Part shown: positions 1 to 64,000 of the stretch, piece by piece | Position numbering within the stretch: position 1 is the first letter of the stretch | Layout: every line of letters starts with the position of its first letter | DNA from: Barthelona sp. PCE | Taxonomy: Eukaryota | DNA: 64,000 nucleotides | Assembly: GCA_040285745.1 (NCBI GenBank) | Contig: JAUFOR010000006.1 | Location: 62,001 to 126,000, forward strand | Reading direction: 5' to 3' | The notes under the pieces: model-generated | The model's input: only the letters and a program-made list of their open reading frames with translations | Told to the model about the DNA's origin: nothing | Databases searched by the model: none | Made by a program: the position numbers and the translations under genes

Positions 1-994
1 ACACAGATACGTATTCCCTCACGACATCAACCTCGTCAATCCACGTTGTTTCTTCATCCAGCGCAATACCCCTGTTTCCACGGTGTAGCTCTCTGATTAA
101 CGATTCGTTTGAGCTGGAATTGTTAAGGAGCGACCCAATTTGCCGCCAGAAGCCTGCTTTAACGCGTGCCTCGACGCCACACTCGACTGTCCACGTATCA
201 CAATCGATCAAAACATCAAAAAGATGCTTTTCTCTAAGCAAAACAATGGAGCTCGTTCCTGCTACATATGCAGAGTGGTTTTCAAAAGGAAACTCAAGAG
301 TTACAAGCGGAAGCACCTCCTGGGTTACACGGAACGGGTATGTGAGGTAAGAAATTGCAATGGCAACCATGCTTGCTAGTGTCGGATTACTGGAATAGAT
401 GAGAAAACGGTCTCCTCTCAGCAGCGCGCCAGCAAGATATGGTAAGTATTTGATGCATGGTTGCAGGACCAGCAGGGAAGTGCAGCACTGACGGTATCTA
501 TAAGTTATTGGGACGTTTAGATTGAAACTGTGTTGCAAGATGTTCACTGTTAGACTATTAGAGCAGAAAGCGCGGTTAATCTGCTGGTATAGGATGCTGC
601 AGATGGTAAGCTGTTGTGTTTCAAGATAGAAAAATAGTGCAGATTCCACTATTGGCTCCAACATCGAGTATAGAGGGAAGCTTGACAGTACAATGAATGC
701 CGCTTGGCGTGCACCGCGCTTGTATTTAGGGTTTCTGAGACAACCATAGACACCAAGACCATAGAAATCAAAGTATCCAAATGATTGTGGAATGCGGAAG
801 TGGACCGTTAGGGACTCATGCGCGTGTGCCCCATCGGGCAATGCAATACTTGCCATTAGCTCATTTATGCGTTTCTCGTCGGCACCGAGTTTAAGTGCTG
901 GCCATTTGTGTATAATCGTGGGGCCGACGTCAAGGTCAAAAGACGCGACGGCGACCATCGGGAAAGGGACTGGATGTTTGATCCCGACGCTCAT
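1..994 (-). CDS. AVL9/Afi1-like DENN-superfamily protein, 3' end runs off the window (absent from the ORF track)
   Basis: Manual minus-strand translation from ATG 994 stays open to base 1: MSVGIKHPVPFPMVAVASFDLDVGPTIIHKWP...SIALPDGAHAH...KRGARQAAFIVLSSFPLYSMLEPIVESALFFYL. The FDxDxGP, LPDGAH and RG..Q.A.V.LS..P motifs resemble uDENN/AVL9/Afi1 proteins. Confidence 0.7.
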   Translation of the reverse strand, partial: MSVGIKHPVPFPMVAVASFDLDVGPTIIHKWPALKLGADEKRINELMASIALPDGAHAHESLTVHFRIPQSFGYFDFYGLGVYGCLRNPKYKRGARQAAFIVLSSFPLYSMLEPIVESALFFYLETQQLTICSILYQQINRAFCSNSLTVNILQHSFNLNVPITYRYRQCCTSLLVLQPCIKYLPYLAGALLRGDRFLIYSSNPTLASMVAIAISYLTYPFRVTQEVLPLVTLEFPFENHSAYVAGTSSIVLLREKHLFDVLIDCDTWTVECGVEARVKAGFWRQIGSLLNNSSSNESLIRELHRGNRGIALDEETTWIDEVDVVREYVSV

Positions 995-1014
995 AAAGAG
1001 AAAAGGAAAAATAT

Positions 1015-1069
1015 TAGACATGGAGCAAGCAGACTGTACACTAGGGGGGTGGAAAGGTTAATGGCATGA
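1015..1069 (+). repeat. Left terminal inverted repeat of the hAT element
   Basis: TAGACATGGAGCAAGCAGACTGTACACTAGGGGGGTGGAAAGGTTAATGGCATGA matches the reverse complement of 5195-5249 at 52/55 positions. Confidence 0.95.
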
Positions 1070-1316
1070 GGAGACGGATCCAAGCTATTAACGTTGTCAT
1101 TGTAAAAGCATAAAAAGAAAAAAAATTGGCAGTAGTTGTTGGTCTGCAGTTGTTCCGTTTTCTACTACCGCAATTTTCCAGTACAAATTTACAAACATAT
1201 CGCAATATTAGAGTGCTCAGAAATACATGTGAAAGCTTTCATGTACCTTGTGAACCAGATACCCTACAATAAATCCACAAAAATGTTTCTCCATCATAAA
1301 AATGAAAAAATTGAAA

Positions 1317-4300
1317 TTAGATAGTCTTCACTATTTCTTTCAGTTCATCATACGTAATCCTTGGGGCTGCAGAAGCTTCATTTAATAAAAACCAATTAAA
1401 ACGTATACGAGTTGATAATTTGGTTTGATTCTTGGAATGCAGTCTTTTTAACATAGAAAATTCACGCTCAACTCCAGAATTGCTGGCAGATGCACTGCTG
1501 TGTTGTCTAATTATAGCTCGGAAACCGGGTAAACCCTTCACAGATTCGTGGGTGTGGCCATGAACAAGTGCTGCACGAACATCTCTTTCTCTAATACCTG
1601 TATCATTGAAATCGAACTCATCGGCCACCCTTTGAGCACTTAAAGGGGGCTCACGCACACTTTGGGCACTTGGAGATAGTTCACTCTCCATACGATTGGA
1701 AGAACGGCGACTAGGACTGAGAAAGCCTGTCGATAATGGTAATACAATTGTTTGGGGTTCCACTTCTGGTGTATAGCGCATTACGACCTTCTTTCGATCT
1801 TCATTGGATGGTGAAAAGTCTAAATAGTAATTGGTACAAAGAATCGAAATTATATACCCCACTAACCCTCTATACAACAAAGGATCATTAAAATCTTTTG
1901 CCATATTAACATAAACGTGATCACTAATAAGATGTAATGCGGGACATTCACTTCCACAGCGCTTGAACTTGGTGGGTAAAAATGAAAAAACCATCATACC
2001 TTTTAGTCTTACAAGTTCCCTGTCTGTAACCTTAACTAAACCTCCTCTGTTAATATTGGGTATCTTTGCATCAACATACAGTTGGTATAATTCTTCCTTC
2101 AAACAACTCTTTCTGGGTTTATCATTTGTGATATCTTTAACCTCCTTATTATGATCCTGGAGCTCAACAGTGCTTAAATCTGAGAGAAGAAAAGCCACTA
2201 AAGGTTCGGGCATGATGAGGAATTTGCAAAAATAATGACGAACATACTCAAAAAGACCATCATGGTATATTGCAGCAAGGCTTGCTTCATTTTCTATCCT
2301 TAAATCTGAGCGCCACTTTCGCAATTCAAGTAAAAGTATGGAAACTTGGAAATATGATTGTAAAACTGAAAAATCATTCTTACTGCTCATACGTTGAATA
2401 AAGATCATACGAGAATAAGTAGAAAAATAATTCCTTGCCAATACCCACATATCAGGGCCCAGAGAAAATCCATGAGGCTGCTTATTCCCATCCTTCATGG
2501 CCTCATAAAAAGGAGAAAGAAAATGCCGATAATGATCCTCGTCACAAACAGTATTATTGCTCTTTAACATCCGCTTAATCGCCAAATCCTTAACTTCGTG
2601 GTACTTCAGATTAAGAAACTTTTCAGTGATATCAAAATGAGACATTGTTATTGCAAAATCATCAGGAATTGTTTCTGTTCCCTCAGGTAAAAATAGTATC
2701 TTTGGGATGTCCATGTACAGTCCACCACACAATACATCATAAATCCATTCCAGTGTATCCCAACGAACATTCGAAAGAGATATGGATCTTCCCGTTACTT
2801 CACACCAGACTGCATGGTATTTATAAAACACACGCATAGTATCAACTGTTAACAGCGTCTGTATCTTTGCAAAATTGGCGAGAGATTTCTGCTGATCATC
2901 CAACATTTTTGCATATTTCTCTAAAGAAATCATGGCAAGATGATCAATGAATTCAGTATAATGCTCAAGTACATTGAAACGATAGGCATCATTTGAAAGA
3001 GAGTTACTTAAGGTCAAATCAACGCCTAACAGGCAAGCATTGCGCTGACTTAACAAGTTTTCAAGGTGTTGACATTCGTGAAATGATGTATATGCAAAGG
3101 TAAACATGAGCTTATCGTCAGAAATCAAACCACCTTCAACCACATCACTGTCAGAATGAACAAATGACTCGATCCATTCTTCTGTTAAATTGTTGATAGT
3201 TGCACCAGAAATATCATCTGTAACACTCTCATTCTCTGCTGCAGGTTCAGAAAGTGCAAAGATTGGATGAGTTTCATGGAGAGAAACAACGCTGTTAAGT
3301 CGAGCAGCAGCAGAACGTGAAATGGTACGGTTGGTGAATAAATTTGATAAATCTAGCTTCTTAAACAACGCTTCAACAAATGGATTTTGTGAAACTTGAT
3401 CGATGATATCCATAGTGACGGTTTCATTGGAGACTCTCAACGAATTAAAACTATCAAAATAAGGAGGACTGTAGGATTGATGCTGAATATGACTAGGAAA
3501 GAACTCAAACCCACTGGTTTTTGCCATAATCTTATTCAAAACATGACAAATACAAGGAACTCGTGATATTGACGAGCATGCATCACATATCTTTTGAAAG
3601 GCGAGCTGTTCTGGCGTGCCATTATCAGTTCCAACAACAATCTTAACTTCAGAATCACCCATGTCAATAATAACATCTTCTAAGCACCAGCGATCCCTGT
3701 TTTTCCTCTCGATGATTGAATATGACTGGATGATTTTGTATTTTTTAAGCCGAGACAAAAACTGTTCGCACAGATCCTGAGCACGCTTGTATTTCGCACC
3801 CTTGTCGGTTTCAGGTACTTCAAAATTACGCACAGTGAAATCTGGGTAATCAAGAGGATTAATGACAACTTCAGTTGCGTGGGAAACAGTGAACTTGGTT
3901 GTAAATACATCAAAGATGATAAACTTACCTTTTAAAGAATCCAAATATTGCTCTAGTGTGATTATTAGATGATCTTTTGTGTACATTTTCGTAGAGCTCT
4001 CCAAAAATGGATGCTCGACCCAAACAAGTTCCAGATCGGTTGGTACCTTCAACATAATAAGTGCAGCACTGTATCCATCGCTTGACAGATCAAATTCCAT
4101 AAAAAGAGTTACGTTTTCTGAATTGTTTGCTGCTTGAACATAAGCAGAGTTAAAAATGGTTTCCAGAATGTAAGGGTGTACAACCTCACCGTAATATGTT
4201 GTGTAATCCCTGAAAGCCCTCTCAGAACCTGGACTGTATTCAGATCTAATGTTTTTCAAACTTTTATCCATCACTAAAAATACAAATGGCAAAGCAAAGC

Positions 4301-5072
4301 CCCTAGCATCGTTAACTCTAGCAAGTGATACCTTCATCTTAGTGATTTGATGTTCTTGAAGTGTTAATTGTTGGAAACGAAGTGGAAATATTGAATCCTG
4401 GATTATTCCAATGTCTGTACAAGTCCACTCACACGTGTCCTTGTTATAATGAATATTTCCTTGACATTTGGTGTTAGCATTATCAGTCACATACTTTAAA
4501 CTACGTTCTGTTATAAAACTGCGTTTTGATGGAGTCGTAATATACACATCATTCAACATTTTTGCCAGTTCAGCGTCCGTAATCCTGATATTACTTGCTC
4601 GAATCATGCGTATAAAATCATCCTTTTCGAACTCAGGTTTTATCCAATTGTTCTTCAAAGCACTCCAGATGATCTTGATATGTTCATCGTTGAGTATCCT
4701 GCGAAGATAGTGTTTACCTGTGAAGATACACAAGCCAATTACATGACAAGAAGCTTTTGAAACCATATCACGTGATATAGGAGCCAGTCTTGGCCCCTTA
4801 ATATTGTTATAAGTAGCTAAAAGCTCTTCGTGAGTTAATATCGCGTACTTATAAGCATTAAAATCATTAGAGTTTGGTAGAACACAGTTTTGTATTTCCA
4901 AACAGCCTACTTCACGGTAATCTGAACGTAAGCCACCTTCAAGACACACATTAGAGTATAAGTGAACACGGACATGATAACTTTCATTATTTTGTTCTTT
5001 TGGATCACTTAGTCTTATTTTATCCATTGGAATACTCACATTGAACGATTGAAAAGTACCTTCTTTGGACAT
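1317..5072 (-). CDS. hAT-family DDE transposase (1251 aa)
   Basis: hAT motifs in the expected order: FD (MEFDLSSD), TDNG, CxxH (PCICHVLN), RW (VRWDT), and C-terminal SASNSGVEREFS...R dimerisation motif. Enclosed by TIRs. Confidence 0.88.
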   Translation of the reverse strand: MSKEGTFQSFNVSIPMDKIRLSDPKEQNNESYHVRVHLYSNVCLEGGLRSDYREVGCLEIQNCVLPNSNDFNAYKYAILTHEELLATYNNIKGPRLAPISRDMVSKASCHVIGLCIFTGKHYLRRILNDEHIKIIWSALKNNWIKPEFEKDDFIRMIRASNIRITDAELAKMLNDVYITTPSKRSFITERSLKYVTDNANTKCQGNIHYNKDTCEWTCTDIGIIQDSIFPLRFQQLTLQEHQITKMKVSLARVNDARGFALPFVFLVMDKSLKNIRSEYSPGSERAFRDYTTYYGEVVHPYILETIFNSAYVQAANNSENVTLFMEFDLSSDGYSAALIMLKVPTDLELVWVEHPFLESSTKMYTKDHLIITLEQYLDSLKGKFIIFDVFTTKFTVSHATEVVINPLDYPDFTVRNFEVPETDKGAKYKRAQDLCEQFLSRLKKYKIIQSYSIIERKNRDRWCLEDVIIDMGDSEVKIVVGTDNGTPEQLAFQKICDACSSISRVPCICHVLNKIMAKTSGFEFFPSHIQHQSYSPPYFDSFNSLRVSNETVTMDIIDQVSQNPFVEALFKKLDLSNLFTNRTISRSAAARLNSVVSLHETHPIFALSEPAAENESVTDDISGATINNLTEEWIESFVHSDSDVVEGGLISDDKLMFTFAYTSFHECQHLENLLSQRNACLLGVDLTLSNSLSNDAYRFNVLEHYTEFIDHLAMISLEKYAKMLDDQQKSLANFAKIQTLLTVDTMRVFYKYHAVWCEVTGRSISLSNVRWDTLEWIYDVLCGGLYMDIPKILFLPEGTETIPDDFAITMSHFDITEKFLNLKYHEVKDLAIKRMLKSNNTVCDEDHYRHFLSPFYEAMKDGNKQPHGFSLGPDMWVLARNYFSTYSRMIFIQRMSSKNDFSVLQSYFQVSILLLELRKWRSDLRIENEASLAAIYHDGLFEYVRHYFCKFLIMPEPLVAFLLSDLSTVELQDHNKEVKDITNDKPRKSCLKEELYQLYVDAKIPNINRGGLVKVTDRELVRLKGMMVFSFLPTKFKRCGSECPALHLISDHVYVNMAKDFNDPLLYRGLVGYIISILCTNYYLDFSPSNEDRKKVVMRYTPEVEPQTIVLPLSTGFLSPSRRSSNRMESELSPSAQSVREPPLSAQRVADEFDFNDTGIRERDVRAALVHGHTHESVKGLPGFRAIIRQHSSASASNSGVEREFSMLKRLHSKNQTKLSTRIRFNWFLLNEASAAPRITYDELKEIVKTI

Positions 5073-5194
5073 TAAAAAGATATCGTTGAGACTACCTGTG
5101 AAAAAAGTAAAAAATTGAGATATGCGCTACTAGATTCCACAAGATCTCTTTGTTTGTTATAGTTTTTACAATACCCACAGTGTGGGGTGGTTGA

Positions 5195-5249
5195 TCATAC
5201 CATTAACCTTTCCACCCCCCTAGTGTGAAGTCTGCTTGCTCCATGTCTA
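5195..5249 (-). repeat. Right terminal inverted repeat of the hAT element
   Basis: Reverse complement of 1015-1069; followed immediately by TSD AAAAATAT. Confidence 0.95.
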
Positions 5250-5305
5250 AAAAATATTCAACAAACGGCTTCTTTTTATTCGTTCTGGATGAATGGGCTT
5301 AGGTC

Positions 5306-5944
5306 CTACTTGTGTGACTTGATTCTGTCAAGCTGAGATGTCAAAGTCCTAGTTTGACTGTCCAACCATTGAATAGATTGAACCTGATGGTTGATAATGC
5401 TCTGTATGTGTACCAGATCGCTTGAGAGATTATTGTTACTCGTGGAGTTTGTCTCAGCCACCTTGTCAGCAAGTCTTCTGTACTTATCTTCAAGATTTTC
5501 AGTAAAAACATCAAGTTCTTGTACACGACGTAGCATTTCCTGTCTGTCGCGTACAACGTTGCCGCTGGGCTTTGAGGTGTTCTCTGCCTCCTTTTTCTCA
5601 AGAGATGCCTCAACATCGTTAAGAATTGTATCAAGTTCAGTTTGTCTCTTCTCCAAAAGGCTTAATTGATTTGAAACTTCATTTTGTGTGGTGGAGAGGC
5701 GCTCCCACGTGTCCTTGAGTGAGTCAATGCGCTTTTGATTAGAGCGAATTTCGCTTTCCCAATGAACAACACGCTGAGCTTCCTTCTGGAATGCAATGGA
5801 CTGTCCATGCAAGGACTCGCACCATTCGTTAATTAATTCTCCGATAGTGCGATCAGCGAGTTCTTCAACTGGTGTAGGTGTGATTTCAGGTTCTTTAGAG
5901 CTTAGTTTTTTCTTTCCAAGGCCCGACTTCAGTTTTAAAGGCAT
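5306..5944 (-). CDS. Nup62/Nsp1 C-terminal coiled-coil protein without FG repeats
   Basis: TIGELINEWCESLHGQSIAFQKEAQRVVHWE...NQKRI and ...IQSIINHQVQSIQWLD match the Nsp1_C pattern. Confidence 0.75.
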   Translation of the reverse strand: MPLKLKSGLGKKKLSSKEPEITPTPVEELADRTIGELINEWCESLHGQSIAFQKEAQRVVHWESEIRSNQKRIDSLKDTWERLSTTQNEVSNQLSLLEKRQTELDTILNDVEASLEKKEAENTSKPSGNVVRDRQEMLRRVQELDVFTENLEDKYRRLADKVAETNSTSNNNLSSDLVHIQSIINHQVQSIQWLDSQTRTLTSQLDRIKSHK

Positions 5945-6158
5945 TGTGTGATATGTTTTTGTGATAAAGTGAAGAAAGGGAGATGAATTCAGTTATCCAA
6001 GCTTTGAATTTTATTTTTTCTTTCTTTTGGGTCTATATCACAGCAATCCACCACATAAACGAATGTTAACAGGTCAATATTGTGGAAACATGGATGTGCT
6101 ATTGGATCCTTGTTTTTCTTTTCTTTACTTGTTTTCTTGTTGGTGTTTCTTATAAAGC

Positions 6159-8558
6159 ATGGGCAAGCATCCTTTTTCACACATAAATGGCGATACGCGC
6201 ATTGTTTCAGATTTGCATTTGGCGCATTCAAAAATATTGGATTTTAGCCCTGAAAGGGTTGCATACATGGAAGAAAATGGGATCGACACATGGGATGAAG
6301 CCGCTTTGCAACTGTGGAATAATTCCGTTGGCGAGAATGACACAGTTCTTGATCTTGGTGATCTGGTATGGGGCTCAAAGGCATTTGAAACCATAAAACA
6401 TATGCAGGGGAAGCACAAGTTCCTCATCCGTGGCAACCATGATGGTGGAAGCTATGCAAAGTATAGCCGCGTTGGATTCGAGCTTGTGACAGGTGTTAAT
6501 CTGTTTATCAATGGTCATGCATTCAAGTGCAATGAAGGAGAGATCCCAAAACACTGCCACTGTCTTATTTTGGATATTGAAGGTAAACGAGTGCTTTTTT
6601 CACACTTTTTGTGCTTCAATCCACCTCATTTTGATCTGCAGAAATTCCAGCCTGAGATTTTATTTTTAGAGCAGCTTTACAAAGACATGGAGTGCGACGT
6701 GCTCATTCACGGTCACGTACATGAATGGGGCCAGTATTTACCCAATACGAGATGTGTATGTGTTAGCCACTTTGCATTGGAGCATGGTCGCTTCCCAACC
6801 ATCAGAGAGGTCCTCAGTGACGATTACCAGGTCCAAGACAAGTATGTTGATGTTCCAGAACAAGAAATTGTGGAGAAGAAGAAAGAAGCCAAAGAAGAGG
6901 CAGTAACAGACATGGATGACCAAATCAACGTAATTTTGAACGAACGTACTATAGAAGACGAGGTTTTACGTGACTTGTGGGAGAAAACACAAGTTAATTT
7001 GGCAAAGAAAGCGGAGCAAATCATCCAACATAATCAGCATGTTGCTACTGTTCATTCAATGTATCAAGAGAAGCTAAACACGTCACGTGGCGAGATATTG
7101 CAGTACGAGGAGGAGAATGCGTTGTTGAGAACAGAGAATAATAAGCTTCAGCAATCTATCAAAGGTTTTGATGATTTGGTCGGAAAGTTACAGGAGAAAG
7201 CGGCGGATGCGATGGGAGAGCTCACCAATCGCAAAGAGAAGGAGTCTATGTTGACTGATGAGGTTTTGGAGCTGCGTGCAAGACTTCAAGAAACTTCCAC
7301 GAGCAAGACTGACCTTAAAATGACATTAAGCACTGAGCGCGAGCAGCTGCAGCGTCTTCGTGGCGAAAAGGATGGTGTTATCAGTGGGTTAACAGAGAGA
7401 ATCTTTAAGGAGAAGGAAGAGGTGAGGAATCTCAGGGATCATGCAGAAACAGTACAAAACAAGCTTGATGATGCACATACAAGACGATCTTCACTTGAAA
7501 AGGACGTAAAGGATCTGAGAATTCGATCGATGGAGTTGGAGTCGCAGGTTGAAGAATTGTCTCATGAATGTGATATGTTGCGTGACGAAAATGCAGCACA
7601 ATTATCCACAATCAGCTCTTATCGTGCATTGGAGGACAAGGCAACTATTGTACGTCGCAAGAGGAAGGAAAAGTGCGCACGTTTGGAGCAAGCTGCAGTT
7701 GAGTTGCAGTTGGAAAATGATAGGCTTCTTGCAATACTGGCAACAGTTCCCGCGTTCCGTAAACAGATGGATGACTCATCATTAAGATTGGTTGTACCAA
7801 AACTGCATGGTAAACGCGTTGCTTCACTCCGGAACGTTCTAGATATGCCTAACCCTGAAGAACCATCCCGTGAGATGCTCTTTTGGGTACCAAACGAAGT
7901 ATTTGTGGAAGCTCGAAGATTTCAAACTGAGCATTTTCCACCTAGCACACCAGTTCACTTTTTGAACCCATTATTGCTCAAGATCAACAGGATTTGGCGT
8001 GAGAAAACCGACCGCCGAATTGCAACCAATAAGACAACGACAGTGAGGAGGAGACGTTCTGAAGAGTTGCCAAAACCATCACTGCAAATAGGTGCAGTGT
8101 GTGATACCATTAATTTACGTAATCGTCTACTACAGTATAATTCTATGCCTGCTGCTGAGAAGCAAAAGCTTGTCATCGATGCTGTAGTGACAGCTTCTCA
8201 TCATAAAACACAGGCGACTAGAAGCACAGTGATAGACATGCCAGATATAACAGTGCTGAAGAAGCAGGCGTATTTGCAGGGTGTGAGGCTCATGGGTGAA
8301 TATGCTGGAGCGTTTTCAGAGAAGTTAGGCCAGCAAATAACGAATTTGAGTGGTACATTTATTGAGGAGATGCATAGATTGCGACTTCCTGTTGCTGCAA
8401 CGTCAATGTCTCAAGAATTCGTCAGCGAGCTTATATTAGCAAGTCGTAAGGAACGAGAAAAGGTTCGTAGCTCATTTATAGAGGCGTTACAAAGTGGTCA
8501 GTATGCAGCACAGCAGCATTCGATTTCTGATGACGAGTTTGATTCAGACACGGACTAA
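6159..8558 (+). CDS. Calcineurin-like metallophosphoesterase fused to a long coiled-coil region
   Basis: SDLH, LGDL, GNHD, FSH and HGHVH metal-binding motifs in the first ~220 aa, then heptad-rich E/K/L coiled coil. Confidence 0.8.
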   Translation: MGKHPFSHINGDTRIVSDLHLAHSKILDFSPERVAYMEENGIDTWDEAALQLWNNSVGENDTVLDLGDLVWGSKAFETIKHMQGKHKFLIRGNHDGGSYAKYSRVGFELVTGVNLFINGHAFKCNEGEIPKHCHCLILDIEGKRVLFSHFLCFNPPHFDLQKFQPEILFLEQLYKDMECDVLIHGHVHEWGQYLPNTRCVCVSHFALEHGRFPTIREVLSDDYQVQDKYVDVPEQEIVEKKKEAKEEAVTDMDDQINVILNERTIEDEVLRDLWEKTQVNLAKKAEQIIQHNQHVATVHSMYQEKLNTSRGEILQYEEENALLRTENNKLQQSIKGFDDLVGKLQEKAADAMGELTNRKEKESMLTDEVLELRARLQETSTSKTDLKMTLSTEREQLQRLRGEKDGVISGLTERIFKEKEEVRNLRDHAETVQNKLDDAHTRRSSLEKDVKDLRIRSMELESQVEELSHECDMLRDENAAQLSTISSYRALEDKATIVRRKRKEKCARLEQAAVELQLENDRLLAILATVPAFRKQMDDSSLRLVVPKLHGKRVASLRNVLDMPNPEEPSREMLFWVPNEVFVEARRFQTEHFPPSTPVHFLNPLLLKINRIWREKTDRRIATNKTTTVRRRRSEELPKPSLQIGAVCDTINLRNRLLQYNSMPAAEKQKLVIDAVVTASHHKTQATRSTVIDMPDITVLKKQAYLQGVRLMGEYAGAFSEKLGQQITNLSGTFIEEMHRLRLPVAATSMSQEFVSELILASRKEREKVRSSFIEALQSGQYAAQQHSISDDEFDSDTD

Positions 8559-8773
8559 TAGCTCGATACAGAAATATATATGAGCAAACACAACACCAGT
8601 AAAAAGAATTCATGGAAAAGTTTTTCTGGCGGCATTTTGTATTTTATATTTTATATACTTACTTGCTGTAGTAGTGCAATTGTGGAGAAATTCTTCGACA
8701 TTAAACATAATAATTATAGCTATTGTGTTATCACATTTAATACCGTTTTTTTTGCTTTTTGCAAGATGACTTA

Positions 8774-11700
8774 ATGCCAAAAAGTTTAACAATTGAAGAT
8801 GTAGCGCTCTGCGCCGATTGCGAGGCAGACAACGTGCTTAGCATTCGCAGCTTATCAATATACAAAGGGCAATTTGATCATGTGGACGTGTTAAAGCATT
8901 GTCCATTCCTGGAATACCTGTTCCTCTCTCGCTCAAGGCTGAGCAGCATGTCATCATTGCATTTTCTGCGAGGATTGCGTGTTTTGGATTTGAGTTTCAA
9001 CAATATCTCATCACTACCTGACGCTGGCTTCTGGGCGAACTTCCCCATGCTAGAGGTCATCTATTTGCATGGCAACAAGATCAAGAGCATTAAGAATCTC
9101 TTAGGTATTCGTGCTTGTCCGAATTTACGCGTTGTTACGTGTTTTGCAAACCCTGTATCATCACACCCTTCATACCGCCACATTATTGTCAACAGCATAC
9201 TCACTCTAGACGCTCTGGATGGATATGTTGTTGCAGATGAAGAGGTTATTGAGGGATTGCGTTCACTAGCAAATTTTAGAAAGTTGGCTCCCCAGTTCCT
9301 TATGTCTTTTCAATTCCCATCAAAGGAGGCATACGAAGCACTTAATATGGTCCACGATAAGAAGTTTGAGATATGTGACTTACCAACAAATTCATTTAGT
9401 GAGTGCCACAAATATCTTTTAGCTTTACGAAAGGAGGTTCACAAGATCCAGCACTATCACTCCCCTATCTTAATTATACAGAGACACTTCCGTGGTTACT
9501 TAGTTCGTCGAGATTTACGAGTCGAGATTCTGGAGAAACACCGTGCGGCAGTCACGATCCAAAGATTTTGGCGAGCATATAAAGAAAAGCAACGTAAGAA
9601 GCTTGTTAAGCAGGTTATTGTGATCCAACGTGTTTTTAGAGGGTATATGGAGAGGAAGAATTACCGTTTATTAAAGAAGAGACTGTTACGTGAAATCGAT
9701 GGCAGCGCAATTGTATACTTGCTGCCACGATTTTTACAGCCACTGTTGGAACTCGTGCGTATTAAAATTAGTGCAATGGGTATATCACCTGAGGAAGTTA
9801 GCGAAAACATAAGTTTTAGGTTTTCAAACTACGTATATCAGGGAAGAACAGTACCATCGAAGGTTGCAGATTTTTTAGTTGAGCGTGTTCCAATATTCAT
9901 TGATTTGGAGGAAGGCATCACAGTGAGACAGCATGGTAATACGCTGTTGATGCGCCATCGTGACTTTATTAATCGTTGCTTATCAAACGCAGCCATTGAT
10001 CCGCTTCGCTTCGAGGCGGTTCATGGAAACGTGTACAACAAGAGTAAGTATCATAAAGATTTCTTGGATACATATGAGTTGATCCATCATCCAATGCGAT
10101 GGTTGTTCCAAGATGATTTTTTTGATTATTTCAGTAAGTTGTCTTTGAAGGAAACACCTTTTAGGAACAGATTGATAGCTGTAAGGCTTTCAGGGATTTT
10201 TGCCTCGGTTGCAGATTTACCACCCAAACTAAAGGAGAAGAGCGACCCCACTTGTCTTTTCCTGACACGGACAGAGCTCAAGGAGGCATGCGCACCGAGT
10301 GTAATTGCTAACGCTTTCCTTCGTTATAAAGCAAGCCTAAACGTTCAGTTGTACCGACGATGGTTTAACAATGCAGCACTGAACTGCATTCTCAACACAT
10401 ATAACAAGTACAGGGCCCGCAGATCTCTGGAGTTCAGACGGAGGATTGTCCCAGCCGTGCTCATGATCACTGAACCATCATTTGTTATTGCAAGTCGGTT
10501 CTTTGAGGAGGTTAATACACTTCTCGAGAAGAGACGCACCCTTCCCGAGCAGGACTTCACAGCAAAGATTTTCACATCGAAGAAGAAGGGCTCGCTTATT
10601 GTGTCAGTGTTGCAGCTTGAAGGTCTGCTTCCTTTTGACTGGCTTTCTGCCATCAACGAGCAGGTGGATGTCACCGACTGTACAGTATTGTCTTCGTTTA
10701 ATATGCGGACGACGTCTCTCACATCGCTCGGGTCAACTATACCTGCAGTGTTGAATTTGCGTGGTGCCCGTCTTGCGACAGGTCGTGAGGTAGCTCCGTT
10801 GTTGAAACATACAGGAAGCATCATTAAAGACCTGACAGAGGGGTTTTATGTCCCGTTAGTAACGGAGCAAGAGCCCAAGAAGGAGAACAATTCGTATCAT
10901 TCGTTAATACGCCGTTCCTCAGTTAGTTTAGGTGGTCCCAGCGAGTCACGCATTAGTGGAGTATCGCATCAGCCGTCGTTCCTTGGAAATGAGATCCAGG
11001 AAGAAGAGGAGCGTACTGTGCTCTTCACCGAATACGGATACAGTACATCTTTGTACAATATTGATGATAGACCCAGCGAGATTCCTGTATTCTTGAACGA
11101 CAAGGTGCGTAAGTTGGAGAGCGAGCGTCTTCCTCAGGCTCTAGATAGTTTCTTTGTTGTTCACTGCAATTCAGTCTCGGAAGCACGACTACGTGCTTAC
11201 TGTTTTTATTCTATGTTGAGTGACATCACTCCCTCGTGTCTTTTGAGACCGATAAAGGCAACATCAGGCACCAATGACAATGAACGGAAGGTGGAGAGTG
11301 GTGAGAGTATGCGATTCGGTATGTTTTCAGCACCCAAACCGGAGAATACAATCGCACACTTCTTAGCACAGGAGGCTGAACGAAACCAGTTTATGAAGAA
11401 GCAAAGCACCGAGTTTGGAGGAGTTTCTTCAAGATTTCCGCCTCCGCAGACAGGGGTGTCAGAGCATACGCGTATGAGAATAGATCTTGGAACTCCAGTT
11501 GTTGAAGACAATGTTCTTATTAGCGGACGCAGCAGACTGGATGAACATCAGCTTCTTGATGGAGACTTCTTGATGAACACAGCGACACCGGCCATGGTTG
11601 AGGTTGAGGAAGAAGAGACGATGCTGGTTGGAAAGCGACTCAATCTAACAGAATATCGTGATATTAAGCGTCTTGACAAGTCCCAATTGCAAATCGTAGG

Positions 11701-12475
11701 CCTGGAGGACCGTCTCCGAATAAGCACCATTCTTGATATCCAGAAGCAGCAACAGCTAGAGGAGAATCAGGAGAAGGTTGCAGCGGTTCGCGCTTGGAAG
11801 AGTTATACGAAGCGCCCAGTAGAAGAGGACAGAGCAGCTATGAACAAGGCAGAGAAGCGGCTGAATGAGACACTTGTTGAAGAGATTGCTATTGCTACAA
11901 TGCGTGAGAAACGTGAGAAGATGAAGAAGGTCGCTGAGCCAACAGTTCATGCCATTTCTAACGCTAAAAAGCAGGATGAGGATGCAAAACTTCGTGAAAA
12001 GTTACACCGTGAAGAACAGAAACGTGTTGACAAGGCACGTACTGAAGCTAATGATGCTCATAAGCGCAGGACGATGCAACTGGCCAATGAGCGCAAGAGA
12101 ACACGGGTCCAGTCGGAAAACAAGGTTGTCAACAAACGTCGTGCCAATCAATTTGCTCGGAAAGTTAATCAATTGTCCAGTCATCTGAAGACGTGGAGAC
12201 ATTCACATATGCGTGCAGTAGCTGATGAAGAGAGCAAGAAAAAGATAGCTGATATGAGAACGGAACGTCAGAGGAGACAGAAAATTGCAAAAGAACAGAA
12301 GAAGAATAAGCGAAAAGTTTCATTGAGATCCAAAAGTTCTCTTGCTCTTGTTGATATATCGAGTCCAGTTCCAGACAAGCTTGGAGATCTGAGAAAACTA
12401 GATCTAACCGCTTCTGTTGGACCACAAACAGACCGCAAACCAGTTAAAATCTCAACGACGGTTCTTGAGTTGTAA
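8774..12475 (+). CDS. Leucine-rich repeat and IQ-motif protein (LRRIQ3-like, probably ciliary)
   Basis: N-terminal LRRs with LRRcap (YRHIIVNSILTLDALDG), three IQ motifs (IQRHFRGY, IQRFWRAY, IQRVFRGY), C-terminal charged coiled coil. First ATG at 8774. Confidence 0.8.
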   Translation: MPKSLTIEDVALCADCEADNVLSIRSLSIYKGQFDHVDVLKHCPFLEYLFLSRSRLSSMSSLHFLRGLRVLDLSFNNISSLPDAGFWANFPMLEVIYLHGNKIKSIKNLLGIRACPNLRVVTCFANPVSSHPSYRHIIVNSILTLDALDGYVVADEEVIEGLRSLANFRKLAPQFLMSFQFPSKEAYEALNMVHDKKFEICDLPTNSFSECHKYLLALRKEVHKIQHYHSPILIIQRHFRGYLVRRDLRVEILEKHRAAVTIQRFWRAYKEKQRKKLVKQVIVIQRVFRGYMERKNYRLLKKRLLREIDGSAIVYLLPRFLQPLLELVRIKISAMGISPEEVSENISFRFSNYVYQGRTVPSKVADFLVERVPIFIDLEEGITVRQHGNTLLMRHRDFINRCLSNAAIDPLRFEAVHGNVYNKSKYHKDFLDTYELIHHPMRWLFQDDFFDYFSKLSLKETPFRNRLIAVRLSGIFASVADLPPKLKEKSDPTCLFLTRTELKEACAPSVIANAFLRYKASLNVQLYRRWFNNAALNCILNTYNKYRARRSLEFRRRIVPAVLMITEPSFVIASRFFEEVNTLLEKRRTLPEQDFTAKIFTSKKKGSLIVSVLQLEGLLPFDWLSAINEQVDVTDCTVLSSFNMRTTSLTSLGSTIPAVLNLRGARLATGREVAPLLKHTGSIIKDLTEGFYVPLVTEQEPKKENNSYHSLIRRSSVSLGGPSESRISGVSHQPSFLGNEIQEEEERTVLFTEYGYSTSLYNIDDRPSEIPVFLNDKVRKLESERLPQALDSFFVVHCNSVSEARLRAYCFYSMLSDITPSCLLRPIKATSGTNDNERKVESGESMRFGMFSAPKPENTIAHFLAQEAERNQFMKKQSTEFGGVSSRFPPPQTGVSEHTRMRIDLGTPVVEDNVLISGRSRLDEHQLLDGDFLMNTATPAMVEVEEEETMLVGKRLNLTEYRDIKRLDKSQLQIVGLEDRLRISTILDIQKQQQLEENQEKVAAVRAWKSYTKRPVEEDRAAMNKAEKRLNETLVEEIAIATMREKREKMKKVAEPTVHAISNAKKQDEDAKLREKLHREEQKRVDKARTEANDAHKRRTMQLANERKRTRVQSENKVVNKRRANQFARKVNQLSSHLKTWRHSHMRAVADEESKKKIADMRTERQRRQKIAKEQKKNKRKVSLRSKSSLALVDISSPVPDKLGDLRKLDLTASVGPQTDRKPVKISTTVLEL

Positions 12476-12503
12476 ACAGTTTTATCACCTTTTTTCAGTA
12501 GTT

Positions 12504-14411
12504 ATGGAACAGTACGATCGATTAGGGGATAGTTTAAGCCATCGAAAGGTCTTTGCACGGTTTAATAATTCACTTATTTCCACAGATTGCATTGCTAATG
12601 TCACAGAGGCTGCACTTACCTTGATTCCCTTCGTATACGAGGGAGGAACAGTTGATCTGAGACAGATAGTCGTTTCGGACTCGAACAAAATTTTTGCGCT
12701 TAATCACGATCCAGAGAAAAATATAGCTTCTGTTGTGGAAATAGACGCAGAAAGTGGTGTCATAGCTGCTATTCCGTTGCCATTTGAACCTATTAAACTT
12801 ATCAACACAGGAGCTTTGTGTTTTTTACCTAATGAGCGAAGTATTGTTTTTATTGAGTTTGATTGCATGAGTACAGAGTGTCCTGTCATTACTGCTGTGT
12901 GCGATGAGTCGGTCTTCTTATGTGGAGGCTCAGTCCAATCGCCATTAGGAAGTGTACCCTTTGTTTTATGTGCTAATGATATTAATTCCCTTGTTATCAA
13001 GGCGCTTCTCACCGAATGGACAGAGTTCCCGTTGGAAAAACCTAAAGAATTCGATTTACGCGCATCATTTACCACCATTTCTGTTGGTTCAGAGGCTTTT
13101 ATTACTGATGGGTTTGAGATATTTAAGTTAGCTCTCAGCGCTGAAGAAATTCGCCTTGACGCGGTTTTACAGTGTTTTTCACGTGATATTGAACTATTTG
13201 AAGTTAATAATAGATTATTAATTACAGGGTATGCTGATTTTGTGACAGATGCTTATACCGCTTCTCTAGGGGAGTGCAATGCATTCCTGCACACCCCAGG
13301 CCGCTCAAGAGAGACGATCCAGCCAGTATACGGTCCAGAAGAGGGATTTGAGTATCTTTCAATTTTTACTGGACTGCATCCCGAGAAGAAATTTTCTGTT
13401 TATGTAAGTGACATGTCCATGTACCTGGTCTCTGTTGAACACTTTGAGGTTCTTAAGGGTGCTACAGTTCCGGTTTTGGATGTTTTTTCAGAAGAGAAGA
13501 GACACCATGACCGAGAAATACATTTTGAAAAGATCGATGTTGTTGAAGGGACTCGTTGTGCTCTCACACACGGAGACGCACTTGTTCCAGCCGAGATGAG
13601 AGCGGAAAACTTTGTTGAATGTGATGTCTCAGCGTTGTATGATATGGTTGGCTGCACAGTCTGGATTTTCTTAGGTGATGACCAGGAGGGACTGCTGCAC
13701 GTGCTTCAGGATACCGTATCGTCATTTTTCCCATGTAGTCGTGCATACGGTCAACCCGTTTTGCGAAGGAACAGCGATCGCAGTTTGTTCACTCAGACAT
13801 GGTGGGGGGTGTGTCAACCCATGGAAGGTACTGTGATGTACAGCGGTGCCACAACCGACATGATTTCTGGATCGAGTCGTACCGTCGTTATAGATAGTGC
13901 CGTTTCAGCTTATGATCCTGTTGTGAAGAGTGGAGTGACACTTGAGCTGGCTAGTGGACCATACCGCATTGCAGAGCGAGTAATTATGGATATGACAGCC
14001 GAGATTGCTCTTATTGCTTCGGATGTAGACGGCGATGATGTCTTTAATACTATCGCTCTGGAAAACCCAAGCACGTATGTGGACGATTGGGATCTTCTAA
14101 ACGACACCCTGTACGTCAAGACACAGCTTTGTTTTGCTACAGCAGTGAGTAATGTAAGCAGGAGCGTTTATGATCGGGTTTTCATCGAGGAGCATCCCGT
14201 ATTCACGCATGCACGTGCAAAAGGGGCGTCAGATGATGATACTGTGACTTGCACCCTTAAAATCAACAAGGTGATGAGTTTTTCTTCAGAAACCATGGTT
14301 TTCATTTTGCGTCGCAAAGACAACAAGGTATTACGCTTTCTTATACATGAAATATTCGATGAACATGAGCAAGAGATCAAGAACGAACAGGATGAATGTT
14401 GTTTACAATAA
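12504..14411 (+). CDS. Hypothetical protein (beta-rich, possibly propeller-like)
   Basis: 635-aa uninterrupted ORF from first ATG 12504; no family recognised. Confidence 0.65.
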   Translation: MEQYDRLGDSLSHRKVFARFNNSLISTDCIANVTEAALTLIPFVYEGGTVDLRQIVVSDSNKIFALNHDPEKNIASVVEIDAESGVIAAIPLPFEPIKLINTGALCFLPNERSIVFIEFDCMSTECPVITAVCDESVFLCGGSVQSPLGSVPFVLCANDINSLVIKALLTEWTEFPLEKPKEFDLRASFTTISVGSEAFITDGFEIFKLALSAEEIRLDAVLQCFSRDIELFEVNNRLLITGYADFVTDAYTASLGECNAFLHTPGRSRETIQPVYGPEEGFEYLSIFTGLHPEKKFSVYVSDMSMYLVSVEHFEVLKGATVPVLDVFSEEKRHHDREIHFEKIDVVEGTRCALTHGDALVPAEMRAENFVECDVSALYDMVGCTVWIFLGDDQEGLLHVLQDTVSSFFPCSRAYGQPVLRRNSDRSLFTQTWWGVCQPMEGTVMYSGATTDMISGSSRTVVIDSAVSAYDPVVKSGVTLELASGPYRIAERVIMDMTAEIALIASDVDGDDVFNTIALENPSTYVDDWDLLNDTLYVKTQLCFATAVSNVSRSVYDRVFIEEHPVFTHARAKGASDDDTVTCTLKINKVMSFSSETMVFILRRKDNKVLRFLIHEIFDEHEQEIKNEQDECCLQ

Positions 14412-14539
14412 ATATTTGTATAGCTGTTTTTATGGTTCTATGCGCTTTTCTAACGTATATTGTGGACAAAAACCTAGATTTTTCATTTTGTAGAGTAATT
14501 TTTCTCTTTGATCTCGAATTTTTTTTTTTCTCCTCTTTC

Positions 14540-15589
14540 ATGCGATTTTCTGCAGTTTTTATATTGGTTCTGCTTCTTTTCGGGATAAACGCAGAGGAAA
14601 TTGATACCTCAACGTGTCAAAAATTGTGCAAAGTAGTTAATTTACAAGATTCACATCGTTGCCGTTTTCCGGACTATCGTTATGGTGTTTTAAACCGAGC
14701 TTTCACCATATGCTCGAGCAAGGGTATTAGCCACACAAAGTGCGTGGATGAACTGGCAAAGAATGATGTTTCTCATCTGAAAAATGCAATGCGTAAGTCT
14801 AATTCTTTTAAGCGAAAAAAAATTGCTATAGTTGATCTAGAAGACATCACAACACTCACAACAGATGTGATTGATATCCCTGGATGGTCAAGTGGAGTCT
14901 GGGAGGATGATCTGCCCGGAGAACCAGATGAAGCATGTTGGTGTCCAGAAGTGGAACGTATTCCCGCCTCTGCCACATTTGGGAGCTCGAAATATGATGA
15001 AAAGTTTACTATAAAGGGTCAAATGTGTCCAAAACAAGGTTGCCTTTTAAGTGATGAGTTAAGATTGCCACCCGCACCGTTAACATCCACATTTAATTTC
15101 AGACTGGAGCATATCAACCCCCCACAGTACAGCGAAACAAGGAGAAATCCTAGTTGTTATCATCGTATACCGAGTGCGTGTTATTATAAGTACACAACCG
15201 ATAGTTTAACGCATTCAATTGCGCCAACCATCGATGTGTACTGCGCAGACAAGGAAATGCGTCGCCTGAGGCACGGTAATGGTTGTTTAATGGTACAGAC
15301 AAGTGGAGGACAAGCTATTGCAATGAAACCTGAGAGCGGACACATTTATCATCACATAGGAAGCACACGCGAACGTTACGGGCGTGTATTCAAGTATGTA
15401 ACTCATAAACAGGAGCCCATAAGCTTGTATAAGATGGATAATAATGGTGATGGTATTATTCGTCATGGTGATATTGTTTGCTTTACACCTGGATGTAGAT
15501 ACTGTTATAAGGAGAGGGTGGGAAGAATGCTTCGTGAGAAATGTGCTGATTATCCACGCTATCGTATCATAACTCAAAATTTAGAATAA
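14540..15589 (+). CDS. Secreted cysteine-rich hypothetical protein
   Basis: ATG 14540 gives signal-peptide-like MRFSAVFILVLLLFGINA; many cysteines. Confidence 0.65.
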   Translation: MRFSAVFILVLLLFGINAEEIDTSTCQKLCKVVNLQDSHRCRFPDYRYGVLNRAFTICSSKGISHTKCVDELAKNDVSHLKNAMRKSNSFKRKKIAIVDLEDITTLTTDVIDIPGWSSGVWEDDLPGEPDEACWCPEVERIPASATFGSSKYDEKFTIKGQMCPKQGCLLSDELRLPPAPLTSTFNFRLEHINPPQYSETRRNPSCYHRIPSACYYKYTTDSLTHSIAPTIDVYCADKEMRRLRHGNGCLMVQTSGGQAIAMKPESGHIYHHIGSTRERYGRVFKYVTHKQEPISLYKMDNNGDGIIRHGDIVCFTPGCRYCYKERVGRMLREKCADYPRYRIITQNLE

Positions 15590-15754
15590 AGTTTTCCAGG
15601 CGATTTTGTTTTTGTTTTTTTTAGATTTCGGCACTGTTTTACACTCTCTATTCGCCTTCACACAGCCAAAAATCACACATAAATAAACACAACGTAACAA
15701 TGAACATAGTTTTATGTTTCTTCTTTGATAACCTTTTACATATAGCATCACTTG

Positions 15755-16996
15755 ATGTCAATTTTTGGGGGAACGACAAAGTTCCAGACCGTGGAACACT
15801 CAGAACTTGAGTACCAGCCTATTCTAACTACATTTGATTTCGGACATCCATCCGAAGAGCAGTTGGAAGGTTTACACCTCAAAGCATACCGCAAGACCAA
15901 GGGCCCGAAGTCCACACGCAACTCACGTATTGTTGTTGCCGAATCAAAAGCACTTGACTTTGTTGGTGATAACTACACATCCAAAAGCGCTATAACGCAC
16001 GTGTTAGGCGTCTATGACAAGGAGGAAGGCAAGATGCGCATGATACCAATCGACCACGTGTTCAATCTGAGGAGTGTCCTGCACAATTCTGTCGCTGCTT
16101 ATTCCAAGAAGGTCTATGAGGAAGTCCATGGTAACTACAGCGAGAAACAGCAGGAACTCATTGACGCAATGGGCTCGAGGAGATCAAAGAGAATCTTGAC
16201 TTCAGCTCGCAATCGTCGTCTTGATTCGAGTGGTCTTGCAAAGCTTGAATCGGTGAACAAGCATATTACAGCAAAGGACGCAGTGTCCGTTATTGACCCA
16301 TGGGAGAGTGTGCGTGATAACTTCCCTGAGTTTGATCCAGATGCCGTTGAAGCTTGTGATATATATCCAATGGATAAATTATGGCCTTCAGAAGAAATTA
16401 TGGAGGACATTGATATAAATTTATCCAACTCAGAGATCAAGCGTGAGGAGTTCAGAGATGATATGAACATCAAGAGGGAGTCATTGAAGTTATATGAGGA
16501 CTTGATTGAGCAAGATAAGTTAGATAATTATGCCCTTGTTTTCTTCTTTATTTTGGGTATTTACAGACACAAGAATAAGTATAGTAATGGAGATATTCCT
16601 TTTTATGATCATTATAGATGGGGAGATGCACTCAAGGACTGGTTTAGAGACAAATTTACAACCAAATGTGTTCGAACCTGGCATAATAAGACTACAACTG
16701 TTCATAAGATTGATGGTGCTAAAGAGTTACTGCTTGAAAACTACATTGTTACTATGTTGTTGCATTTAAAGAAATTCACTATTGATGTTGAGGAAGTCCA
16801 TGGTTTACTCGGAGGAGAAACCAGAGAATTTGACAGATACAAGCGACTTTTGAAGAAGATGGGTTGCGAGATTGCACGAGTTAAGAGGGGTGTTCAAGGA
16901 GAGAATATTAAGGTACATGAAGCTACTCTCATTGCACCACTTAAGCCCCCACTCAGCGATTTGCGTAGAATCATGAGCAGAAAGCGCACGAGATAA
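15755..16996 (+). CDS. RPA49: RNA polymerase I subunit A49/PAF53-like
   Basis: LDFVG, HVLGVYDKEEGKM, LIDAMGSRRSKR, P.FDPDA...DIYP and C-terminal ATL..PL..P match the A49 family pattern. Confidence 0.75.
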   Translation: MSIFGGTTKFQTVEHSELEYQPILTTFDFGHPSEEQLEGLHLKAYRKTKGPKSTRNSRIVVAESKALDFVGDNYTSKSAITHVLGVYDKEEGKMRMIPIDHVFNLRSVLHNSVAAYSKKVYEEVHGNYSEKQQELIDAMGSRRSKRILTSARNRRLDSSGLAKLESVNKHITAKDAVSVIDPWESVRDNFPEFDPDAVEACDIYPMDKLWPSEEIMEDIDINLSNSEIKREEFRDDMNIKRESLKLYEDLIEQDKLDNYALVFFFILGIYRHKNKYSNGDIPFYDHYRWGDALKDWFRDKFTTKCVRTWHNKTTTVHKIDGAKELLLENYIVTMLLHLKKFTIDVEEVHGLLGGETREFDRYKRLLKKMGCEIARVKRGVQGENIKVHEATLIAPLKPPLSDLRRIMSRKRTR

Positions 16997-17265
16997 CAAA
17001 ATAAAGATTAACTAATGCAGGATAGTGTAAATGAATTATTTTGGTGTTTGGTATATGTAGGGTGCTTTATAATGCTATATATGAGCTGATGCGCCGTTAC
17101 AAACATATATCCTGGATGATATTAAGGAATTTATCCAAACTTTCAAGATACTACATGTACGGTTCATTTGTCAGTATGAAGTCATCCAATATCCTATATC
17201 AAGGGTAATTGTGATGATCGAATCACAACAGTTATTTGTTTTACGTTTTTACACCTTTTCTATCT

Positions 17266-18311
17266 ATGAGCGACTGGATTTTAGCAATTCTTTCTGTAGT
17301 TGGATTCTTTCTCGGCATATACGTGCTGACATTCATCTTCACTGCGTTTTTCATTGTTGAGACTGAGACAGCTGTAATTATTGAGCGTTTTGGCAAATTT
17401 CACTCAAAAGTATGATTCTCCAAAGGCATTTCTGCTAAAGCATAGCACGAAAAGCCCACTTACATGTCTTTATAGCTTACATTTAGTTAGAGCCTGGTTT
17501 GCATTTTATGTGGCCTTGGATCGACAGACGTCGCAAGTTTATGTGGCGTCACAGCGAGTCGTGGACAGTGAGGGGCCGCAAGAGGCGCCATATTATTCAG
17601 AAGAAGTCATCCGTTATTGATCTTCGCCAAACAGTCCTTGATTTAGGTATTCTTTCAGTCATCACACGTGACAACGTTTCAATTTCCGTGTCCGGTGTTA
17701 TCATTTATAATATTTCAGATCCCGTTCGTGCTTTGTATGAAACTTCAGACCTTCACGCAGCTGTTGAGAAATTAGTACACACAAATATCCGTTCTGTCAT
17801 TGGTGGTCTTAACCTTGAGGATGCTTTTGCTTCACGTGCTGAAGTGAACAGGTTGCTTTTGCAGAAAGTTTCCAGAATTTGTAAGTGTTGGGGTATCACG
17901 ATTGATAAAATTGAACTTCTTGAGATCAATCCTTCACACGATGTCGTCAATGCCATGCATCTTCAACTTTCTTCCGAACGTACACGTCGTGCTCAGGTTA
18001 TTATTGCTCAGGGTCACAGACAAAAGGATAAGTTGGAAGCTGAGGGTCGTTCGCAAGCCGGTATCACTATCTCACAGGCTGAGAGCATTGCTGCTAAGCT
18101 TCGTGGCGTTGCTACCGCTACCGCCAAGACCACTATGGTTGAGGCTGAAGTAGAGCAGTTACGTAAACTCAGCGAAGCACTGAATGGTCTCGCTGACCCC
18201 GCTCAATACGTTTTGAGTTGGATGATGATCGAAGCCCTTCATCATATCGCTCTTAACAGTGATACTGTTGATATGATCTTGCCCATTGAACAGAATCTGG
18301 GCGCCGTTTAA
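17266..18311 (+). CDS. SPFH/band-7 (stomatin-like) membrane protein, 2 exons (17266-17409, 17487-18311)
   Basis: Splicing restores IIERFGKFHSK|LEPGLHFMWPWID; also IDLR, VITRDNV, IRSVIG, WGITI. N-terminal hydrophobic anchor. Confidence 0.88.
17410..17486 (+). other. Spliceosomal intron (77 nt)
   Basis: GTATGA...GCTTACATTTAG; phase 0; removal joins two parts of the SPFH domain in frame. Confidence 0.85.
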
Positions 18312-18368
18312 TGTGAATATTGTAATAAAAAAACGTCGATAATTGTAGTTTATTTTACAGAACTATAC

Positions 18369-18941
18369 CTAGAACTTAATACCCGGTAGGTTCACTTCTT
18401 CACCTGTGATAGGGTTGTAACGACCATTGGAACGTGTGTAAAGTTCGACTCTTCTGCGCTTCATACGATCTAGTGACATATCATCCTGGTGCGCCAACTC
18501 CTGACCTTGGGCGTTATCATTGAGCTCAAGTGTGATGGGATTAAAGGCCTCAGAGCGACGAGTTTTCTGACGTTGCTGCAGAAACTCAACCTTTCGCTCA
18601 TCGCGCTTGTAATTTTCTTCAAGTTGTTGGAATCGCTGTTCATCGCGACGTAGAGAATGGTTACGGCGTGCCTGCAGGGATTCATTCCTTCTATTGATAT
18701 CAGCATCCCTTTGCTCCTTATGATAGTTGGTGAAATTTGATGAAAATCGCTCACTTTCCTGAATGTATCCTGGTGTACCCTTCTCGCCGTACATAGTCTC
18801 GATTCCTCCGTCGTATGCGTAGTAGTTACCCGAACGTCCTTTAAGATGGTTCTTTTCGATTTGTTCCTTATCTGATGTCATCTGACGCTCCGCCCGTGTG
18901 CGGGGCTGGATAGCGTGTATTTTCATTTGAGATACGTCCAT
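18369..18941 (-). CDS. Hypothetical coiled-coil protein with two (F/Y)NPIT motifs
   Basis: ATG 18941; AFNPITL and RYNPITG motifs; charged helical composition. Confidence 0.65.
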   Translation of the reverse strand: MDVSQMKIHAIQPRTRAERQMTSDKEQIEKNHLKGRSGNYYAYDGGIETMYGEKGTPGYIQESERFSSNFTNYHKEQRDADINRRNESLQARRNHSLRRDEQRFQQLEENYKRDERKVEFLQQRQKTRRSEAFNPITLELNDNAQGQELAHQDDMSLDRMKRRRVELYTRSNGRYNPITGEEVNLPGIKF

Positions 18942-19102
18942 TGTTATCACAAAAACCCAAAAATGGAGAAGTATGAGGTTAAAAACTATAAACAAGTATT
19001 ATTCATTCTTTACTCGGCCTCAACAGCACCATTGCCGCAGATTTACTGTGAAATACCAACCAAAACCAAAATATTCGTTGTGGTTGCAAATTGCCTGCAA
19101 TT

Positions 19103-21112
19103 TCACACATCATTGCGTATCGTCCAAAAATTGAATTCTGGCTTAATAGCACGTTCTAACTTGCTTCGAACAGCCTTCAAAAGACTTCGTTTTGTCGAAC
19201 TCAGTTGCAAAAAGTATCTTGAAGTTTGTGGAGACACATGATTGGTGTATCGAAGTGAAAGTAAGCGTGAATCGAACTTAGCAGTAAGCTTTGGTAGGAC
19301 AAACATCCCACCAGGAGTTACCGATCCCCAGGCATCGAGATCTAACACACTCATGAAGAGCTTGTGTACATCATTGGGTGCGTACCTGTGAAAAACGAAT
19401 GGATCGCTAGTGTACACCGCTAAACGCCCACAACTCGAGCAGAGAGATTTCAGACGATCAGCTACAAGTGCGAGAAACTCACCAACAATGAGTGTATCGA
19501 CCTGCACAAACATGAAGATTGAAGGTAAACGTGGACCTCGATAGCAATTAGGAACAGCAATGCCGTTACACCATTCTCGGATTCCTACAATGCTCCTCGA
19601 ACGAGTGATGAGCATAGTGCCAACGTGTATTTCAGGCACTACGTCATCAACCCGTTTTATCAGAACATTCAACAATTCCTTAACTTTTTCATTAAATACA
19701 TGTGTCTGAGCATTTGGTGCCCCATACATGGTCTCAGAAGCCTCCAACTGTAGCAATACAGTGCGTTGATATGAGAAATTGTGGATAGAAAAAAAATGTG
19801 AGAGAATTTCTACTTGAAGAGTACTGGGATTTAACCCACTATCGAATACGCTCATTTGCTCCTCATTCCACTGTCGAGAAGGCATCATGCGAGATGCAGG
19901 AGAACACTCATATACAAAAGCACCAACTCCAGCCTTGCGAAAGGCGCGACATTGGCGTCGGATAGAGTTTAGTTTTCGTGATGACGTCCCGTAATGGATG
20001 TCTCCAAACTCAGTGCATACAATAGGAAGTGATATACCAGCTCTTCTTGCTGTCTCTGCGTGATGCGTGATGACGTCATACACAGATGGGGCAATGATAG
20101 AAACTGGTTTGTAAAAGTGAAATGCATAAACTAGCTGGTCACACAAATGTGGAAATGCAAGAAGCGCGCTGCGGAGAGGCTGTGGATCAATACCAACTGG
20201 AGAACACAAATAAGAGTCTGTGGGAAATGGCTCTATCAGAAAGAGGGGGCGTTTCTTCCATTTCTCACTGTGTAACCGTTCTCCTTGTAGAGACATCACG
20301 TCGCACAGTACTGTTTGATAAAAGGCACTGAGTTTGTGACTGATAAGAGAATTGTTTGAGAAAACGAAACGGAAATGATACATATCATCAAAAAGAGGCT
20401 CGTTGAGCACCTCAAATCCAACAAGACCGCGTGGTTTTCGGCACATTAAGGTATCCACCATATACGAAAAGAATTCAGAAAACCGCTCTTGAATACACCA
20501 TCTGTTATCAAAAAAATATCTCCATATCCGTTTCTGATGCTTTGAATCTACAAAACGGCGAGAAAAGGAATCTGCGGACATGGGCCACATATGCGTGCTG
20601 TACTTTGGAATTTTGTGAGTAGGCATCAAGTTTTGCAAAGAAACAGAAGCAGGAAGACATCTTACATCCGCTTTGAGACGTCCGTGTTGGACCATGCTCT
20701 GGTACTCATCAGGCAGGGCGTGGTCTGGAAAACCACAACCGCCCAATCTTCGTGAGTACAGATCACAGTGGACATCAACAAAACTGATAATGTCGTATTT
20801 GGCTGCTATCTCGATGTGACGTGCCAGGTCCTCAAGATATGCGTTGTTGTAGCGGTGTCTATTCGGTTCAATATCTTCCCAGGTTACTAACCATCGAATG
20901 GAATTATATCCCAACATTGAAAGCTTTTTAATACATATTTCCGCATCAATGGCGCCGAATGGAGAGTATTCCGTGCTATGCGGGGGATAAAAACTTGGAT
21001 CCTGATACACAGAGGGGAGATTCTTAGCGTTTGAAGAACAATTAATCCCAATTAACAAAGAAAGCATGCCCGGGTGGAAATCATCCACAAAACAGCCCGT
21101 TTCAACAGGCAT
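19103..21112 (-). CDS. Glycoside hydrolase family 5 (endoglycoceramidase-like)
   Basis: R...TWEDIEP, DVHCD..SR..GG.GFP, catalytic LNEP, HFY and TEFG motifs. Confidence 0.82.
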   Translation of the reverse strand: MPVETGCFVDDFHPGMLSLLIGINCSSNAKNLPSVYQDPSFYPPHSTEYSPFGAIDAEICIKKLSMLGYNSIRWLVTWEDIEPNRHRYNNAYLEDLARHIEIAAKYDIISFVDVHCDLYSRRLGGCGFPDHALPDEYQSMVQHGRLKADVRCLPASVSLQNLMPTHKIPKYSTHMWPMSADSFSRRFVDSKHQKRIWRYFFDNRWCIQERFSEFFSYMVDTLMCRKPRGLVGFEVLNEPLFDDMYHFRFVFSNNSLISHKLSAFYQTVLCDVMSLQGERLHSEKWKKRPLFLIEPFPTDSYLCSPVGIDPQPLRSALLAFPHLCDQLVYAFHFYKPVSIIAPSVYDVITHHAETARRAGISLPIVCTEFGDIHYGTSSRKLNSIRRQCRAFRKAGVGAFVYECSPASRMMPSRQWNEEQMSVFDSGLNPSTLQVEILSHFFSIHNFSYQRTVLLQLEASETMYGAPNAQTHVFNEKVKELLNVLIKRVDDVVPEIHVGTMLITRSRSIVGIREWCNGIAVPNCYRGPRLPSIFMFVQVDTLIVGEFLALVADRLKSLCSSCGRLAVYTSDPFVFHRYAPNDVHKLFMSVLDLDAWGSVTPGGMFVLPKLTAKFDSRLLSLRYTNHVSPQTSRYFLQLSSTKRSLLKAVRSKLERAIKPEFNFWTIRNDV

Positions 21113-21150
21113 ATTATAGAATAAGCCCGATAAAAGAAAATCGCGAACTT

Positions 21151-22026
21151 TTACTGGAATGTTAAGCTAAAACTTGGTGAAAATGATTGATTGTCGAATA
21201 CTACAGCGCCAGCACGAAGAAGCAACTTTTTAACCTTCTGCTCAACAACAAACTCAATTTGTGTTTCAACATCTTCAAAACTTTCACCAATAATATAATC
21301 ATCAACCTCAACCCCCACAGTCAGCCTTGTGCTCTTCAAGGGGGCAAAAGTCGCCTTTGTTTGTAGAGAAATCGTACCAAGAAGTAAATCATAAATTGTT
21401 GATGTCTTTGCGCTGATACGTCCTTGGTGAATCATGGAACTGGTGTGTAGACACATGTCGCTGTCAATGGTGGTACATACAATCTGATGATCGTCTTTAA
21501 AACCAATGCCTCCCATCCAATTACCAGAAAAGTCAATTTCACCACCAATGTATGCTTGACCAAAGTATTTGTTCTTACGAATAGGAAGAAGTCCAGATAC
21601 ATAGAAAGGAGTGGACGTTTCATCTTCATGACTCTCTTCATGGTCAAGTGGCATAGAAATAAACGGCATATTGACACCGACACTTACGTTAGCATCGTTT
21701 CTGAATGGATGCACGGAGCACACTATGCCACTGTTGTCGGCTACAGCGTTGGGGCCAACTAAACCGTCATAAGCAATACGTAATTTGAGAAAATCTTTAA
21801 AAGTTGTTGTTAAATTGGAGTTTAGTGTATAAAAACCACTTAGTGTACCTGAAAAGCATGTGTAGTTGCTGTTTTTATCGTCTTGATGAACAGCGCAATC
21901 GAGTGAATCTGGGCTGAATGAGGAAAACTGTTTGAGTGTTTGGGGTGTTGTAAACGGTTTATATGTGTTACTCGAACACCGTTTAGGCTTGAACAGCTTC
22001 TTAAGCTTCTTAAAACTCTTGAACAT
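21151..22026 (-). CDS. Putative eukaryotic porin-type beta-barrel (Tom40/VDAC-like)
   Basis: 291 aa; many short amphipathic alternating strands; ends in a terminal beta strand (PSFSLTFQ). ORF is secure, function is tentative. Confidence 0.4.
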   Translation of the reverse strand: MFKSFKKLKKLFKPKRCSSNTYKPFTTPQTLKQFSSFSPDSLDCAVHQDDKNSNYTCFSGTLSGFYTLNSNLTTTFKDFLKLRIAYDGLVGPNAVADNSGIVCSVHPFRNDANVSVGVNMPFISMPLDHEESHEDETSTPFYVSGLLPIRKNKYFGQAYIGGEIDFSGNWMGGIGFKDDHQIVCTTIDSDMCLHTSSMIHQGRISAKTSTIYDLLLGTISLQTKATFAPLKSTRLTVGVEVDDYIIGESFEDVETQIEFVVEQKVKKLLLRAGAVVFDNQSFSPSFSLTFQ

Positions 22027-22176
22027 ATGTGAAGGAGGCAATTTATATAAGAGCACAAATTTACTTTTCTAGTTCCTGTAAAAAATGCTGTTAAATGTCA
22101 CGTTTGGCAACGAAAACAGACAAATCTTCAACATTTTTTGGTATATTCAGTCAACAAAACATAAAACCACAAAATT

Positions 22177-25100
22177 TTACTTGTTGTTACGAGCCTTTAA
22201 TGCTTGTGCTTTCCTCAACAAAGAAGCGATGCGATATCTTCTCTTCTCATCGGGTGATAAAGCTCCTAAATTACTTTCAATGATTCTATTCTCAGCATCT
22301 AAATCTAAGAATTTTTTTGGAGTTTTCAAAGGAGAAGCACGTTTTTCACGCAACTTGCGCAATCTTGCAGATCCCCTACCATCAGGAACACCATATTGTG
22401 ATCTGATAGGTGAGGCGTGATCGTTAATAATCTCTTCTTGCAGGCTAGGGATGTTTAACTCATTATGCAGTTGAATTTCAAGGTCTGAAGGCTTGGTTAT
22501 GCCCTCAATGTTATCAATAGTGACATCCGGGGTTAATAGCGAGCGTTTCTTTGGACTAAAAACTTTCATCGAATGATACTGTCGCATAAGGTTATCTGTG
22601 AGTGAGGCGAGCTGCTCATGGCGCTGCTGGGCACTCACACGGGTGCGGAAACCTGAATCTTTCTCAATGAATTTGGATTCAAGTACTTCCTTTCTCTTTG
22701 GCTTAGCTTCATCGATGGGCTTCTTTTCAGACTTATTTCCAAAAATCATTCCGGCTTGTTGTACAAGCTTATTGCGGAATGATGATTCAAGGTTGTCTAC
22801 ATACAAAATTTCATCTTCATCTTCTTCACCTATATCTTCTTTTTCCATGCTTTTAACGCTCTCACTCTTCTCATCTTCAACCTGTGTAATGATCTCATCA
22901 TCCTTTTTACGTGCTTCTTTTGCCTCTAACATCATTATATCATCAATGTCCAGCATGTTCACACGAGTTGTTTCAGGGGAGTACATTGGATACTCAGTCG
23001 TTGAATGCATAGGCATCGGTGTAGGTTGCATGTTATCACTTTCCGGTTCTAAAGGATTGATGTCAACAGATAAAAAATGATAATCTCCATATTCTTCATC
23101 AGAAATTTCATCTTTAAATGCTAAAATTGGTCCTCCACGGGTAGGACTGCCAACTGGCTTTGCAGGTGATGTGACAACGATTTCATCATTATAGGGAATT
23201 GAAAAAGAACTAAAACTATCAGGGATTGAACCTCCAGTTTCTTCTATCTCACCATGAAAACTTAAAGTAGAAGCCTCACTGACGTTATTACTAATATCAG
23301 CAGATCTTCCATGAGATAAAAGCTCTGTAGCAGTCAGAAGACCTACTTCTTCATCATAGTTAGCAACAACTCGACTTGGTTCAGCTACACTAAGATCACT
23401 CTCCTCATCAACAGCTTCACTGCTATCAGTACTAATATTATCATCAACCTCAACCTCAACATCAACCTCATCGTCAGTTTCAGTGTCGGTGCCGGTGTCG
23501 GTGTGGGTAGACTCCATTAATCTAGATTCTACTTCACCATCACTTTCAACAAATACCCTTGAAACAACCTTATTCATTTCAGCGTTCAGAGACTGCACTT
23601 CTTCTGCATTAATAGAGTCCATTACACCAAACGTTAAGGGGGCAGCCTCCATGATACTTAACCCATCAGAAAGTTCATCTTCACTGCTTGTAACATCAAC
23701 ATACTCATACTTCATCAGAGACTCGTTCAATTGTTTAGTTTCTCGATCTAACTCCTCACGTAGCACGGACGATTTGCTGTCGTAACGGGTGATCCCAAAC
23801 GTGTGAGGGGCTGCTGCCATGATACTATCCATATCATCGTTGGGATCTTCGTTTTCTGAATCATACTCGCTATCATACTCGCTATCATACTCAATGAGTG
23901 CATCACTGTTTTCATCATGCTCATCATTCAAATTCTTATTCGCAGTGGTTTCAAGCGCGGCTTCAAGGCTAGCTGGGAGGTCGACTTCATCATCATCATC
24001 ATCGATTTCATGATAAGTTTCTGGTTCGCTGTCATAAACATCATTTTCTTCAAAATAAAAATTTTCAATTAGCTCTGTAACTAAGGGCTCAGCATTCTCA
24101 ATGTCATCATGAGTGTCATCATGAATATAACTTTCAGTACTAACGTTATCCTCAATATCCTTAAAATCATCTTCATTAACAATAACCTCATCTACAACAT
24201 CATTAGTATCGTCATCTTTAATAATATCTTCATTTTCAACAGCACTGATATCATCATAAGTTTCATCATTTTCAACAATAACCTCATCTTTAACATCATT
24301 GATATCTTGGTCTTTAACATCAACGATATCATCACTAATATCATCATTTTTAACAATATCCTCATCTTGAACAATAACAACATCATTGATATGATCTTCA
24401 ACAATAACAACATCATTGATATGATCTTCAACAGCAGGTTCAAAAACCTCATCAACTATCTCTTCCACCATTTCTTCAGTAACAGGCACCTCCACTGCAT
24501 CAACAGGCTCAGGTTGTGCAGGTATTTCCTGTGTTGAGAACACCAAACCTACGTCTACTGGTACAACCTCCTCTGCAATCTCGATGGGATCAGACTCAAA
24601 TTCAGAGGTTTCAATCTCTTCAGGGACAAAGTAATCACTCGAATCATACTCGTCAGTGGATAGCATTGTATCAATTGCATTCAATGTGTCCATCAACTCA
24701 TCGATCTCACTTGCATCTAGGCTTTCATCTGTCTCACTATCGGTAAGCGCCTCATCCTCGTCATAGTGTGGAATGTGCACCGCGTGCAACGTCTGGGACT
24801 TGATTGTTGATGACGTCAGCACTCGAACATAATCCTCTTCCTCCATAGAATCTGTTTCAAATTCGCTGCTGCTCTCCTCTGATTCAGTAGCTGGCTTATC
24901 AATTGGCTCATCAATCGGTTCAGTAGCTGGCTCAGTAGCTGGCTCAACAAAGGTTTCTTCCTGGCGAGTTGGTGTTTGAGTTTCAACAGTAAACCTTTCA
25001 GTTGCTTCGGTACCAGTCTCGCGTGTTTCCTTTTTAGAAGGTGTTACAGGCACCTCTTCCACCACTTTGGACTGTTTGACAGGAGATATTTCAGCATTAG

Positions 25101-25746
25101 TATATCTAAAATCATGGAAAAATTTCTCAAGGTTATCAATATGTTGCTTCTGTTTCTCAATGGAATGATGAATTTCCTCAACGTTCTGCCCGTCAAAGAA
25201 GCGGAGAGACGGTGCCATTGCAATAACAAACTCTCTTAAACGATTAGAATTAGTAACAGGGCATCCAGAAAGCGTGAGAAAACGCAAGGATTCGGTCTTT
25301 CCAAGGACATGTAGCTGGCGCATTGAAGACAGTGCATTGTTACCCAGAATTAGGATTTCTAAGTCCTCCGGTAACTTATCCAGTTCATTCAACTGATTAG
25401 AATGAACACGGAGCTCTTGAAGGTTTTTTAGATGATCTAAATGTGTAATTTTCCTCAAATCGTTAAAATTGCATGAAAGTACCCTTAAAGATTGCGGCAA
25501 AAGGTTGCAGTTTAAAGTTGTGAGTAAATTGTGATCTAGGTATAATTCTTTCAAATTTAGCCTCCTGATATCGGGGGTTTGGGTAAGGTTACAGCGATCC
25601 AGAAACAGAACTTTGATAGAATCGATTTTTGTGTGAGATGCTCGCGCAATCAGCTGCAGAATCCTGTTATGGTGTTTTGACAGGTCTGTACCTGATAAAA
25701 CACAGTGCTGGCTGTCATTAAGCACAGAATCTAACTGTCTTAACAT
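22177..25746 (-). CDS. LRR protein with long acidic low-complexity region
   Basis: N-terminal LxxLxLxxNxL repeats with LRRcap (REFVIAMAPSLRFFDG); D/E-rich central ~700 aa. Confidence 0.8.
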   Translation of the reverse strand: MLRQLDSVLNDSQHCVLSGTDLSKHHNRILQLIARASHTKIDSIKVLFLDRCNLTQTPDIRRLNLKELYLDHNLLTTLNCNLLPQSLRVLSCNFNDLRKITHLDHLKNLQELRVHSNQLNELDKLPEDLEILILGNNALSSMRQLHVLGKTESLRFLTLSGCPVTNSNRLREFVIAMAPSLRFFDGQNVEEIHHSIEKQKQHIDNLEKFFHDFRYTNAEISPVKQSKVVEEVPVTPSKKETRETGTEATERFTVETQTPTRQEETFVEPATEPATEPIDEPIDKPATESEESSSEFETDSMEEEDYVRVLTSSTIKSQTLHAVHIPHYDEDEALTDSETDESLDASEIDELMDTLNAIDTMLSTDEYDSSDYFVPEEIETSEFESDPIEIAEEVVPVDVGLVFSTQEIPAQPEPVDAVEVPVTEEMVEEIVDEVFEPAVEDHINDVVIVEDHINDVVIVQDEDIVKNDDISDDIVDVKDQDINDVKDEVIVENDETYDDISAVENEDIIKDDDTNDVVDEVIVNEDDFKDIEDNVSTESYIHDDTHDDIENAEPLVTELIENFYFEENDVYDSEPETYHEIDDDDDEVDLPASLEAALETTANKNLNDEHDENSDALIEYDSEYDSEYDSENEDPNDDMDSIMAAAPHTFGITRYDSKSSVLREELDRETKQLNESLMKYEYVDVTSSEDELSDGLSIMEAAPLTFGVMDSINAEEVQSLNAEMNKVVSRVFVESDGEVESRLMESTHTDTGTDTETDDEVDVEVEVDDNISTDSSEAVDEESDLSVAEPSRVVANYDEEVGLLTATELLSHGRSADISNNVSEASTLSFHGEIEETGGSIPDSFSSFSIPYNDEIVVTSPAKPVGSPTRGGPILAFKDEISDEEYGDYHFLSVDINPLEPESDNMQPTPMPMHSTTEYPMYSPETTRVNMLDIDDIMMLEAKEARKKDDEIITQVEDEKSESVKSMEKEDIGEEDEDEILYVDNLESSFRNKLVQQAGMIFGNKSEKKPIDEAKPKRKEVLESKFIEKDSGFRTRVSAQQRHEQLASLTDNLMRQYHSMKVFSPKKRSLLTPDVTIDNIEGITKPSDLEIQLHNELNIPSLQEEIINDHASPIRSQYGVPDGRGSARLRKLREKRASPLKTPKKFLDLDAENRIIESNLGALSPDEKRRYRIASLLRKAQALKARNNK
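24371..24430. repeat. Perfect 30-bp tandem duplication inside the acidic CDS region
   Basis: ACAATAACAACATCATTGATATGATCTTCA x2, encoding EDHINDVVIV twice. Confidence 0.9.
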
Positions 25747-25823
25747 AGAAAAGAGTTGTATTTGGTTAAACGACCTCTTTCAACTAATTTCTTACTGAGC
25801 TATTTTACAAAGGGGATTTACAG

Positions 25824-26801
25824 ATGGATGTAGAACTCTCTGGAACGTTCTTAGCTAAAATGAGAATTGGATCTCAACAGTACACTGAAAGTACTGCATA
25901 TATTAATTCTTTGCACTTTCATAGAGAGGGAGGACACCTTGTTAGTTGCTCAGACGACGATTTCATTAGAGTACATGATTGTTTATCGGGTATTGAACAT
26001 CAAATTTTTACAAGTGATAAGTATGGATGTAGATTTGGTAAATTTCTAGCCTCACCAGATGAGATCATTATGGCAAGCACAAGGAGTGGGCATGATTTAC
26101 GTGTATTATCACCTGAAACATCAGAATTTACACGATTTTTAAGTGGTCATACGATGGGTGTTTTGAGTTTAGACGTGTTTAATGACATCACAACCATCAT
26201 ATCCACATCACAAGACAGGACAGTACGGCTATGGGACCTTCGTGTTGACCGTGGATCTATAGGAAAAATTTCAGTTGGTGGATCCAGTGTAGCAGCATGT
26301 TCTCCTGATGGAGAAAGATTTGCAGTAGCACTTTCAGAGGGCGGCATAGCGATATATGACCGTAGGAATCCAAGTAATGGTCCAATGAGTTATTTTGATT
26401 TTAGTCTTGAACACACATCACAAATTGTAGGTGCTAAGTTCTCACCAAACTCACAGGCGTTGCTACTTACGGGCACAGAAGGCTATCATGTGCTTTATAA
26501 CATAGAGACAGGTGGAAAAGTTTTAGAAGTTGAGAAACCATTAATGGCATTTAGCACAAATGATAAATTTGTTACAGGAGCAGAATTTTCACCCGACAAT
26601 AAGTTCTTATTGATTGGGCGACATAAATCTATTGCCATATTCCCTTGGCCTGATAGTATTCAATCATTATCGAAACCAGAGCCATTCGGTAACCTTGTAG
26701 GACACCAAGGGATGGTGTGGAATGTAGGATTTAATCCTAAATATGCAATGTTTGCTTCTGCAGCTAATGATTTGTGTTTATGGGTACCACCACAAATTTA
26801 G
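25824..26801 (+). CDS. WDR82: WD40 protein WDR82/Swd2 (COMPASS subunit)
   Basis: INSLHF...CSDDD.I..HDC..G...S.KYG, RFLSGH, D.TVRLWDLR, FNPKYAMFASA...L.LW.P. Confidence 0.85.
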   Translation: MDVELSGTFLAKMRIGSQQYTESTAYINSLHFHREGGHLVSCSDDDFIRVHDCLSGIEHQIFTSDKYGCRFGKFLASPDEIIMASTRSGHDLRVLSPETSEFTRFLSGHTMGVLSLDVFNDITTIISTSQDRTVRLWDLRVDRGSIGKISVGGSSVAACSPDGERFAVALSEGGIAIYDRRNPSNGPMSYFDFSLEHTSQIVGAKFSPNSQALLLTGTEGYHVLYNIETGGKVLEVEKPLMAFSTNDKFVTGAEFSPDNKFLLIGRHKSIAIFPWPDSIQSLSKPEPFGNLVGHQGMVWNVGFNPKYAMFASAANDLCLWVPPQI

Positions 26802-26919
26802 TCATATTTAAGTTATATAAAATGCAAGTGTAGCAGTGAATTTATTCAATAATATAATAAAAACAAGAAAATGGAAGTATTCCAGGTTTATTCATCATGG
26901 AAGTTTGTGCATAACCAAA

Positions 26920-27486
26920 TTAGTTGGTCTCGTTGCCACGGACACGGGCCTGAGCGTTGGTAACGTAGATACCCCATTCCTTAGCGGCCTTGATAATCTC
27001 GACGCGCTTCTTGGCACTGACAGCGTGAGCAATCTCAGCAGAACAGATCTCAGTGTTGGTCTTGAGGACAGCGAGGTCCTTGACGTTGTGGACAACGAAT
27101 CTGTACAAACCGTTGGGAGCAAGATACTTAGTCTTCTTATCACTACCGAAACCAATGGAAACGTGCTTGCAACCGACTCCGCGGAAACGTCTTCTGAAGG
27201 CACCATCAATACCGTGAGGCTTTCTCCAGGAGGACTAAATGTGAGTATAATGAAAAAATATAACTGAACAGAACTATTTCTACACTTCAAAACCAAGATA
27301 TATCGCCCTTTCAAGGCAGGTATGTGCGTATGATATGAAGCAATAACCCGATTTGCAATGAGATATAGAAAAAAGTTCTTTCTTGACTTAACATACACCT
27401 ACACGCATAAATCTGTCAGATTGGAAGCGTTTGAAAGCGGCGGTGCGCTTCTTGACAATCTTTTTGGTGTTTGATGACTTAACCAT
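26920..27486 (-). CDS. RPL32: 60S ribosomal protein L32 (eL32), 2 exons (27486-27397, 27234-26920)
   Basis: Spliced product MVKSSNTKKIVKKRTAAFKRFQSDRFMRVG|SSWRKPHGIDGAFRRRFRG...IGFGSDKKTKY...AEIAHAVSAKKR, 134 aa. Confidence 0.95.
27235..27396 (-). other. Spliceosomal intron (162 nt) in RPL32
   Basis: GTATGT...ACTCACATTTAG; phase 0; removal restores the eL32 reading frame. Confidence 0.92.
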
Positions 27487-28924
27487 GGAAATAAAAGAAT
27501 GAAACTGAAAAGGAGCATTTCAGTATTATTTACTTAGTATGTATACATGTAATATTGGGAACAAAGTCATACAGCATAATGAATGGTGGGAATACGCAAT
27601 ATATCGCAAAAACAAAAAGCTTTCAAGTCATATCCCTATTCTGCAGCCATATTTACCAATTTAGTTAATCTCATGTCAACTTTTGATGTTGAACACTGGT
27701 TATCAAACCATGAATTGTTGAAGAGCAGGATAAATCGAATTTCAGGTTGGTTCAACGGTTAGTCTTATTTTGAGGTAGACCAAGATGAGATCTTAAGAGT
27801 GATGCCAGCCCAAAAGATGTTGAAATTAGCTATATATTCAATATCGAAAACCTGCTTGCACACGTTGGGAATCTTCCTTGAAAAGGTGATTCTACTATGC
27901 TTTGTAATGATAAACATCCGCGAATAGCGTGTTCATCATCATAAAAAGTGTATGAAACAGAAGGAGTTGGTGTGAATACCAAAATATGAAATTGGTTCTC
28001 AACCTATACAGTGACTCCGATGATTGATGTATCCCACGAAAAAAGTAAAATAAATGGTTTTTGTACCGTTTTTATTATGATTTATCGAAACAAGACAATA
28101 TTGTAAAGAATGGCGAAAAAACGGAGTAAGCCAATGACTAGAGCGATTACTTGCTCTTCTTCTTCATCAGACGTCTAAAAGTTAGGCTATATTGTTGTGA
28201 AAAAATGCTTCATACCTCTTGCGCTTTCTAGCTCTCATTCTCTTCTTTAACCACTTAGCACGCATTATATATAAACCTATAAATGTTAGTAAAGGGTAAT
28301 AAATATAAACTGGAACAGAAATGGTAAAACATTGTTACTGGTAAACTGTCTGCACTTTCCTACAGCCCTCACGTGCGTATTCCGGAGTGACAGTACCTAG
28401 ATGATGATCCAATATGATTTCACATACAAAGCAAGTTATATAAGCAAATAGAAGCTGTTACATCTTAGAAAGCATACGCCAATGTTCAAGATGGGGTAAA
28501 TCCAGGGTACAGGCGGTTTAATGCGCTCCACTACCCTCAATAATAAGATTCTGTTTGCCCGCATTTTTTTTTCTACATTTTGTTGTGTTTTGTAAATTAA
28601 TTACATGTTTAAGATATCAAACTATTGTTTTATCATGGCTAAACAATGAGAAATTCACTTTATTCAGTATAAATGTAAATAAAGCATATATAACTGCGTG
28701 ATTACAGTATCAGATCTTTATAATGCGTACATAAGAGCAATATAGTCATATTCACCTTTTAAAATACATACTTGTTGTCAATTCTTTTAGTTTCCAATAC
28801 TTTCCTGGATTATGGACATTACCTTCATATTAGTGATTTTTATTGCATATTAGCAACCTGATGTGGACTTATGGTGGATCTTACCCAGAGAATAGTTTGT
28901 TTGTTTTCTTTCTACCTCAAACAG

Positions 28925-31042
28925 ATGCCACGCTTGCGTAACTTTGAAGATGACTTGATTTTAGCTTCACATCCAGAGGGCAAGATTGTTTTTGAAGAAA
29001 AGAGCTTAAGAATGTATTCTACACAAGAAGTTGAAAATATTAGTTTCATTGATAGCGCAATAGAGGGCCATTCTTTCAGTGGACACGTAGAGGGTTCATA
29101 TGATCTCTCTGAACGCACTGTTAAATACATCTTAAGTGATGAATTTGTATCTATTGAAGATGTTTATGAAATGAATGATTTAGTTGGACATAAAATTAAA
29201 TTCTTTAAAGAAATCACAAGTGACGTGCATAAAGAACTGTATGTACCATTCCCTTTCCAAATAGAACATCCAGATATGTTTGTTAGAGATTTTTTTCCCA
29301 TGCAAGATGAATATTTTATTTTTTCGATAGAAGATTGGAACATATGTGAAACGAGAAGTTATCTTTTTAATGTTATTACAAAACAATATAGATTAGTAAC
29401 GGATTATGAGTATCAAATCATAGATTTTAATTCAAAAAGTGTTTTTTTTCTTCTTTCTCAAGGTGCTGATACATATTATCAATATATTTTTTCCAAAGAA
29501 GATATTAATGAGGCAAAAGAACCAGACTTAGATGAAATAACTGGTGTTATTAACCATAGTTTTGTGAAATGTTTTAATGCAGAATGTATTTGTTTCATAA
29601 ATGGAAATGAAACACTGGAAAAAATGATTTTGGTTGATTGTTACAGAAATAGTATTGATCTGATTGAAAGGTTCCCTCAATTAAAAACAATTGGAATGGA
29701 TTCTTTTACTCATTTTGGATTAATTAATTTGACTCAGCATCTCTTTACAATGGTTCTTCTTAGGGAAGAGTTTTTATTGACTGTGATACACATTGAAAAT
29801 GATCATCTGATGATGTCATCAGGTGATATAGGTTGCCAAAATCCCATGTGTTCTCATAAAAAGCTTATTAATGTTAATGAAATTTTTTTTGATGAAGAGT
29901 GCATTTTTTATGGGCACTCAAACAGCTCATCTGTATTTGGTCCTCTTCGATTCATTAATGCTAATAATGAAGTTATTAATTTGAGCAATCTCTGTCGTAG
30001 CATGATTTTTTTTAATGGTATATTACAGTTTGTTGAAAAATTTCAAACGAATTATTACTTATATTTAAGGGAAAAGAAGATTATAATATTTAAAAGTAAC
30101 AAAAAAATGAAGGAAAATGATATACTTTGTAATGATACTGTGGTCTTTCCAGCTGGAGATTGTTTTTTTGTAATGGCAACTGTGAAAGATTCGGAGAACC
30201 TGATAACTGCTAGAATACACTGGGAACGATCACAAGCAGCACCCATTATTACAAACATTCCATGTGGTGGCACAAAATTGAAGGGATATATGTTTGGATT
30301 ACCATTGAGTTATTCAGATGATGGTGTAGTTACAAACTATTTTCTAGGTGAAAAGAAGATTTTCAGTACCAGAAATGTATATTATGGTATTAGTTATTTT
30401 ACATCGTTTTCTAATGAAAGTGCAAGTGCATGTATTTTTTGCATTTCACTTTATTTTTTCAAATTTAGCATCGATAAACACAAAGTAGAGATTCAAAAAC
30501 ACGTTGAGTTCAATGCAAATCATCAGATATCAAGAGTTTACTTTAATCCATATTTAATGGAAGAGACAGGGTATCAACTCTTTGTTGTACAATATATTGA
30601 TGAGAATTTAAGAATCAGACAATATTTATATTGTTTAGATTGGGTATCAGAAAGATTTTTTGAACCAATTCTACTTTATAATGAAGCTGATTTGGAAGGT
30701 GATCGTTTCTATGATTTTTTGGGTTCTGAATACATGAGAATGGATTCTGGAATCGCAAGAATTTCTATTTTAAATGAAATAATTGAAGTAATAGTTATTA
30801 GAAATGCTGAATTTCCTCATAGAGACCATGATCAGGATTTAAATCTACCTAGCAATATTGCACAGACATCATCATACGATGATAATACAAAGACAATAAC
30901 ATTAAGAACGTTTAACATAGACAAGGATCCACATTCTACGAATCCCACAGTGGAAACGTTCCATCTTCCTTCTTTCCTGGCTGAGGCATCTGTATTTGAA
31001 TACTACATGCCCGATTATTATGAGAAATGGAGAAATGAATAG
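28925..31042 (+). CDS. Orphan 'MPR' family protein, copy 1
   Basis: AT-rich 705-aa ORF from ATG 28925 (MPRLRNFED); F/I/Y/N-rich; C-terminal VETFHLPSFLAEASV resembles copies 2 and 3. Confidence 0.7.
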   Translation: MPRLRNFEDDLILASHPEGKIVFEEKSLRMYSTQEVENISFIDSAIEGHSFSGHVEGSYDLSERTVKYILSDEFVSIEDVYEMNDLVGHKIKFFKEITSDVHKELYVPFPFQIEHPDMFVRDFFPMQDEYFIFSIEDWNICETRSYLFNVITKQYRLVTDYEYQIIDFNSKSVFFLLSQGADTYYQYIFSKEDINEAKEPDLDEITGVINHSFVKCFNAECICFINGNETLEKMILVDCYRNSIDLIERFPQLKTIGMDSFTHFGLINLTQHLFTMVLLREEFLLTVIHIENDHLMMSSGDIGCQNPMCSHKKLINVNEIFFDEECIFYGHSNSSSVFGPLRFINANNEVINLSNLCRSMIFFNGILQFVEKFQTNYYLYLREKKIIIFKSNKKMKENDILCNDTVVFPAGDCFFVMATVKDSENLITARIHWERSQAAPIITNIPCGGTKLKGYMFGLPLSYSDDGVVTNYFLGEKKIFSTRNVYYGISYFTSFSNESASACIFCISLYFFKFSIDKHKVEIQKHVEFNANHQISRVYFNPYLMEETGYQLFVVQYIDENLRIRQYLYCLDWVSERFFEPILLYNEADLEGDRFYDFLGSEYMRMDSGIARISILNEIIEVIVIRNAEFPHRDHDQDLNLPSNIAQTSSYDDNTKTITLRTFNIDKDPHSTNPTVETFHLPSFLAEASVFEYYMPDYYEKWRNE

Positions 31043-31116
31043 GAGATATAATGTTTCCAACTTTTTTTTCTTTTAATCCTTTTCTTTCATATAAATAAAT
31101 GTTTTTATTAATCAAA

Positions 31117-32778
31117 TCAAAGCATCTCCTCAAGAGCATCGGAATCCCAATCACTGAAATCTTCTTCTTCTTCCTCATTATAAACGAAACTCTCAACTTC
31201 ATCGGTGACTTCATCATCCTCCTGTTCCTCTTCCAAATCGTGATCCTCTATCACGGTGAGTGCAGAGAATGGGTTATTCTCAGGATATAACACAACATCG
31301 TGCATGCCTTCACTGACCATAGCCCGCAATCCTAATGTTCCATCATTTTCTTCATCTTCATCTTCTTCATCCTTCTTCATCGCTTCCATGTCACGCAAGT
31401 GCGCCTCTTCCATCTTTTCTTCGTATGTACGCCTGTTCTTACGCTGTTCTTTACGACGATGACGGCCGATTTGTTGAGAGGGGTCAATATCAGAAACATT
31501 GTACTGTGTACCCTCCCGTTGCATTTCCTCACGCTTTCCGCTGTTCATGATAACATAATCGGTGATTACACGAGTGTAAATAGATTTAACCTGTTTATCA
31601 TCTTCAACCTCTTCTTTTTTAACCAACCTCGCTCCGTACACTTCATTATCTTCTGCCATTATCGAATCAGCGGGCTCAGCGGGCTCTGCGAAGAATTTAA
31701 TTCGTCCAGCGCACCAATCTTTAAGAATAAGCTGAGCACTCTTTTGTATGTTAACAAGATAACCTTTCTCTATAAATCCTCGACGTCTTGCAAGATCACT
31801 CAGCAGCTCTTCTAACTCAAACTCACCTCCATCATATTCAGGGTAATAGTGATAGACTAAATCGGGACATCGCTCTAAAAGAGAGCCTGCAATCTGTTCA
31901 GGGTTAGGAATGGACTCGATACGCATCGCGTTACGCAACACGACGTCCACAGACGCGTCCTCATCAAGCACAATACCAGGAGAATCCATGAATCGAACAT
32001 ATCGATCAAGAACAATTTCACTAGTTGTTTTAGTCCAACCAGCTGTAGAAGAGGTTGATACGACCTTTTTACGACGCAAAGAGTTGATCAAGGACGATTT
32101 ACCGACGTTAGGATACCCAACAAAACCAACTAACACAGGTTTTCTCGCACGTTTTCTGTCTGTAGTTCTAAAATAAGTGAATGCTTTAATTCTCTTTAAA
32201 AGCTCAACGTTACCACGAGCCTTAGAGGTCACTGCAATCACCTTTGTCTTAATGCTCTCATAATACTCAATCCATCTTTGAATAACTGATCTTGGGACTA
32301 AATCGACTTTGTTAAGCACAATGATGACCTTCTTACCATGTGATCGAATGCTGTCCTCAACGGTCAGTGAGCGGCATCCCTCAGGATCGCGTGCATCAAC
32401 TACCTCAAGTACAACATCGCACTCACGAACAACACGATGCAAGTGCTTTGCGTATTGCTTTAATTCTGCCGAAGAAGATATCTTAGAGTCAAGCTCGCGT
32501 GACTTCTGGTATGCGCTAGTTGCAAATTTAGCATTTAAAGCAAAGTCCTCCATAGAAGTAAACATTTTGGAACTGTGAAGTCTATTCTTAGTCTTTTCAT
32601 GCTTTTCCTGGCGCTTCTGCTTCCAAAAAGAGCGTTCCTCGTTCTTCTGTTTGTTATATTTTTCAATACTGATGGTTTCCATTTCATTATCAGCCTTCTT
32701 ATTGTTTTTCCGCCTGCCCTTTGCTGTTTTGCGGCCATTAAACCGTGCACTGAGGTTCTTTCCACGTTTCTTGCCCAT
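31117..32778 (-). CDS. Circularly permuted nucleolar GTPase (GNL3/Nug1-like)
   Basis: DVVLEVVDARDP, NKVD, GYPNVGKSSLIN, DSPG in G4-G1-G3 order; basic N-terminus and acidic tail. Confidence 0.88.
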   Translation of the reverse strand: MGKKRGKNLSARFNGRKTAKGRRKNNKKADNEMETISIEKYNKQKNEERSFWKQKRQEKHEKTKNRLHSSKMFTSMEDFALNAKFATSAYQKSRELDSKISSSAELKQYAKHLHRVVRECDVVLEVVDARDPEGCRSLTVEDSIRSHGKKVIIVLNKVDLVPRSVIQRWIEYYESIKTKVIAVTSKARGNVELLKRIKAFTYFRTTDRKRARKPVLVGFVGYPNVGKSSLINSLRRKKVVSTSSTAGWTKTTSEIVLDRYVRFMDSPGIVLDEDASVDVVLRNAMRIESIPNPEQIAGSLLERCPDLVYHYYPEYDGGEFELEELLSDLARRRGFIEKGYLVNIQKSAQLILKDWCAGRIKFFAEPAEPADSIMAEDNEVYGARLVKKEEVEDDKQVKSIYTRVITDYVIMNSGKREEMQREGTQYNVSDIDPSQQIGRHRRKEQRKNRRTYEEKMEEAHLRDMEAMKKDEEDEDEENDGTLGLRAMVSEGMHDVVLYPENNPFSALTVIEDHDLEEEQEDDEVTDEVESFVYNEEEEEDFSDWDSDALEEML

Positions 32779-32823
32779 TGTATGTGTGTGTAAGGGTTGT
32801 TAAGCAAAAAACCACCTTTTCAG

Positions 32824-33288
32824 ATGAACACAAACGGGTTGTGTAGTTATTGTGACAAACCCATCGCTAAGTACCGATATTCGAGCAAATCAAGGGTACT
32901 AAAGCCTTTAACGACGGAACAAGTTTGTGCGCAGGACACATACTTGGACGATCGTTACCAAAGCACTCAGGTCAATGACTGCGCATTCGTTCGGGAACAT
33001 GTGGAGGAATTATTATCTCGTCCATTCAAACCTCTACTTGACCCTGCGCGAGATGTGAAGCGTTTACATTTTACTAGTTCAGCCAACATGGGTAAGGGGC
33101 TGCATAAAGACGGGAAGTTACGTGTTTTGAAGCATAGGGACGTTAATTATAACTCGTTTTCGTTGAGTACTCATATAGAAAACCGTGCTATTCCTTTTGT
33201 AACTGGAATTCAACGTCGAAAGTACAACAAACACCGTGACTATTCATTAAGACGTCAAGAATATAAACCATTAAAGTCCCTAAAGTGA
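32824..33288 (+). CDS. Small basic hypothetical protein with N-terminal CxxC
   Basis: ATG 32824, 154 aa, fills the gap between neighbouring genes. Confidence 0.55.
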   Translation: MNTNGLCSYCDKPIAKYRYSSKSRVLKPLTTEQVCAQDTYLDDRYQSTQVNDCAFVREHVEELLSRPFKPLLDPARDVKRLHFTSSANMGKGLHKDGKLRVLKHRDVNYNSFSLSTHIENRAIPFVTGIQRRKYNKHRDYSLRRQEYKPLKSLK

Positions 33289-33340
33289 TTAACAACAACA
33301 AAAAAAAGTTGATTATATGCTATTTACTAACTAGGCTGTA

Positions 33341-34621
33341 TTAGAGCTTATTCATTGCCTTTAAAGTTGCGATGGTGGCACCAGCAATCATAAAAACAAA
33401 ACCCATAGTCAGCACAAAATATGCCTTTAGTTTTTCTACACCCTTAGGCCTATCTAAAGCAGGTAATTTGAGATAAAAGATAGAAGGAAGAATAAAAACA
33501 ATAATCATACCAGGGATCGAACCGGAGAAACCCAAAACCGTACTCAATTTTTTAACCTTGATTGCAATTCCACATGTAACACAAACAATAATAGTAGCAA
33601 CAATCATTTGAGTTGACATACGACCACGGTATTTCTTGGGTAAAGCGAGGTTCTCCACACTACCTCTAAGAGCAAAACAAACTAAAGGATATGAAAAACA
33701 CAAGACCAAGCCCATTCCCAATTGAGCTAATTGAATATAAAAGGGAGGACGGACTTCTCCAAATGAATTAAGAATATCATCGTCTGTGAGATCACCAAAA
33801 TGAAGATATCCACCAATACCTGCTAACATGTATGTCATTAAACAAAGAGTAACACTAGCGTTAATAACGCGGACCATACGAGCTGGGGTGCGATCACTGA
33901 GTTCTTCGTAGATACGGGGAAGATTATAGTGTGCAGTGAATGCAACAGTGATTAATGGTGGTGCTAACCACATCTTCTTGTCAAAATTAAATAGTTGAAT
34001 GTCTGGGGCAATAGGGTTAATAATAACGTTAATTACCAGGATTACAACAAGGTATAAGATGAAAAAGAGGGCTGCTGTTGATGTGAATTTCAAAAAATCT
34101 AATTTGGGTAAGAAGGAAAGAGGGATAAAGATGAAAACAGCAACAAGAATAATGATTTGTGTTCTGTGTTCTGAAGGAATCCATCCAGTTACCCAGTGCT
34201 TTAAGATCTCGTTAAACATATCCGATACAATGATAGGATAACCCGTACATGTGCCCAAAGTATAAAGAGTAAGGAAAATTTCCAGGTAACGAGCTTTCTT
34301 TGTTTTAAGAACAGCTTCTGAGATTTCGTTGTAGTAGAACTTCTTTGTGGAACTGGCACAATATGTCAGGAAAGTGAGTGAAGTTCTAGCGAGGTAAGCG
34401 GTCAAAGCCAACATAATAAGGCCGTTGACAAGACCTGCACACTTAAGAGCATAACTCAGAGACAGAACACCTGCTCCGAGGGCAGTGTTACAAAGAGTAA
34501 TGATACTACTGTTGAGTGAAGCACCTTTAGTAGGTTTTTCAACATCAGTGGTAATGGCAGCTTCCCTCACAAGTAATGGGGTGTCTTCCGTGATGTCATT
34601 CATGACTTTGGAATCAGGCAT
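33341..34621 (-). CDS. Amino-acid transporter (AAAP/SLC38 family)
   Basis: NTALGAGVLSL, AFTAH, GYLHFG, SYPL motifs; about 11 hydrophobic segments; ATG 34621. Confidence 0.9.
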   Translation of the reverse strand: MPDSKVMNDITEDTPLLVREAAITTDVEKPTKGASLNSSIITLCNTALGAGVLSLSYALKCAGLVNGLIMLALTAYLARTSLTFLTYCASSTKKFYYNEISEAVLKTKKARYLEIFLTLYTLGTCTGYPIIVSDMFNEILKHWVTGWIPSEHRTQIIILVAVFIFIPLSFLPKLDFLKFTSTAALFFILYLVVILVINVIINPIAPDIQLFNFDKKMWLAPPLITVAFTAHYNLPRIYEELSDRTPARMVRVINASVTLCLMTYMLAGIGGYLHFGDLTDDDILNSFGEVRPPFYIQLAQLGMGLVLCFSYPLVCFALRGSVENLALPKKYRGRMSTQMIVATIIVCVTCGIAIKVKKLSTVLGFSGSIPGMIIVFILPSIFYLKLPALDRPKGVEKLKAYFVLTMGFVFMIAGATIATLKAMNKL

Positions 34622-34824
34622 TGTTTGAAAAGGTAGAGAATAGAGAATTCGAGAGTGTGATTTCAAAAAATATTCTGCAACTTTTTGAAGTGTTTTCAAT
34701 GGATAATTTTGAACCAATTTCAAAAATTGCGGAATAAATAAGCTTTATGCGATAGTTTTAAACAATGCCTGTTTCTAATATTCTTTTTTATTGATTTTGA
34801 TGGGACAGCTAGCTGCTAAACGAA

Positions 34825-35262
34825 TTAAACAAATCGAGCATGGGTTTCCTTACCCTTAGTATTCAAACGGAACATACCATACATGGTTTCATTTTCAGAT
34901 TCCTCCACTTGATAGCTGTCATCAGTTTGATAACACACACACTCCCAGTTACCGAACTCCAGTTGTGAGAGATGACTTACTGTTGATGTTTGTGGTACCT
35001 TGGCATAGATTACTTCCTCATGAAGCGGGCAGTATACTAAGGCTTTGAATACAACTCCAATCAGGACAACACCCCACGTCCTCACAGTGAGACCTTGTTG
35101 AATCTTTTCTAAACCAAAGGTTTTGATAATGTGACATTGTAAGGGTTCAAATAAGTGCCCTTCGAGACGTTTGACACGTTCGTTGATGTGCTTTTCAAGA
35201 TCTGAACTCAAAAATGCAGGCTCAACATCGAATTTTGTTTCTATGCGAACTTGGAAAAACAT
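34825..35262 (-). CDS. Divergent RPB7/RPA43/RPC25-family RNA polymerase stalk subunit
   Basis: MFF start, .P.FL, LEG, V.FKALVY.P...EV..A.V pattern; 145 aa. Confidence 0.6.
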   Translation of the reverse strand: MFFQVRIETKFDVEPAFLSSDLEKHINERVKRLEGHLFEPLQCHIIKTFGLEKIQQGLTVRTWGVVLIGVVFKALVYCPLHEEVIYAKVPQTSTVSHLSQLEFGNWECVCYQTDDSYQVEESENETMYGMFRLNTKGKETHARFV

Positions 35263-36006
35263 ATTTGTGTAAGAGAGTATAAATTGGTTGAATGCGTATT
35301 GGCAATGTGTAGTGAAGTGATCAAGAGCTAGAAAAGCCCAATGAAAGAGGTATAAAAGAGAATACAAATGTAGTGAAGAAGATATTTGTTGCTGTTGTTA
35401 CTGGTACCTTCAGTGGGTTCAATGGGGCATTATCATCGCTGGAACAGCGTCGCACAGCTTGAAAGTGTCATTTGCGAACAAAACTCACAAAAATTTTCAG
35501 TCTGCTTCTTAATGCACAAACGGGGTTTAATTCTCAAAAATTGAGTTATATTTACGTTTTGCTACTCTAAACCCTGATTTTTAACGTTGAATCCTGACTT
35601 TTAAGGAAAATACTTCAATAAACTTGCACAAAATTAAGAAACTTGCAATTAAATATCTTTTTTGATTGAAAACCTAGATAAAACAGCCATTAAAGACACC
35701 TAAGGCATCAAACATGGATGCAGGGTAATACATTTTTTTTAGTTGTCATAATATTCACTATATTGTGCATCAATATGGTGTATCTTTACAGTTAACGAAC
35801 ACCCAATACATAAATAAGGGTATTATTGAACTCATATATTGTTTTTTCAATATCACCCTTTCTCTGGAGGATATGTTGAAGAAGAAGGCATAAATTACAA
35901 CTAAACTTCATCAACACTCACCGCATCCACCGCAAATACACCCCGCATTTTAAGAATTGCATAATACCCATTTTTTATTGCACATTCTATATAAATTAAT
36001 TGGAAA

Positions 36007-39000
36007 ATGATGGGCCTACCTTTAGCAACAGACGTGGTACGCAACTTAGTGTTTGAGTCAAGTTCAAAACGCATGCGAAAGAAACCCCCACTACGTCGAA
36101 AGCCATCTCGCATTAAATCGCTTGAGATTCTGAGTCCACCATTGCAAAGAGAAGCATCTAAGCCCTCTGTACCAACCCTTTCGTCCCTAAACTTAAAGAA
36201 ACGGAAGAATATTAAAAAGAAGCACCTAAAAGCAAAGAAGAAGAAACCTCGAGTTCCAGTTTTTAAGAAGAAACCTTCAATTCAGCCACGCAGTCTACGC
36301 CCTTCATCAGCTAGACAGCAACGTACAGCAATCTTGGAACAATTATCTTACATGAAACAAACAGAGCAAGCCAGTGACGAATATAATGAAATGAAAACAG
36401 CAATTTCAATTCCCTATCATTACGATCGGCGACCGATGTTCATGGCATCAGCTCCTATTCGCCAGAAAGCAAACTTTACAGAAGTTTCATACGAAAATAG
36501 TGTAGAAGTTGTTCAACCTCATGAAGAAAAAGTATTGCAAAATGTTGAAACAACATTAGAATTAATGGATGAGGCTATGATCAGTCAACAAGATTCTCAA
36601 TTTCAATTTGACTTGATGAATGCTGGTTCAAGTGTTTTTAATATGATTGAGTATGATTCATCCAATCCTAATACTCCAAAATCTTCTCTTGCTCAAGAGT
36701 TTACATCAATATCAAAGCAAGGAAGCATTGATTTGTTAGATAAATTGCCTATAGTTGAAAGTGATGATGAGAATTTGAGTAGTGTAGAGTTCTATTCCGA
36801 TGATGATTTATGTTTTGCTCCTAAATCGTTGTTGAATTACACAGATAATACTGCTTTCGGCAGCGCTGTCCAGTCTCAGTATGTGTCCGATGCGTCATCA
36901 GTTGACAATATTAACGTTGATGCAGTACCACGACTCGATTTCAGTGTAATAGATTTCATGTCTTCGAAGGCAAAAACAACACGTGAAGGATCTAATAAGT
37001 ATGTTATCAGAGAGATGCGTGGTTTTTCAGAGTTTGATGAAGTGTTTTTTGATCGTAATTCCACTCATCTCAAGACAAGTCGTCGTCATCGAATTCGTCT
37101 TGCAAAACCAAAGACAACACGTGTCACATCACAGGACGTGGAAGAGATACGTCGGTATCTGCTTCAAATGAATAAGTTATATGGTGTGAATCAAAGTACT
37201 ACTAAGTCGCATGACATTTTTTTCGAAGATGATATGCGTCTTATAAAGGAGACCAGTATCGTCCGAGCGTTGATTGGTATATATAAGAGACGCCATTTCT
37301 TACCAAATGATCCTAAAACAGAAAACATGCTTCAAGTCCTAAGTCAGGATCGGCGTTTTCAAGATAACACTACAGATAATGTGCTGGACAATGTCAATGA
37401 TATGATATGGTTCGACGAGCACGAAGGTGTCAGAGATCCTGTTGTAGAAAGCCCGAATAATCGTAATGAGTTACTCATTGGAGATCTCTCAAAAGAGCTG
37501 TCATTTGAGCCAGCTGTGCGTCGTTTCTTATCATATTTCATTTCAAATAAGGATTTCACACCGAGATACGAGGAGGTAGAACATGCTCGTAAACTGAAAG
37601 AGGAGCTTCTTTCAGATCAACCTAAAATACATATTACCCTTACTCCAGTCAGGAAAGAACAAGACCAAGAATTGAACCCCGAGCCGAAGCCAGAAGAGGT
37701 GAATGAGGAAGAGGAGGTGAGGGAGCCAGAGGAAGAGTCAGTTGAAGTTATTGAGGAGATTGAGCCAGTTCATGATTTACACGTTAGTGTTATCGACATT
37801 GATGATGATATTGGCGTATATGCCACCGAGGAACAAAGAATATTGAACTCTCCCCGTTCTCCCCGTATGTCACCGTCACATTCCAGACTTCATTCAAGGA
37901 ATGCTTCAAGAATTCAGTCCGGTCAATCTAGACAACGCAGCCGTACCAGAAACCGTGACCAATCACGTGCTGCTGGCTCTGTTTTAAGCCTTGTATCATC
38001 CAGTCAAAACTCTCATTTGATCCCTGATGTTGAGCGATCATATTCACTAATATTCACAACTTTGAATGGAATTTTTTTTGAGAATTTCTGTCTCAACAGT
38101 CCTCTTCAAACTAAAAATTCGGAACGTTTTATTCACTGTACCTATGATCTTATGGAATTATTGCAAAAGCCAATGTTTCGTGTCCTTGACGGCGTCCACA
38201 CATATAAGTTCTTCTATTGGTTCCGTAACCTACTTGCTCTTCGGCAGTGGTACCATGCTACTGATCGTATAACAACATGGAGGCAACTCGAGAACCCACA
38301 AACACCTATCTTCTTAGTCTATGCACCAGATTGCCGTGAACATCCAAAGCACTGTCTGAAGCTTGCATGCTCGCGTTTAGGTAATTTTAAGATATTACCG
38401 GTTGAGACTAACCAAATAGGGTGGAACGTTATGTTTTTGTGGGGTGTTTCTGTTACTAAATACATGGATAAGTTCACAGACTACGTTCAAGAGGGCATCT
38501 ATGGAACAGCGCACGCATCAAAGACACCGAAAGAATTACTTTTTGGAATATTGGATTTGCACTTCATGACTTTCTTCCAGCGTGTCTCTGCTATTCCTAA
38601 CAATAGATTTTTGATCTCAAAGGCTCTTTTGTACACAACCATGACAAAATATCATCGTTTTGATAAGAATAAGTTCCTTAATGTAATGCCTCCTACATTT
38701 ACTCTACCCAAGCAATTCCCAGCGTTTCACGATTACGCACAAAAGTATCCGGACGCTGTGTTCATCCTGAAGCGTCTCGGTGCTAGCAGAGGTCGAGATA
38801 TCAGTATTGTAACAGATTTCCGAACTCAGATAGTTGCATTGAAGCATAATCACATCATCCAAGAGTATATTCGTAATCCGTGGTTAATTCAAGGGAAAAA
38901 GTTTGATTTCCGTATATATTTCCTGGTTAGTTCAGTCGAACCAATGCAGGTATACATTTATCGTGAAGGTTTTGCTCGTTTTTGTTGTGAACCATATGCT

Positions 39001-39885
39001 GCTGAAACAACAACAGACTTTATTGATATTGTTAGGCACCTCACTAATACAGGAATACAATTACCTTATTATAGAGATAACGATCATCGTTCTGAAGTGA
39101 AATTACCTTTCCATGAGAGTATAACATTTGCTCATAACCACCCTACAAAAGTTTCATTGCAGTCATTTAAAGAAATGCTAAAGTATATGTTCGATAACCC
39201 TGGATCAACTAACATTGATCTGAATCCTTATTCTGATAGTGAAGCTCTATTTGATGTTATTTGGCATCGTATTAGAACGATTATTACAAAAACTATGACA
39301 GTTATGCGTAGTAAGTTAATGGGTGGGCTGAAAAATCTCAGTAATCATTATAACGCACGTATGAAAGCGTTTACTAAGAAACCAATATATCCTTTTGATG
39401 ATGATTTTACTCCACGTTTTCCTTTCTCTAATTGTTTTTTTGAGGTATTTGGAGCTGATATTCTATTTGATGATCAATTAAAACCATATTTATTAGAGGT
39501 TAATACAGGTCCATCATTAGAAATTGATACTTCATTAGATGAAGAAGTGAAATCTCGACTTTTAGGTGACACTCTTCGTACTATCAAGCCTATATGGTAT
39601 TCTCGTGAACAGATGCTTGCTATGCTCAGTGATATTCTAACGACTAATAACTTTAAACTTATTCCTCAGCGACTTGATGATAAGATTTCGCACTTGTTTT
39701 TTCAGCCGATTGATGAAGTTCTCTCTCAAGAAACAGAGGCTTTTGGTAACTATGAGGTGCTTATTCCCAGCGAGCAGGCCGAAAAGGCACGTAAAATTGT
39801 GAACGGATTGCATAAGAAACAGCAAAAATCACTTTCAAAACGTCGTACGGTTGATGATTTTAGAAACAATCATGGATATCATTAA
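36007..39885 (+). CDS. Tubulin-tyrosine-ligase-like (TTLL) glutamylase/glycylase
   Basis: MPPTFTLP, SRGRDI, QEYIRNP.LI.GKKFDFRIY.LV, EGFARF, HLTN, FEVFGADIL.D..LKPYLLEVN.GPSL. Confidence 0.92.
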   Translation: MMGLPLATDVVRNLVFESSSKRMRKKPPLRRKPSRIKSLEILSPPLQREASKPSVPTLSSLNLKKRKNIKKKHLKAKKKKPRVPVFKKKPSIQPRSLRPSSARQQRTAILEQLSYMKQTEQASDEYNEMKTAISIPYHYDRRPMFMASAPIRQKANFTEVSYENSVEVVQPHEEKVLQNVETTLELMDEAMISQQDSQFQFDLMNAGSSVFNMIEYDSSNPNTPKSSLAQEFTSISKQGSIDLLDKLPIVESDDENLSSVEFYSDDDLCFAPKSLLNYTDNTAFGSAVQSQYVSDASSVDNINVDAVPRLDFSVIDFMSSKAKTTREGSNKYVIREMRGFSEFDEVFFDRNSTHLKTSRRHRIRLAKPKTTRVTSQDVEEIRRYLLQMNKLYGVNQSTTKSHDIFFEDDMRLIKETSIVRALIGIYKRRHFLPNDPKTENMLQVLSQDRRFQDNTTDNVLDNVNDMIWFDEHEGVRDPVVESPNNRNELLIGDLSKELSFEPAVRRFLSYFISNKDFTPRYEEVEHARKLKEELLSDQPKIHITLTPVRKEQDQELNPEPKPEEVNEEEEVREPEEESVEVIEEIEPVHDLHVSVIDIDDDIGVYATEEQRILNSPRSPRMSPSHSRLHSRNASRIQSGQSRQRSRTRNRDQSRAAGSVLSLVSSSQNSHLIPDVERSYSLIFTTLNGIFFENFCLNSPLQTKNSERFIHCTYDLMELLQKPMFRVLDGVHTYKFFYWFRNLLALRQWYHATDRITTWRQLENPQTPIFLVYAPDCREHPKHCLKLACSRLGNFKILPVETNQIGWNVMFLWGVSVTKYMDKFTDYVQEGIYGTAHASKTPKELLFGILDLHFMTFFQRVSAIPNNRFLISKALLYTTMTKYHRFDKNKFLNVMPPTFTLPKQFPAFHDYAQKYPDAVFILKRLGASRGRDISIVTDFRTQIVALKHNHIIQEYIRNPWLIQGKKFDFRIYFLVSSVEPMQVYIYREGFARFCCEPYAAETTTDFIDIVRHLTNTGIQLPYYRDNDHRSEVKLPFHESITFAHNHPTKVSLQSFKEMLKYMFDNPGSTNIDLNPYSDSEALFDVIWHRIRTIITKTMTVMRSKLMGGLKNLSNHYNARMKAFTKKPIYPFDDDFTPRFPFSNCFFEVFGADILFDDQLKPYLLEVNTGPSLEIDTSLDEEVKSRLLGDTLRTIKPIWYSREQMLAMLSDILTTNNFKLIPQRLDDKISHLFFQPIDEVLSQETEAFGNYEVLIPSEQAEKARKIVNGLHKKQQKSLSKRRTVDDFRNNHGYH

Positions 39886-40424
39886 CTCAAGCTAAGCATA
39901 GTGCGCATCTTTTCTTTAAAGTCACAGTCTATTGAACCGCCCAATGCTTTTTGAAGTGATGCATACAGCATTTCAATTGGCATGGTATTTTCACAGCGTG
40001 TGTTTGCTATAAAGTCAACCAGAGGTCTGTTTTCGAATGGATGCTGGATTGCGATGTTATGAAGTTCAGTGAAAAACTTTTCCAGAAGAGTTAAGAATTG
40101 CACAGATGAAATATTCTCGTCTTTGATTACAACTGTGAAGAAAAAGACATCTTGTGTGTCTGATATGCTCTCAAAATCTTGTCGTAGGTATCTATTACTA
40201 GAAATAGCATGTTGAAGTGGAATATGCAGATTAAACACTTCTCTCAGTGATTCCCAATTTTTATACTCAATAAAAGTATTATTGTCATCTATACATTGTA
40301 TTATTATGCTGGAAATATCAGTTTCATAGACTTGAAGCTCAATATCTATGGTTGCGCTTTTTTTCTCATACTTAAGGGTGTTATATATTTGTAAAGGGGT
40401 CTCAAAGATGGCTGAAAGAGTCAT
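39882..40424 (-). CDS. Hypothetical protein
   Basis: 180-aa ATG-initiated ORF filling the TTLL-DMC1 gap; no family recognised. Confidence 0.55.
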   Translation of the reverse strand: MTLSAIFETPLQIYNTLKYEKKSATIDIELQVYETDISSIIIQCIDDNNTFIEYKNWESLREVFNLHIPLQHAISSNRYLRQDFESISDTQDVFFFTVVIKDENISSVQFLTLLEKFFTELHNIAIQHPFENRPLVDFIANTRCENTMPIEMLYASLQKALGGSIDCDFKEKMRTMLSLS

Positions 40425-40543
40425 GTTTCTCGAGCAAAAGGTTGATAAAAGTGTATACGCAAAGACCTGTTCTGAACAAAAAAGCGCAACCTTTTCTTGT
40501 TTGTCTTATTCTAACTCTTTTCATTTTTAATTTTTACTGAAAA

Positions 40544-41635
40544 ATGTCCGCTGCATCGAAGTCAACACGGTATGCTACTATTTTGCGTTTGAAACGCACT
40601 TTTAGAGAATTTCTAACATTTTGAAAAACTAAATCTAAAAAAGCAGCAACAGAAGAGGCTCTGGAAGAAGTATGCGTAGGCGACAATCACACATTCATTC
40701 AAATTGAAGAACTAGTTCGATCGGGAGTTGCAAAAGCAGATGCTAAAAAGTTACGTGATGCTGGTTTCTCAACTGTTGGTATGGTGCTGATGACACCACG
40801 CAAGGAACTTGTCAACATCAAGGGATTATCGGAAGGAAAGATTGAGAACATACTAAATCATTGTATTGAAATGGGCGGAGGTTTATTGAAAACAGGAAAT
40901 GAGATCAAACTTGAGCAAGAAACGAATATCCAGTACATTGAAACTGGATCTAAGTCAGTTGATCAGCTTTTAGGAGGAGGAGTGGAAACTGGAATTATTA
41001 CTGAAGTTTATGGTGAATTTCGTACGGGAAAGACTCAGTTGTGCCACTCGCTTGTGGTTAGTGCAGCTGTAGCTGGAAAAAAAGTAGCCTATATCGACAC
41101 AGAAGGAACTTTCCGTGCGGATCGTATCGAAGAAATTGCTATTGCTCGAGGACATGATGTAGAATATATATATGACTACATTGTGTATGCACGTGCGTAC
41201 ACTCACGAGATGCAAATGCAAATTCTGATTGATATAGCAAGAAAGATGTCAGAAGGTGATTTCCAATTGTTGATCGTAGATTCAATAACATCCTTGTTTA
41301 GAGTTGATTTTCAGGGTCGTGGAGAGCTCTCTGAGCGCCAACAGAAGCTAGGTGCTATGTTATCTCGTTTGATGAAAACTGCAGCAGAGTTCAATGTAGC
41401 TGTCGTCATGACAAATCAGGTTATGGCGGATCCAAGTGGAGGTGTGATGTCTTTTGGTGATGTTAAAAAGCCTATTGGAGGTCATATTCTAGCTCACGCA
41501 TCACATTGTCGACTTTATGCCCGTAAAGGAAAGGGTGAAAATCGTGTTATTAAATTAATCGATTCACCAAATCGTCCAGAAGGTGAAGCTGCTTATGTCA
41601 TATGTGAAGAAGGTATCAAAGATGGTTCTTTATAA
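40544..41635 (+). CDS. DMC1: Meiotic recombinase DMC1; proposed exons 40544-40569 and 40624-41635 (345 aa)
   Basis: GEFRTGKTQL, FRVDF.GRGEL.ERQQKL and GGHILAHAS are DMC1-type rather than RAD51-type. The conserved N-terminal domain (IEEL...G...AD.KKL.DAG) continues in frame upstream of the ORF-track start, back to 40625, with no ATG. Confidence 0.9.
40570..40623 (+). other. Putative spliceosomal intron (54 nt) with GT-TG boundaries
   Basis: GTATGC...TCTAACATTTTG; phase 2; restores the frame, whereas no AG from 40604 to 40679 does. Confidence 0.65.
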
Positions 41636-41664
41636 TGATTTATTTTTATTTAAGATTAAATTGA

Positions 41665-42957
41665 TTAAGAGTACTTCAGGGCAGGGTTCTCTGCAGGGAA
41701 AGGATAATCGCGAACATAGTAAAATACTTCATCATTATTAGTGCCATCAGGCAGACAAGGCAAACGTAGTTTAACATCAACAACAGCCATCTCCTTCTTA
41801 CGAGCATGACTTTGATACACTGCGAGATCAAAAGCTGCACGTAGACCCTCAACAGCAAGAATCATATCCAGAGGTACATCATCACTCTCATAAGTCTTGA
41901 GGATTTCGAACAGAGCATCAGGGCAGGGACGGCACATAACAATAGCACCGGGCTCCAGGCACTCAATGATGATGTCAGGGTTTTTGAAACCACGCTGGCT
42001 TCCCTCAAGCAATTCACGATGACGCATTCGGCTTAACTCCATGATTGTAACATTTTCCTCTTGTTTACGACCACAGGTAACGAGATATCCAGGTGTGTTA
42101 AGCTCTTCATTGGGAACAAAGAGTCTTCTACCCAGACGAAGCATGAGCAGATCGTTGTTAGATATGGAACAGCAGTTGATATCCTCGATATCCACTGCGA
42201 AACCATGCTCCTTAGTGGGTTCAACATTAAAATGATTGATACCCCACTTCTTAAACATATTTCCGAAAGATGGCTCGGTTAAGCTGCATCCGCCACTGGG
42301 AGAACCGAACTTAGTGATGCCGAATTCTTTGGCAAGACGGAGTTGGGTTTTGCGGGAACGACCACTAATATTCATCAATTTTGAACGATCGACAATACCG
42401 TCCTTCTCAGGCTGGGTTTCAGGGAGCTGGTGAGCACAGAGAGGTCTCAGAAGGATATCTTCAACACCAAGGGCAACTGCAGTTTCCATCATAGGTGTCA
42501 TACGCTGTGAGAAAGGACGCTGTCCAACGACTTCTCCGGAGAAAATGAAGGATGCACCAATTTCACGCATATATTCAACACCGAGTTTGATAGTGTTGCG
42601 ACGGCAATCAATACAGGGGTTAACGTTCTTTCCGTAACCATGAGGAGGGTTGAGAACAAGTTGGAGCAAAGTATCAGTGTCTTGGACAACGTGAAGCTCA
42701 ACACCCAGTTCCTCTGCACCGTCTATGATGTGCTGAGGTGCTTTAAGGTCATTGGTTGAACCAGTGAAGACGGTGGTAAGGTGGAACGCAACTACACGAA
42801 TTCCCTGCTGCTGAATAAGCTTGATAGAAAGTGCACTATCCAATCCTCCACTGTAGAGACCAATAGCAACGACTTCGCTTCCAGAATTAGCAACGGCAGA
42901 ATTAGCATTGCCATTCTCATTTTTGTCAATAATGTTTGTGTTGTTTGCGTCGTTCAT
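41665..42957 (-). CDS. Bacterial-type ThiI/MnmA-like PP-loop tRNA thiolation enzyme
   Basis: SGGLDS PP-loop, GYGKNVNPCIDCR, GEVVGQRPFSQ, LLRPL, GRSRK.Q, P.GGC.LT. Confidence 0.8.
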   Translation of the reverse strand: MNDANNTNIIDKNENGNANSAVANSGSEVVAIGLYSGGLDSALSIKLIQQQGIRVVAFHLTTVFTGSTNDLKAPQHIIDGAEELGVELHVVQDTDTLLQLVLNPPHGYGKNVNPCIDCRRNTIKLGVEYMREIGASFIFSGEVVGQRPFSQRMTPMMETAVALGVEDILLRPLCAHQLPETQPEKDGIVDRSKLMNISGRSRKTQLRLAKEFGITKFGSPSGGCSLTEPSFGNMFKKWGINHFNVEPTKEHGFAVDIEDINCCSISNNDLLMLRLGRRLFVPNEELNTPGYLVTCGRKQEENVTIMELSRMRHRELLEGSQRGFKNPDIIIECLEPGAIVMCRPCPDALFEILKTYESDDVPLDMILAVEGLRAAFDLAVYQSHARKKEMAVVDVKLRLPCLPDGTNNDEVFYYVRDYPFPAENPALKYS

Positions 42958-43613
42958 TTGATTTATAGCCCGTTATTTGTCGTTAAAAGATCAAAAAGAT
43001 ATTATGTAGGAAATAAAAAACAATGTAAGGTTTGTACGCCTTTTAGATCTTTTCAAGTGATACAGACGTTTTGATTACGAATATCTACCGCATACCAGTG
43101 CTTATGATATGGATATCTTTTAGTATTGGTAAGAAAAAATCAGTATATGTGATTCTTTTGTTATTACCACATTTGGAGTAGTTTTCCACACTGAAAATGA
43201 ATTGTTAGACTGGTCTTTAGCATTTAGAAAGCTGAAAATTTCGTTTAGTGTTGGCCTTGTAAAAGCTACAACCCAATACGATCGGAAAACTGCACAATTA
43301 ACGTAGTACAGGCACGTGGGAAAACTTTTTGCGATTGTTGTGACCCAATGAAATACTTGATGGTGTGTTTTGGAGTGAGTATAATGCACCTATTCTCAAG
43401 TGTTTATTAGTAGAGTAATATTTTTCATTGATTATTCTTTATACTGCTTTTGATAGTTTTGTTGCTAAAGATAGGAACATAACATATAATGCAAAATCAT
43501 TAAATACCAAATTTCAACATGTTTCTAACACATGTATAAACATTCTACATGATTTAACAGCTTTACGCTCTTAATCAATGAATTGCAAAAAAACTGATTA
43601 TTCACTATGCCTT

Positions 43614-45497
43614 TTATGTAGCAATGGGTGATACTGTAGAACATATGGACACATTGCAGTTGAGAAGAAACTCTTTAATATTAATATATCTATCCTCAAT
43701 ATTAAAATAATTCTTGTTAAGAGTGAAAATCTTCACTTCTAAACAAAAGTTGATCCATTCTCTTGCATGAGAAACCAGAACACCCGGACTTGGTGAATAA
43801 ATAACGTCTCCAAATACACCATCATTGTATAAATTAGCTTTAAAAACATTTGTTAATGCAGCTGAACTGTATTCATACACAATTTTTCCAAAAATTATTG
43901 CGTTAACATCGAAGAAAATAGGTGTTTCGTAGCATTGTGTGAGATTTTCAATCAAAATATAATGTATACAATCACTTTCATCATCGTATCTTAGAATAAA
44001 ATACAGTATTTCTCCACTCCAAGTCATAGATAAACAAATCAACACTTCATCATGACAATATGGATTTGGAAGTATTCCACCTTTATCGCTCATCACATAA
44101 CTATCAAATTCATAGATAGTTTTTGTAACATATCCTCCTGTTATGTTGTCAAGTTTAATAACAATAACCATATCAGAACTTCCGATCCACACGAGGTTTC
44201 CAGACACAAAAATACCCTTTATATCACTCTTGTTAAGTATATAATTACCGTTAATCCACACATCGTGCAGGTTATGACCCAAATCATATGAAACAACGAA
44301 ATGACGCTGATTAAATGCTGCTCTACACCGCGCACAGCTATATGCTCTTGGGAAAGTCATCACTCTAACTTGGTCAACATAGAATTGAAAATTCTGCTGA
44401 GTTTTTATAAATCTTCCTGTGTGCCATTTTTGTGAATCTATATCATAGAACCGCTGTATGTTATGTGTATTATACATCTTTGAGTTCGTATTTATATGTA
44501 CAATTATTACTGAATTATTGTAGAAATCAAAAAAAACTTGATTAGCAGCTATGTGAAGATAATCAAAAATTGATCGATTTTTCAGGATCGTTAGACACCT
44601 CACATCCCATATCTGATGAAAATATGTGATTCCAGTTGATATATCCAGTTTAGAACAGTATATTATATCGTTAACCAAAACAAAATTCCACCAATCACAA
44701 ATTACACTAATATAATTGCTTCTGCAGCCAGGCTTTGGGATAATGGTGCCTTGAATACGAACAAATTCGAATATATCTTCATTTAAATCAATATCAATAT
44801 CAATTGGAGTTTTCAACAACTTTCCGTCTTTGACTGAACAAATTTTGTACCCTTCTTCTTGCACTATTAGATGTTGATCACCAGGCGTGTAGTCGATAGC
44901 TTTAACACAAAGATCTTTGAGCAAATTATCTTCCAATAGAATTGGTACTCCATTTGCAAACGTTATAAGGACTATTTTGAAACCTTCAAGTGTCTGTTGG
45001 ATGATGTATGGTATCTCATCAATAACAACAGCGTGAATACTACCTTTAACCCAAAAACATGTACTGCTAAAGAGTATACAGTTTTTTTGGTCTAGATCCA
45101 GTAAATCTACTATGTTTTTTCGTTTTCGCACACATAAACTTTCATTTAACACGATAAAACTATCATGAATCTCTGTCATTATGTTTTTGATTGGATTAAA
45201 TTGGTCACTGATTAATTCAAACAATTCAACTCTGTAAAACGTAGTTTCAGCATGTATAATTCGGTAGAAGATGTTTGGTTCTAACACGGTTGGTTGTAAA
45301 CGTAAAGATTCATAGAACTTCTTCTCAATGCTGTCATATGAGTTAATCTGTGGGCTACATATGGTGCTTCCCTTACTTTTATCGACGTAAAAGAAGTGCT
45401 TTGTATTCAAAAAGTCTTCTGCACTGGAAACTACAATATTCTCATTGTTTGGAGTGATTGTGAAGTATTCTGATATGTTTGAAATTGGCCGAGGCAT
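43614..45497 (-). CDS. Orphan 'MPR' family protein, copy 2
   Basis: AT-rich 627-aa ORF starting MPRPISN; C-terminal IEDRYINIKEFLLNCNV. Confidence 0.7.
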   Translation of the reverse strand: MPRPISNISEYFTITPNNENIVVSSAEDFLNTKHFFYVDKSKGSTICSPQINSYDSIEKKFYESLRLQPTVLEPNIFYRIIHAETTFYRVELFELISDQFNPIKNIMTEIHDSFIVLNESLCVRKRKNIVDLLDLDQKNCILFSSTCFWVKGSIHAVVIDEIPYIIQQTLEGFKIVLITFANGVPILLEDNLLKDLCVKAIDYTPGDQHLIVQEEGYKICSVKDGKLLKTPIDIDIDLNEDIFEFVRIQGTIIPKPGCRSNYISVICDWWNFVLVNDIIYCSKLDISTGITYFHQIWDVRCLTILKNRSIFDYLHIAANQVFFDFYNNSVIIVHINTNSKMYNTHNIQRFYDIDSQKWHTGRFIKTQQNFQFYVDQVRVMTFPRAYSCARCRAAFNQRHFVVSYDLGHNLHDVWINGNYILNKSDIKGIFVSGNLVWIGSSDMVIVIKLDNITGGYVTKTIYEFDSYVMSDKGGILPNPYCHDEVLICLSMTWSGEILYFILRYDDESDCIHYILIENLTQCYETPIFFDVNAIIFGKIVYEYSSAALTNVFKANLYNDGVFGDVIYSPSPGVLVSHAREWINFCLEVKIFTLNKNYFNIEDRYINIKEFLLNCNVSICSTVSPIAT

Positions 45498-45771
45498 ATA
45501 TTACGAACACAAAGCTGCCCAATGCATCTGTTTGGATGTGAAAAGAGGAGTATTTGTCAAAAACAGCAATTAACTGATTGATGCTGCATTTACCTTTTTC
45601 GACCTTAAATTATATTTAAATAGAAACACCAATTAATGATAAAAATTGGACTCTAGTTCGACGCAAGTGTATTTTTTACTTGTTTTTTCAGATTCGATAC
45701 TTATCTTTTCTTATTCATAATTCAGTGTTATTTTTATTATTTACAAAAGGAAATTGAAGTATTCAACATTG

Positions 45772-47637
45772 TTACTTACCAGCCCAAACATCAGGAAAGT
45801 GAATTATATTGGCAGTATGAATAAATTTGAGTATATCAAACTCTTCTATCTTAACATCATCAAATGATGTAGCATTAAATTTCTTAATAATCATTTTTTC
45901 GTTCCTAATATTAGTTTGGTAAAAAACATCTGAATAAAATTCTGTTAACTGAGAGTGCGGAACCAATTGTAATATGTCATTTTCAAAATCACAATGATAG
46001 ATTTCTTCTCTGAAACAAAAGGAACGAGGTCCAGAAAAAAAACCACATGACACAGGAAATGGAGAAGCAAAACTTGAAATACGATTAAAATCACTGTCAA
46101 AAAGTACCAACTCACGAGTTGTTCCATCATATGCTACATATGGGTCCCAACGATTAAACGACAACTCCGAATCAATGTTCTTGATCAATTCTGGTGTGCC
46201 ATTTGAAATATAATAAACATTGGTTGTATTATCATAAAGTGTCACAAACAGATAATCTCCTGAGAACATGAAGTCTGTAATGTCGGCTACAGTGTGATAT
46301 TCAATGTTGTTCAACAAAAACGATCTATTATGCTTTTTAATTATATGATGCGTGTTCTCACTATCATAGTTATCGGATTCAGACACTATATCAGTAATTT
46401 CAGCATTTCTATCAGAAACAAGTACCTGTTGGTTGATATTATTGGTGCCAACTATTGCGAAACGATAACTTGCACTGAAACACTGACAGGGGTCAATCTT
46501 GATGATTGTGTCTTGTGAATTAATATTAGGAAACACATGTATCTCATTTACGTCAAGCAGAAATAAAGTAGGCCATGATTTCGTCATTCTTGATGAGAAA
46601 AAAATTGTATGATCATTGAAAAAAAGAGGGGATTGATACTTGGGCAACATCATCAGTACGTCTTCCTTTGATTTAGGAATAAATGTGTTGAATGACAAAT
46701 TGTCAAACGAGTACAAACGGCTACTGTATTCAAAAGGAAAAGATAACTCGCAGCTGATGTAGTCCATGCTTGGTGGAATCTCACCAATACTATTGATAGT
46801 TCCATTGTCAGTTAGTATCATATTGGCATATTTCTTTGCCGACATGAATGTAAACTTGGAGAGTCCTTCTGTTGCAAAAAGTAAAGCAACTCGGGAAGGA
46901 ATGAATTTGTCTGTTACGAAAGGAAACGCATCGTACTCTGTGTACAGATACGTAACCTCCTCCTCACACACCCTGTTACGTACGATAGCAGCAGTTATGT
47001 TTGCGCAGCAAGAAAGCACCTCATCACAAGGTATAAATCTTGCGTCGTTGAAAAAAAAAATGCCCCCTGAAAGCGCTACACCACCAGGAAAGAAAGATTT
47101 AACAGGGGAATCCGTCCAGTAGAAGTCAACGGTATGATTAATGAGCTCAGTAAGATCAAAATCAGTGTATGACGAGTAGTTGCTTTCATAAACTCTCTTA
47201 ATAATGGTATTCTTACTGAATATTACGAATAAAAAGGAAGATCTCGAAAGGCAGAAAATCTCATCTGTTGGAAAGGTTAAAGTTATGTTGTTGGTTATCT
47301 GCAATGATGGAAACTCCATGAACCAAATGTTGTGACGCCATCTGTCACCATTTTTGAGAGGTGGTATGATGCATTCAGGCTTGTAGCGGAGATTTAAAAG
47401 AGAATTGAAAGTTGTAGTATCTTGCCAACACCTGTGTATCTTTTTCTTTCCTTGAAATTCACCAAATTCTATTGGATAAGATGACTTTTGGAACAAAATA
47501 AACTGGTTGCAATCAATAAATGATGCATGCTGTGGGTTTTTGATCAGTGTAAAATGATTCACTCGTTCAGATACACAAAACTCAGAATTTTCATAATCTT
47601 TGTGAACATATTCATTAAAAATAAGTCGTCTGGGCAT
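45772..47637 (-). CDS. Orphan 'MPR' family protein, copy 3
   Basis: 621-aa ORF starting MPRRLIF; C-terminal IEEFDILKFIHTANI. Confidence 0.7.
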   Translation of the reverse strand: MPRRLIFNEYVHKDYENSEFCVSERVNHFTLIKNPQHASFIDCNQFILFQKSSYPIEFGEFQGKKKIHRCWQDTTTFNSLLNLRYKPECIIPPLKNGDRWRHNIWFMEFPSLQITNNITLTFPTDEIFCLSRSSFLFVIFSKNTIIKRVYESNYSSYTDFDLTELINHTVDFYWTDSPVKSFFPGGVALSGGIFFFNDARFIPCDEVLSCCANITAAIVRNRVCEEEVTYLYTEYDAFPFVTDKFIPSRVALLFATEGLSKFTFMSAKKYANMILTDNGTINSIGEIPPSMDYISCELSFPFEYSSRLYSFDNLSFNTFIPKSKEDVLMMLPKYQSPLFFNDHTIFFSSRMTKSWPTLFLLDVNEIHVFPNINSQDTIIKIDPCQCFSASYRFAIVGTNNINQQVLVSDRNAEITDIVSESDNYDSENTHHIIKKHNRSFLLNNIEYHTVADITDFMFSGDYLFVTLYDNTTNVYYISNGTPELIKNIDSELSFNRWDPYVAYDGTTRELVLFDSDFNRISSFASPFPVSCGFFSGPRSFCFREEIYHCDFENDILQLVPHSQLTEFYSDVFYQTNIRNEKMIIKKFNATSFDDVKIEEFDILKFIHTANIIHFPDVWAGK

Positions 47638-47870
47638 ATGAAATCAGTGAAACGGGTAAGACAATGAACAACGTTTTTTCAACCTTTTCATTTCTGATGG
47701 AACGAATCTTTTCCAATTTATTTCCATCACAAAAAAGCATTAATAGTTATCAAGAAGATAAACTTAATGATTTGATGGCATACTTGTACACGGGGTTTTT
47801 TTCCAGTGAATGAAGATCATGAATTCAACTTGCAATTAGATTACTCGTTCGACCATTTTGTTTTTATAAA

Positions 47871-48822
47871 GGACATCGAGGTAAACTAGGGCTAATACAT
47901 GTACAAAAATCCAACTCACGAAGGATTGCATATATTAGACTAAACCAACCCAGCTTTCATTAGCTGACTTAGGTGAATCATAATATATTCGCTGATCGTT
48001 GTCTCTTGACGCGACGTATCATTTAAATCTCTGCCCTATCATACTTATTCGTAGGATAGAGGCCTACGAAGGTGTTGACGGGTAACGGAGAATCAGGGTT
48101 CGATTCCGGAGAGGGAGCCTGAGAAACGGCTCCCACTTCCACGGAAGGCAGCAGGCGCGAAAATTTTCCAATCCTGACTCAGGGAGAAGGTGACAAGAAA
48201 TAACAACCGTAGGCACTATGTGTCCCGGCATGTAATGGTTTAGGTGTAAATAGACCTTTAGAAAGCAATTGGAGGGCAAGTCTGGTTAACTCCAAGTTTG
48301 AGAGCGGCACTATGGTTATTAATTTGTTTGTAAAGCATCAGAAAAAAAGCGAAACCTTTTTCCTCCTTTTTCTTTTAAAACATTTAACAACTTTTAGTAC
48401 TCAAATTTCCAGCCAGATGTCGAGAAGCATAAAAACTAATCGGCAAAAATTCAGAGTTGAGAACTGAATATACATGTGTAAATTGCGGGAAACTCCTAAA
48501 GCTAACACAACCGCGGTCTTGAAGCAATTCAAGATGCAGCAGCAAGAGTAACTTCTTGTGGATGGTAAAATCGTGTTAGATGAACTCTACTGCCCTGAGT
48601 TCGTTGTAATGGACAATCCGCATCCAAGCTCCTCATGTAGGAGAAGGTTCAGAGACTATAATCACGTGGGGTTCTTCGGAATCTTAAGGTATAGTCCATT
48701 CCCACTCGAGAGAGTGCTTTATAGTTATTAACTTGCCTCACAAGCTAGGGCTATAAGGGAAACATTTACTGTTTCGGTAGTAAAGGCCAGCAGCCGCGGT
48801 AATACCAGCTCCAATAGCGTAT
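47871..48822 (+). rRNA. Isolated partial eukaryotic SSU (18S) rRNA gene fragment interrupted by a group I intron; 5' boundary approximate
   Basis: Conserved 18S blocks GCTAATACATG, CTGCCCTATCA, GACGGGTAACGG..AATCAGGGTTCGATTCCGGAGAGGGAGCCTGAGAAACGGC, GGAAGGCAGCAGGCGCG, TTGGAGGGCAAGTCTGGT|GCCAGCAGCCGCGGTAATACCAGCTCCAATAGCGTAT. The 18S 5' end and everything 3' of this block are missing. Confidence 0.92.
48287..48785 (+). ncRNA. Group I intron, subgroup IC1, at SSU position 516 (499 nt)
   Basis: Exon U before and terminal G at the end. P AAATTGCGGGAA (48480-91), Q AATCCGCATC (48615-24), R GTTCAGAGACTATA (48647-60), S AAGGTATAGTCC (48686-97). IGS GCCAGA (48412-17) pairs with exon TCTGGT. P2, P2.1, P3, P5abc, P6, P8, P9, P9.1 and P9.2 can all be paired. 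Confidence 0.95.
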
Positions 48823-48884
48823 TTTACCTATTTTGGCTGTTTTGAGAACCAGAACGAATCACTGTTTGATGTGTTATTGTTGGG

Positions 48885-51800
48885 TTAGAAAGAAACTCGT
48901 TGTTCTTCAGTAAATGGAATGCCGGATTGTGTTGGCTCCATTTCCATAAAGTTGGGTGCGAACATATCGACCTCATATGTACTCTTCTGCTCCACCTTCT
49001 TATTTAGGTAAAGAGCTCCAATAACAAAGATGGTGATAAATATTGCAATCAGTACAAAGCCGAAGTAGGAAGTTTCCTCCTCAGGTTCGGGTTCAGGATC
49101 GGTGACATAAGTACCGGTCTCGACGTTACACACGGATCCAGATGACGACTGGACACCGCACACATCATAGAACGTGAACTCAACAACGGAAGGGTTGGTT
49201 CCAGCCATGTCGTCAGCCAGGAGCACGAGGGCGGAGCCCCCAGTACGAGGACCGAGGGATTTAACAACCTTTCCATCAAGGGACACACCACCGAGTTCAG
49301 CGGGCAGACGCAGAACGTCGAGTGTTTCAGTATCAATAACGAAACCAACAGTTGTACCGGTGACGGGGTTCGTGCCGTATGTGGCGAGCTTAGAGCCAAA
49401 TTTCCAACCACCAGTGAGACCAGCGAACGCGACATGCGCGTCATTAACGTCATTCTTGGTGACGACACCTGAGCGAGTGTTGACTACGTACATCACCTGA
49501 GTTACGGGCTTACCACCGAACATGTAAATGTCATCATCAACGACGATCGTTGATGCGGCGGCAGGAACTGTATCCTTGAGAGAGACTGTGAGAGTGCTCA
49601 TGAACACATTATCGATCTTGAAGAGGAGCGATGAGTGCGCAGTCTTACCCATGATGAAGAAGTGCGTTTCGGAGGCAGCGAGGGAGGCGTCGGAGAGCTC
49701 TGCAACATCGGAAGCGATGGGGATCGAGTCCATGTAAATTGTTGAAAGTTCCCAATCGACTGTGAGTACCTGAAGTGTTGCCTTCTGGTCGGCATCTACA
49801 CATACAATGCGTGTCGTGGTACCGGTGGTAGATGCACGTGATGCTGCGCAATTGCCGATGAAGTCGGTTGCGGTTGTTGTCACGGACATGGTGTACTCAT
49901 CCCATCGGTCGTCAGCCTCGACGTAGCGCTTCACGTAAGGCATAATGTCGCTTACGATGAAGAGATCGCCATCGTAAGAAACAAGAATATCACCAGAAAC
50001 GGTTTGAGGAGCAGTTGCCTCGACAGCGAACGGATCAACCTCGACAGGAGGCTTAGTGCCAATGGTCGTGGTGGAGTGTTGGCCGACAATGGTTAATCCA
50101 TCATCGTCAATGGTGAGGTGACCTGCACTCAGAAGAGTGGTGTCGGTCTGAATGTACTCAATGGTATGTGAGTTTTCAGAGACGTTAACAATGGCAGCGT
50201 GTGTTGCATTCAATGTGGGACACACAATAATGACATCGTTGTCAAATATGTTCACTGAAATGGCAGGACACTCGATATCGATGGGATCATAAGTAACCCA
50301 TCTATTATCCGGAAGGTACCCGTAAAGCTTGAGCTGGGTGTCAGCGTGCACTACAACATTACTGTGCCTGGCTGACTTTGCATCAAAGATCGCAGATGGA
50401 CCGAGGTTCGGACTATCGGTGATGTTCACAGTTGAAAGATTCATTGAAGGCATATCCATGAACACATGGTTACTACCGACAAAGAGGATGCCGTCAACAA
50501 CACCAATACCAATTGAATTAGGAGCAATAGAGATAGCACCATTTGAGGGAGCTGAAACTGGTTCCCATTCTTTCGCGCTGAAGCTGAACACCTTAATCAC
50601 ATCATCATGGTAGATTACAAACTCTTCTTGGACAAAAACATGAACAACATCACCCTCAAGTGCTTCGGAAATCTTCTCATCCTCGTTATTGGTGATACGA
50701 TGAATCTCAGCGTCATCAAGAATAACATAAGTGTTGTTACCGATGATCACTGATAAAACAGGCTCGGAATCAAAGCTATTGATGCGTTTGTAGAACACAG
50801 AGTTAGATTCATCCAACGTGACTTGCTCATCGCACTCATCGCCGGTCCAACCGTGCTTACATTGACACTCCTTATCCTTGTTGCAGAAACCGTTGGCGGG
50901 GCAGACAGGGCACTTGGGAATGGCCTCGTCGCACAGAACACCTCGGAAATCGGCATCGCACTCACAGCGCTCGGGGGCTACGCAAGTGCCGTGGACACAC
51001 GTGGAGCTACAGATAGGAACGTCGCACAAATCGCCTTCCCAGCCGTTCTTACATTCGTCGCAGCTAGCACCGGTGAAGGTACCACTACAGACGCATGTGT
51101 CAGGGGCAACACAGTTACCCGCACAGTCGTTACAGACGGGGACATCGCAGTTAGCGCCAGACCAGCCTGCGCGACACACGCAAATAGGATCGGAAAGTGA
51201 CTCGTTACAGAAAGAGTTGCCCTGGCAGTCGATGAGACATGTCTTGATGACTGTATTGTTCTCAATGCGGTAGCCGGGTAGGGTTTGATCGCAAAGACCA
51301 CCAGTGGTTCCCTCTTCACAGAGGCACATGCCGTCACCAGTTATGGTATCGTTACAGGATCCCTGGACACAAGCAGGACACTTCTCGCACTTTGCACCGA
51401 AGTATCCGGCATCGCATAGAGTGCAATCTCCATTAGAATCCTGAACGAGACCCTGGATACACTGATCACAGTTAGAACCCTCGCGTCCAGGTTCACAGAC
51501 ATCACACAGCGTACCAGTCCAATACTGGTTACACTCGCAAACACCATCACCAGTGATAGTATCGTTACAGGATCCCTGGACACATGTAGGACACTTCTCA
51601 CATGTTGCACCGAAGTATCCGGCATCGCAGAGTACACATTCGTCGTTGCTGTCAACTATAACTCCCTCAACACACAGGGAACAATCTGAGCCTCGACGAC
51701 CTGGAATGCACTCATCGCAAAGTGCACCAGACCAGTACTCATCGCAAATACACTTACCGTCACCGGAAGCGGTATCGCTACAGTGGCCGTTGTCGCATGA

Positions 51801-54800
51801 AGGACAAACTGTACAGGCAGCACCGAATCGATTGTTCATACAAACGTCACACACACCACCTGCGCTGGAGTTGAAACCAGTTGCACAAAGGCACGTGTTG
51901 TTTCCGGTGATTCCGTCAAAAACAACACCACCGGGTCCGCAGTCACGGGCGAGCTCACAAGAAGCACCGACATATCCGGGCATACATGTGGAACAGTTTG
52001 TACCGGGGTTGTAGCCTGCGGGACAGAGACACATACCTGATCCGGAAGTACCATCGTCGCATGTACCGCCGTTTTCGCAAGAGCGACATGGGATGGCGTT
52101 GGGACCATAATAACCAGAGTCGGTTTCTGAACAATCAGCGCCGGTGTAACTCTCGTTACACACACAGCTGCCGTTGCCGTTGAAGCCATCGAACAAAGTG
52201 CCGTGGATACAAGCGCCAGCCGCGATACATTCAGATGAGTAGTATTTGGGGATACACTCATCACAATCAGTACCAGTACGGCCGAACTCGCACATGTTAC
52301 ACAGAGTACCGGTGAAGTACTGCTCGCACTGACAGGTTCCGTTACCAGCACCATCAAGACACGTACCGCGCTCGCAGGGAGGACATGTGATACAGGCAGA
52401 GCCCTGTTCGTAGTAACCGGAGTTACAAGTGTCACAAAGCTCACCGCTGTATGCGTCAGAGACACACACAAGAGCACCAGTTCCGGTGATTCCGGCGTCA
52501 CAGATACCGTTGGGGGATTCGAGAGGACATGGCTCGCAGTGCTCACCGTAGTGGTTACGGACACACTCGTCGCAGTCTTCGCCAAAGAAGGTCGATCCGC
52601 AGCTCATTGACTTGGTAATGAACGCAGCGAAAGTACCAGTTTCAGTACACGTGAACGATACTGTACTTGCGAAAGGTGCGTATGTGATGGAGCACTGGGC
52701 AGGAACCCAAGTCTCGCCATCGAAACGCATGACAGTAATGTCAGATGCAGTGATGTTCTTCTCGTATGAGCCCACAACAGCAGTCTCAATATTCACTGCA
52801 CTAATTTCAATATCAATCAGTTCTGACGTACCCTGGTTTGTACTGACAGTTAACATATCTGTGAATGATACCAATGATGTAGGTATGTCCATATCCATGC
52901 ATTTGCGTGATATACTTATTAAAGAAAGAACAGTTGAAACAGCTGGACTTGCTGTTTCAGCAACAACAGGTGTCAGGTCACCAAAGGACTTCAGTTCAGT
53001 GACAGCTGCGGCAGCTGAGTGAAATTTAATAAAAGTAAACTCACGAACATACTCAATTCCATCGATCATATTTTCCATGACTATAGCTGACGCCTTCTTC
53101 ACAAGGGTATTGGCGTTAGCGAACAGACTACTGTTATAAAAATCTCGTGATTCGAGAGTAACATACATTGTATCTATCAATTCCAATGCTTGGAAACTAG
53201 CCAGTATTTTTTCTTGAGTGGTATCAGAAACCAGGAAGTTATCCAAGGCGATGGATATGGTGTCGATGACAGTATTCAAAAGAGCAGTAGACGAGTCTGC
53301 ACCAACTAAAGGCATAATGTTTTCAATAATATTTGAAGGAGATTGTTCTCCAATCAAGTCAAAGGTGGCCATCAATGATACATAGTCGACATAAACAAGC
53401 AAGTGGTCCATATCCATGGCATTGATGTCATCCTCTGTTAAATCCAATAAATTATCTCCTCCTCCAGCATTGATTGGCGTTCCTTTGTAATCTAAATCAG
53501 ACATTTTCGGAAACTCAACATCATAACCATACTTTGATCTTTCCAACATTCTAACAATTGTATTCGTAATATAGTTACTGATATGATTTGTTTGTTGTGC
53601 TTGAGCAGATACCGGAAGTTTAGTCTTACAGAATTCTTTAAACTGACTAGATGACACAGCAATTGAATCAATATCACTGCTATCCATCTCAGTTGCAACA
53701 GGTGCCTCCCCAAAATCAACAACAGCAGTTTGAATGTCACTAATTTCAAGATCACGACTTGTGATTTCAACGAAAAATGTAACATTTCCTGTGAACGGTA
53801 GAGCATTCTTTGTTATAAAGTCTCTAACAGAATCCATGGTTTTTAATATTGTTTTACGGCCTGTAACAGGGTGCATGTAGCCATATTTAAAAGAAAATCT
53901 TGGTCTAGGAACAATAGATTGGGCTAGAAAAGCTGGTGGATAAGAATTTTCAAGTTCAGGCTTATCAGGTACATAAGATAATTCAACATTACCACTATTG
54001 CTCAAGGTGGCATTGAATTCACCGCTTGCATCAATACAATGAGTTGAAAAACGTAGTTTATCAATGAAATCTCGTGTATCACTTGAACCTATTATGCTAC
54101 ATGTAGCCTGAAATTCAAATGTTGAACATGGAAGAATCATTTCATTAAGCAGTTCAAAACGATCCGACCATAAACGTGTTGCTTTAATATGTTGAACTGT
54201 AGCTGATGAAGCTCCTAACTTAAAAGCAGGATATAATTTAGTTATCCAATTAGTTTTAAACTTTGGTAAAACCATATAAACATCCCATAAATCAGTCTCA
54301 ATATTCTTTATCATATCATCAGAGAAACCTACGTAACGATCTGATTCTGTTGGTGGACCATCAATACTAACGACTTCGAAGGTACAGTTAAGCCTATCTT
54401 CAAAATTACGAGGAACAGCCTTTATCAGAATATTCTCAGAATAAGGGGCAATTTTTTCCACATCACGAATAGAATTGGCGACTTCAAGATCAAATGAACC
54501 GACTGTAACTGTTTTATATACTTCAATTTCGACGGTTAATGAGGTGTTACGACCGGAGTCGATATGAGAAACTGTTACAGTGATATCTAAATCACTGTTA
54601 TCATACATTTGTTCTAGAGCTGTCTTTGGCACGAGTATATTGTTTGATTTTATACTTGCAACAGTGGTATCACACCATTCATTAGCATATGTGATCCCGC
54701 TACTGTTTGTAAGTGAACAAGACCATTCTATAGACAAATGATCATTGCCAGCTATTGATGGATCAAAGATCGTTGTAGAAATCATTAATTCCTTATCAGG

Positions 54801-57800
54801 TGTACCAATAAGAGCAGTTTTAGCCGTGTGTATCTTAATATCACTGTATATAGAAGAGAATTCAATATTTGAAAATGTTTGGGTGCATAACTCTCCGTTT
54901 TCACTCTTCTTGAATGTAACACTGAAATTATATGAATAAATACCAACTGGAAGTGTAATAGGAACACTACTCAAAGAATGACCGGCTCGTTTTGTGAAAC
55001 CAATATCAACCGTAGGTCCAAAATGTTGTGATGTAACTTCCTTAATGAAATGAGAGGAAGTTTTTGAAGTTTGAGTAAACTTAAGCGACATTTTATCCCC
55101 GTTACTAATAACCTTATCGTAAGAAAGAGCTGCGGTTGGGCAAAAATCAGCATCTCTAATATAAAATGAACAAGAATCTGAGTGAACAGAACCAAAAACA
55201 TCAGTAAATACTACTTCGAACGTGTAATCGTCCTCTGTCAGCGTGTCAAATGCTAAGTCACTGAAATCAGTCTCAGTCAAAATAGGAGTTGCACCCTTCT
55301 TGACTGTGTAAGAAAACCCAGACACATCACCATCATTACAATGCAATCCTCTATCAAGACGGAATTTAACCGAAGATAGGTCAGAACCTGTTAACACACG
55401 TTTGTCACAAAATGCAGGAAGGCTAAATGTGGGGTTCAAAATATTCCCGAAAGAAGAAGAACCCGATAGAGTTACATTGATATATTGTGGTGTTGTACTT
55501 GCACGGAAACTACCAAAGTCTCCATAAGGCATAATTACAACAAATTGATTAGAATACCCTCGATCACCAAAGTAAACCCAGTTCCTTGATGATCCTTGTT
55601 TGAGTAAATATTCTGTACAACCACCAGGATGTGAAAGGCCATGATAGCCGTAATAGTTCTTAACTAAGATTGCAGAATCCTGCCACATTGGTATGAACCT
55701 CCTTATCGGTGCTATGAATTCAATCATTAGATTATTTCTAAAATTCATACTACTTATAATAGGATATATTTTTAACTTCTTTGAAGTCTGTGAAGCAATA
55801 TCACGGTTTCCAGGATAAGATATTAAGTCAATTGTAGATTTTATCGTCTTTGTACCAATACCCATATCTGCACAATTTGTTATACTCAAATCTACATAAT
55901 TAACATCGTTTATGTTGTATATAAACGTGATAGACTCAGCATTCCAATTGCCAATGTTACATCCATCTGTGTTACGTCTTGCAAAAACATAAGGACAATC
56001 GAGAGCACGCATTTCAACTGTACAACGATCTGTTACAAGAGAAGGCACTGTGATTTCAACGGTGAGTGGAGTATCTCTATCATAATAGTACTTTTTAATC
56101 GGAATTCGCTGAACATACCCATTAATAACTGAGATGTACTCTCTGTTATTTTCACCCATCCACACTGTATAGTTCGTGATGAATGTAACCCTTTTATCAA
56201 CGATTGTTTCAACACCATGTTTGATAAGAACATCGCAATAGGAAAAATGTTTTAATTCTTTGGTAACGGCAGGTATTGATAAGAAATTATGGCTTGTATT
56301 AACATATGACCAAGTCTCACCGGTTCCATTGAGACATTGGACATCAACATCGAACTCACCATCAACATAACTTTTATCTATAATCTCAGCATATGAAGAT
56401 CCTAAAGCTTGACCACTTTGTTCTTCAACAAGATTAAGATTAATGCTAATTGAATATGATTTAACACGCCTGACAAGGGATCTGATGATGATATCGGGTG
56501 AGAAACCTGTAACAAAACCATAACTATCAATAATCTTGATTCCATGTACCAAACTTATCTGACAATTTCCAATTTGTGACAGTTTAAAAGCGTAGGGGTA
56601 TCTTCCCTTTGCGTTAAAACGGCCTAGTTGCAGAATATCACTCTTTTTCCCATCACAAGCGTATTTTAAATAGAGTACAGATGCTTTGTAATATGGTACA
56701 CTTTCTTTTTGGAACGTGGCACTCACAACACCACTTAAAATATCGTTGCGGCGATAAAATGAATTCATATGACCAACTTTTGTTTGAAAAGGTGCACTAA
56801 CAGTGAAATCTAGATCAATGTTTTGTAAGCACTGACCTGTAATTTTATCTAATCTAAAGTCATCCAAACATCTGCAGACATCAGGAGCAACACATGATGA
56901 AAATTTTGGACAAAATGGACAAATTGGTGAGGCACCTAAACTGTTATCTTTAATATCAACCCATTGATAGCCAGTTTTAGGAACACATGCTTGATAACTA
57001 GAATTAGTACGCACGCATTCTGTGCCTGATATGTCATGACAATCCAGTGTACATGCCTCTACACATAATGTTCCGTCAAGGTTTTCTTCAAAACCAATTA
57101 GGCAACCAAAAACTCCTGCACCAATACACTTGCTATTATCAGGAAGATAATTACAAACGGGATCACAAGATCCATCAACGAATTCATACCCAGCAGGACA
57201 ACCAGTAATACTAAAGAGAGGATCACAAAAAGACTCCGGTGATTCACAGTTTGTACAAGTTCCATTTCTGTTGCATATACCAGTTGCACAATCACCAGGA
57301 CAAGCAAATTCCAACGATATTTCAGTTCCCACCCAATCAGCTTGAATCATAATATATAAATCATCTTTATCAAAGGGTATTTCGACAGCACGTGTGTAAC
57401 CTTGACTGCTAGTCATATTAAACATTGCTATGTAATCGTTGATGTCACTTAGCTGGAAAGAACCATCAAAATATGAGGTTGGGCGTATGGTTGATACTTG
57501 AACCCAAGCAAATCGGACAGAAGTGTAGTAACCTGGTACTGTTGGTCTTTGAATCTTGATAACGAGGGGAATAGATGCATTATATACATCTTTAGCTGTC
57601 TGTAAATGTGCTAAATCTTGTTTTGAAAAATGGAACACCGTTGGATACATTCGCTCATTTTCACTTACATTAAAAGCCCATTGGCCATCTGCAGCTTCTA
57701 ATAACCGGTACTCACAGCGCTCTCCGTAGTATTTGTCTGTGTTACATGAACAATCAGAGCTTCCAGCTACATTACCATCACCTTCTCTACAAAAAAAAGT

Positions 57801-60488
57801 TTGATCTTCAATACTCAACGTCATATCAACATATTGCGTTGAATACAACATCATGTTGACGTCTATACCATTCAAAAATGGCATATCCATGTTAGGAGAA
57901 TTAAAAGCTATTTGTCCTTCACGACCAAGACGTTTTCTATCCATATTTGCGGTACTATCAAATAATAAAGCTCCTGCATATGCATCCAACACACTTCCGT
58001 CTTGACGAGTACCAGTTATTCGACCTAAATAAGCCTTATTTGATAGAACATGTCCGACAGTAAGTTTTGGTGACGTACTAATGTTTCCAAGAGAAGCATA
58101 TGTCATTTTGTATGTTGTTGGCCTATAAGCGACCCATGGTAAAGGATTGTTAATAGCATCACCAGGTAAAGGATCAAAATCGTGGAAAGAAATGGAAGAA
58201 ATTTGTTGAGGATATTCTATGCATATCATTACAGTTACATTGACTCCAGGATCAAATATTTCTTGTGAATAAGATGTAGAAATGAATCTAGAAGTACAAC
58301 GCATTTCATTAATTTTAATGTTATTACCAACGGCAGCATCATAATATAATCCATTTGACATTGTCAAAATTTTTCTGCCACCGTCATCTGGCATAGTTGT
58401 TTTAAATATACAACCAGCAGTGTAACCTTCAAAAACAATACATTTATAAGTATTTGTTTCAGAAGGAAATGGAATAATACCTTCATCTTTTAGAAACAAC
58501 GGAACAGCGTGTTGGTTACCAGATGAATAAGTTGACAGAGCTGTTGCATAACCAGTTCTATCAGAAAGATATCGCGTATAATCACCATCCAATGTTCCTG
58601 ATGTTAAACATGATGATAAACTGTAAGATGTTGCACCTCTATGGAAATGACTGTTACTGTGGATTGTGGTACATGCACCTATTAAATGAAGATTATTAGG
58701 GATGCCTTTTCCTTGGATTAGCAAAAATCCAGAATTATCGTCAGAATTCCAGTACAACTCATCAGTTATATGATTAATAATCATTTGTTTAGGAACATAA
58801 ACACTTATTTGAGAATCGTATCCTGGTGCATCATCTGAATAGTAAACATAGTGTTTTAATGGAGAAAATGACATGAATTCAAAATTGGATCTACCCTTAA
58901 AAGGAGATGTTGAAGTGAATTGTCCTCTATGTATCATCACCACTGTTTGAGCTGGAACAACCATTTTAATAAGTTGATTGGCCATGGAATAAGGTAGTTT
59001 ATGATTGTCAAATTCAAAATGTCCAGGGGATTTTTTCAGAAAATCTATAAAAGTATCTCTATGAGCTGGTACATCATCAATATAAAAAGAAGTTAGAACT
59101 ACACCAGAGTTATTTTCTAAATAATAGCAAGCAGAAGGAACAATATCATTCTTGTAATGGTGAATGAGTGTTTCAGTAGAAAATATTTCATAAAGGTAAT
59201 TGTCGTGTGTTGGTGTAAACCAATTAGTCTCACAATTATGAGACACTTTGAGTGTTAAATCAGTGATAAGAGATGAACTGTAAATATACGATAGTCTGGA
59301 TCTAAACATACGTGACACTGTGCTGTAATCTTTAATCATATAGTTTGGATTTGAATTGATCATTCCCTTTTGAATAACACTAGCTTGTTTTCTAAGAGAC
59401 AAAGGATCATTGTGGCTCTTAAAAACAAATGTATAATAGTAACTACGTTCTTTTTTGAAAAATGTGTGACCTTCTTTAGCAAAATATGTCCTCACAGAAT
59501 ATAAAGAATCTCGAGAAAGTGAAAGGGTGTTCAAATCAATGGTCACCAAATCACCTCGCGTAAACATTGTTCCTAAAGTGTGTAATAAGTTATCTTCTTC
59601 ATCGAAAAGTTCAACTGTTATATCAAAGACAGATTCAGGAAGTTTAGGGATACCATATGTGAGCGTATCAACAAGCAAGTCGAAGGAATCAGTCGTGGAA
59701 TCGAAGGAAAGCTTGAGTTCAGTCTCGTAATGAGGGAATGTTTTATCAACCGCAACAATAGGTCTACTATGCGTTGAAATCTCAATTTCACAGTGTTTTC
59801 CTGCAAAACCCGACGCACAAGCACAGTAAAATGTTGATAACCCATCTGGAACAACACCTCCATTCTCACATGAAATTGGAATAGTGTTAGTTGCAAAAAT
59901 TCTGCCTTTTTCTTCTGTATCCAAATCTGAATATGATGCCCAGAAACCTTCAAATACCTCAGGGACATATATGGGAAGACTGACCATAAAACCACAACCA
60001 TCATGTTGAGTGTAAGTTTCATCTATATAAGGAGTACTGATATTTGCTTCTATAACTTCAAAACTAAGATAGCTCTTTGATGAATTACCGCAAACAAGTG
60101 ATTCTACGGTTATATCATTGACTACTACACATGAATTACAACTATATGTCCCGAAATCGTCATATTTCCATTCAAGTGAAGGTACGGGAACGTATTTAAG
60201 ACTGTTATATGTTGTTACTGTTATTCCATCGTAGAAATAATCCTCAGAATAACTGTAAAATACTGCACTCTTTGAAAAACATGTGTGCTGGGGGCATGGA
60301 TGTTTAAACCCAGAATGTGGGAAAGAAATCTGATCAACAGCCACTATCTTACCAAACATACTCCAAACTCTACCCCTTTCTGTTGAATGTAGCTCAAAAC
60401 CGTATACATCTTTTGGCGCTAGGTTTTCAAATGCAGAAATGCATATAAATAGTGCAAAAACAGCTATGAATGTACAGAAAAGACCCAT
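48885..60488 (-). CDS. Giant type-I membrane surface protein (3867 aa): signal peptide, EGF repeats, REJ/GPS-like region, laminin-EGF array, Kelch-like region, TM helix, short tail
   Basis: N-terminal signal peptide; many CxCxxG(F/Y/W)xGxxC motifs; DP...L..EWSC (REJ-like); W...C...FTCTETGTFA (GPS-like); IYMFGG (Kelch-like); TM FGFVLIAIFITIFVIGALYL. Confidence 0.85.
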   Translation of the reverse strand: MGLFCTFIAVFALFICISAFENLAPKDVYGFELHSTERGRVWSMFGKIVAVDQISFPHSGFKHPCPQHTCFSKSAVFYSYSEDYFYDGITVTTYNSLKYVPVPSLEWKYDDFGTYSCNSCVVVNDITVESLVCGNSSKSYLSFEVIEANISTPYIDETYTQHDGCGFMVSLPIYVPEVFEGFWASYSDLDTEEKGRIFATNTIPISCENGGVVPDGLSTFYCACASGFAGKHCEIEISTHSRPIVAVDKTFPHYETELKLSFDSTTDSFDLLVDTLTYGIPKLPESVFDITVELFDEEDNLLHTLGTMFTRGDLVTIDLNTLSLSRDSLYSVRTYFAKEGHTFFKKERSYYYTFVFKSHNDPLSLRKQASVIQKGMINSNPNYMIKDYSTVSRMFRSRLSYIYSSSLITDLTLKVSHNCETNWFTPTHDNYLYEIFSTETLIHHYKNDIVPSACYYLENNSGVVLTSFYIDDVPAHRDTFIDFLKKSPGHFEFDNHKLPYSMANQLIKMVVPAQTVVMIHRGQFTSTSPFKGRSNFEFMSFSPLKHYVYYSDDAPGYDSQISVYVPKQMIINHITDELYWNSDDNSGFLLIQGKGIPNNLHLIGACTTIHSNSHFHRGATSYSLSSCLTSGTLDGDYTRYLSDRTGYATALSTYSSGNQHAVPLFLKDEGIIPFPSETNTYKCIVFEGYTAGCIFKTTMPDDGGRKILTMSNGLYYDAAVGNNIKINEMRCTSRFISTSYSQEIFDPGVNVTVMICIEYPQQISSISFHDFDPLPGDAINNPLPWVAYRPTTYKMTYASLGNISTSPKLTVGHVLSNKAYLGRITGTRQDGSVLDAYAGALLFDSTANMDRKRLGREGQIAFNSPNMDMPFLNGIDVNMMLYSTQYVDMTLSIEDQTFFCREGDGNVAGSSDCSCNTDKYYGERCEYRLLEAADGQWAFNVSENERMYPTVFHFSKQDLAHLQTAKDVYNASIPLVIKIQRPTVPGYYTSVRFAWVQVSTIRPTSYFDGSFQLSDINDYIAMFNMTSSQGYTRAVEIPFDKDDLYIMIQADWVGTEISLEFACPGDCATGICNRNGTCTNCESPESFCDPLFSITGCPAGYEFVDGSCDPVCNYLPDNSKCIGAGVFGCLIGFEENLDGTLCVEACTLDCHDISGTECVRTNSSYQACVPKTGYQWVDIKDNSLGASPICPFCPKFSSCVAPDVCRCLDDFRLDKITGQCLQNIDLDFTVSAPFQTKVGHMNSFYRRNDILSGVVSATFQKESVPYYKASVLYLKYACDGKKSDILQLGRFNAKGRYPYAFKLSQIGNCQISLVHGIKIIDSYGFVTGFSPDIIIRSLVRRVKSYSISINLNLVEEQSGQALGSSYAEIIDKSYVDGEFDVDVQCLNGTGETWSYVNTSHNFLSIPAVTKELKHFSYCDVLIKHGVETIVDKRVTFITNYTVWMGENNREYISVINGYVQRIPIKKYYYDRDTPLTVEITVPSLVTDRCTVEMRALDCPYVFARRNTDGCNIGNWNAESITFIYNINDVNYVDLSITNCADMGIGTKTIKSTIDLISYPGNRDIASQTSKKLKIYPIISSMNFRNNLMIEFIAPIRRFIPMWQDSAILVKNYYGYHGLSHPGGCTEYLLKQGSSRNWVYFGDRGYSNQFVVIMPYGDFGSFRASTTPQYINVTLSGSSSFGNILNPTFSLPAFCDKRVLTGSDLSSVKFRLDRGLHCNDGDVSGFSYTVKKGATPILTETDFSDLAFDTLTEDDYTFEVVFTDVFGSVHSDSCSFYIRDADFCPTAALSYDKVISNGDKMSLKFTQTSKTSSHFIKEVTSQHFGPTVDIGFTKRAGHSLSSVPITLPVGIYSYNFSVTFKKSENGELCTQTFSNIEFSSIYSDIKIHTAKTALIGTPDKELMISTTIFDPSIAGNDHLSIEWSCSLTNSSGITYANEWCDTTVASIKSNNILVPKTALEQMYDNSDLDITVTVSHIDSGRNTSLTVEIEVYKTVTVGSFDLEVANSIRDVEKIAPYSENILIKAVPRNFEDRLNCTFEVVSIDGPPTESDRYVGFSDDMIKNIETDLWDVYMVLPKFKTNWITKLYPAFKLGASSATVQHIKATRLWSDRFELLNEMILPCSTFEFQATCSIIGSSDTRDFIDKLRFSTHCIDASGEFNATLSNSGNVELSYVPDKPELENSYPPAFLAQSIVPRPRFSFKYGYMHPVTGRKTILKTMDSVRDFITKNALPFTGNVTFFVEITSRDLEISDIQTAVVDFGEAPVATEMDSSDIDSIAVSSSQFKEFCKTKLPVSAQAQQTNHISNYITNTIVRMLERSKYGYDVEFPKMSDLDYKGTPINAGGGDNLLDLTEDDINAMDMDHLLVYVDYVSLMATFDLIGEQSPSNIIENIMPLVGADSSTALLNTVIDTISIALDNFLVSDTTQEKILASFQALELIDTMYVTLESRDFYNSSLFANANTLVKKASAIVMENMIDGIEYVREFTFIKFHSAAAAVTELKSFGDLTPVVAETASPAVSTVLSLISISRKCMDMDIPTSLVSFTDMLTVSTNQGTSELIDIEISAVNIETAVVGSYEKNITASDITVMRFDGETWVPAQCSITYAPFASTVSFTCTETGTFAAFITKSMSCGSTFFGEDCDECVRNHYGEHCEPCPLESPNGICDAGITGTGALVCVSDAYSGELCDTCNSGYYEQGSACITCPPCERGTCLDGAGNGTCQCEQYFTGTLCNMCEFGRTGTDCDECIPKYYSSECIAAGACIHGTLFDGFNGNGSCVCNESYTGADCSETDSGYYGPNAIPCRSCENGGTCDDGTSGSGMCLCPAGYNPGTNCSTCMPGYVGASCELARDCGPGGVVFDGITGNNTCLCATGFNSSAGGVCDVCMNNRFGAACTVCPSCDNGHCSDTASGDGKCICDEYWSGALCDECIPGRRGSDCSLCVEGVIVDSNDECVLCDAGYFGATCEKCPTCVQGSCNDTITGDGVCECNQYWTGTLCDVCEPGREGSNCDQCIQGLVQDSNGDCTLCDAGYFGAKCEKCPACVQGSCNDTITGDGMCLCEEGTTGGLCDQTLPGYRIENNTVIKTCLIDCQGNSFCNESLSDPICVCRAGWSGANCDVPVCNDCAGNCVAPDTCVCSGTFTGASCDECKNGWEGDLCDVPICSSTCVHGTCVAPERCECDADFRGVLCDEAIPKCPVCPANGFCNKDKECQCKHGWTGDECDEQVTLDESNSVFYKRINSFDSEPVLSVIIGNNTYVILDDAEIHRITNNEDEKISEALEGDVVHVFVQEEFVIYHDDVIKVFSFSAKEWEPVSAPSNGAISIAPNSIGIGVVDGILFVGSNHVFMDMPSMNLSTVNITDSPNLGPSAIFDAKSARHSNVVVHADTQLKLYGYLPDNRWVTYDPIDIECPAISVNIFDNDVIIVCPTLNATHAAIVNVSENSHTIEYIQTDTTLLSAGHLTIDDDGLTIVGQHSTTTIGTKPPVEVDPFAVEATAPQTVSGDILVSYDGDLFIVSDIMPYVKRYVEADDRWDEYTMSVTTTATDFIGNCAASRASTTGTTTRIVCVDADQKATLQVLTVDWELSTIYMDSIPIASDVAELSDASLAASETHFFIMGKTAHSSLLFKIDNVFMSTLTVSLKDTVPAAASTIVVDDDIYMFGGKPVTQVMYVVNTRSGVVTKNDVNDAHVAFAGLTGGWKFGSKLATYGTNPVTGTTVGFVIDTETLDVLRLPAELGGVSLDGKVVKSLGPRTGGSALVLLADDMAGTNPSVVEFTFYDVCGVQSSSGSVCNVETGTYVTDPEPEPEEETSYFGFVLIAIFITIFVIGALYLNKKVEQKSTYEVDMFAPNFMEMEPTQSGIPFTEEQRVSF
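51334..51629. repeat. Intragenic tandem duplication, 213-bp period (EGF module)
   Basis: 51334-51416 and 51547-51629 are near-identical (CDAGYFGAxCEKCPxCVQGSCNDTITGDG). Confidence 0.9.
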
Positions 60489-60715
60489 AAATAAATTTAA
60501 AAGAGCTTTGTTAAGTTGTAAAACTAAAAACGTTTTTTTTTTTAAAGATCTTGTTCTGTTATTCCTTTCTTAATTTAAAGCAACAGAGAAACGTATTTTC
60601 TACAAGTTTATTCCTAAAAAAAACATTTTCCATTCACTTTGTGTCAATCAGGTAACAAGTTAAATGGGATTTACAAAATTTTCAAATTATTCTTCTTACT
60701 GGCGCTGAATCGGTT

Positions 60716-63700
60716 CTACAGATCCTCTTCATCAGAGCTTAATGGAATAGCTTGCATTTTGCGAACATTTGGCACAAGATTGTTTAGATCACCAACAACC
60801 CCGGCTTCAACAAGACTTTCTGCTACTTTTCTAGGTGTTTTTGGTACTACTTCCTCAATTATGGATACATCTTCTTCACCAAGCATATCAGGAGCAAATT
60901 GTGGTTCTGGTAAAGCTTCTTTTTCAGTTTTTTGTTCAATATCATTATTCTTCTTCTCTATCTTTTTCATTTCAGAAATCTCATACTTGATCTCATCATG
61001 TAAAGTGGGATTTTCATCTTTTAAATGCTGTAATTGTTCAGGAATAACTTGAGCTATGTGACAAAAGCATTTAATGAGGATATCATTTAAAACACTTAAT
61101 CTAGGCTCAGCTCTTATCCTGGTACGCAGCTCCAACAAGTCAGGAAGTACACTTTCCTGAACAACACTGTATACAACCGACTTCTCAACAAGAAGAGCAA
61201 TCATCTTTGCTGCTTTCTCTTCTGCCTCACGCTCACCCACCGTCTCAACGTCCTCTCGGATGTTTGTCATTGTTGGTGTGCTTAAAGAAGCATCTTTTAG
61301 AATTTTTAAATCAAGCATTGTAAAAATATACAGGCAATCATGTAAAACGTTCAAAAATGCTTCATTCTTAACTTGTTCAACCTCCAAATCGGAACGGAAG
61401 TTGAATGTAACCTTTCCTTCAATAAATGACTTGAAGAAAGACTGGAAAATATGTGCAATAATCTTAAAATGGTCTGAGCTATCTAAACTCTCTATTATTG
61501 CATCATAAATCTTCTGACGATACACCAGGTTCTCTGAACCATATAAATAACGAGTTCTATCAAGTACAACAATCTGTTGGGATACAGAAAGATTTGATCT
61601 GAAATAATTCATATATGCCACGAATTCACTAAAATAACGAACAATTTCTTGATCAACAGCCCCTTCTGCCAAAGAAAACAGAAGTTTGTAAGCCAATGAC
61701 TTTGTTTCAGCGCTATTTGAACCGAGTAAGAAAAGAAGTTGGAAAAGTATTTCTTCCTTCATTTTAACAAAACCATCTGCTGCAAGACGACCCAAAACTA
61801 AAAGAGCTGTTCGACGAACTACACTGTTTGGGTGATGTAGATGAGCTGTGATGGAACGTTGATAACGATCAACTTCACTGGTAAATGTGGAGGCGACATC
61901 ACTTAAAACAACCAAACAGTTGGTGATGACAGGGACAGGAGTATTCTCATTATTGAGTAGTGATACCAATGTTGTAATGACATCAAGCACGAATTTTTGA
62001 TTGTTTGAAGGAATACACGCTGAACCAAGTGCTACAATAGCGTAAAGCTGGACTTTCTCCTTCTCTTCGTTGGGCAATGTACTGAAATGAGTCTCTTCAG
62101 CAAATGTCAGCATCAAAGATGGTAAACAACCATAAAATAGACACTCACGCATAGAACTTTGTAGATGAATTTGATAGACTGCAGCCAGTGAACCAACAAT
62201 AAGTAATGCCTTTGAGATGAGTTCAGTCTCGATAGCATCTGTTTCATTTGAATTTCTGAGCATAGAATTGACTAAGATCTCTTGACAATTCGTTGCCAAC
62301 TCAGTAATTGTGAGTTCATTGTTGCGCCCGCTCTGTTTCACTCCACACGTTTGAAGTAACACACATAGTGGTTTGATGACAAGGAAGTCAAAAGTAAACA
62401 TGTTCTCCAAAACATAGACGGCAAAGTTACTCAAGGCTACAAGGTCATCTCGCTCAACAAGGAGATCCTCAGGAATAGAAGCAACTATAAGACACAGAAT
62501 CTTTGCTAGATCCCACATACTGTTTTCAAGTGCATCTTGGATGTGTTTCAATAGATACACAATATCTGCGTGTTGTGGGTAGTATTGAATGAGTGACTGC
62601 AAGCAAATGAATGGACCAATACCGTAGTTGATTGGGAGGTCATTTTCTGCGAAAATCCAAGCACAAAAGTTTTGAATACTGATAAATGTTTTACGGTTGA
62701 TCTTTTTCTGCTCCTTAAGAAAGCGTGCACATGTAAAAACAAGCGTTGATTGACTATATGTGACGACAGGTATAAGAACATCTCTTACCCTCAACAATCT
62801 CTCAGATTCGGTACCAAAACAAGTAAACAAGATCTTTCCGACCGAACTAAATGCTAGACGCAGTGTCTTATCGTCACTATCATCCACAAGCATACTAACG
62901 CATTCAAGCCATAACAGTGCGCGTTTCTCAGAAGGTGTCCTCCACAATGCGTTCTCAATCACAAGGAGCGCCTGCTGTCTGACGGTAGGGCGTACATCAG
63001 TGCATCGTGTGGCAACGAATGTTAACAATTCCAAATCAATTGTAGTTGCTTGAACAAAATAGTTGACTAACTTCAATGCTTCAACTCGAACAGTAGCATT
63101 TGCATCAATCAGCAAAGGGATGACCTGTTTAACAGCCGCCTCTATGTCAAATTCCATTGTTGTATCTAAGAGTTGAACACTTTGACTAATTGCTTTAAGA
63201 GAAAGTCTACGTATCATGCCAGATTTATCATATAATCTGTGGGAGAGATATTCCAAGAATGTTGGCAAAAAATGTTTTCGAATATCAGCATTCTTGCATC
63301 CGATAATAGCAATCTCTATCGATAATTGTCTAAAAGAAGCTGCACGGAATGACGACATGTCTGTTAATAAAGATTGAACACCACTGACACAATCTACATA
63401 ATCTGTTCCCTCAACTGATTCAGGTAAAAAGAGAGCAAGAACCATGCAAAATGAGCTAGCCGCTGATCTTAAGTACTCTGTCCCCTTTGGAACTTGTCTA
63501 CACAATGATCTGAGAGTCTTGACAACAATAGGGCACGCATCGGCAACGGTGAACACTGATAGAGTGGATACTAACAGTTCTACTAATGACTTTATCTCTT
63601 TTAGCATTGCAGATGGAGGCTTGCTTCCACGTGCACATGTAGCAAGTGCCAAAGTTGCGGGTAATGCCAAGCACATAGCAGATCCAATATCATGAGTGTC

Positions 63701-64000
63701 CACTGGAGGCAGTTCGTCAATATGCATAGATATAGCTTCCATAAACCTACAAGCTCTGCGTATCAACATAGGATGCTCTGTATTTGTGTCATTAAACAAC
63801 ACAGTGCCCAATAAAGGCTTGCATATATCGATAACACGGACAATGAGCTGCTTTTGGTCTGTGAATAATGTGTAATATTGAAATAAAACCGGAACAATTT
63901 TTTGAATACAAGCCCATATATCATTCATTTGTTTAACAGGGAGGTTACGCGCAAGGACAGCGTGGTGGCCTCCCAGCGAGTCCAGATCAGGATGGCCTTT
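60716..64000 (-). CDS. NCAPD3: Condensin HEAT subunit, CAP-D3-like; 5' end probably outside the window
   Basis: Cnd1-type block N..VVLSD....TSEVDRY...I...L......VRR..L..L..L...GFVK.K..LF; RL.DK...IRR and DVRPTVRQQAL HEAT motifs. The frame stays open to base 64000. Confidence 0.72.
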   Translation of the reverse strand, partial: KGHPDLDSLGGHHAVLARNLPVKQMNDIWACIQKIVPVLFQYYTLFTDQKQLIVRVIDICKPLLGTVLFNDTNTEHPMLIRRACRFMEAISMHIDELPPVDTHDIGSAMCLALPATLALATCARGSKPPSAMLKEIKSLVELLVSTLSVFTVADACPIVVKTLRSLCRQVPKGTEYLRSAASSFCMVLALFLPESVEGTDYVDCVSGVQSLLTDMSSFRAASFRQLSIEIAIIGCKNADIRKHFLPTFLEYLSHRLYDKSGMIRRLSLKAISQSVQLLDTTMEFDIEAAVKQVIPLLIDANATVRVEALKLVNYFVQATTIDLELLTFVATRCTDVRPTVRQQALLVIENALWRTPSEKRALLWLECVSMLVDDSDDKTLRLAFSSVGKILFTCFGTESERLLRVRDVLIPVVTYSQSTLVFTCARFLKEQKKINRKTFISIQNFCAWIFAENDLPINYGIGPFICLQSLIQYYPQHADIVYLLKHIQDALENSMWDLAKILCLIVASIPEDLLVERDDLVALSNFAVYVLENMFTFDFLVIKPLCVLLQTCGVKQSGRNNELTITELATNCQEILVNSMLRNSNETDAIETELISKALLIVGSLAAVYQIHLQSSMRECLFYGCLPSLMLTFAEETHFSTLPNEEKEKVQLYAIVALGSACIPSNNQKFVLDVITTLVSLLNNENTPVPVITNCLVVLSDVASTFTSEVDRYQRSITAHLHHPNSVVRRTALLVLGRLAADGFVKMKEEILFQLLFLLGSNSAETKSLAYKLLFSLAEGAVDQEIVRYFSEFVAYMNYFRSNLSVSQQIVVLDRTRYLYGSENLVYRQKIYDAIIESLDSSDHFKIIAHIFQSFFKSFIEGKVTFNFRSDLEVEQVKNEAFLNVLHDCLYIFTMLDLKILKDASLSTPTMTNIREDVETVGEREAEEKAAKMIALLVEKSVVYSVVQESVLPDLLELRTRIRAEPRLSVLNDILIKCFCHIAQVIPEQLQHLKDENPTLHDEIKYEISEMKKIEKKNNDIEQKTEKEALPEPQFAPDMLGEEDVSIIEEVVPKTPRKVAESLVEAGVVGDLNNLVPNVRKMQAIPLSSDEEDL

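Follow-up and report, generated by a model that had tools for sequence, protein, structure and literature searches.

A probable GT-TG intron with fixed branch-to-acceptor spacing in a DMC1-type recombinase gene of Barthelona sp. PCE

Introduction

The introns closest in form to those described here are the fused branch/3' splice site introns of Giardia, Trichomonas, and Spironucleus, which, according to the available sections of the papers describing them, pair a GTATG donor with CTRAC, 4 nt, and a terminal AG at strict spacing (PMC6679479, PMC10711314). The Giardia motif is CT[A|G]ACACACAG, its introns are short and 5' biased, as they are in Barthelona, and moving the branch abolished splicing in T. 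vaginalis (PMC6679479, PMC10711314). The non-canonical junctions given for Giardia are CT-AG, AT-AC, and motif-less; motif-bearing GT-TG introns are not reported in those sections (PMC6679479, PMC10711314).

Endings other than AG occur in animal U2-type introns, where both GT-TG and GT-AT have been described (36 human genes; 23 GT-TG and 14 GT-AT introns in Drosophila). In the accessible parts of these reports, however, human TG acceptors amount to 0.02% of sites and need a neighboring AG, with no constitutive ones found, and 22 of the 23 fly GT-TG introns have a similar canonical alternative (PMC2374985, PMC4528330, PMC4176328). U12-type introns also tolerate GT-AT, GT-TG, and other ends, with strict branch-to-end spacing (PMC1557818, in part). 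Fixed spacing in metamonads, and GT-TG and GT-AT introns beside AG in animals, are already known.

The 3' AG is described as being read twice, early by U2AF35 and then at exon ligation, when the last G pairs with G+1 and A-2 with the branch adenosine (PMC7505975, PMC12707134, in part). In the available sections of a study of yeast lacking Prp18, BG and HAU ends were used, with UUG and UAU in the most efficient group, and sites could lie as close as 7 nt; at short distances, neither Prp18 nor Slu7 was required (PMC10711555). The literature searched, which was covered in part, did not contain an obligate TG acceptor in a single-copy gene combined with several non-AG ends within one small set of introns; the supplementary intron tables of the metamonad papers could bear on this combination.

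The DMC1-type gene and its predicted intron

We analyzed a 64,000-nt stretch of contig JAUFOR010000006.1 (the window), in which a DMC1-type gene had been predicted to need an intron running from GT to TG (Table 1). Rereading the window confirmed the placement of the ATG at 40544, the GTATGC donor, the 12-mer TCTAACATTTTG at 40612-40623, and the in-register TGA at 40622-40624, and the two intron ends to which the 12-mer had been likened do exist, in the RPL32-like gene (27235, -) and the Band-7 gene (17486, +). Joining 40569 to 40624 reproduces the predicted in-frame product of 345 aa. The 336-aa open frame of the gene has its first in-frame ATG 52 codons in. The 54-nt intron is a multiple of three, so retention keeps the reading frame, and the original prediction that retention leads to an in-frame stop also proved correct: this TGA, at codon 27, is the only stop in the retained frame.

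Table 1. Positions of the features discussed. Plain numbers are window positions; others are locus or genome (G000) coordinates.
Feature	Position	Strand	Detail
Reference GT-AG intron, Band-7 gene	17410..17486	+	77 nt
Reference GT-AG intron, gene presumed from its translation to be RPL32-like	27235..27396	-	162 nt
Reference GT-AG intron, short basic ORF	28175..28215	-	41 nt
Exon 1 of DMC1-type gene	40544..40569	+	ATG + 26 nt, phase 2; G+C 0.54 versus 0.31 in intron
5' splice site GTATGC	40570..40575	+	genome's consensus donor
Proposed GT-TG intron	40570..40623	+	54 nt; 43% T (short AG introns, 24-51% T)
Rival GT-AG intron of public model P0001	40587..40679	+	donor GTTTGA, acceptor GCGTAG (-18.7 bits), without branch motif
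Two AGs 5' of branch motif	40604..40607	+	unproductive with donor 40570; 40605, 7.5 bits
Branch motif CTAAC	40613..40617	+	predicted branch A at 40616, 7 nt before last intron base
TG at acceptor position	40622..40623	+	assembly sequence; with A40624 forms TGA stopping a retained transcript
Exon 2, divergent DMC1-type recombinase	40624..41635	+	acidic N-terminal stretch, HhH domain, RecA core; stop TAA
Predicted GT-TG intron, UBC4-type E2 gene L013	L013:1501-1560 = G000:C3:973742-973801	+	60 nt
Predicted GT-AT intron, PP2A catalytic subunit gene L216	L216:1501-1541 = G000:C3:936661-936701	-	41 nt, frameshifting
Predicted GT-AT intron, Tctex-1 gene L228	L228:1501-1540 = G000:C8:985172-985211	+	40 nt
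TG candidate L012	G000:C3:923318-923360	-	
AT candidate L218	G000:C4:133750-133792	-	
AT candidate L377	ends G000:C2:132377	+	
TG candidate L009	G000:C2:1658991-1659050	-	would lie in 5' UTR
TG or AT candidate L381	ends G000:C2:856051	+	would lie in 5' UTR

The DMC1 intron matches the genome consensus at all positions except -2. A GTATG donor followed by the branch motif, with any ending and in any frame, arose in 8 of 5,000 dinucleotide shuffles of 40506-40700, and the sequence from 40624 to 40679 (71% purine, 14% T) is unlike introns. Set against the fused-branch introns of other metamonads, the locus has the GTATG donor and the +7 spacing and lacks the terminal AG. The consensus of U12-type introns is RTATCCT for the donor and TCCTTAAC for the branch, whereas the donor and branch in Barthelona are U2-like, those of the DMC1 intron being GTATGC and TTTCTAAC. 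We consider that 40570-40623 is probably a real U2-type intron ending in TG, with a probability of roughly two in three, and, on present sequence, no other consensus splicing path in this gene would yield a full protein.

If this segment were never spliced, the protein would depend on readthrough of the TGA or on a non-AUG start (an in-frame CTG lies near 40661), or the locus would be a decaying, poorly expressed allele. The lone stop in the retained frame is compatible with this, as are conservation that begins about 22 codons into exon 2, a long tree branch (1.28), and a score below the DMC1 cut-off; but the TGA still lies in a setting of consensus donor and branch motif, at the shuffle frequency given above, the frame is intact with its Walker A and loop motifs, and the gene encodes the sole full-length recombinase found. 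TGA also terminates 11 of 102 long ORFs, on which ground we rejected TGA as a sense codon, and we give a protein made without splicing very little credence.

AG acceptors and competing gene models at DMC1

With donor 40570, the upstream AGs at 40605 and 40607 yield products of 14 and 16 aa, and any of the 14 AGs at 40643-40750 yields 10-29 aa; the nearest downstream AG lies 20 nt from the TG, and none is productive up to 40750. The original prediction had held that the two upstream AGs lead to stops and that those from 40643 to 40679 are unusable, and both points stood for this donor. In-frame GT-AG models from other donors, which it had not mentioned, nevertheless exist: donor 40587 has 12 in-frame AGs, and an intron at 40587-40679 reproduces, letter for letter from the window, the public Barthelona protein P0001 (332 aa), the best of 120 listed homologues. 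This best match marks the DNA as coming from a barthelonid-type metamonad; the organism is a single-celled anaerobe. As P0001 derives from the same DNA, it is a rival gene model and provides no independent evidence. The public gene models were made with GeneMark-ET/AUGUSTUS/PASA, as stated in the available part of PMC11316075. Walker A falls at residue 138 in the 345-aa model and at residue 125 in the 332-aa model, and the homologue quartiles are 125-140; with no conservation at the DMC1 N terminus, neither model is favored by homology. Gene-prediction tools of the kind used for the public models favor GT-AG introns.

Acceptors were scored with a matrix built from 31 ORF-supported intron ends with the position -2 column left out (training range, 10.3-17.1 bits). 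The DMC1 TG end scored 17.0 bits, the AG at 40605 scored 7.5, and the 14 downstream AGs scored -17.5 to -32.3. Because the training set was selected by motif and the score is therefore partly circular, the spacing counts and the unselected sample described below outweigh it.

Intron grammar across the genome

The Barthelona genome assembly (G000) is 10.2 Mb, gene-dense, and intron-poor. In it, GTATG followed after 15-45 nt by CTNACHHTHAG gave 85 matches versus 19 for reversed-pattern controls. Relaxing the pattern to GTATG-N15..45-CTNAC-Nk-AG gave 75, 198, and 94 matches for k=3, 4, and 5, with 152, 130, and 168 in the corresponding reversed controls; with controls that high, the neighboring spacings were taken as background, and the excess is about 110 matches at the single spacing k=4. 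The fixed spacing is thus visible in the DNA itself. The original prediction had proposed that the acceptor is chosen by a fixed distance from the branch point, and this, like the GT-TG intron itself, is backed by the genome-wide spacing, by the acceptor score, and by a second TG intron with homology support (see below).

To set beside these motif-based counts, 264 kb was read without motif choice and introns were judged by eye. Among 149 dominant ORFs in this sample, 17 lacked a Met in the first 35 codons, 7 with a clear intron; six of the seven introns end in AG at +7 from the branch A, and the seventh is that of DMC1. Among the six, the branch motif is a variant in two and the donor is GTTTG in one. 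GTATG is the commonest donor, many AG ends seemingly without GTATG belong to longer introns of 97-248 nt, and exon position +1 shows no base preference. Compared with the introns of Giardia, Trichomonas, and Spironucleus, those of Barthelona differ in having a T-rich spacer, a free N in the branch motif, and a terminal dinucleotide that varies (TG, AT).

The spacing rule is not absolute, as the AG intron of L062 ends at +8. This intron, in a WD40 gene (G000:C2:1362476-1362518, -), has an extra T before its AG, which could be real slack or a homopolymer error. A start-codon intron with a GTTTG donor right after the ATG was seen in L255 (G000:C6 near 433160, -). In the window, 28277-28427 (-) is a probable 5' UTR intron ahead of the short basic ORF, with GTATG 149 nt upstream; it carries CTAACATTTAT and then AG and could end at AT (+7) or at AG (+9).

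Other introns predicted to end in TG or AT

The genome-wide scan for GTATG...CTNAC-NNNN-TG introns proposed with the original prediction showed no overall excess (17 matches versus 23 controls). A[ACT] endings were likewise not enriched genome-wide (28 matches versus 42 controls), nor were longer non-AG introns of 62-92 nt (13 versus 30). Without an overall excess of TG or AT endings, every case has to be argued from the gene in which it occurs.

The string CTNACATTYTG occurs at 66 sites, of which 62 distinct contexts were classified, 47 inside coding frames and 15 outside. In four of these 15 (DMC1, L013, L012, and L009), the site is preceded by GTATG at 43-60 nt and followed by a long frame. 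For CTNACATTYAT, 51 contexts from 83 sites were classified, and the AT survey is to that extent incomplete; a set of 28 GTATG matches with AA, AC, or AT as their last two bases contained two conserved genes, L216 and L228, with AT at the fixed position. In the UBC4-type E2 gene (L013), the 60-nt intron cannot be retained. Splicing at its TG would leave three residues between DPP and SAGP (147 aa), and a CAG 3 nt downstream would leave two (146 aa), as in the public model P0123. The loop motif is carried by 113 of 120 homologue matches, 112 of which have three residues, and the lone two-residue one is P0123. In the E2 paralogue L113, an intron interrupts the matching codon position and has AG at +7.

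In the PP2A catalytic subunit gene (L216), exon 2 gives an ungapped alignment to the human protein that starts at residue 36 and runs through to the end, and its next Met lies 160 codons in; a search with exon 1 alone returned no phosphatase match. The predicted Tctex-1 protein (L228; 9+104=113 aa) has the register and length of the human chain, but left unspliced the gene is open as well, and that frame contains a Met 50 codons upstream. For L012, neither a family nor a homologue was found, and it therefore stays a candidate.

A filter for introns that the gene needs, applied to motif-selected loci, passed 39 of 62 AG sites, 3 of 49 TG sites, and 2 of 31 AT sites, and none with CG (0/4), GG (0/6), AC (0/15), or any of five further endings. 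Eight rows with other endings (TA, 3/18; TT, 2/36; AA, 2/30; CT, 1/15) were inspected by eye and set aside: the AG of L062 lies one base further on, and the rest fall within exon 2 of an AG intron, mark the edge of a gene, or would need long joins that have no support. The six main non-AG cases end, 7 nt from the branch A, in TTG, TTG, CTG, TAT, TAT, and TAT. Each of these exceptions puts a T in place of the consensus base; most of them follow a run of T, and L012 lies outside one. The branch motif is CTAAC in all six versus 22 of 39 AG introns (one-sided p=0.046). We estimate about 6-8 non-AG cases among very roughly 200 introns, a figure drawn from the spacing counts and the longer introns, and non-AG ends may make up a few percent of introns in Barthelona.

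The same observations bear on whether the T at 40622 is a base-call or assembly error or a minority allele of the culture that was sequenced, the true base being A in an ordinary GT-AG intron. One substitution would restore a perfect consensus end, the exceptions are all changes to T and mostly follow a T run, L062 has its extra T, and the public proteins share the same DNA sequence and hence do not test this base. Against this, 6-8 cases in about 200 introns would need 1-2% error at two bases, and random error at that rate does not fit the intact long frames (3894 and 2250 codons; 102 ORFs of at least 300 aa totaling 71,497 codons in 264 kb), although context-specific error is possible. No CG, GG, or AC ending passed the filter, two different changes (A to T and G to T) are involved, one case (L012) lies outside a T run, and CTAAC in all six main cases is not predicted by base-call error. 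We regard such an error as unlikely.

It is also conceivable that the T is real and the mRNA is made through a canonical AG, from donor 40587 (GTTTGA) to 40643 or later (e.g., 40679), with the E2, PP2A, and Tctex-1 introns slipping downstream in the same way. Twelve in-frame AGs are available to donor 40587, P0001 uses one of them, and a GTTTG donor was seen once in the unselected sample. In-frame AGs also lie 3 (E2), 9 (PP2A), and 6 (Tctex-1) nt downstream, so these three genes could splice there with the loss of 1-3 residues; such an AG is present in 3 of 6 non-AG cases versus 11 of 39 AG introns (p=0.27), or in 3 of the 4 homology-backed cases (p=0.09). However, scores for the AG acceptors at DMC1 are between -17 and -32 bits and their distance from the branch A is 27-63 nt or more, there is no genome-wide excess at neighboring spacings, the stronger donor 40570 would yield only frameshifted products, and the E2 loop deletion occurs in 0 of 112 other homologues. 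Canonical AG use at these loci therefore appears improbable. E2, PP2A, and Tctex-1 resemble the animal tandem acceptors in having a nearby in-frame AG, whereas the DMC1 TG differs from them in that no AG is productive with its donor.

Splicing machinery and a possible mechanism

The major spliceosome is present in the genome: U2 snRNA was found (51.7 bits, with GTAGTA), as were Prp8, U2AF35, and Isy1. Searches that recovered Isy1 gave no match for Prp18 or Slu7; they were run without a positive control, and these weak negatives do not imply absence. U2AF35 (L232:1045-2100, +) keeps the A-2 pocket residues F20, C27, R28, and N164, and Prp8 keeps W1575, E1576, Q1594, and W1609. Loss of U2AF35 or altered Prp8 fidelity residues were therefore ruled out as the cause, and neither protein gives a simple explanation for the non-AG ends. 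In the second zinc finger of U2AF35, R150, Q151, and F165 are replaced by P, E, and Y, and the protein has a long Q/R/N-rich tail. Extra U2 pairing in non-AG introns was considered and none was seen (5.5 versus 5.5). Exonic adenosines were not invoked as a helper, as the yeast effect is reported for AG/GAG sites and not for BG.

If the DMC1 intron does end in TG, it would be defined by the GTATG donor and a branch motif fused to the 3' end, and would stop at whichever base lies 7 nt past the branch adenosine. The first step would then proceed with no AG requirement, and in the second the terminal G would still pair with G+1 while the contact between A-2 and the branch adenosine would be given up. 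We infer that non-AG ends could be tolerated because Prp18 and Slu7, as ruler and proofreading factors, have been lost or are very divergent. The likely effect would be constitutive, perhaps less efficient splicing, with retained transcripts ending at codon 27; it is plausible that splicing is slower and that unspliced transcripts stop early.

A broader proposal, which we hold tentatively and at slightly under even odds, is that a wild-type major spliceosome here works without a 3' AG check at exon ligation, with Prp18 and Slu7 gone, cutting 7 nt past the branch A and leaving a few percent of introns obligately GT-TG or GT-AT. Yeast without Prp18 or with Prp8 Q1594A resembles this state, in the available sections of the reports, in its UUG- and UAU-type ends, branch-proximal sites down to 7 nt, and U-rich context; such ends are minor errors there and would be the wild-type route in Barthelona, where Prp8 Q1594 is intact (PMC10711555, PMC12707134). 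If the proposal were true, Barthelona would show in nature what the prp18 deletion shows in yeast, and would be a counterexample to the view that constitutive TG acceptors do not occur. An intron-poor eukaryote would depend in core genes on non-AG acceptors that animals use only as alternatives beside AG, and it would offer a natural test of distance versus sequence in 3' splice site choice and of enforcement by Prp18 and Slu7. Public models of this lineage would be wrong at P0001 and P0123, and AG-only aligners would miss such introns in other metamonads.

The recombinase and its likely role

The DMC1-type protein scored 379.8 bits on the DMC1 model (TIGR02238; cut-off, 447.7) and 347.8 bits on the RAD51 model (cut-off, 478), below the cut-off in both cases, and its best PDB matches are human DMC1. 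A tree of 28 rows places the protein, on its long branch, within the DMC1 group (93/86, not starred), and three RAD51 rows form a separate group at 99/98; row L305, labeled RAD51-type before the tree was built, was assigned to DMC1 by subsequent analysis. A protein search of the genome gave 3 matches and a Rad51-family search gave 4, and apart from the DMC1-type gene these comprise a 241-aa frame that lacks the N-terminal domain, plus weak paralogues. RAD51 was not found by these protein and family searches, which leaves the DMC1-type gene as the sole full-length RAD51/DMC1-type recombinase found. Mnd1 was found; Hop2 was not, which is a weak negative for this genome.

With a sole full-length recombinase found and RAD51 not found, a vegetative role is probable, and we infer that the protein probably also serves vegetative repair. 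In fornicates that lost Rad51, Dmc1 has been proposed to act outside meiosis, and those lineages are alike in having a DMC1-type recombinase where RAD51 was not found; the fornicates examined have two paralogues, versus one strongly divergent copy here (PMC8516963, available sections). A single DMC1 without RAD51 bears on DNA repair in these cells.

This context is relevant to a further suggestion of the original prediction, that a weak acceptor could gate meiosis-specific expression; this is a special case of the TG reading, in which the intron would be real and spliced mainly in meiosis. The identity of the gene, the presence of Mnd1, and the early stop upon retention would suit a regulated gate, and TG acceptors have been speculated to be regulatory bottlenecks (PMC2374985, in part). 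Nonetheless, the protein is probably needed in vegetative cells given that RAD51 was not found, and the same exception occurs in housekeeping genes (E2, PP2A, Tctex-1). RNA structure, looked for as a bridge to a distant AG, showed no unusual fold in the DMC1 intron region (z=0.37), Hop2 was not found (weak), and no sexual stage has been observed in barthelonids according to the available part of bioRxiv 10.1101/2025.05.23.655837. We consider meiotic gating decidedly improbable, and the suggestion is unsupported for a sole recombinase whose non-AG end is shared by housekeeping genes; the DMC1 TG is better read as a tolerated variant than as a meiotic switch.

The recombinase (40625-41632, +) is without a 6-residue and a 2-residue stretch of human DMC1 and evolves much faster than its relatives. 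DMC1 models from related lineages (P0012, P0014, and P0122) have odd N termini, and a 9-residue insert after Walker A in P0122 resembles a retained 27-nt intron; the introns of these lineages may be mis-modeled. Metagenome scans gave 0 exact matches to an exon 2 stretch and 79 related loci, none above 55% identity.

Other features of the window

Two further frames were noted in the window. A 1269-aa frame at 1317-5126 (-) has no Pfam family, and near-identical copies of a 72-nt segment from it are present at several sites on C2 and C4, which indicates that it belongs to a multi-copy family. At 48885-60569 (-), a single 3894-aa frame matches EGF-like domains weakly and is richer in G+C toward the 3' end.

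Follow-up and report, generated by a model that had tools for sequence, protein, structure and literature searches.

We found that a 952-bp piece of ribosomal DNA, interrupted by a group I intron of intact appearance, lies between two protein-coding genes in the genome of the flagellate Barthelona sp. PCE, and we think it probable that this piece is a truncated, intron-bearing rDNA copy, presumably the host's own, that was inserted into a spacer of about 295 bp and has stayed there as a non-functional relic with an intact-looking ribozyme. The window that we analysed is the whole stretch of 64,000 nt from positions 62,001-126,000 of the forward strand of contig JAUFOR010000006.1 (assembly GCA_040285745.1), and all coordinates below are counted within it. 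The piece is read on the plus strand and is composed of 416 nt of small-subunit (SSU) 5' exon, a 499-nt insert and 37 nt of 3' exon, bearing out the sizes (about 415, 499 and about 37 nt) that a first-pass annotation of the letters had given. In our assessment the observation is real, placed at the right coordinates and unusual, while its likeliest explanation is an ordinary one.

Barthelona sp. PCE is now named Microbarthelona vorax, a metamonad that is grown together with bacteria in monoprotistan culture and whose partial SSU rDNA is available as GenBank LC506390, as given in the passages of its description that deal with taxonomy, culture and sequences (PMC13087550). Its genome of 10.2 Mbp, called the smallest among free-living eukaryotes, was assembled from Nanopore reads and polished with Illumina reads, with 66x Nanopore coverage and a mixed culture as the source (PMC11316075, passages on the genome and its assembly). 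The gene content of the window is eukaryotic, with Pfam families in the products of 13 of its 19 ORFs; these families include tubulin-tyrosine ligase, Rad51/DMC1, RNA polymerase I A49 and a condensin subunit. Among the same ORF products, Pfam revealed no viral genes beside the rDNA piece.

A scan of all 64000 bases on both strands against Rfam (cmscan, gathering thresholds) gave two matches in total, one to the SSU rRNA and one to a group I intron. The SSU_rRNA_eukarya match covered 47761-48295 of the plus strand with 247.5 bits and model positions 34-594 of 1831. At gathering thresholds the 64 kb contained no further rRNA, 5.8S and LSU being absent, and a permissive scan of 45500-50500 (E up to 1) added nothing further. 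The claim that the piece lies outside any rDNA unit thus stands for the 64-kb window, in which 5.8S, LSU and the remainder of the SSU are lacking, and it holds for that window only. As placed by cmscan and blastn, the 5' exon is an SSU rRNA fragment of about 416 nt (47871-48286, plus strand) that corresponds to about Rfam model positions 150-565 and terminates in GTCTGGT at 48286, the last base being equivalent to E. coli U516. The 3' exon (48786-48822, plus strand) consists of 37 nt from the SSU 530-loop region and starts with GCCAGCAGCC at 48786. When the exons were compared by blastn with five environmental SSU loci, the 5' exon was 73-83% identical to them over 168-334 nt, and the 3' exon was 94.6-95.1% identical to four of the five over 37-41 nt, after which the similarity stopped.

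The piece ends abruptly on both sides, at about 47871 and at about 48822. The cmscan alignment had drawn the SSU match further upstream, through 47761-47870 of the plus strand, and we rejected this extension as unsupported and treated it as spacer. The region 47640-47875 taken alone had no SSU match among 11 weak matches (E up to 10), and semi-global alignment of 47761-47870 to the 5' ends of three environmental SSUs scored at the level of shuffled sequence (z = -0.05, -0.71 and -0.05), as the alignment score was reached by 548, 828 and 538 of 1000 dinucleotide shuffles. On the other side, 48823-48884 appeared faintly SSU-like by eye and was likewise rejected, with 1054 of 2000 and 564 of 2000 shuffles reaching the observed score. 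We also rejected the idea of an old relic in which decayed rDNA edges surround a homogenised centre, because both edges score like shuffles. The motif ACC(T)ATTTTG occurs near both ends, at chance level for a target-site duplication (an equally good match arose in 1177 of 5000 shuffles and in 1399 of 5000 random spacer pairs), and there is no poly(A) tract at the piece. The short repeats around the piece in general look like chance.

The position of the insert within the SSU gene could be fixed to the nucleotide. The intron (48287-48785, plus strand) is 499 nt long and ends in G, as delimited by the full RF00028 model and by the adjacency of its exons in blastn. Window positions 48268-48286 and 48786-48826 aligned to directly adjacent SSU positions in four of the five environmental loci, namely L123 (1095-1113, then 1114-1154), L124 (529-549, then 550-589), L126 (605-585, then 584-548) and L127 (560-542, then 541-501); in the fifth, L125, blastn gave no alignment at the insert site. 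Because the flanks are neighbours in these four loci, the insert sits cleanly at one SSU phosphodiester bond, with no exon base gained or lost, exactly at the junction that had been claimed for it. This GGT/GCCAGCAGCC junction is what we take to be E. coli 516/517 (S516), with the numbering derived from the standard 515 primer site. By sequence and site criteria we would call the element an S516-type group I intron that has been preserved in an rDNA pseudogene.

The first-pass annotation had proposed an Infernal comparison with RF00028 as a check on the intron, and this comparison gave a full-length match: Intron_gpI aligned to 48385-48718 of the plus strand over model positions 1-253 of 253, scoring 69.4 bits, above the gathering score of 50, with an E value of 1.6e-15. 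A comparison set was taken from viral loci, where scanning 20 loci out of 122 yielded 14 RF00028 matches in 10 of them. These matches span 52.8-82.2 bits, and since the score of the intron falls in the middle of that range, its core is not visibly eroded.

All helices described here are on the plus strand. By sequence reading and the minimum-energy fold, P1 is formed by the last seven exon bases (48280-48286) and the internal guide sequence at 48412-48418, and the resulting 7-bp helix is closed at the 5' splice site by a U48286-G48412 wobble. A putative P1 extension (48294-48408), assigned from the same reading and fold, consists of 9 bp (48294-48302 with 48400-48408) around an A/T-rich insert of about 97 nt. 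The helices that follow are tentatively named P2 (48419-48423 with 48440-48444, from sequence reading) and P2.1 (48449-48454 with 48464-48469, from reading and the hairpin list). P3 (48473-48478 with 48663-48668; reading and cmscan) contains two non-standard inner pairs in the cmscan register, and six pairs including one G-U in the register of the first-pass annotation. P4 (48484-48489 with 48617-48622; cmscan, fold and hairpin list) encloses P5 and a branched P5 extension, in which the hairpin at 48516-48535 with its GCAA loop (fold and hairpin list) is P5b. P6 (48624-48647; cmscan) has one pair flagged as non-standard, and P7 (48654-48658 with 48692-48696; reading, cmscan and hairpin list) encloses the 3' strand of P3 together with P8 (48669-48684; reading, cmscan and hairpin list), which is capped by a UUCG loop. 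P9, whose loop is GAGA, occupies 48703-48716 (reading, cmscan, fold and hairpin list) and is followed by 3' hairpins up to 48784, where the segment 48759-48784 has two alternative folds; the terminal G of the intron, from sequence reading, is at 48785.

The cmscan alignment supports P3, P4, P5, P6, P8 and P9 as well as the conserved J6/7-P7 and P7' strands. All of the ribozyme elements named in the earlier reading (P3, P4, P5b, P7, P8 and P9, the loops, the U-G pair and the terminal G) are found in the sequence, and the helices among them agree with the cmscan alignment, with the hairpins of the minimum-energy fold and with the hairpin list. P2, P2.1, an extended branched P5 and GNRA loops L5b and L9 can be drawn, and the layout looks IC1-like. 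No frame of the size of a homing endonuclease was present in the intron, the longest stop-to-stop frames within or across it measuring 59-84 aa.

The minimum-energy fold of the intron was weakly better than that of its shuffles (z = -1.93; 5 of 100 shuffles did equally well). Hairpin richness was rejected as a mark of retained structure, as 352 and 158 of 1000 shuffles reached the hairpin content of the intron; it has 7 hairpins with 52 bp, and seven control stretches of the window have 3 to 8 hairpins. Because these fold and hairpin statistics are weak, it is the covariance model and the features of the splice sites, and not thermodynamics, that justify calling the intron structurally intact. 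The intact look could also stem in part from the Illumina polishing of the Nanopore assembly, since reads from the true, multi-copy rDNA can overwrite a diverged copy.

The surroundings of the piece are those of an ordinary intergenic spacer. Its upstream neighbour is an ORF of 621 aa on the minus strand (45772-47637), without a Pfam family, whose start codon at 47637 faces the insert; its downstream neighbour is an ORF of 3867 aa, also on the minus strand (48885-60488), with EGF-type matches and a stop codon at 48885, 62 bp from the insert. The rDNA piece is on the strand opposite to both genes and lies, just as had been described, between the start of the one and the stop of the giant other. 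The spacer between these ORFs (47638-48884) measures 1247 bp, and subtraction of the 952-bp piece leaves about 295 bp; gaps between long ORFs elsewhere in the window are 274 bp (45497/45772) and 227 bp (60488/60716). Because the ends are sharp and the remainder of about 295 bp is typical of the local gaps between long ORFs, we regard the piece as an insertion into a normal spacer. Ectopic capture, one of the two origins suggested by the first-pass annotation, fits these sharp ends and this spacer arithmetic (1247 - 952 = about 295 bp), and to that extent the suggestion stands. Its other suggestions, a ribozyme cassette retained at the locus or a relic of intron transfer, gained no support.

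No close relatives of the exon or the intron were found in the metagenome, viral (best 40 of 110 matches), prokaryote and protein collections. An exact 22-mer of the intron core had 0 matches in metagenome contigs, and a 22-mer of the exon V3 hairpin had 0 matches in prokaryote genome contigs. A 26-nt exon signature retrieved five metagenome loci, all of them ordinary SSU genes that were 73-83% identical to the piece in the aligned parts. An 18-mer of the J6/7-P7 core was present in at least 122 viral contigs, and when the whole piece was compared by blastn with 122 viral loci, the best 40 of 110 matches showed core similarity of 25-79 nt, all of it within window positions 48608-48716, with 77 nt at 78% as the best match. 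As blastn of the whole piece gave short core matches alone among these best 40, we consider the 18-mer to be a widespread group I core motif and rejected it as a sign of kinship. Spurious ORFs were also tried as a lead to a second copy and discarded, the 84-aa frame across the exon-intron junction having no homologue in the protein collection.

The 5' exon is divergent. Aligned with the five environmental SSUs it was 59-69% identical over about 390-400 columns, and it had 35 mismatches at 219 columns that are invariant in the five, compared with 0 to 50 for those SSUs when each was left out singly. In the cmscan alignment the exon helices keep paired changes, for example in the halves GGGAGCC/GGCTCCC. 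Divergence of this degree is equally compatible with a fast-evolving lineage, with decay of the copy and with a foreign donor; a divergent exon with paired changes suits a long-branch lineage such as a metamonad, without being proof of one.

We propose that a fragment of intron-bearing SSU rDNA, for which the flagellate itself is the most likely source, was captured into the spacer between the two protein genes, and that the likeliest route would have been end-joining repair of a chromosome break, as for organelle DNA that enters nuclei. The host would be the simplest donor, since the culture is monoprotistan, as stated in the culture description (PMC13087550). The piece is derived from rRNA, truncated and located outside an rDNA unit within the window, as an rDNA pseudogene or "orphon" would be; it is incapable of making ribosomal RNA and is probably a silent relic of this type. 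Its ribozyme may look intact because the piece is of sufficiently recent origin or has undergone sufficient correction. If the plus strand were transcribed, the RNA should possess everything required for self-splicing: guanosine would be expected to attack after U48286, which the guide at 48412-48418 fixes in P1, and the exons would next be joined after G48785. Publications on barthelonid SSU sequences contain no mention of an intron in their main texts, nor in four supplement files of the first of them. The main text of the genome paper (PMC11316075) mentions no group I intron, rDNA or rRNA, and three of its supplement files contain one unrelated occurrence of "rRNA".

Other origins of the piece have to be weighed against capture of the host's own rDNA. 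A foreign donor, meaning that the rDNA of another eukaryote or a virus-borne copy was integrated and survives as a relic of horizontal S516 transfer, is unlikely in our view. It would agree with the silence of the barthelonid SSU publications on any intron, with the lack of nuclear group I introns of metamonads or Fornicata in the open-access literature as far as titles and the openings of abstracts indicate, and with the passages of a survey of S516 introns that report horizontal transfer and whose listed hosts exclude metamonads (PMC9223047). However, the culture is described as monoprotistan with bacteria (PMC13087550, culture passage). Metagenome contigs, moreover, hold no near match to exon or intron (0 matches; five loci at 73-83%), viral contigs share with the piece 25-79 nt of intron core alone among the best 40 of 110 matches from 122 loci, and the divergent exon with its paired helix changes suits a long-branch lineage like that of the host. 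Still less likely is a remnant left in place, in which a former complete rDNA unit or array edge was reduced by deletions to the present piece and nothing was inserted. Truncated rDNA units are common at array edges in eukaryotes, and neither a target-site duplication nor another mark of insertion was found here; but the genes on either side are ordinary protein genes whose spacing, with the piece taken out, is ordinary as well, no SSU trace continues past either end, and neither 5.8S nor LSU has left a remnant in the 64 kb, the relaxed scan near the site (E up to 1) included.

Retained function, with the plus strand transcribed (for example from a divergent promoter of the gene at 47637) and the ribozyme splicing so that its RNA or the splicing itself is used, we judge very unlikely. 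The ribozyme core and the peripheral hairpins are without obvious damage, useless DNA might be expected to be lost from a 10.2-Mbp genome (PMC11316075, genome-size passage), and intergenic group-I-like "18S intronic" sequences of tupanvirus are described as highly expressed in the relevant passage of PMC5829246. Against this, the fold energy is weakly better than that of shuffles (z = -1.93, 5 of 100 as good), the hairpin content does not exceed that of shuffles or of other stretches of the window, the intron has no coding frame, and its intact look has simpler causes in youth or polishing. We put forward as a long shot the full form of this proposal, in which the piece is alive, transcribed from the divergent promoter of its neighbour and self-splicing, and is kept because the RNA or the splicing serves the cell. 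An assembly artefact, with a chimeric read or mis-join placing rDNA in the contig, has an equally slender chance: although rDNA is multi-copy and prone to chimeras and the assembly is based on Nanopore reads of a mixed culture, the piece is just 952 bp within a contig of 688,707 bp and has intact genes on both sides, and at 66x Nanopore coverage an artefact would need many concordant long reads and would have had to survive polishing (PMC11316075, assembly passages).

Capture of the host's own rDNA, our preferred explanation, would imply that an S516 intron is, or was at one time, present in the rDNA of a barthelonid, which would add a further eukaryotic supergroup to the hosts of these mobile ribozymes and provide a dated "fossil" for asking whether the rDNA has since lost the intron. 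A foreign origin would instead make the piece a physical trace of intron transfer with the exon flanks included. With either donor, the locus would be a natural test case for the expression and splicing of a group I ribozyme from a non-nucleolar locus. If it is a young pseudogene that was smoothed by polishing, it would be a curiosity and a caution for the annotation of rDNA in compact genomes, and if it is alive, no nuclear group I ribozyme known before it would have worked outside an rRNA gene, and none would have come from a metamonad.

Both components of the piece, an S516 group I intron and a dispersed rDNA fragment, belong to kinds already described, and the host group and context are not described in the open-access literature that was searched. 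Nuclear group I introns are, in the words of a review, "exclusively found within functional rRNA genes" (PMC3679873), in agreement with the premise of the first-pass annotation that they are normally confined to rDNA. S516 is likewise documented as a nuclear group I site, as had been assumed, and the host list of the S516 survey names fungi, algae, amoebae, amoeboflagellates and myxomycetes, with introns of subclass IC1 or IE (PMC9223047). The finding is unusual because nuclear group I introns are said to be exclusive to functional rRNA genes and because metamonads are absent from that host list.

Dispersed rDNA orphons and pseudogenes, like nuclear copies of organelle DNA, are truncated pieces of multi-copy genes at unrelated sites. 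Orphons and break-repair captures resemble the Barthelona piece in being truncated in the same manner, in lying at an unrelated site and in having sharp ends without target duplication. We know of no described orphon with a complete group I intron, and a search of the open-access literature for an orphon or rDNA pseudogene with a group I intron returned nothing relevant.

The "18S rRNA intronic regions" of mimivirus and tupanvirus are similarly group-I-like, intergenic and outside rRNA genes, and they are reported to be expressed; in the passages that describe them they have no 18S exon (PMC5829246), whereas the Barthelona piece has both exon flanks. The viral regions are found in giant-virus genomes, while the Barthelona locus is part of a cellular genome and has cellular neighbours. 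A region of the mimivirus type is marked by the lack of an exon and by a giant-virus genome, and on both points the Barthelona piece differs.

The nearest counterparts are the nuclear S516 introns of subclass IC1 in myxomycetes, Naegleria and other amoeboflagellates, amoebae and red algae, which likewise interrupt the SSU 530-loop region. They share with the Barthelona intron the P3-P9 core, the U-G pair, the terminal G and the GNRA loops on P5b and P9, and the helices drawn here as a peripheral P2/P2.1 and a branched P5 extension may correspond to theirs as well. However, S516 IC1 introns are found in functional rRNA genes, whereas the Barthelona intron is contained in a truncated fragment between protein genes and does not reside in a functional rRNA gene, since its exon context is reduced to about 416 + 37 nt. 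It further stands apart in its host, as Metamonada are unlisted, and in having no homing endonuclease gene, second ribozyme or repeat array. A 4-bp match between two loops (48458-48461 and 48737-48740) could represent the weakly conserved P13 mentioned in the S516 survey (PMC9223047), and by a rough estimate a P13-like match of 4 bp would be expected by chance about 1 time in 20.

The first bases of the group I intron (48287-48296, TAACTCCAAG) are similar to a stretch of the 3' exon (48806-48816, CAGCTCCAAT), and because of this resemblance the SSU alignment from the Rfam covariance-model scan ran 9 nt into the intron. The likeness between the intron start and the 3' exon is probably due to chance. 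Among the five environmental SSU loci on metagenome contigs that served as exon references, one (L125) stood apart from the other four, with 50 differences across 269 columns that do not otherwise vary, the 530-loop region being among the places affected; this copy may be a pseudogene or represent a very divergent lineage.

The 18-nt group I core motif (J6/7-P7) was present on more than 122 viral contigs in IMG/VR, many of which belong to giant-virus bins. Several viral contigs (e.g., those of loci L018, L047 and L078) carried two to three group I introns within 2 kb.

Only one spacer in the window, a gap of ~1.47 kb at 27399-28870 that lacks any ORF of at least 150 aa, exceeds the length of the spacer that holds the rDNA piece, and it had no Rfam match at gathering thresholds in the whole-window scan. 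A Rad51/DMC1-type ORF of 284 aa is located at 40781-41635 on the plus strand. As the NCBI protein with the identical sequence has a length of 332 aa, compared to 284 aa for this ORF, the gene as annotated must start upstream of 40781; it probably opens with a short first exon, followed by an intron, inside the 357-bp gap after 40424. The minus-strand ORF at 48885-60488 encodes, as a single reading frame, 3867 aa with EGF-type domains near residues 3121-3224 and a hydrophobic stretch close to the C-terminus, and occupies ~18% of the window in a genome of 10.2 Mb.
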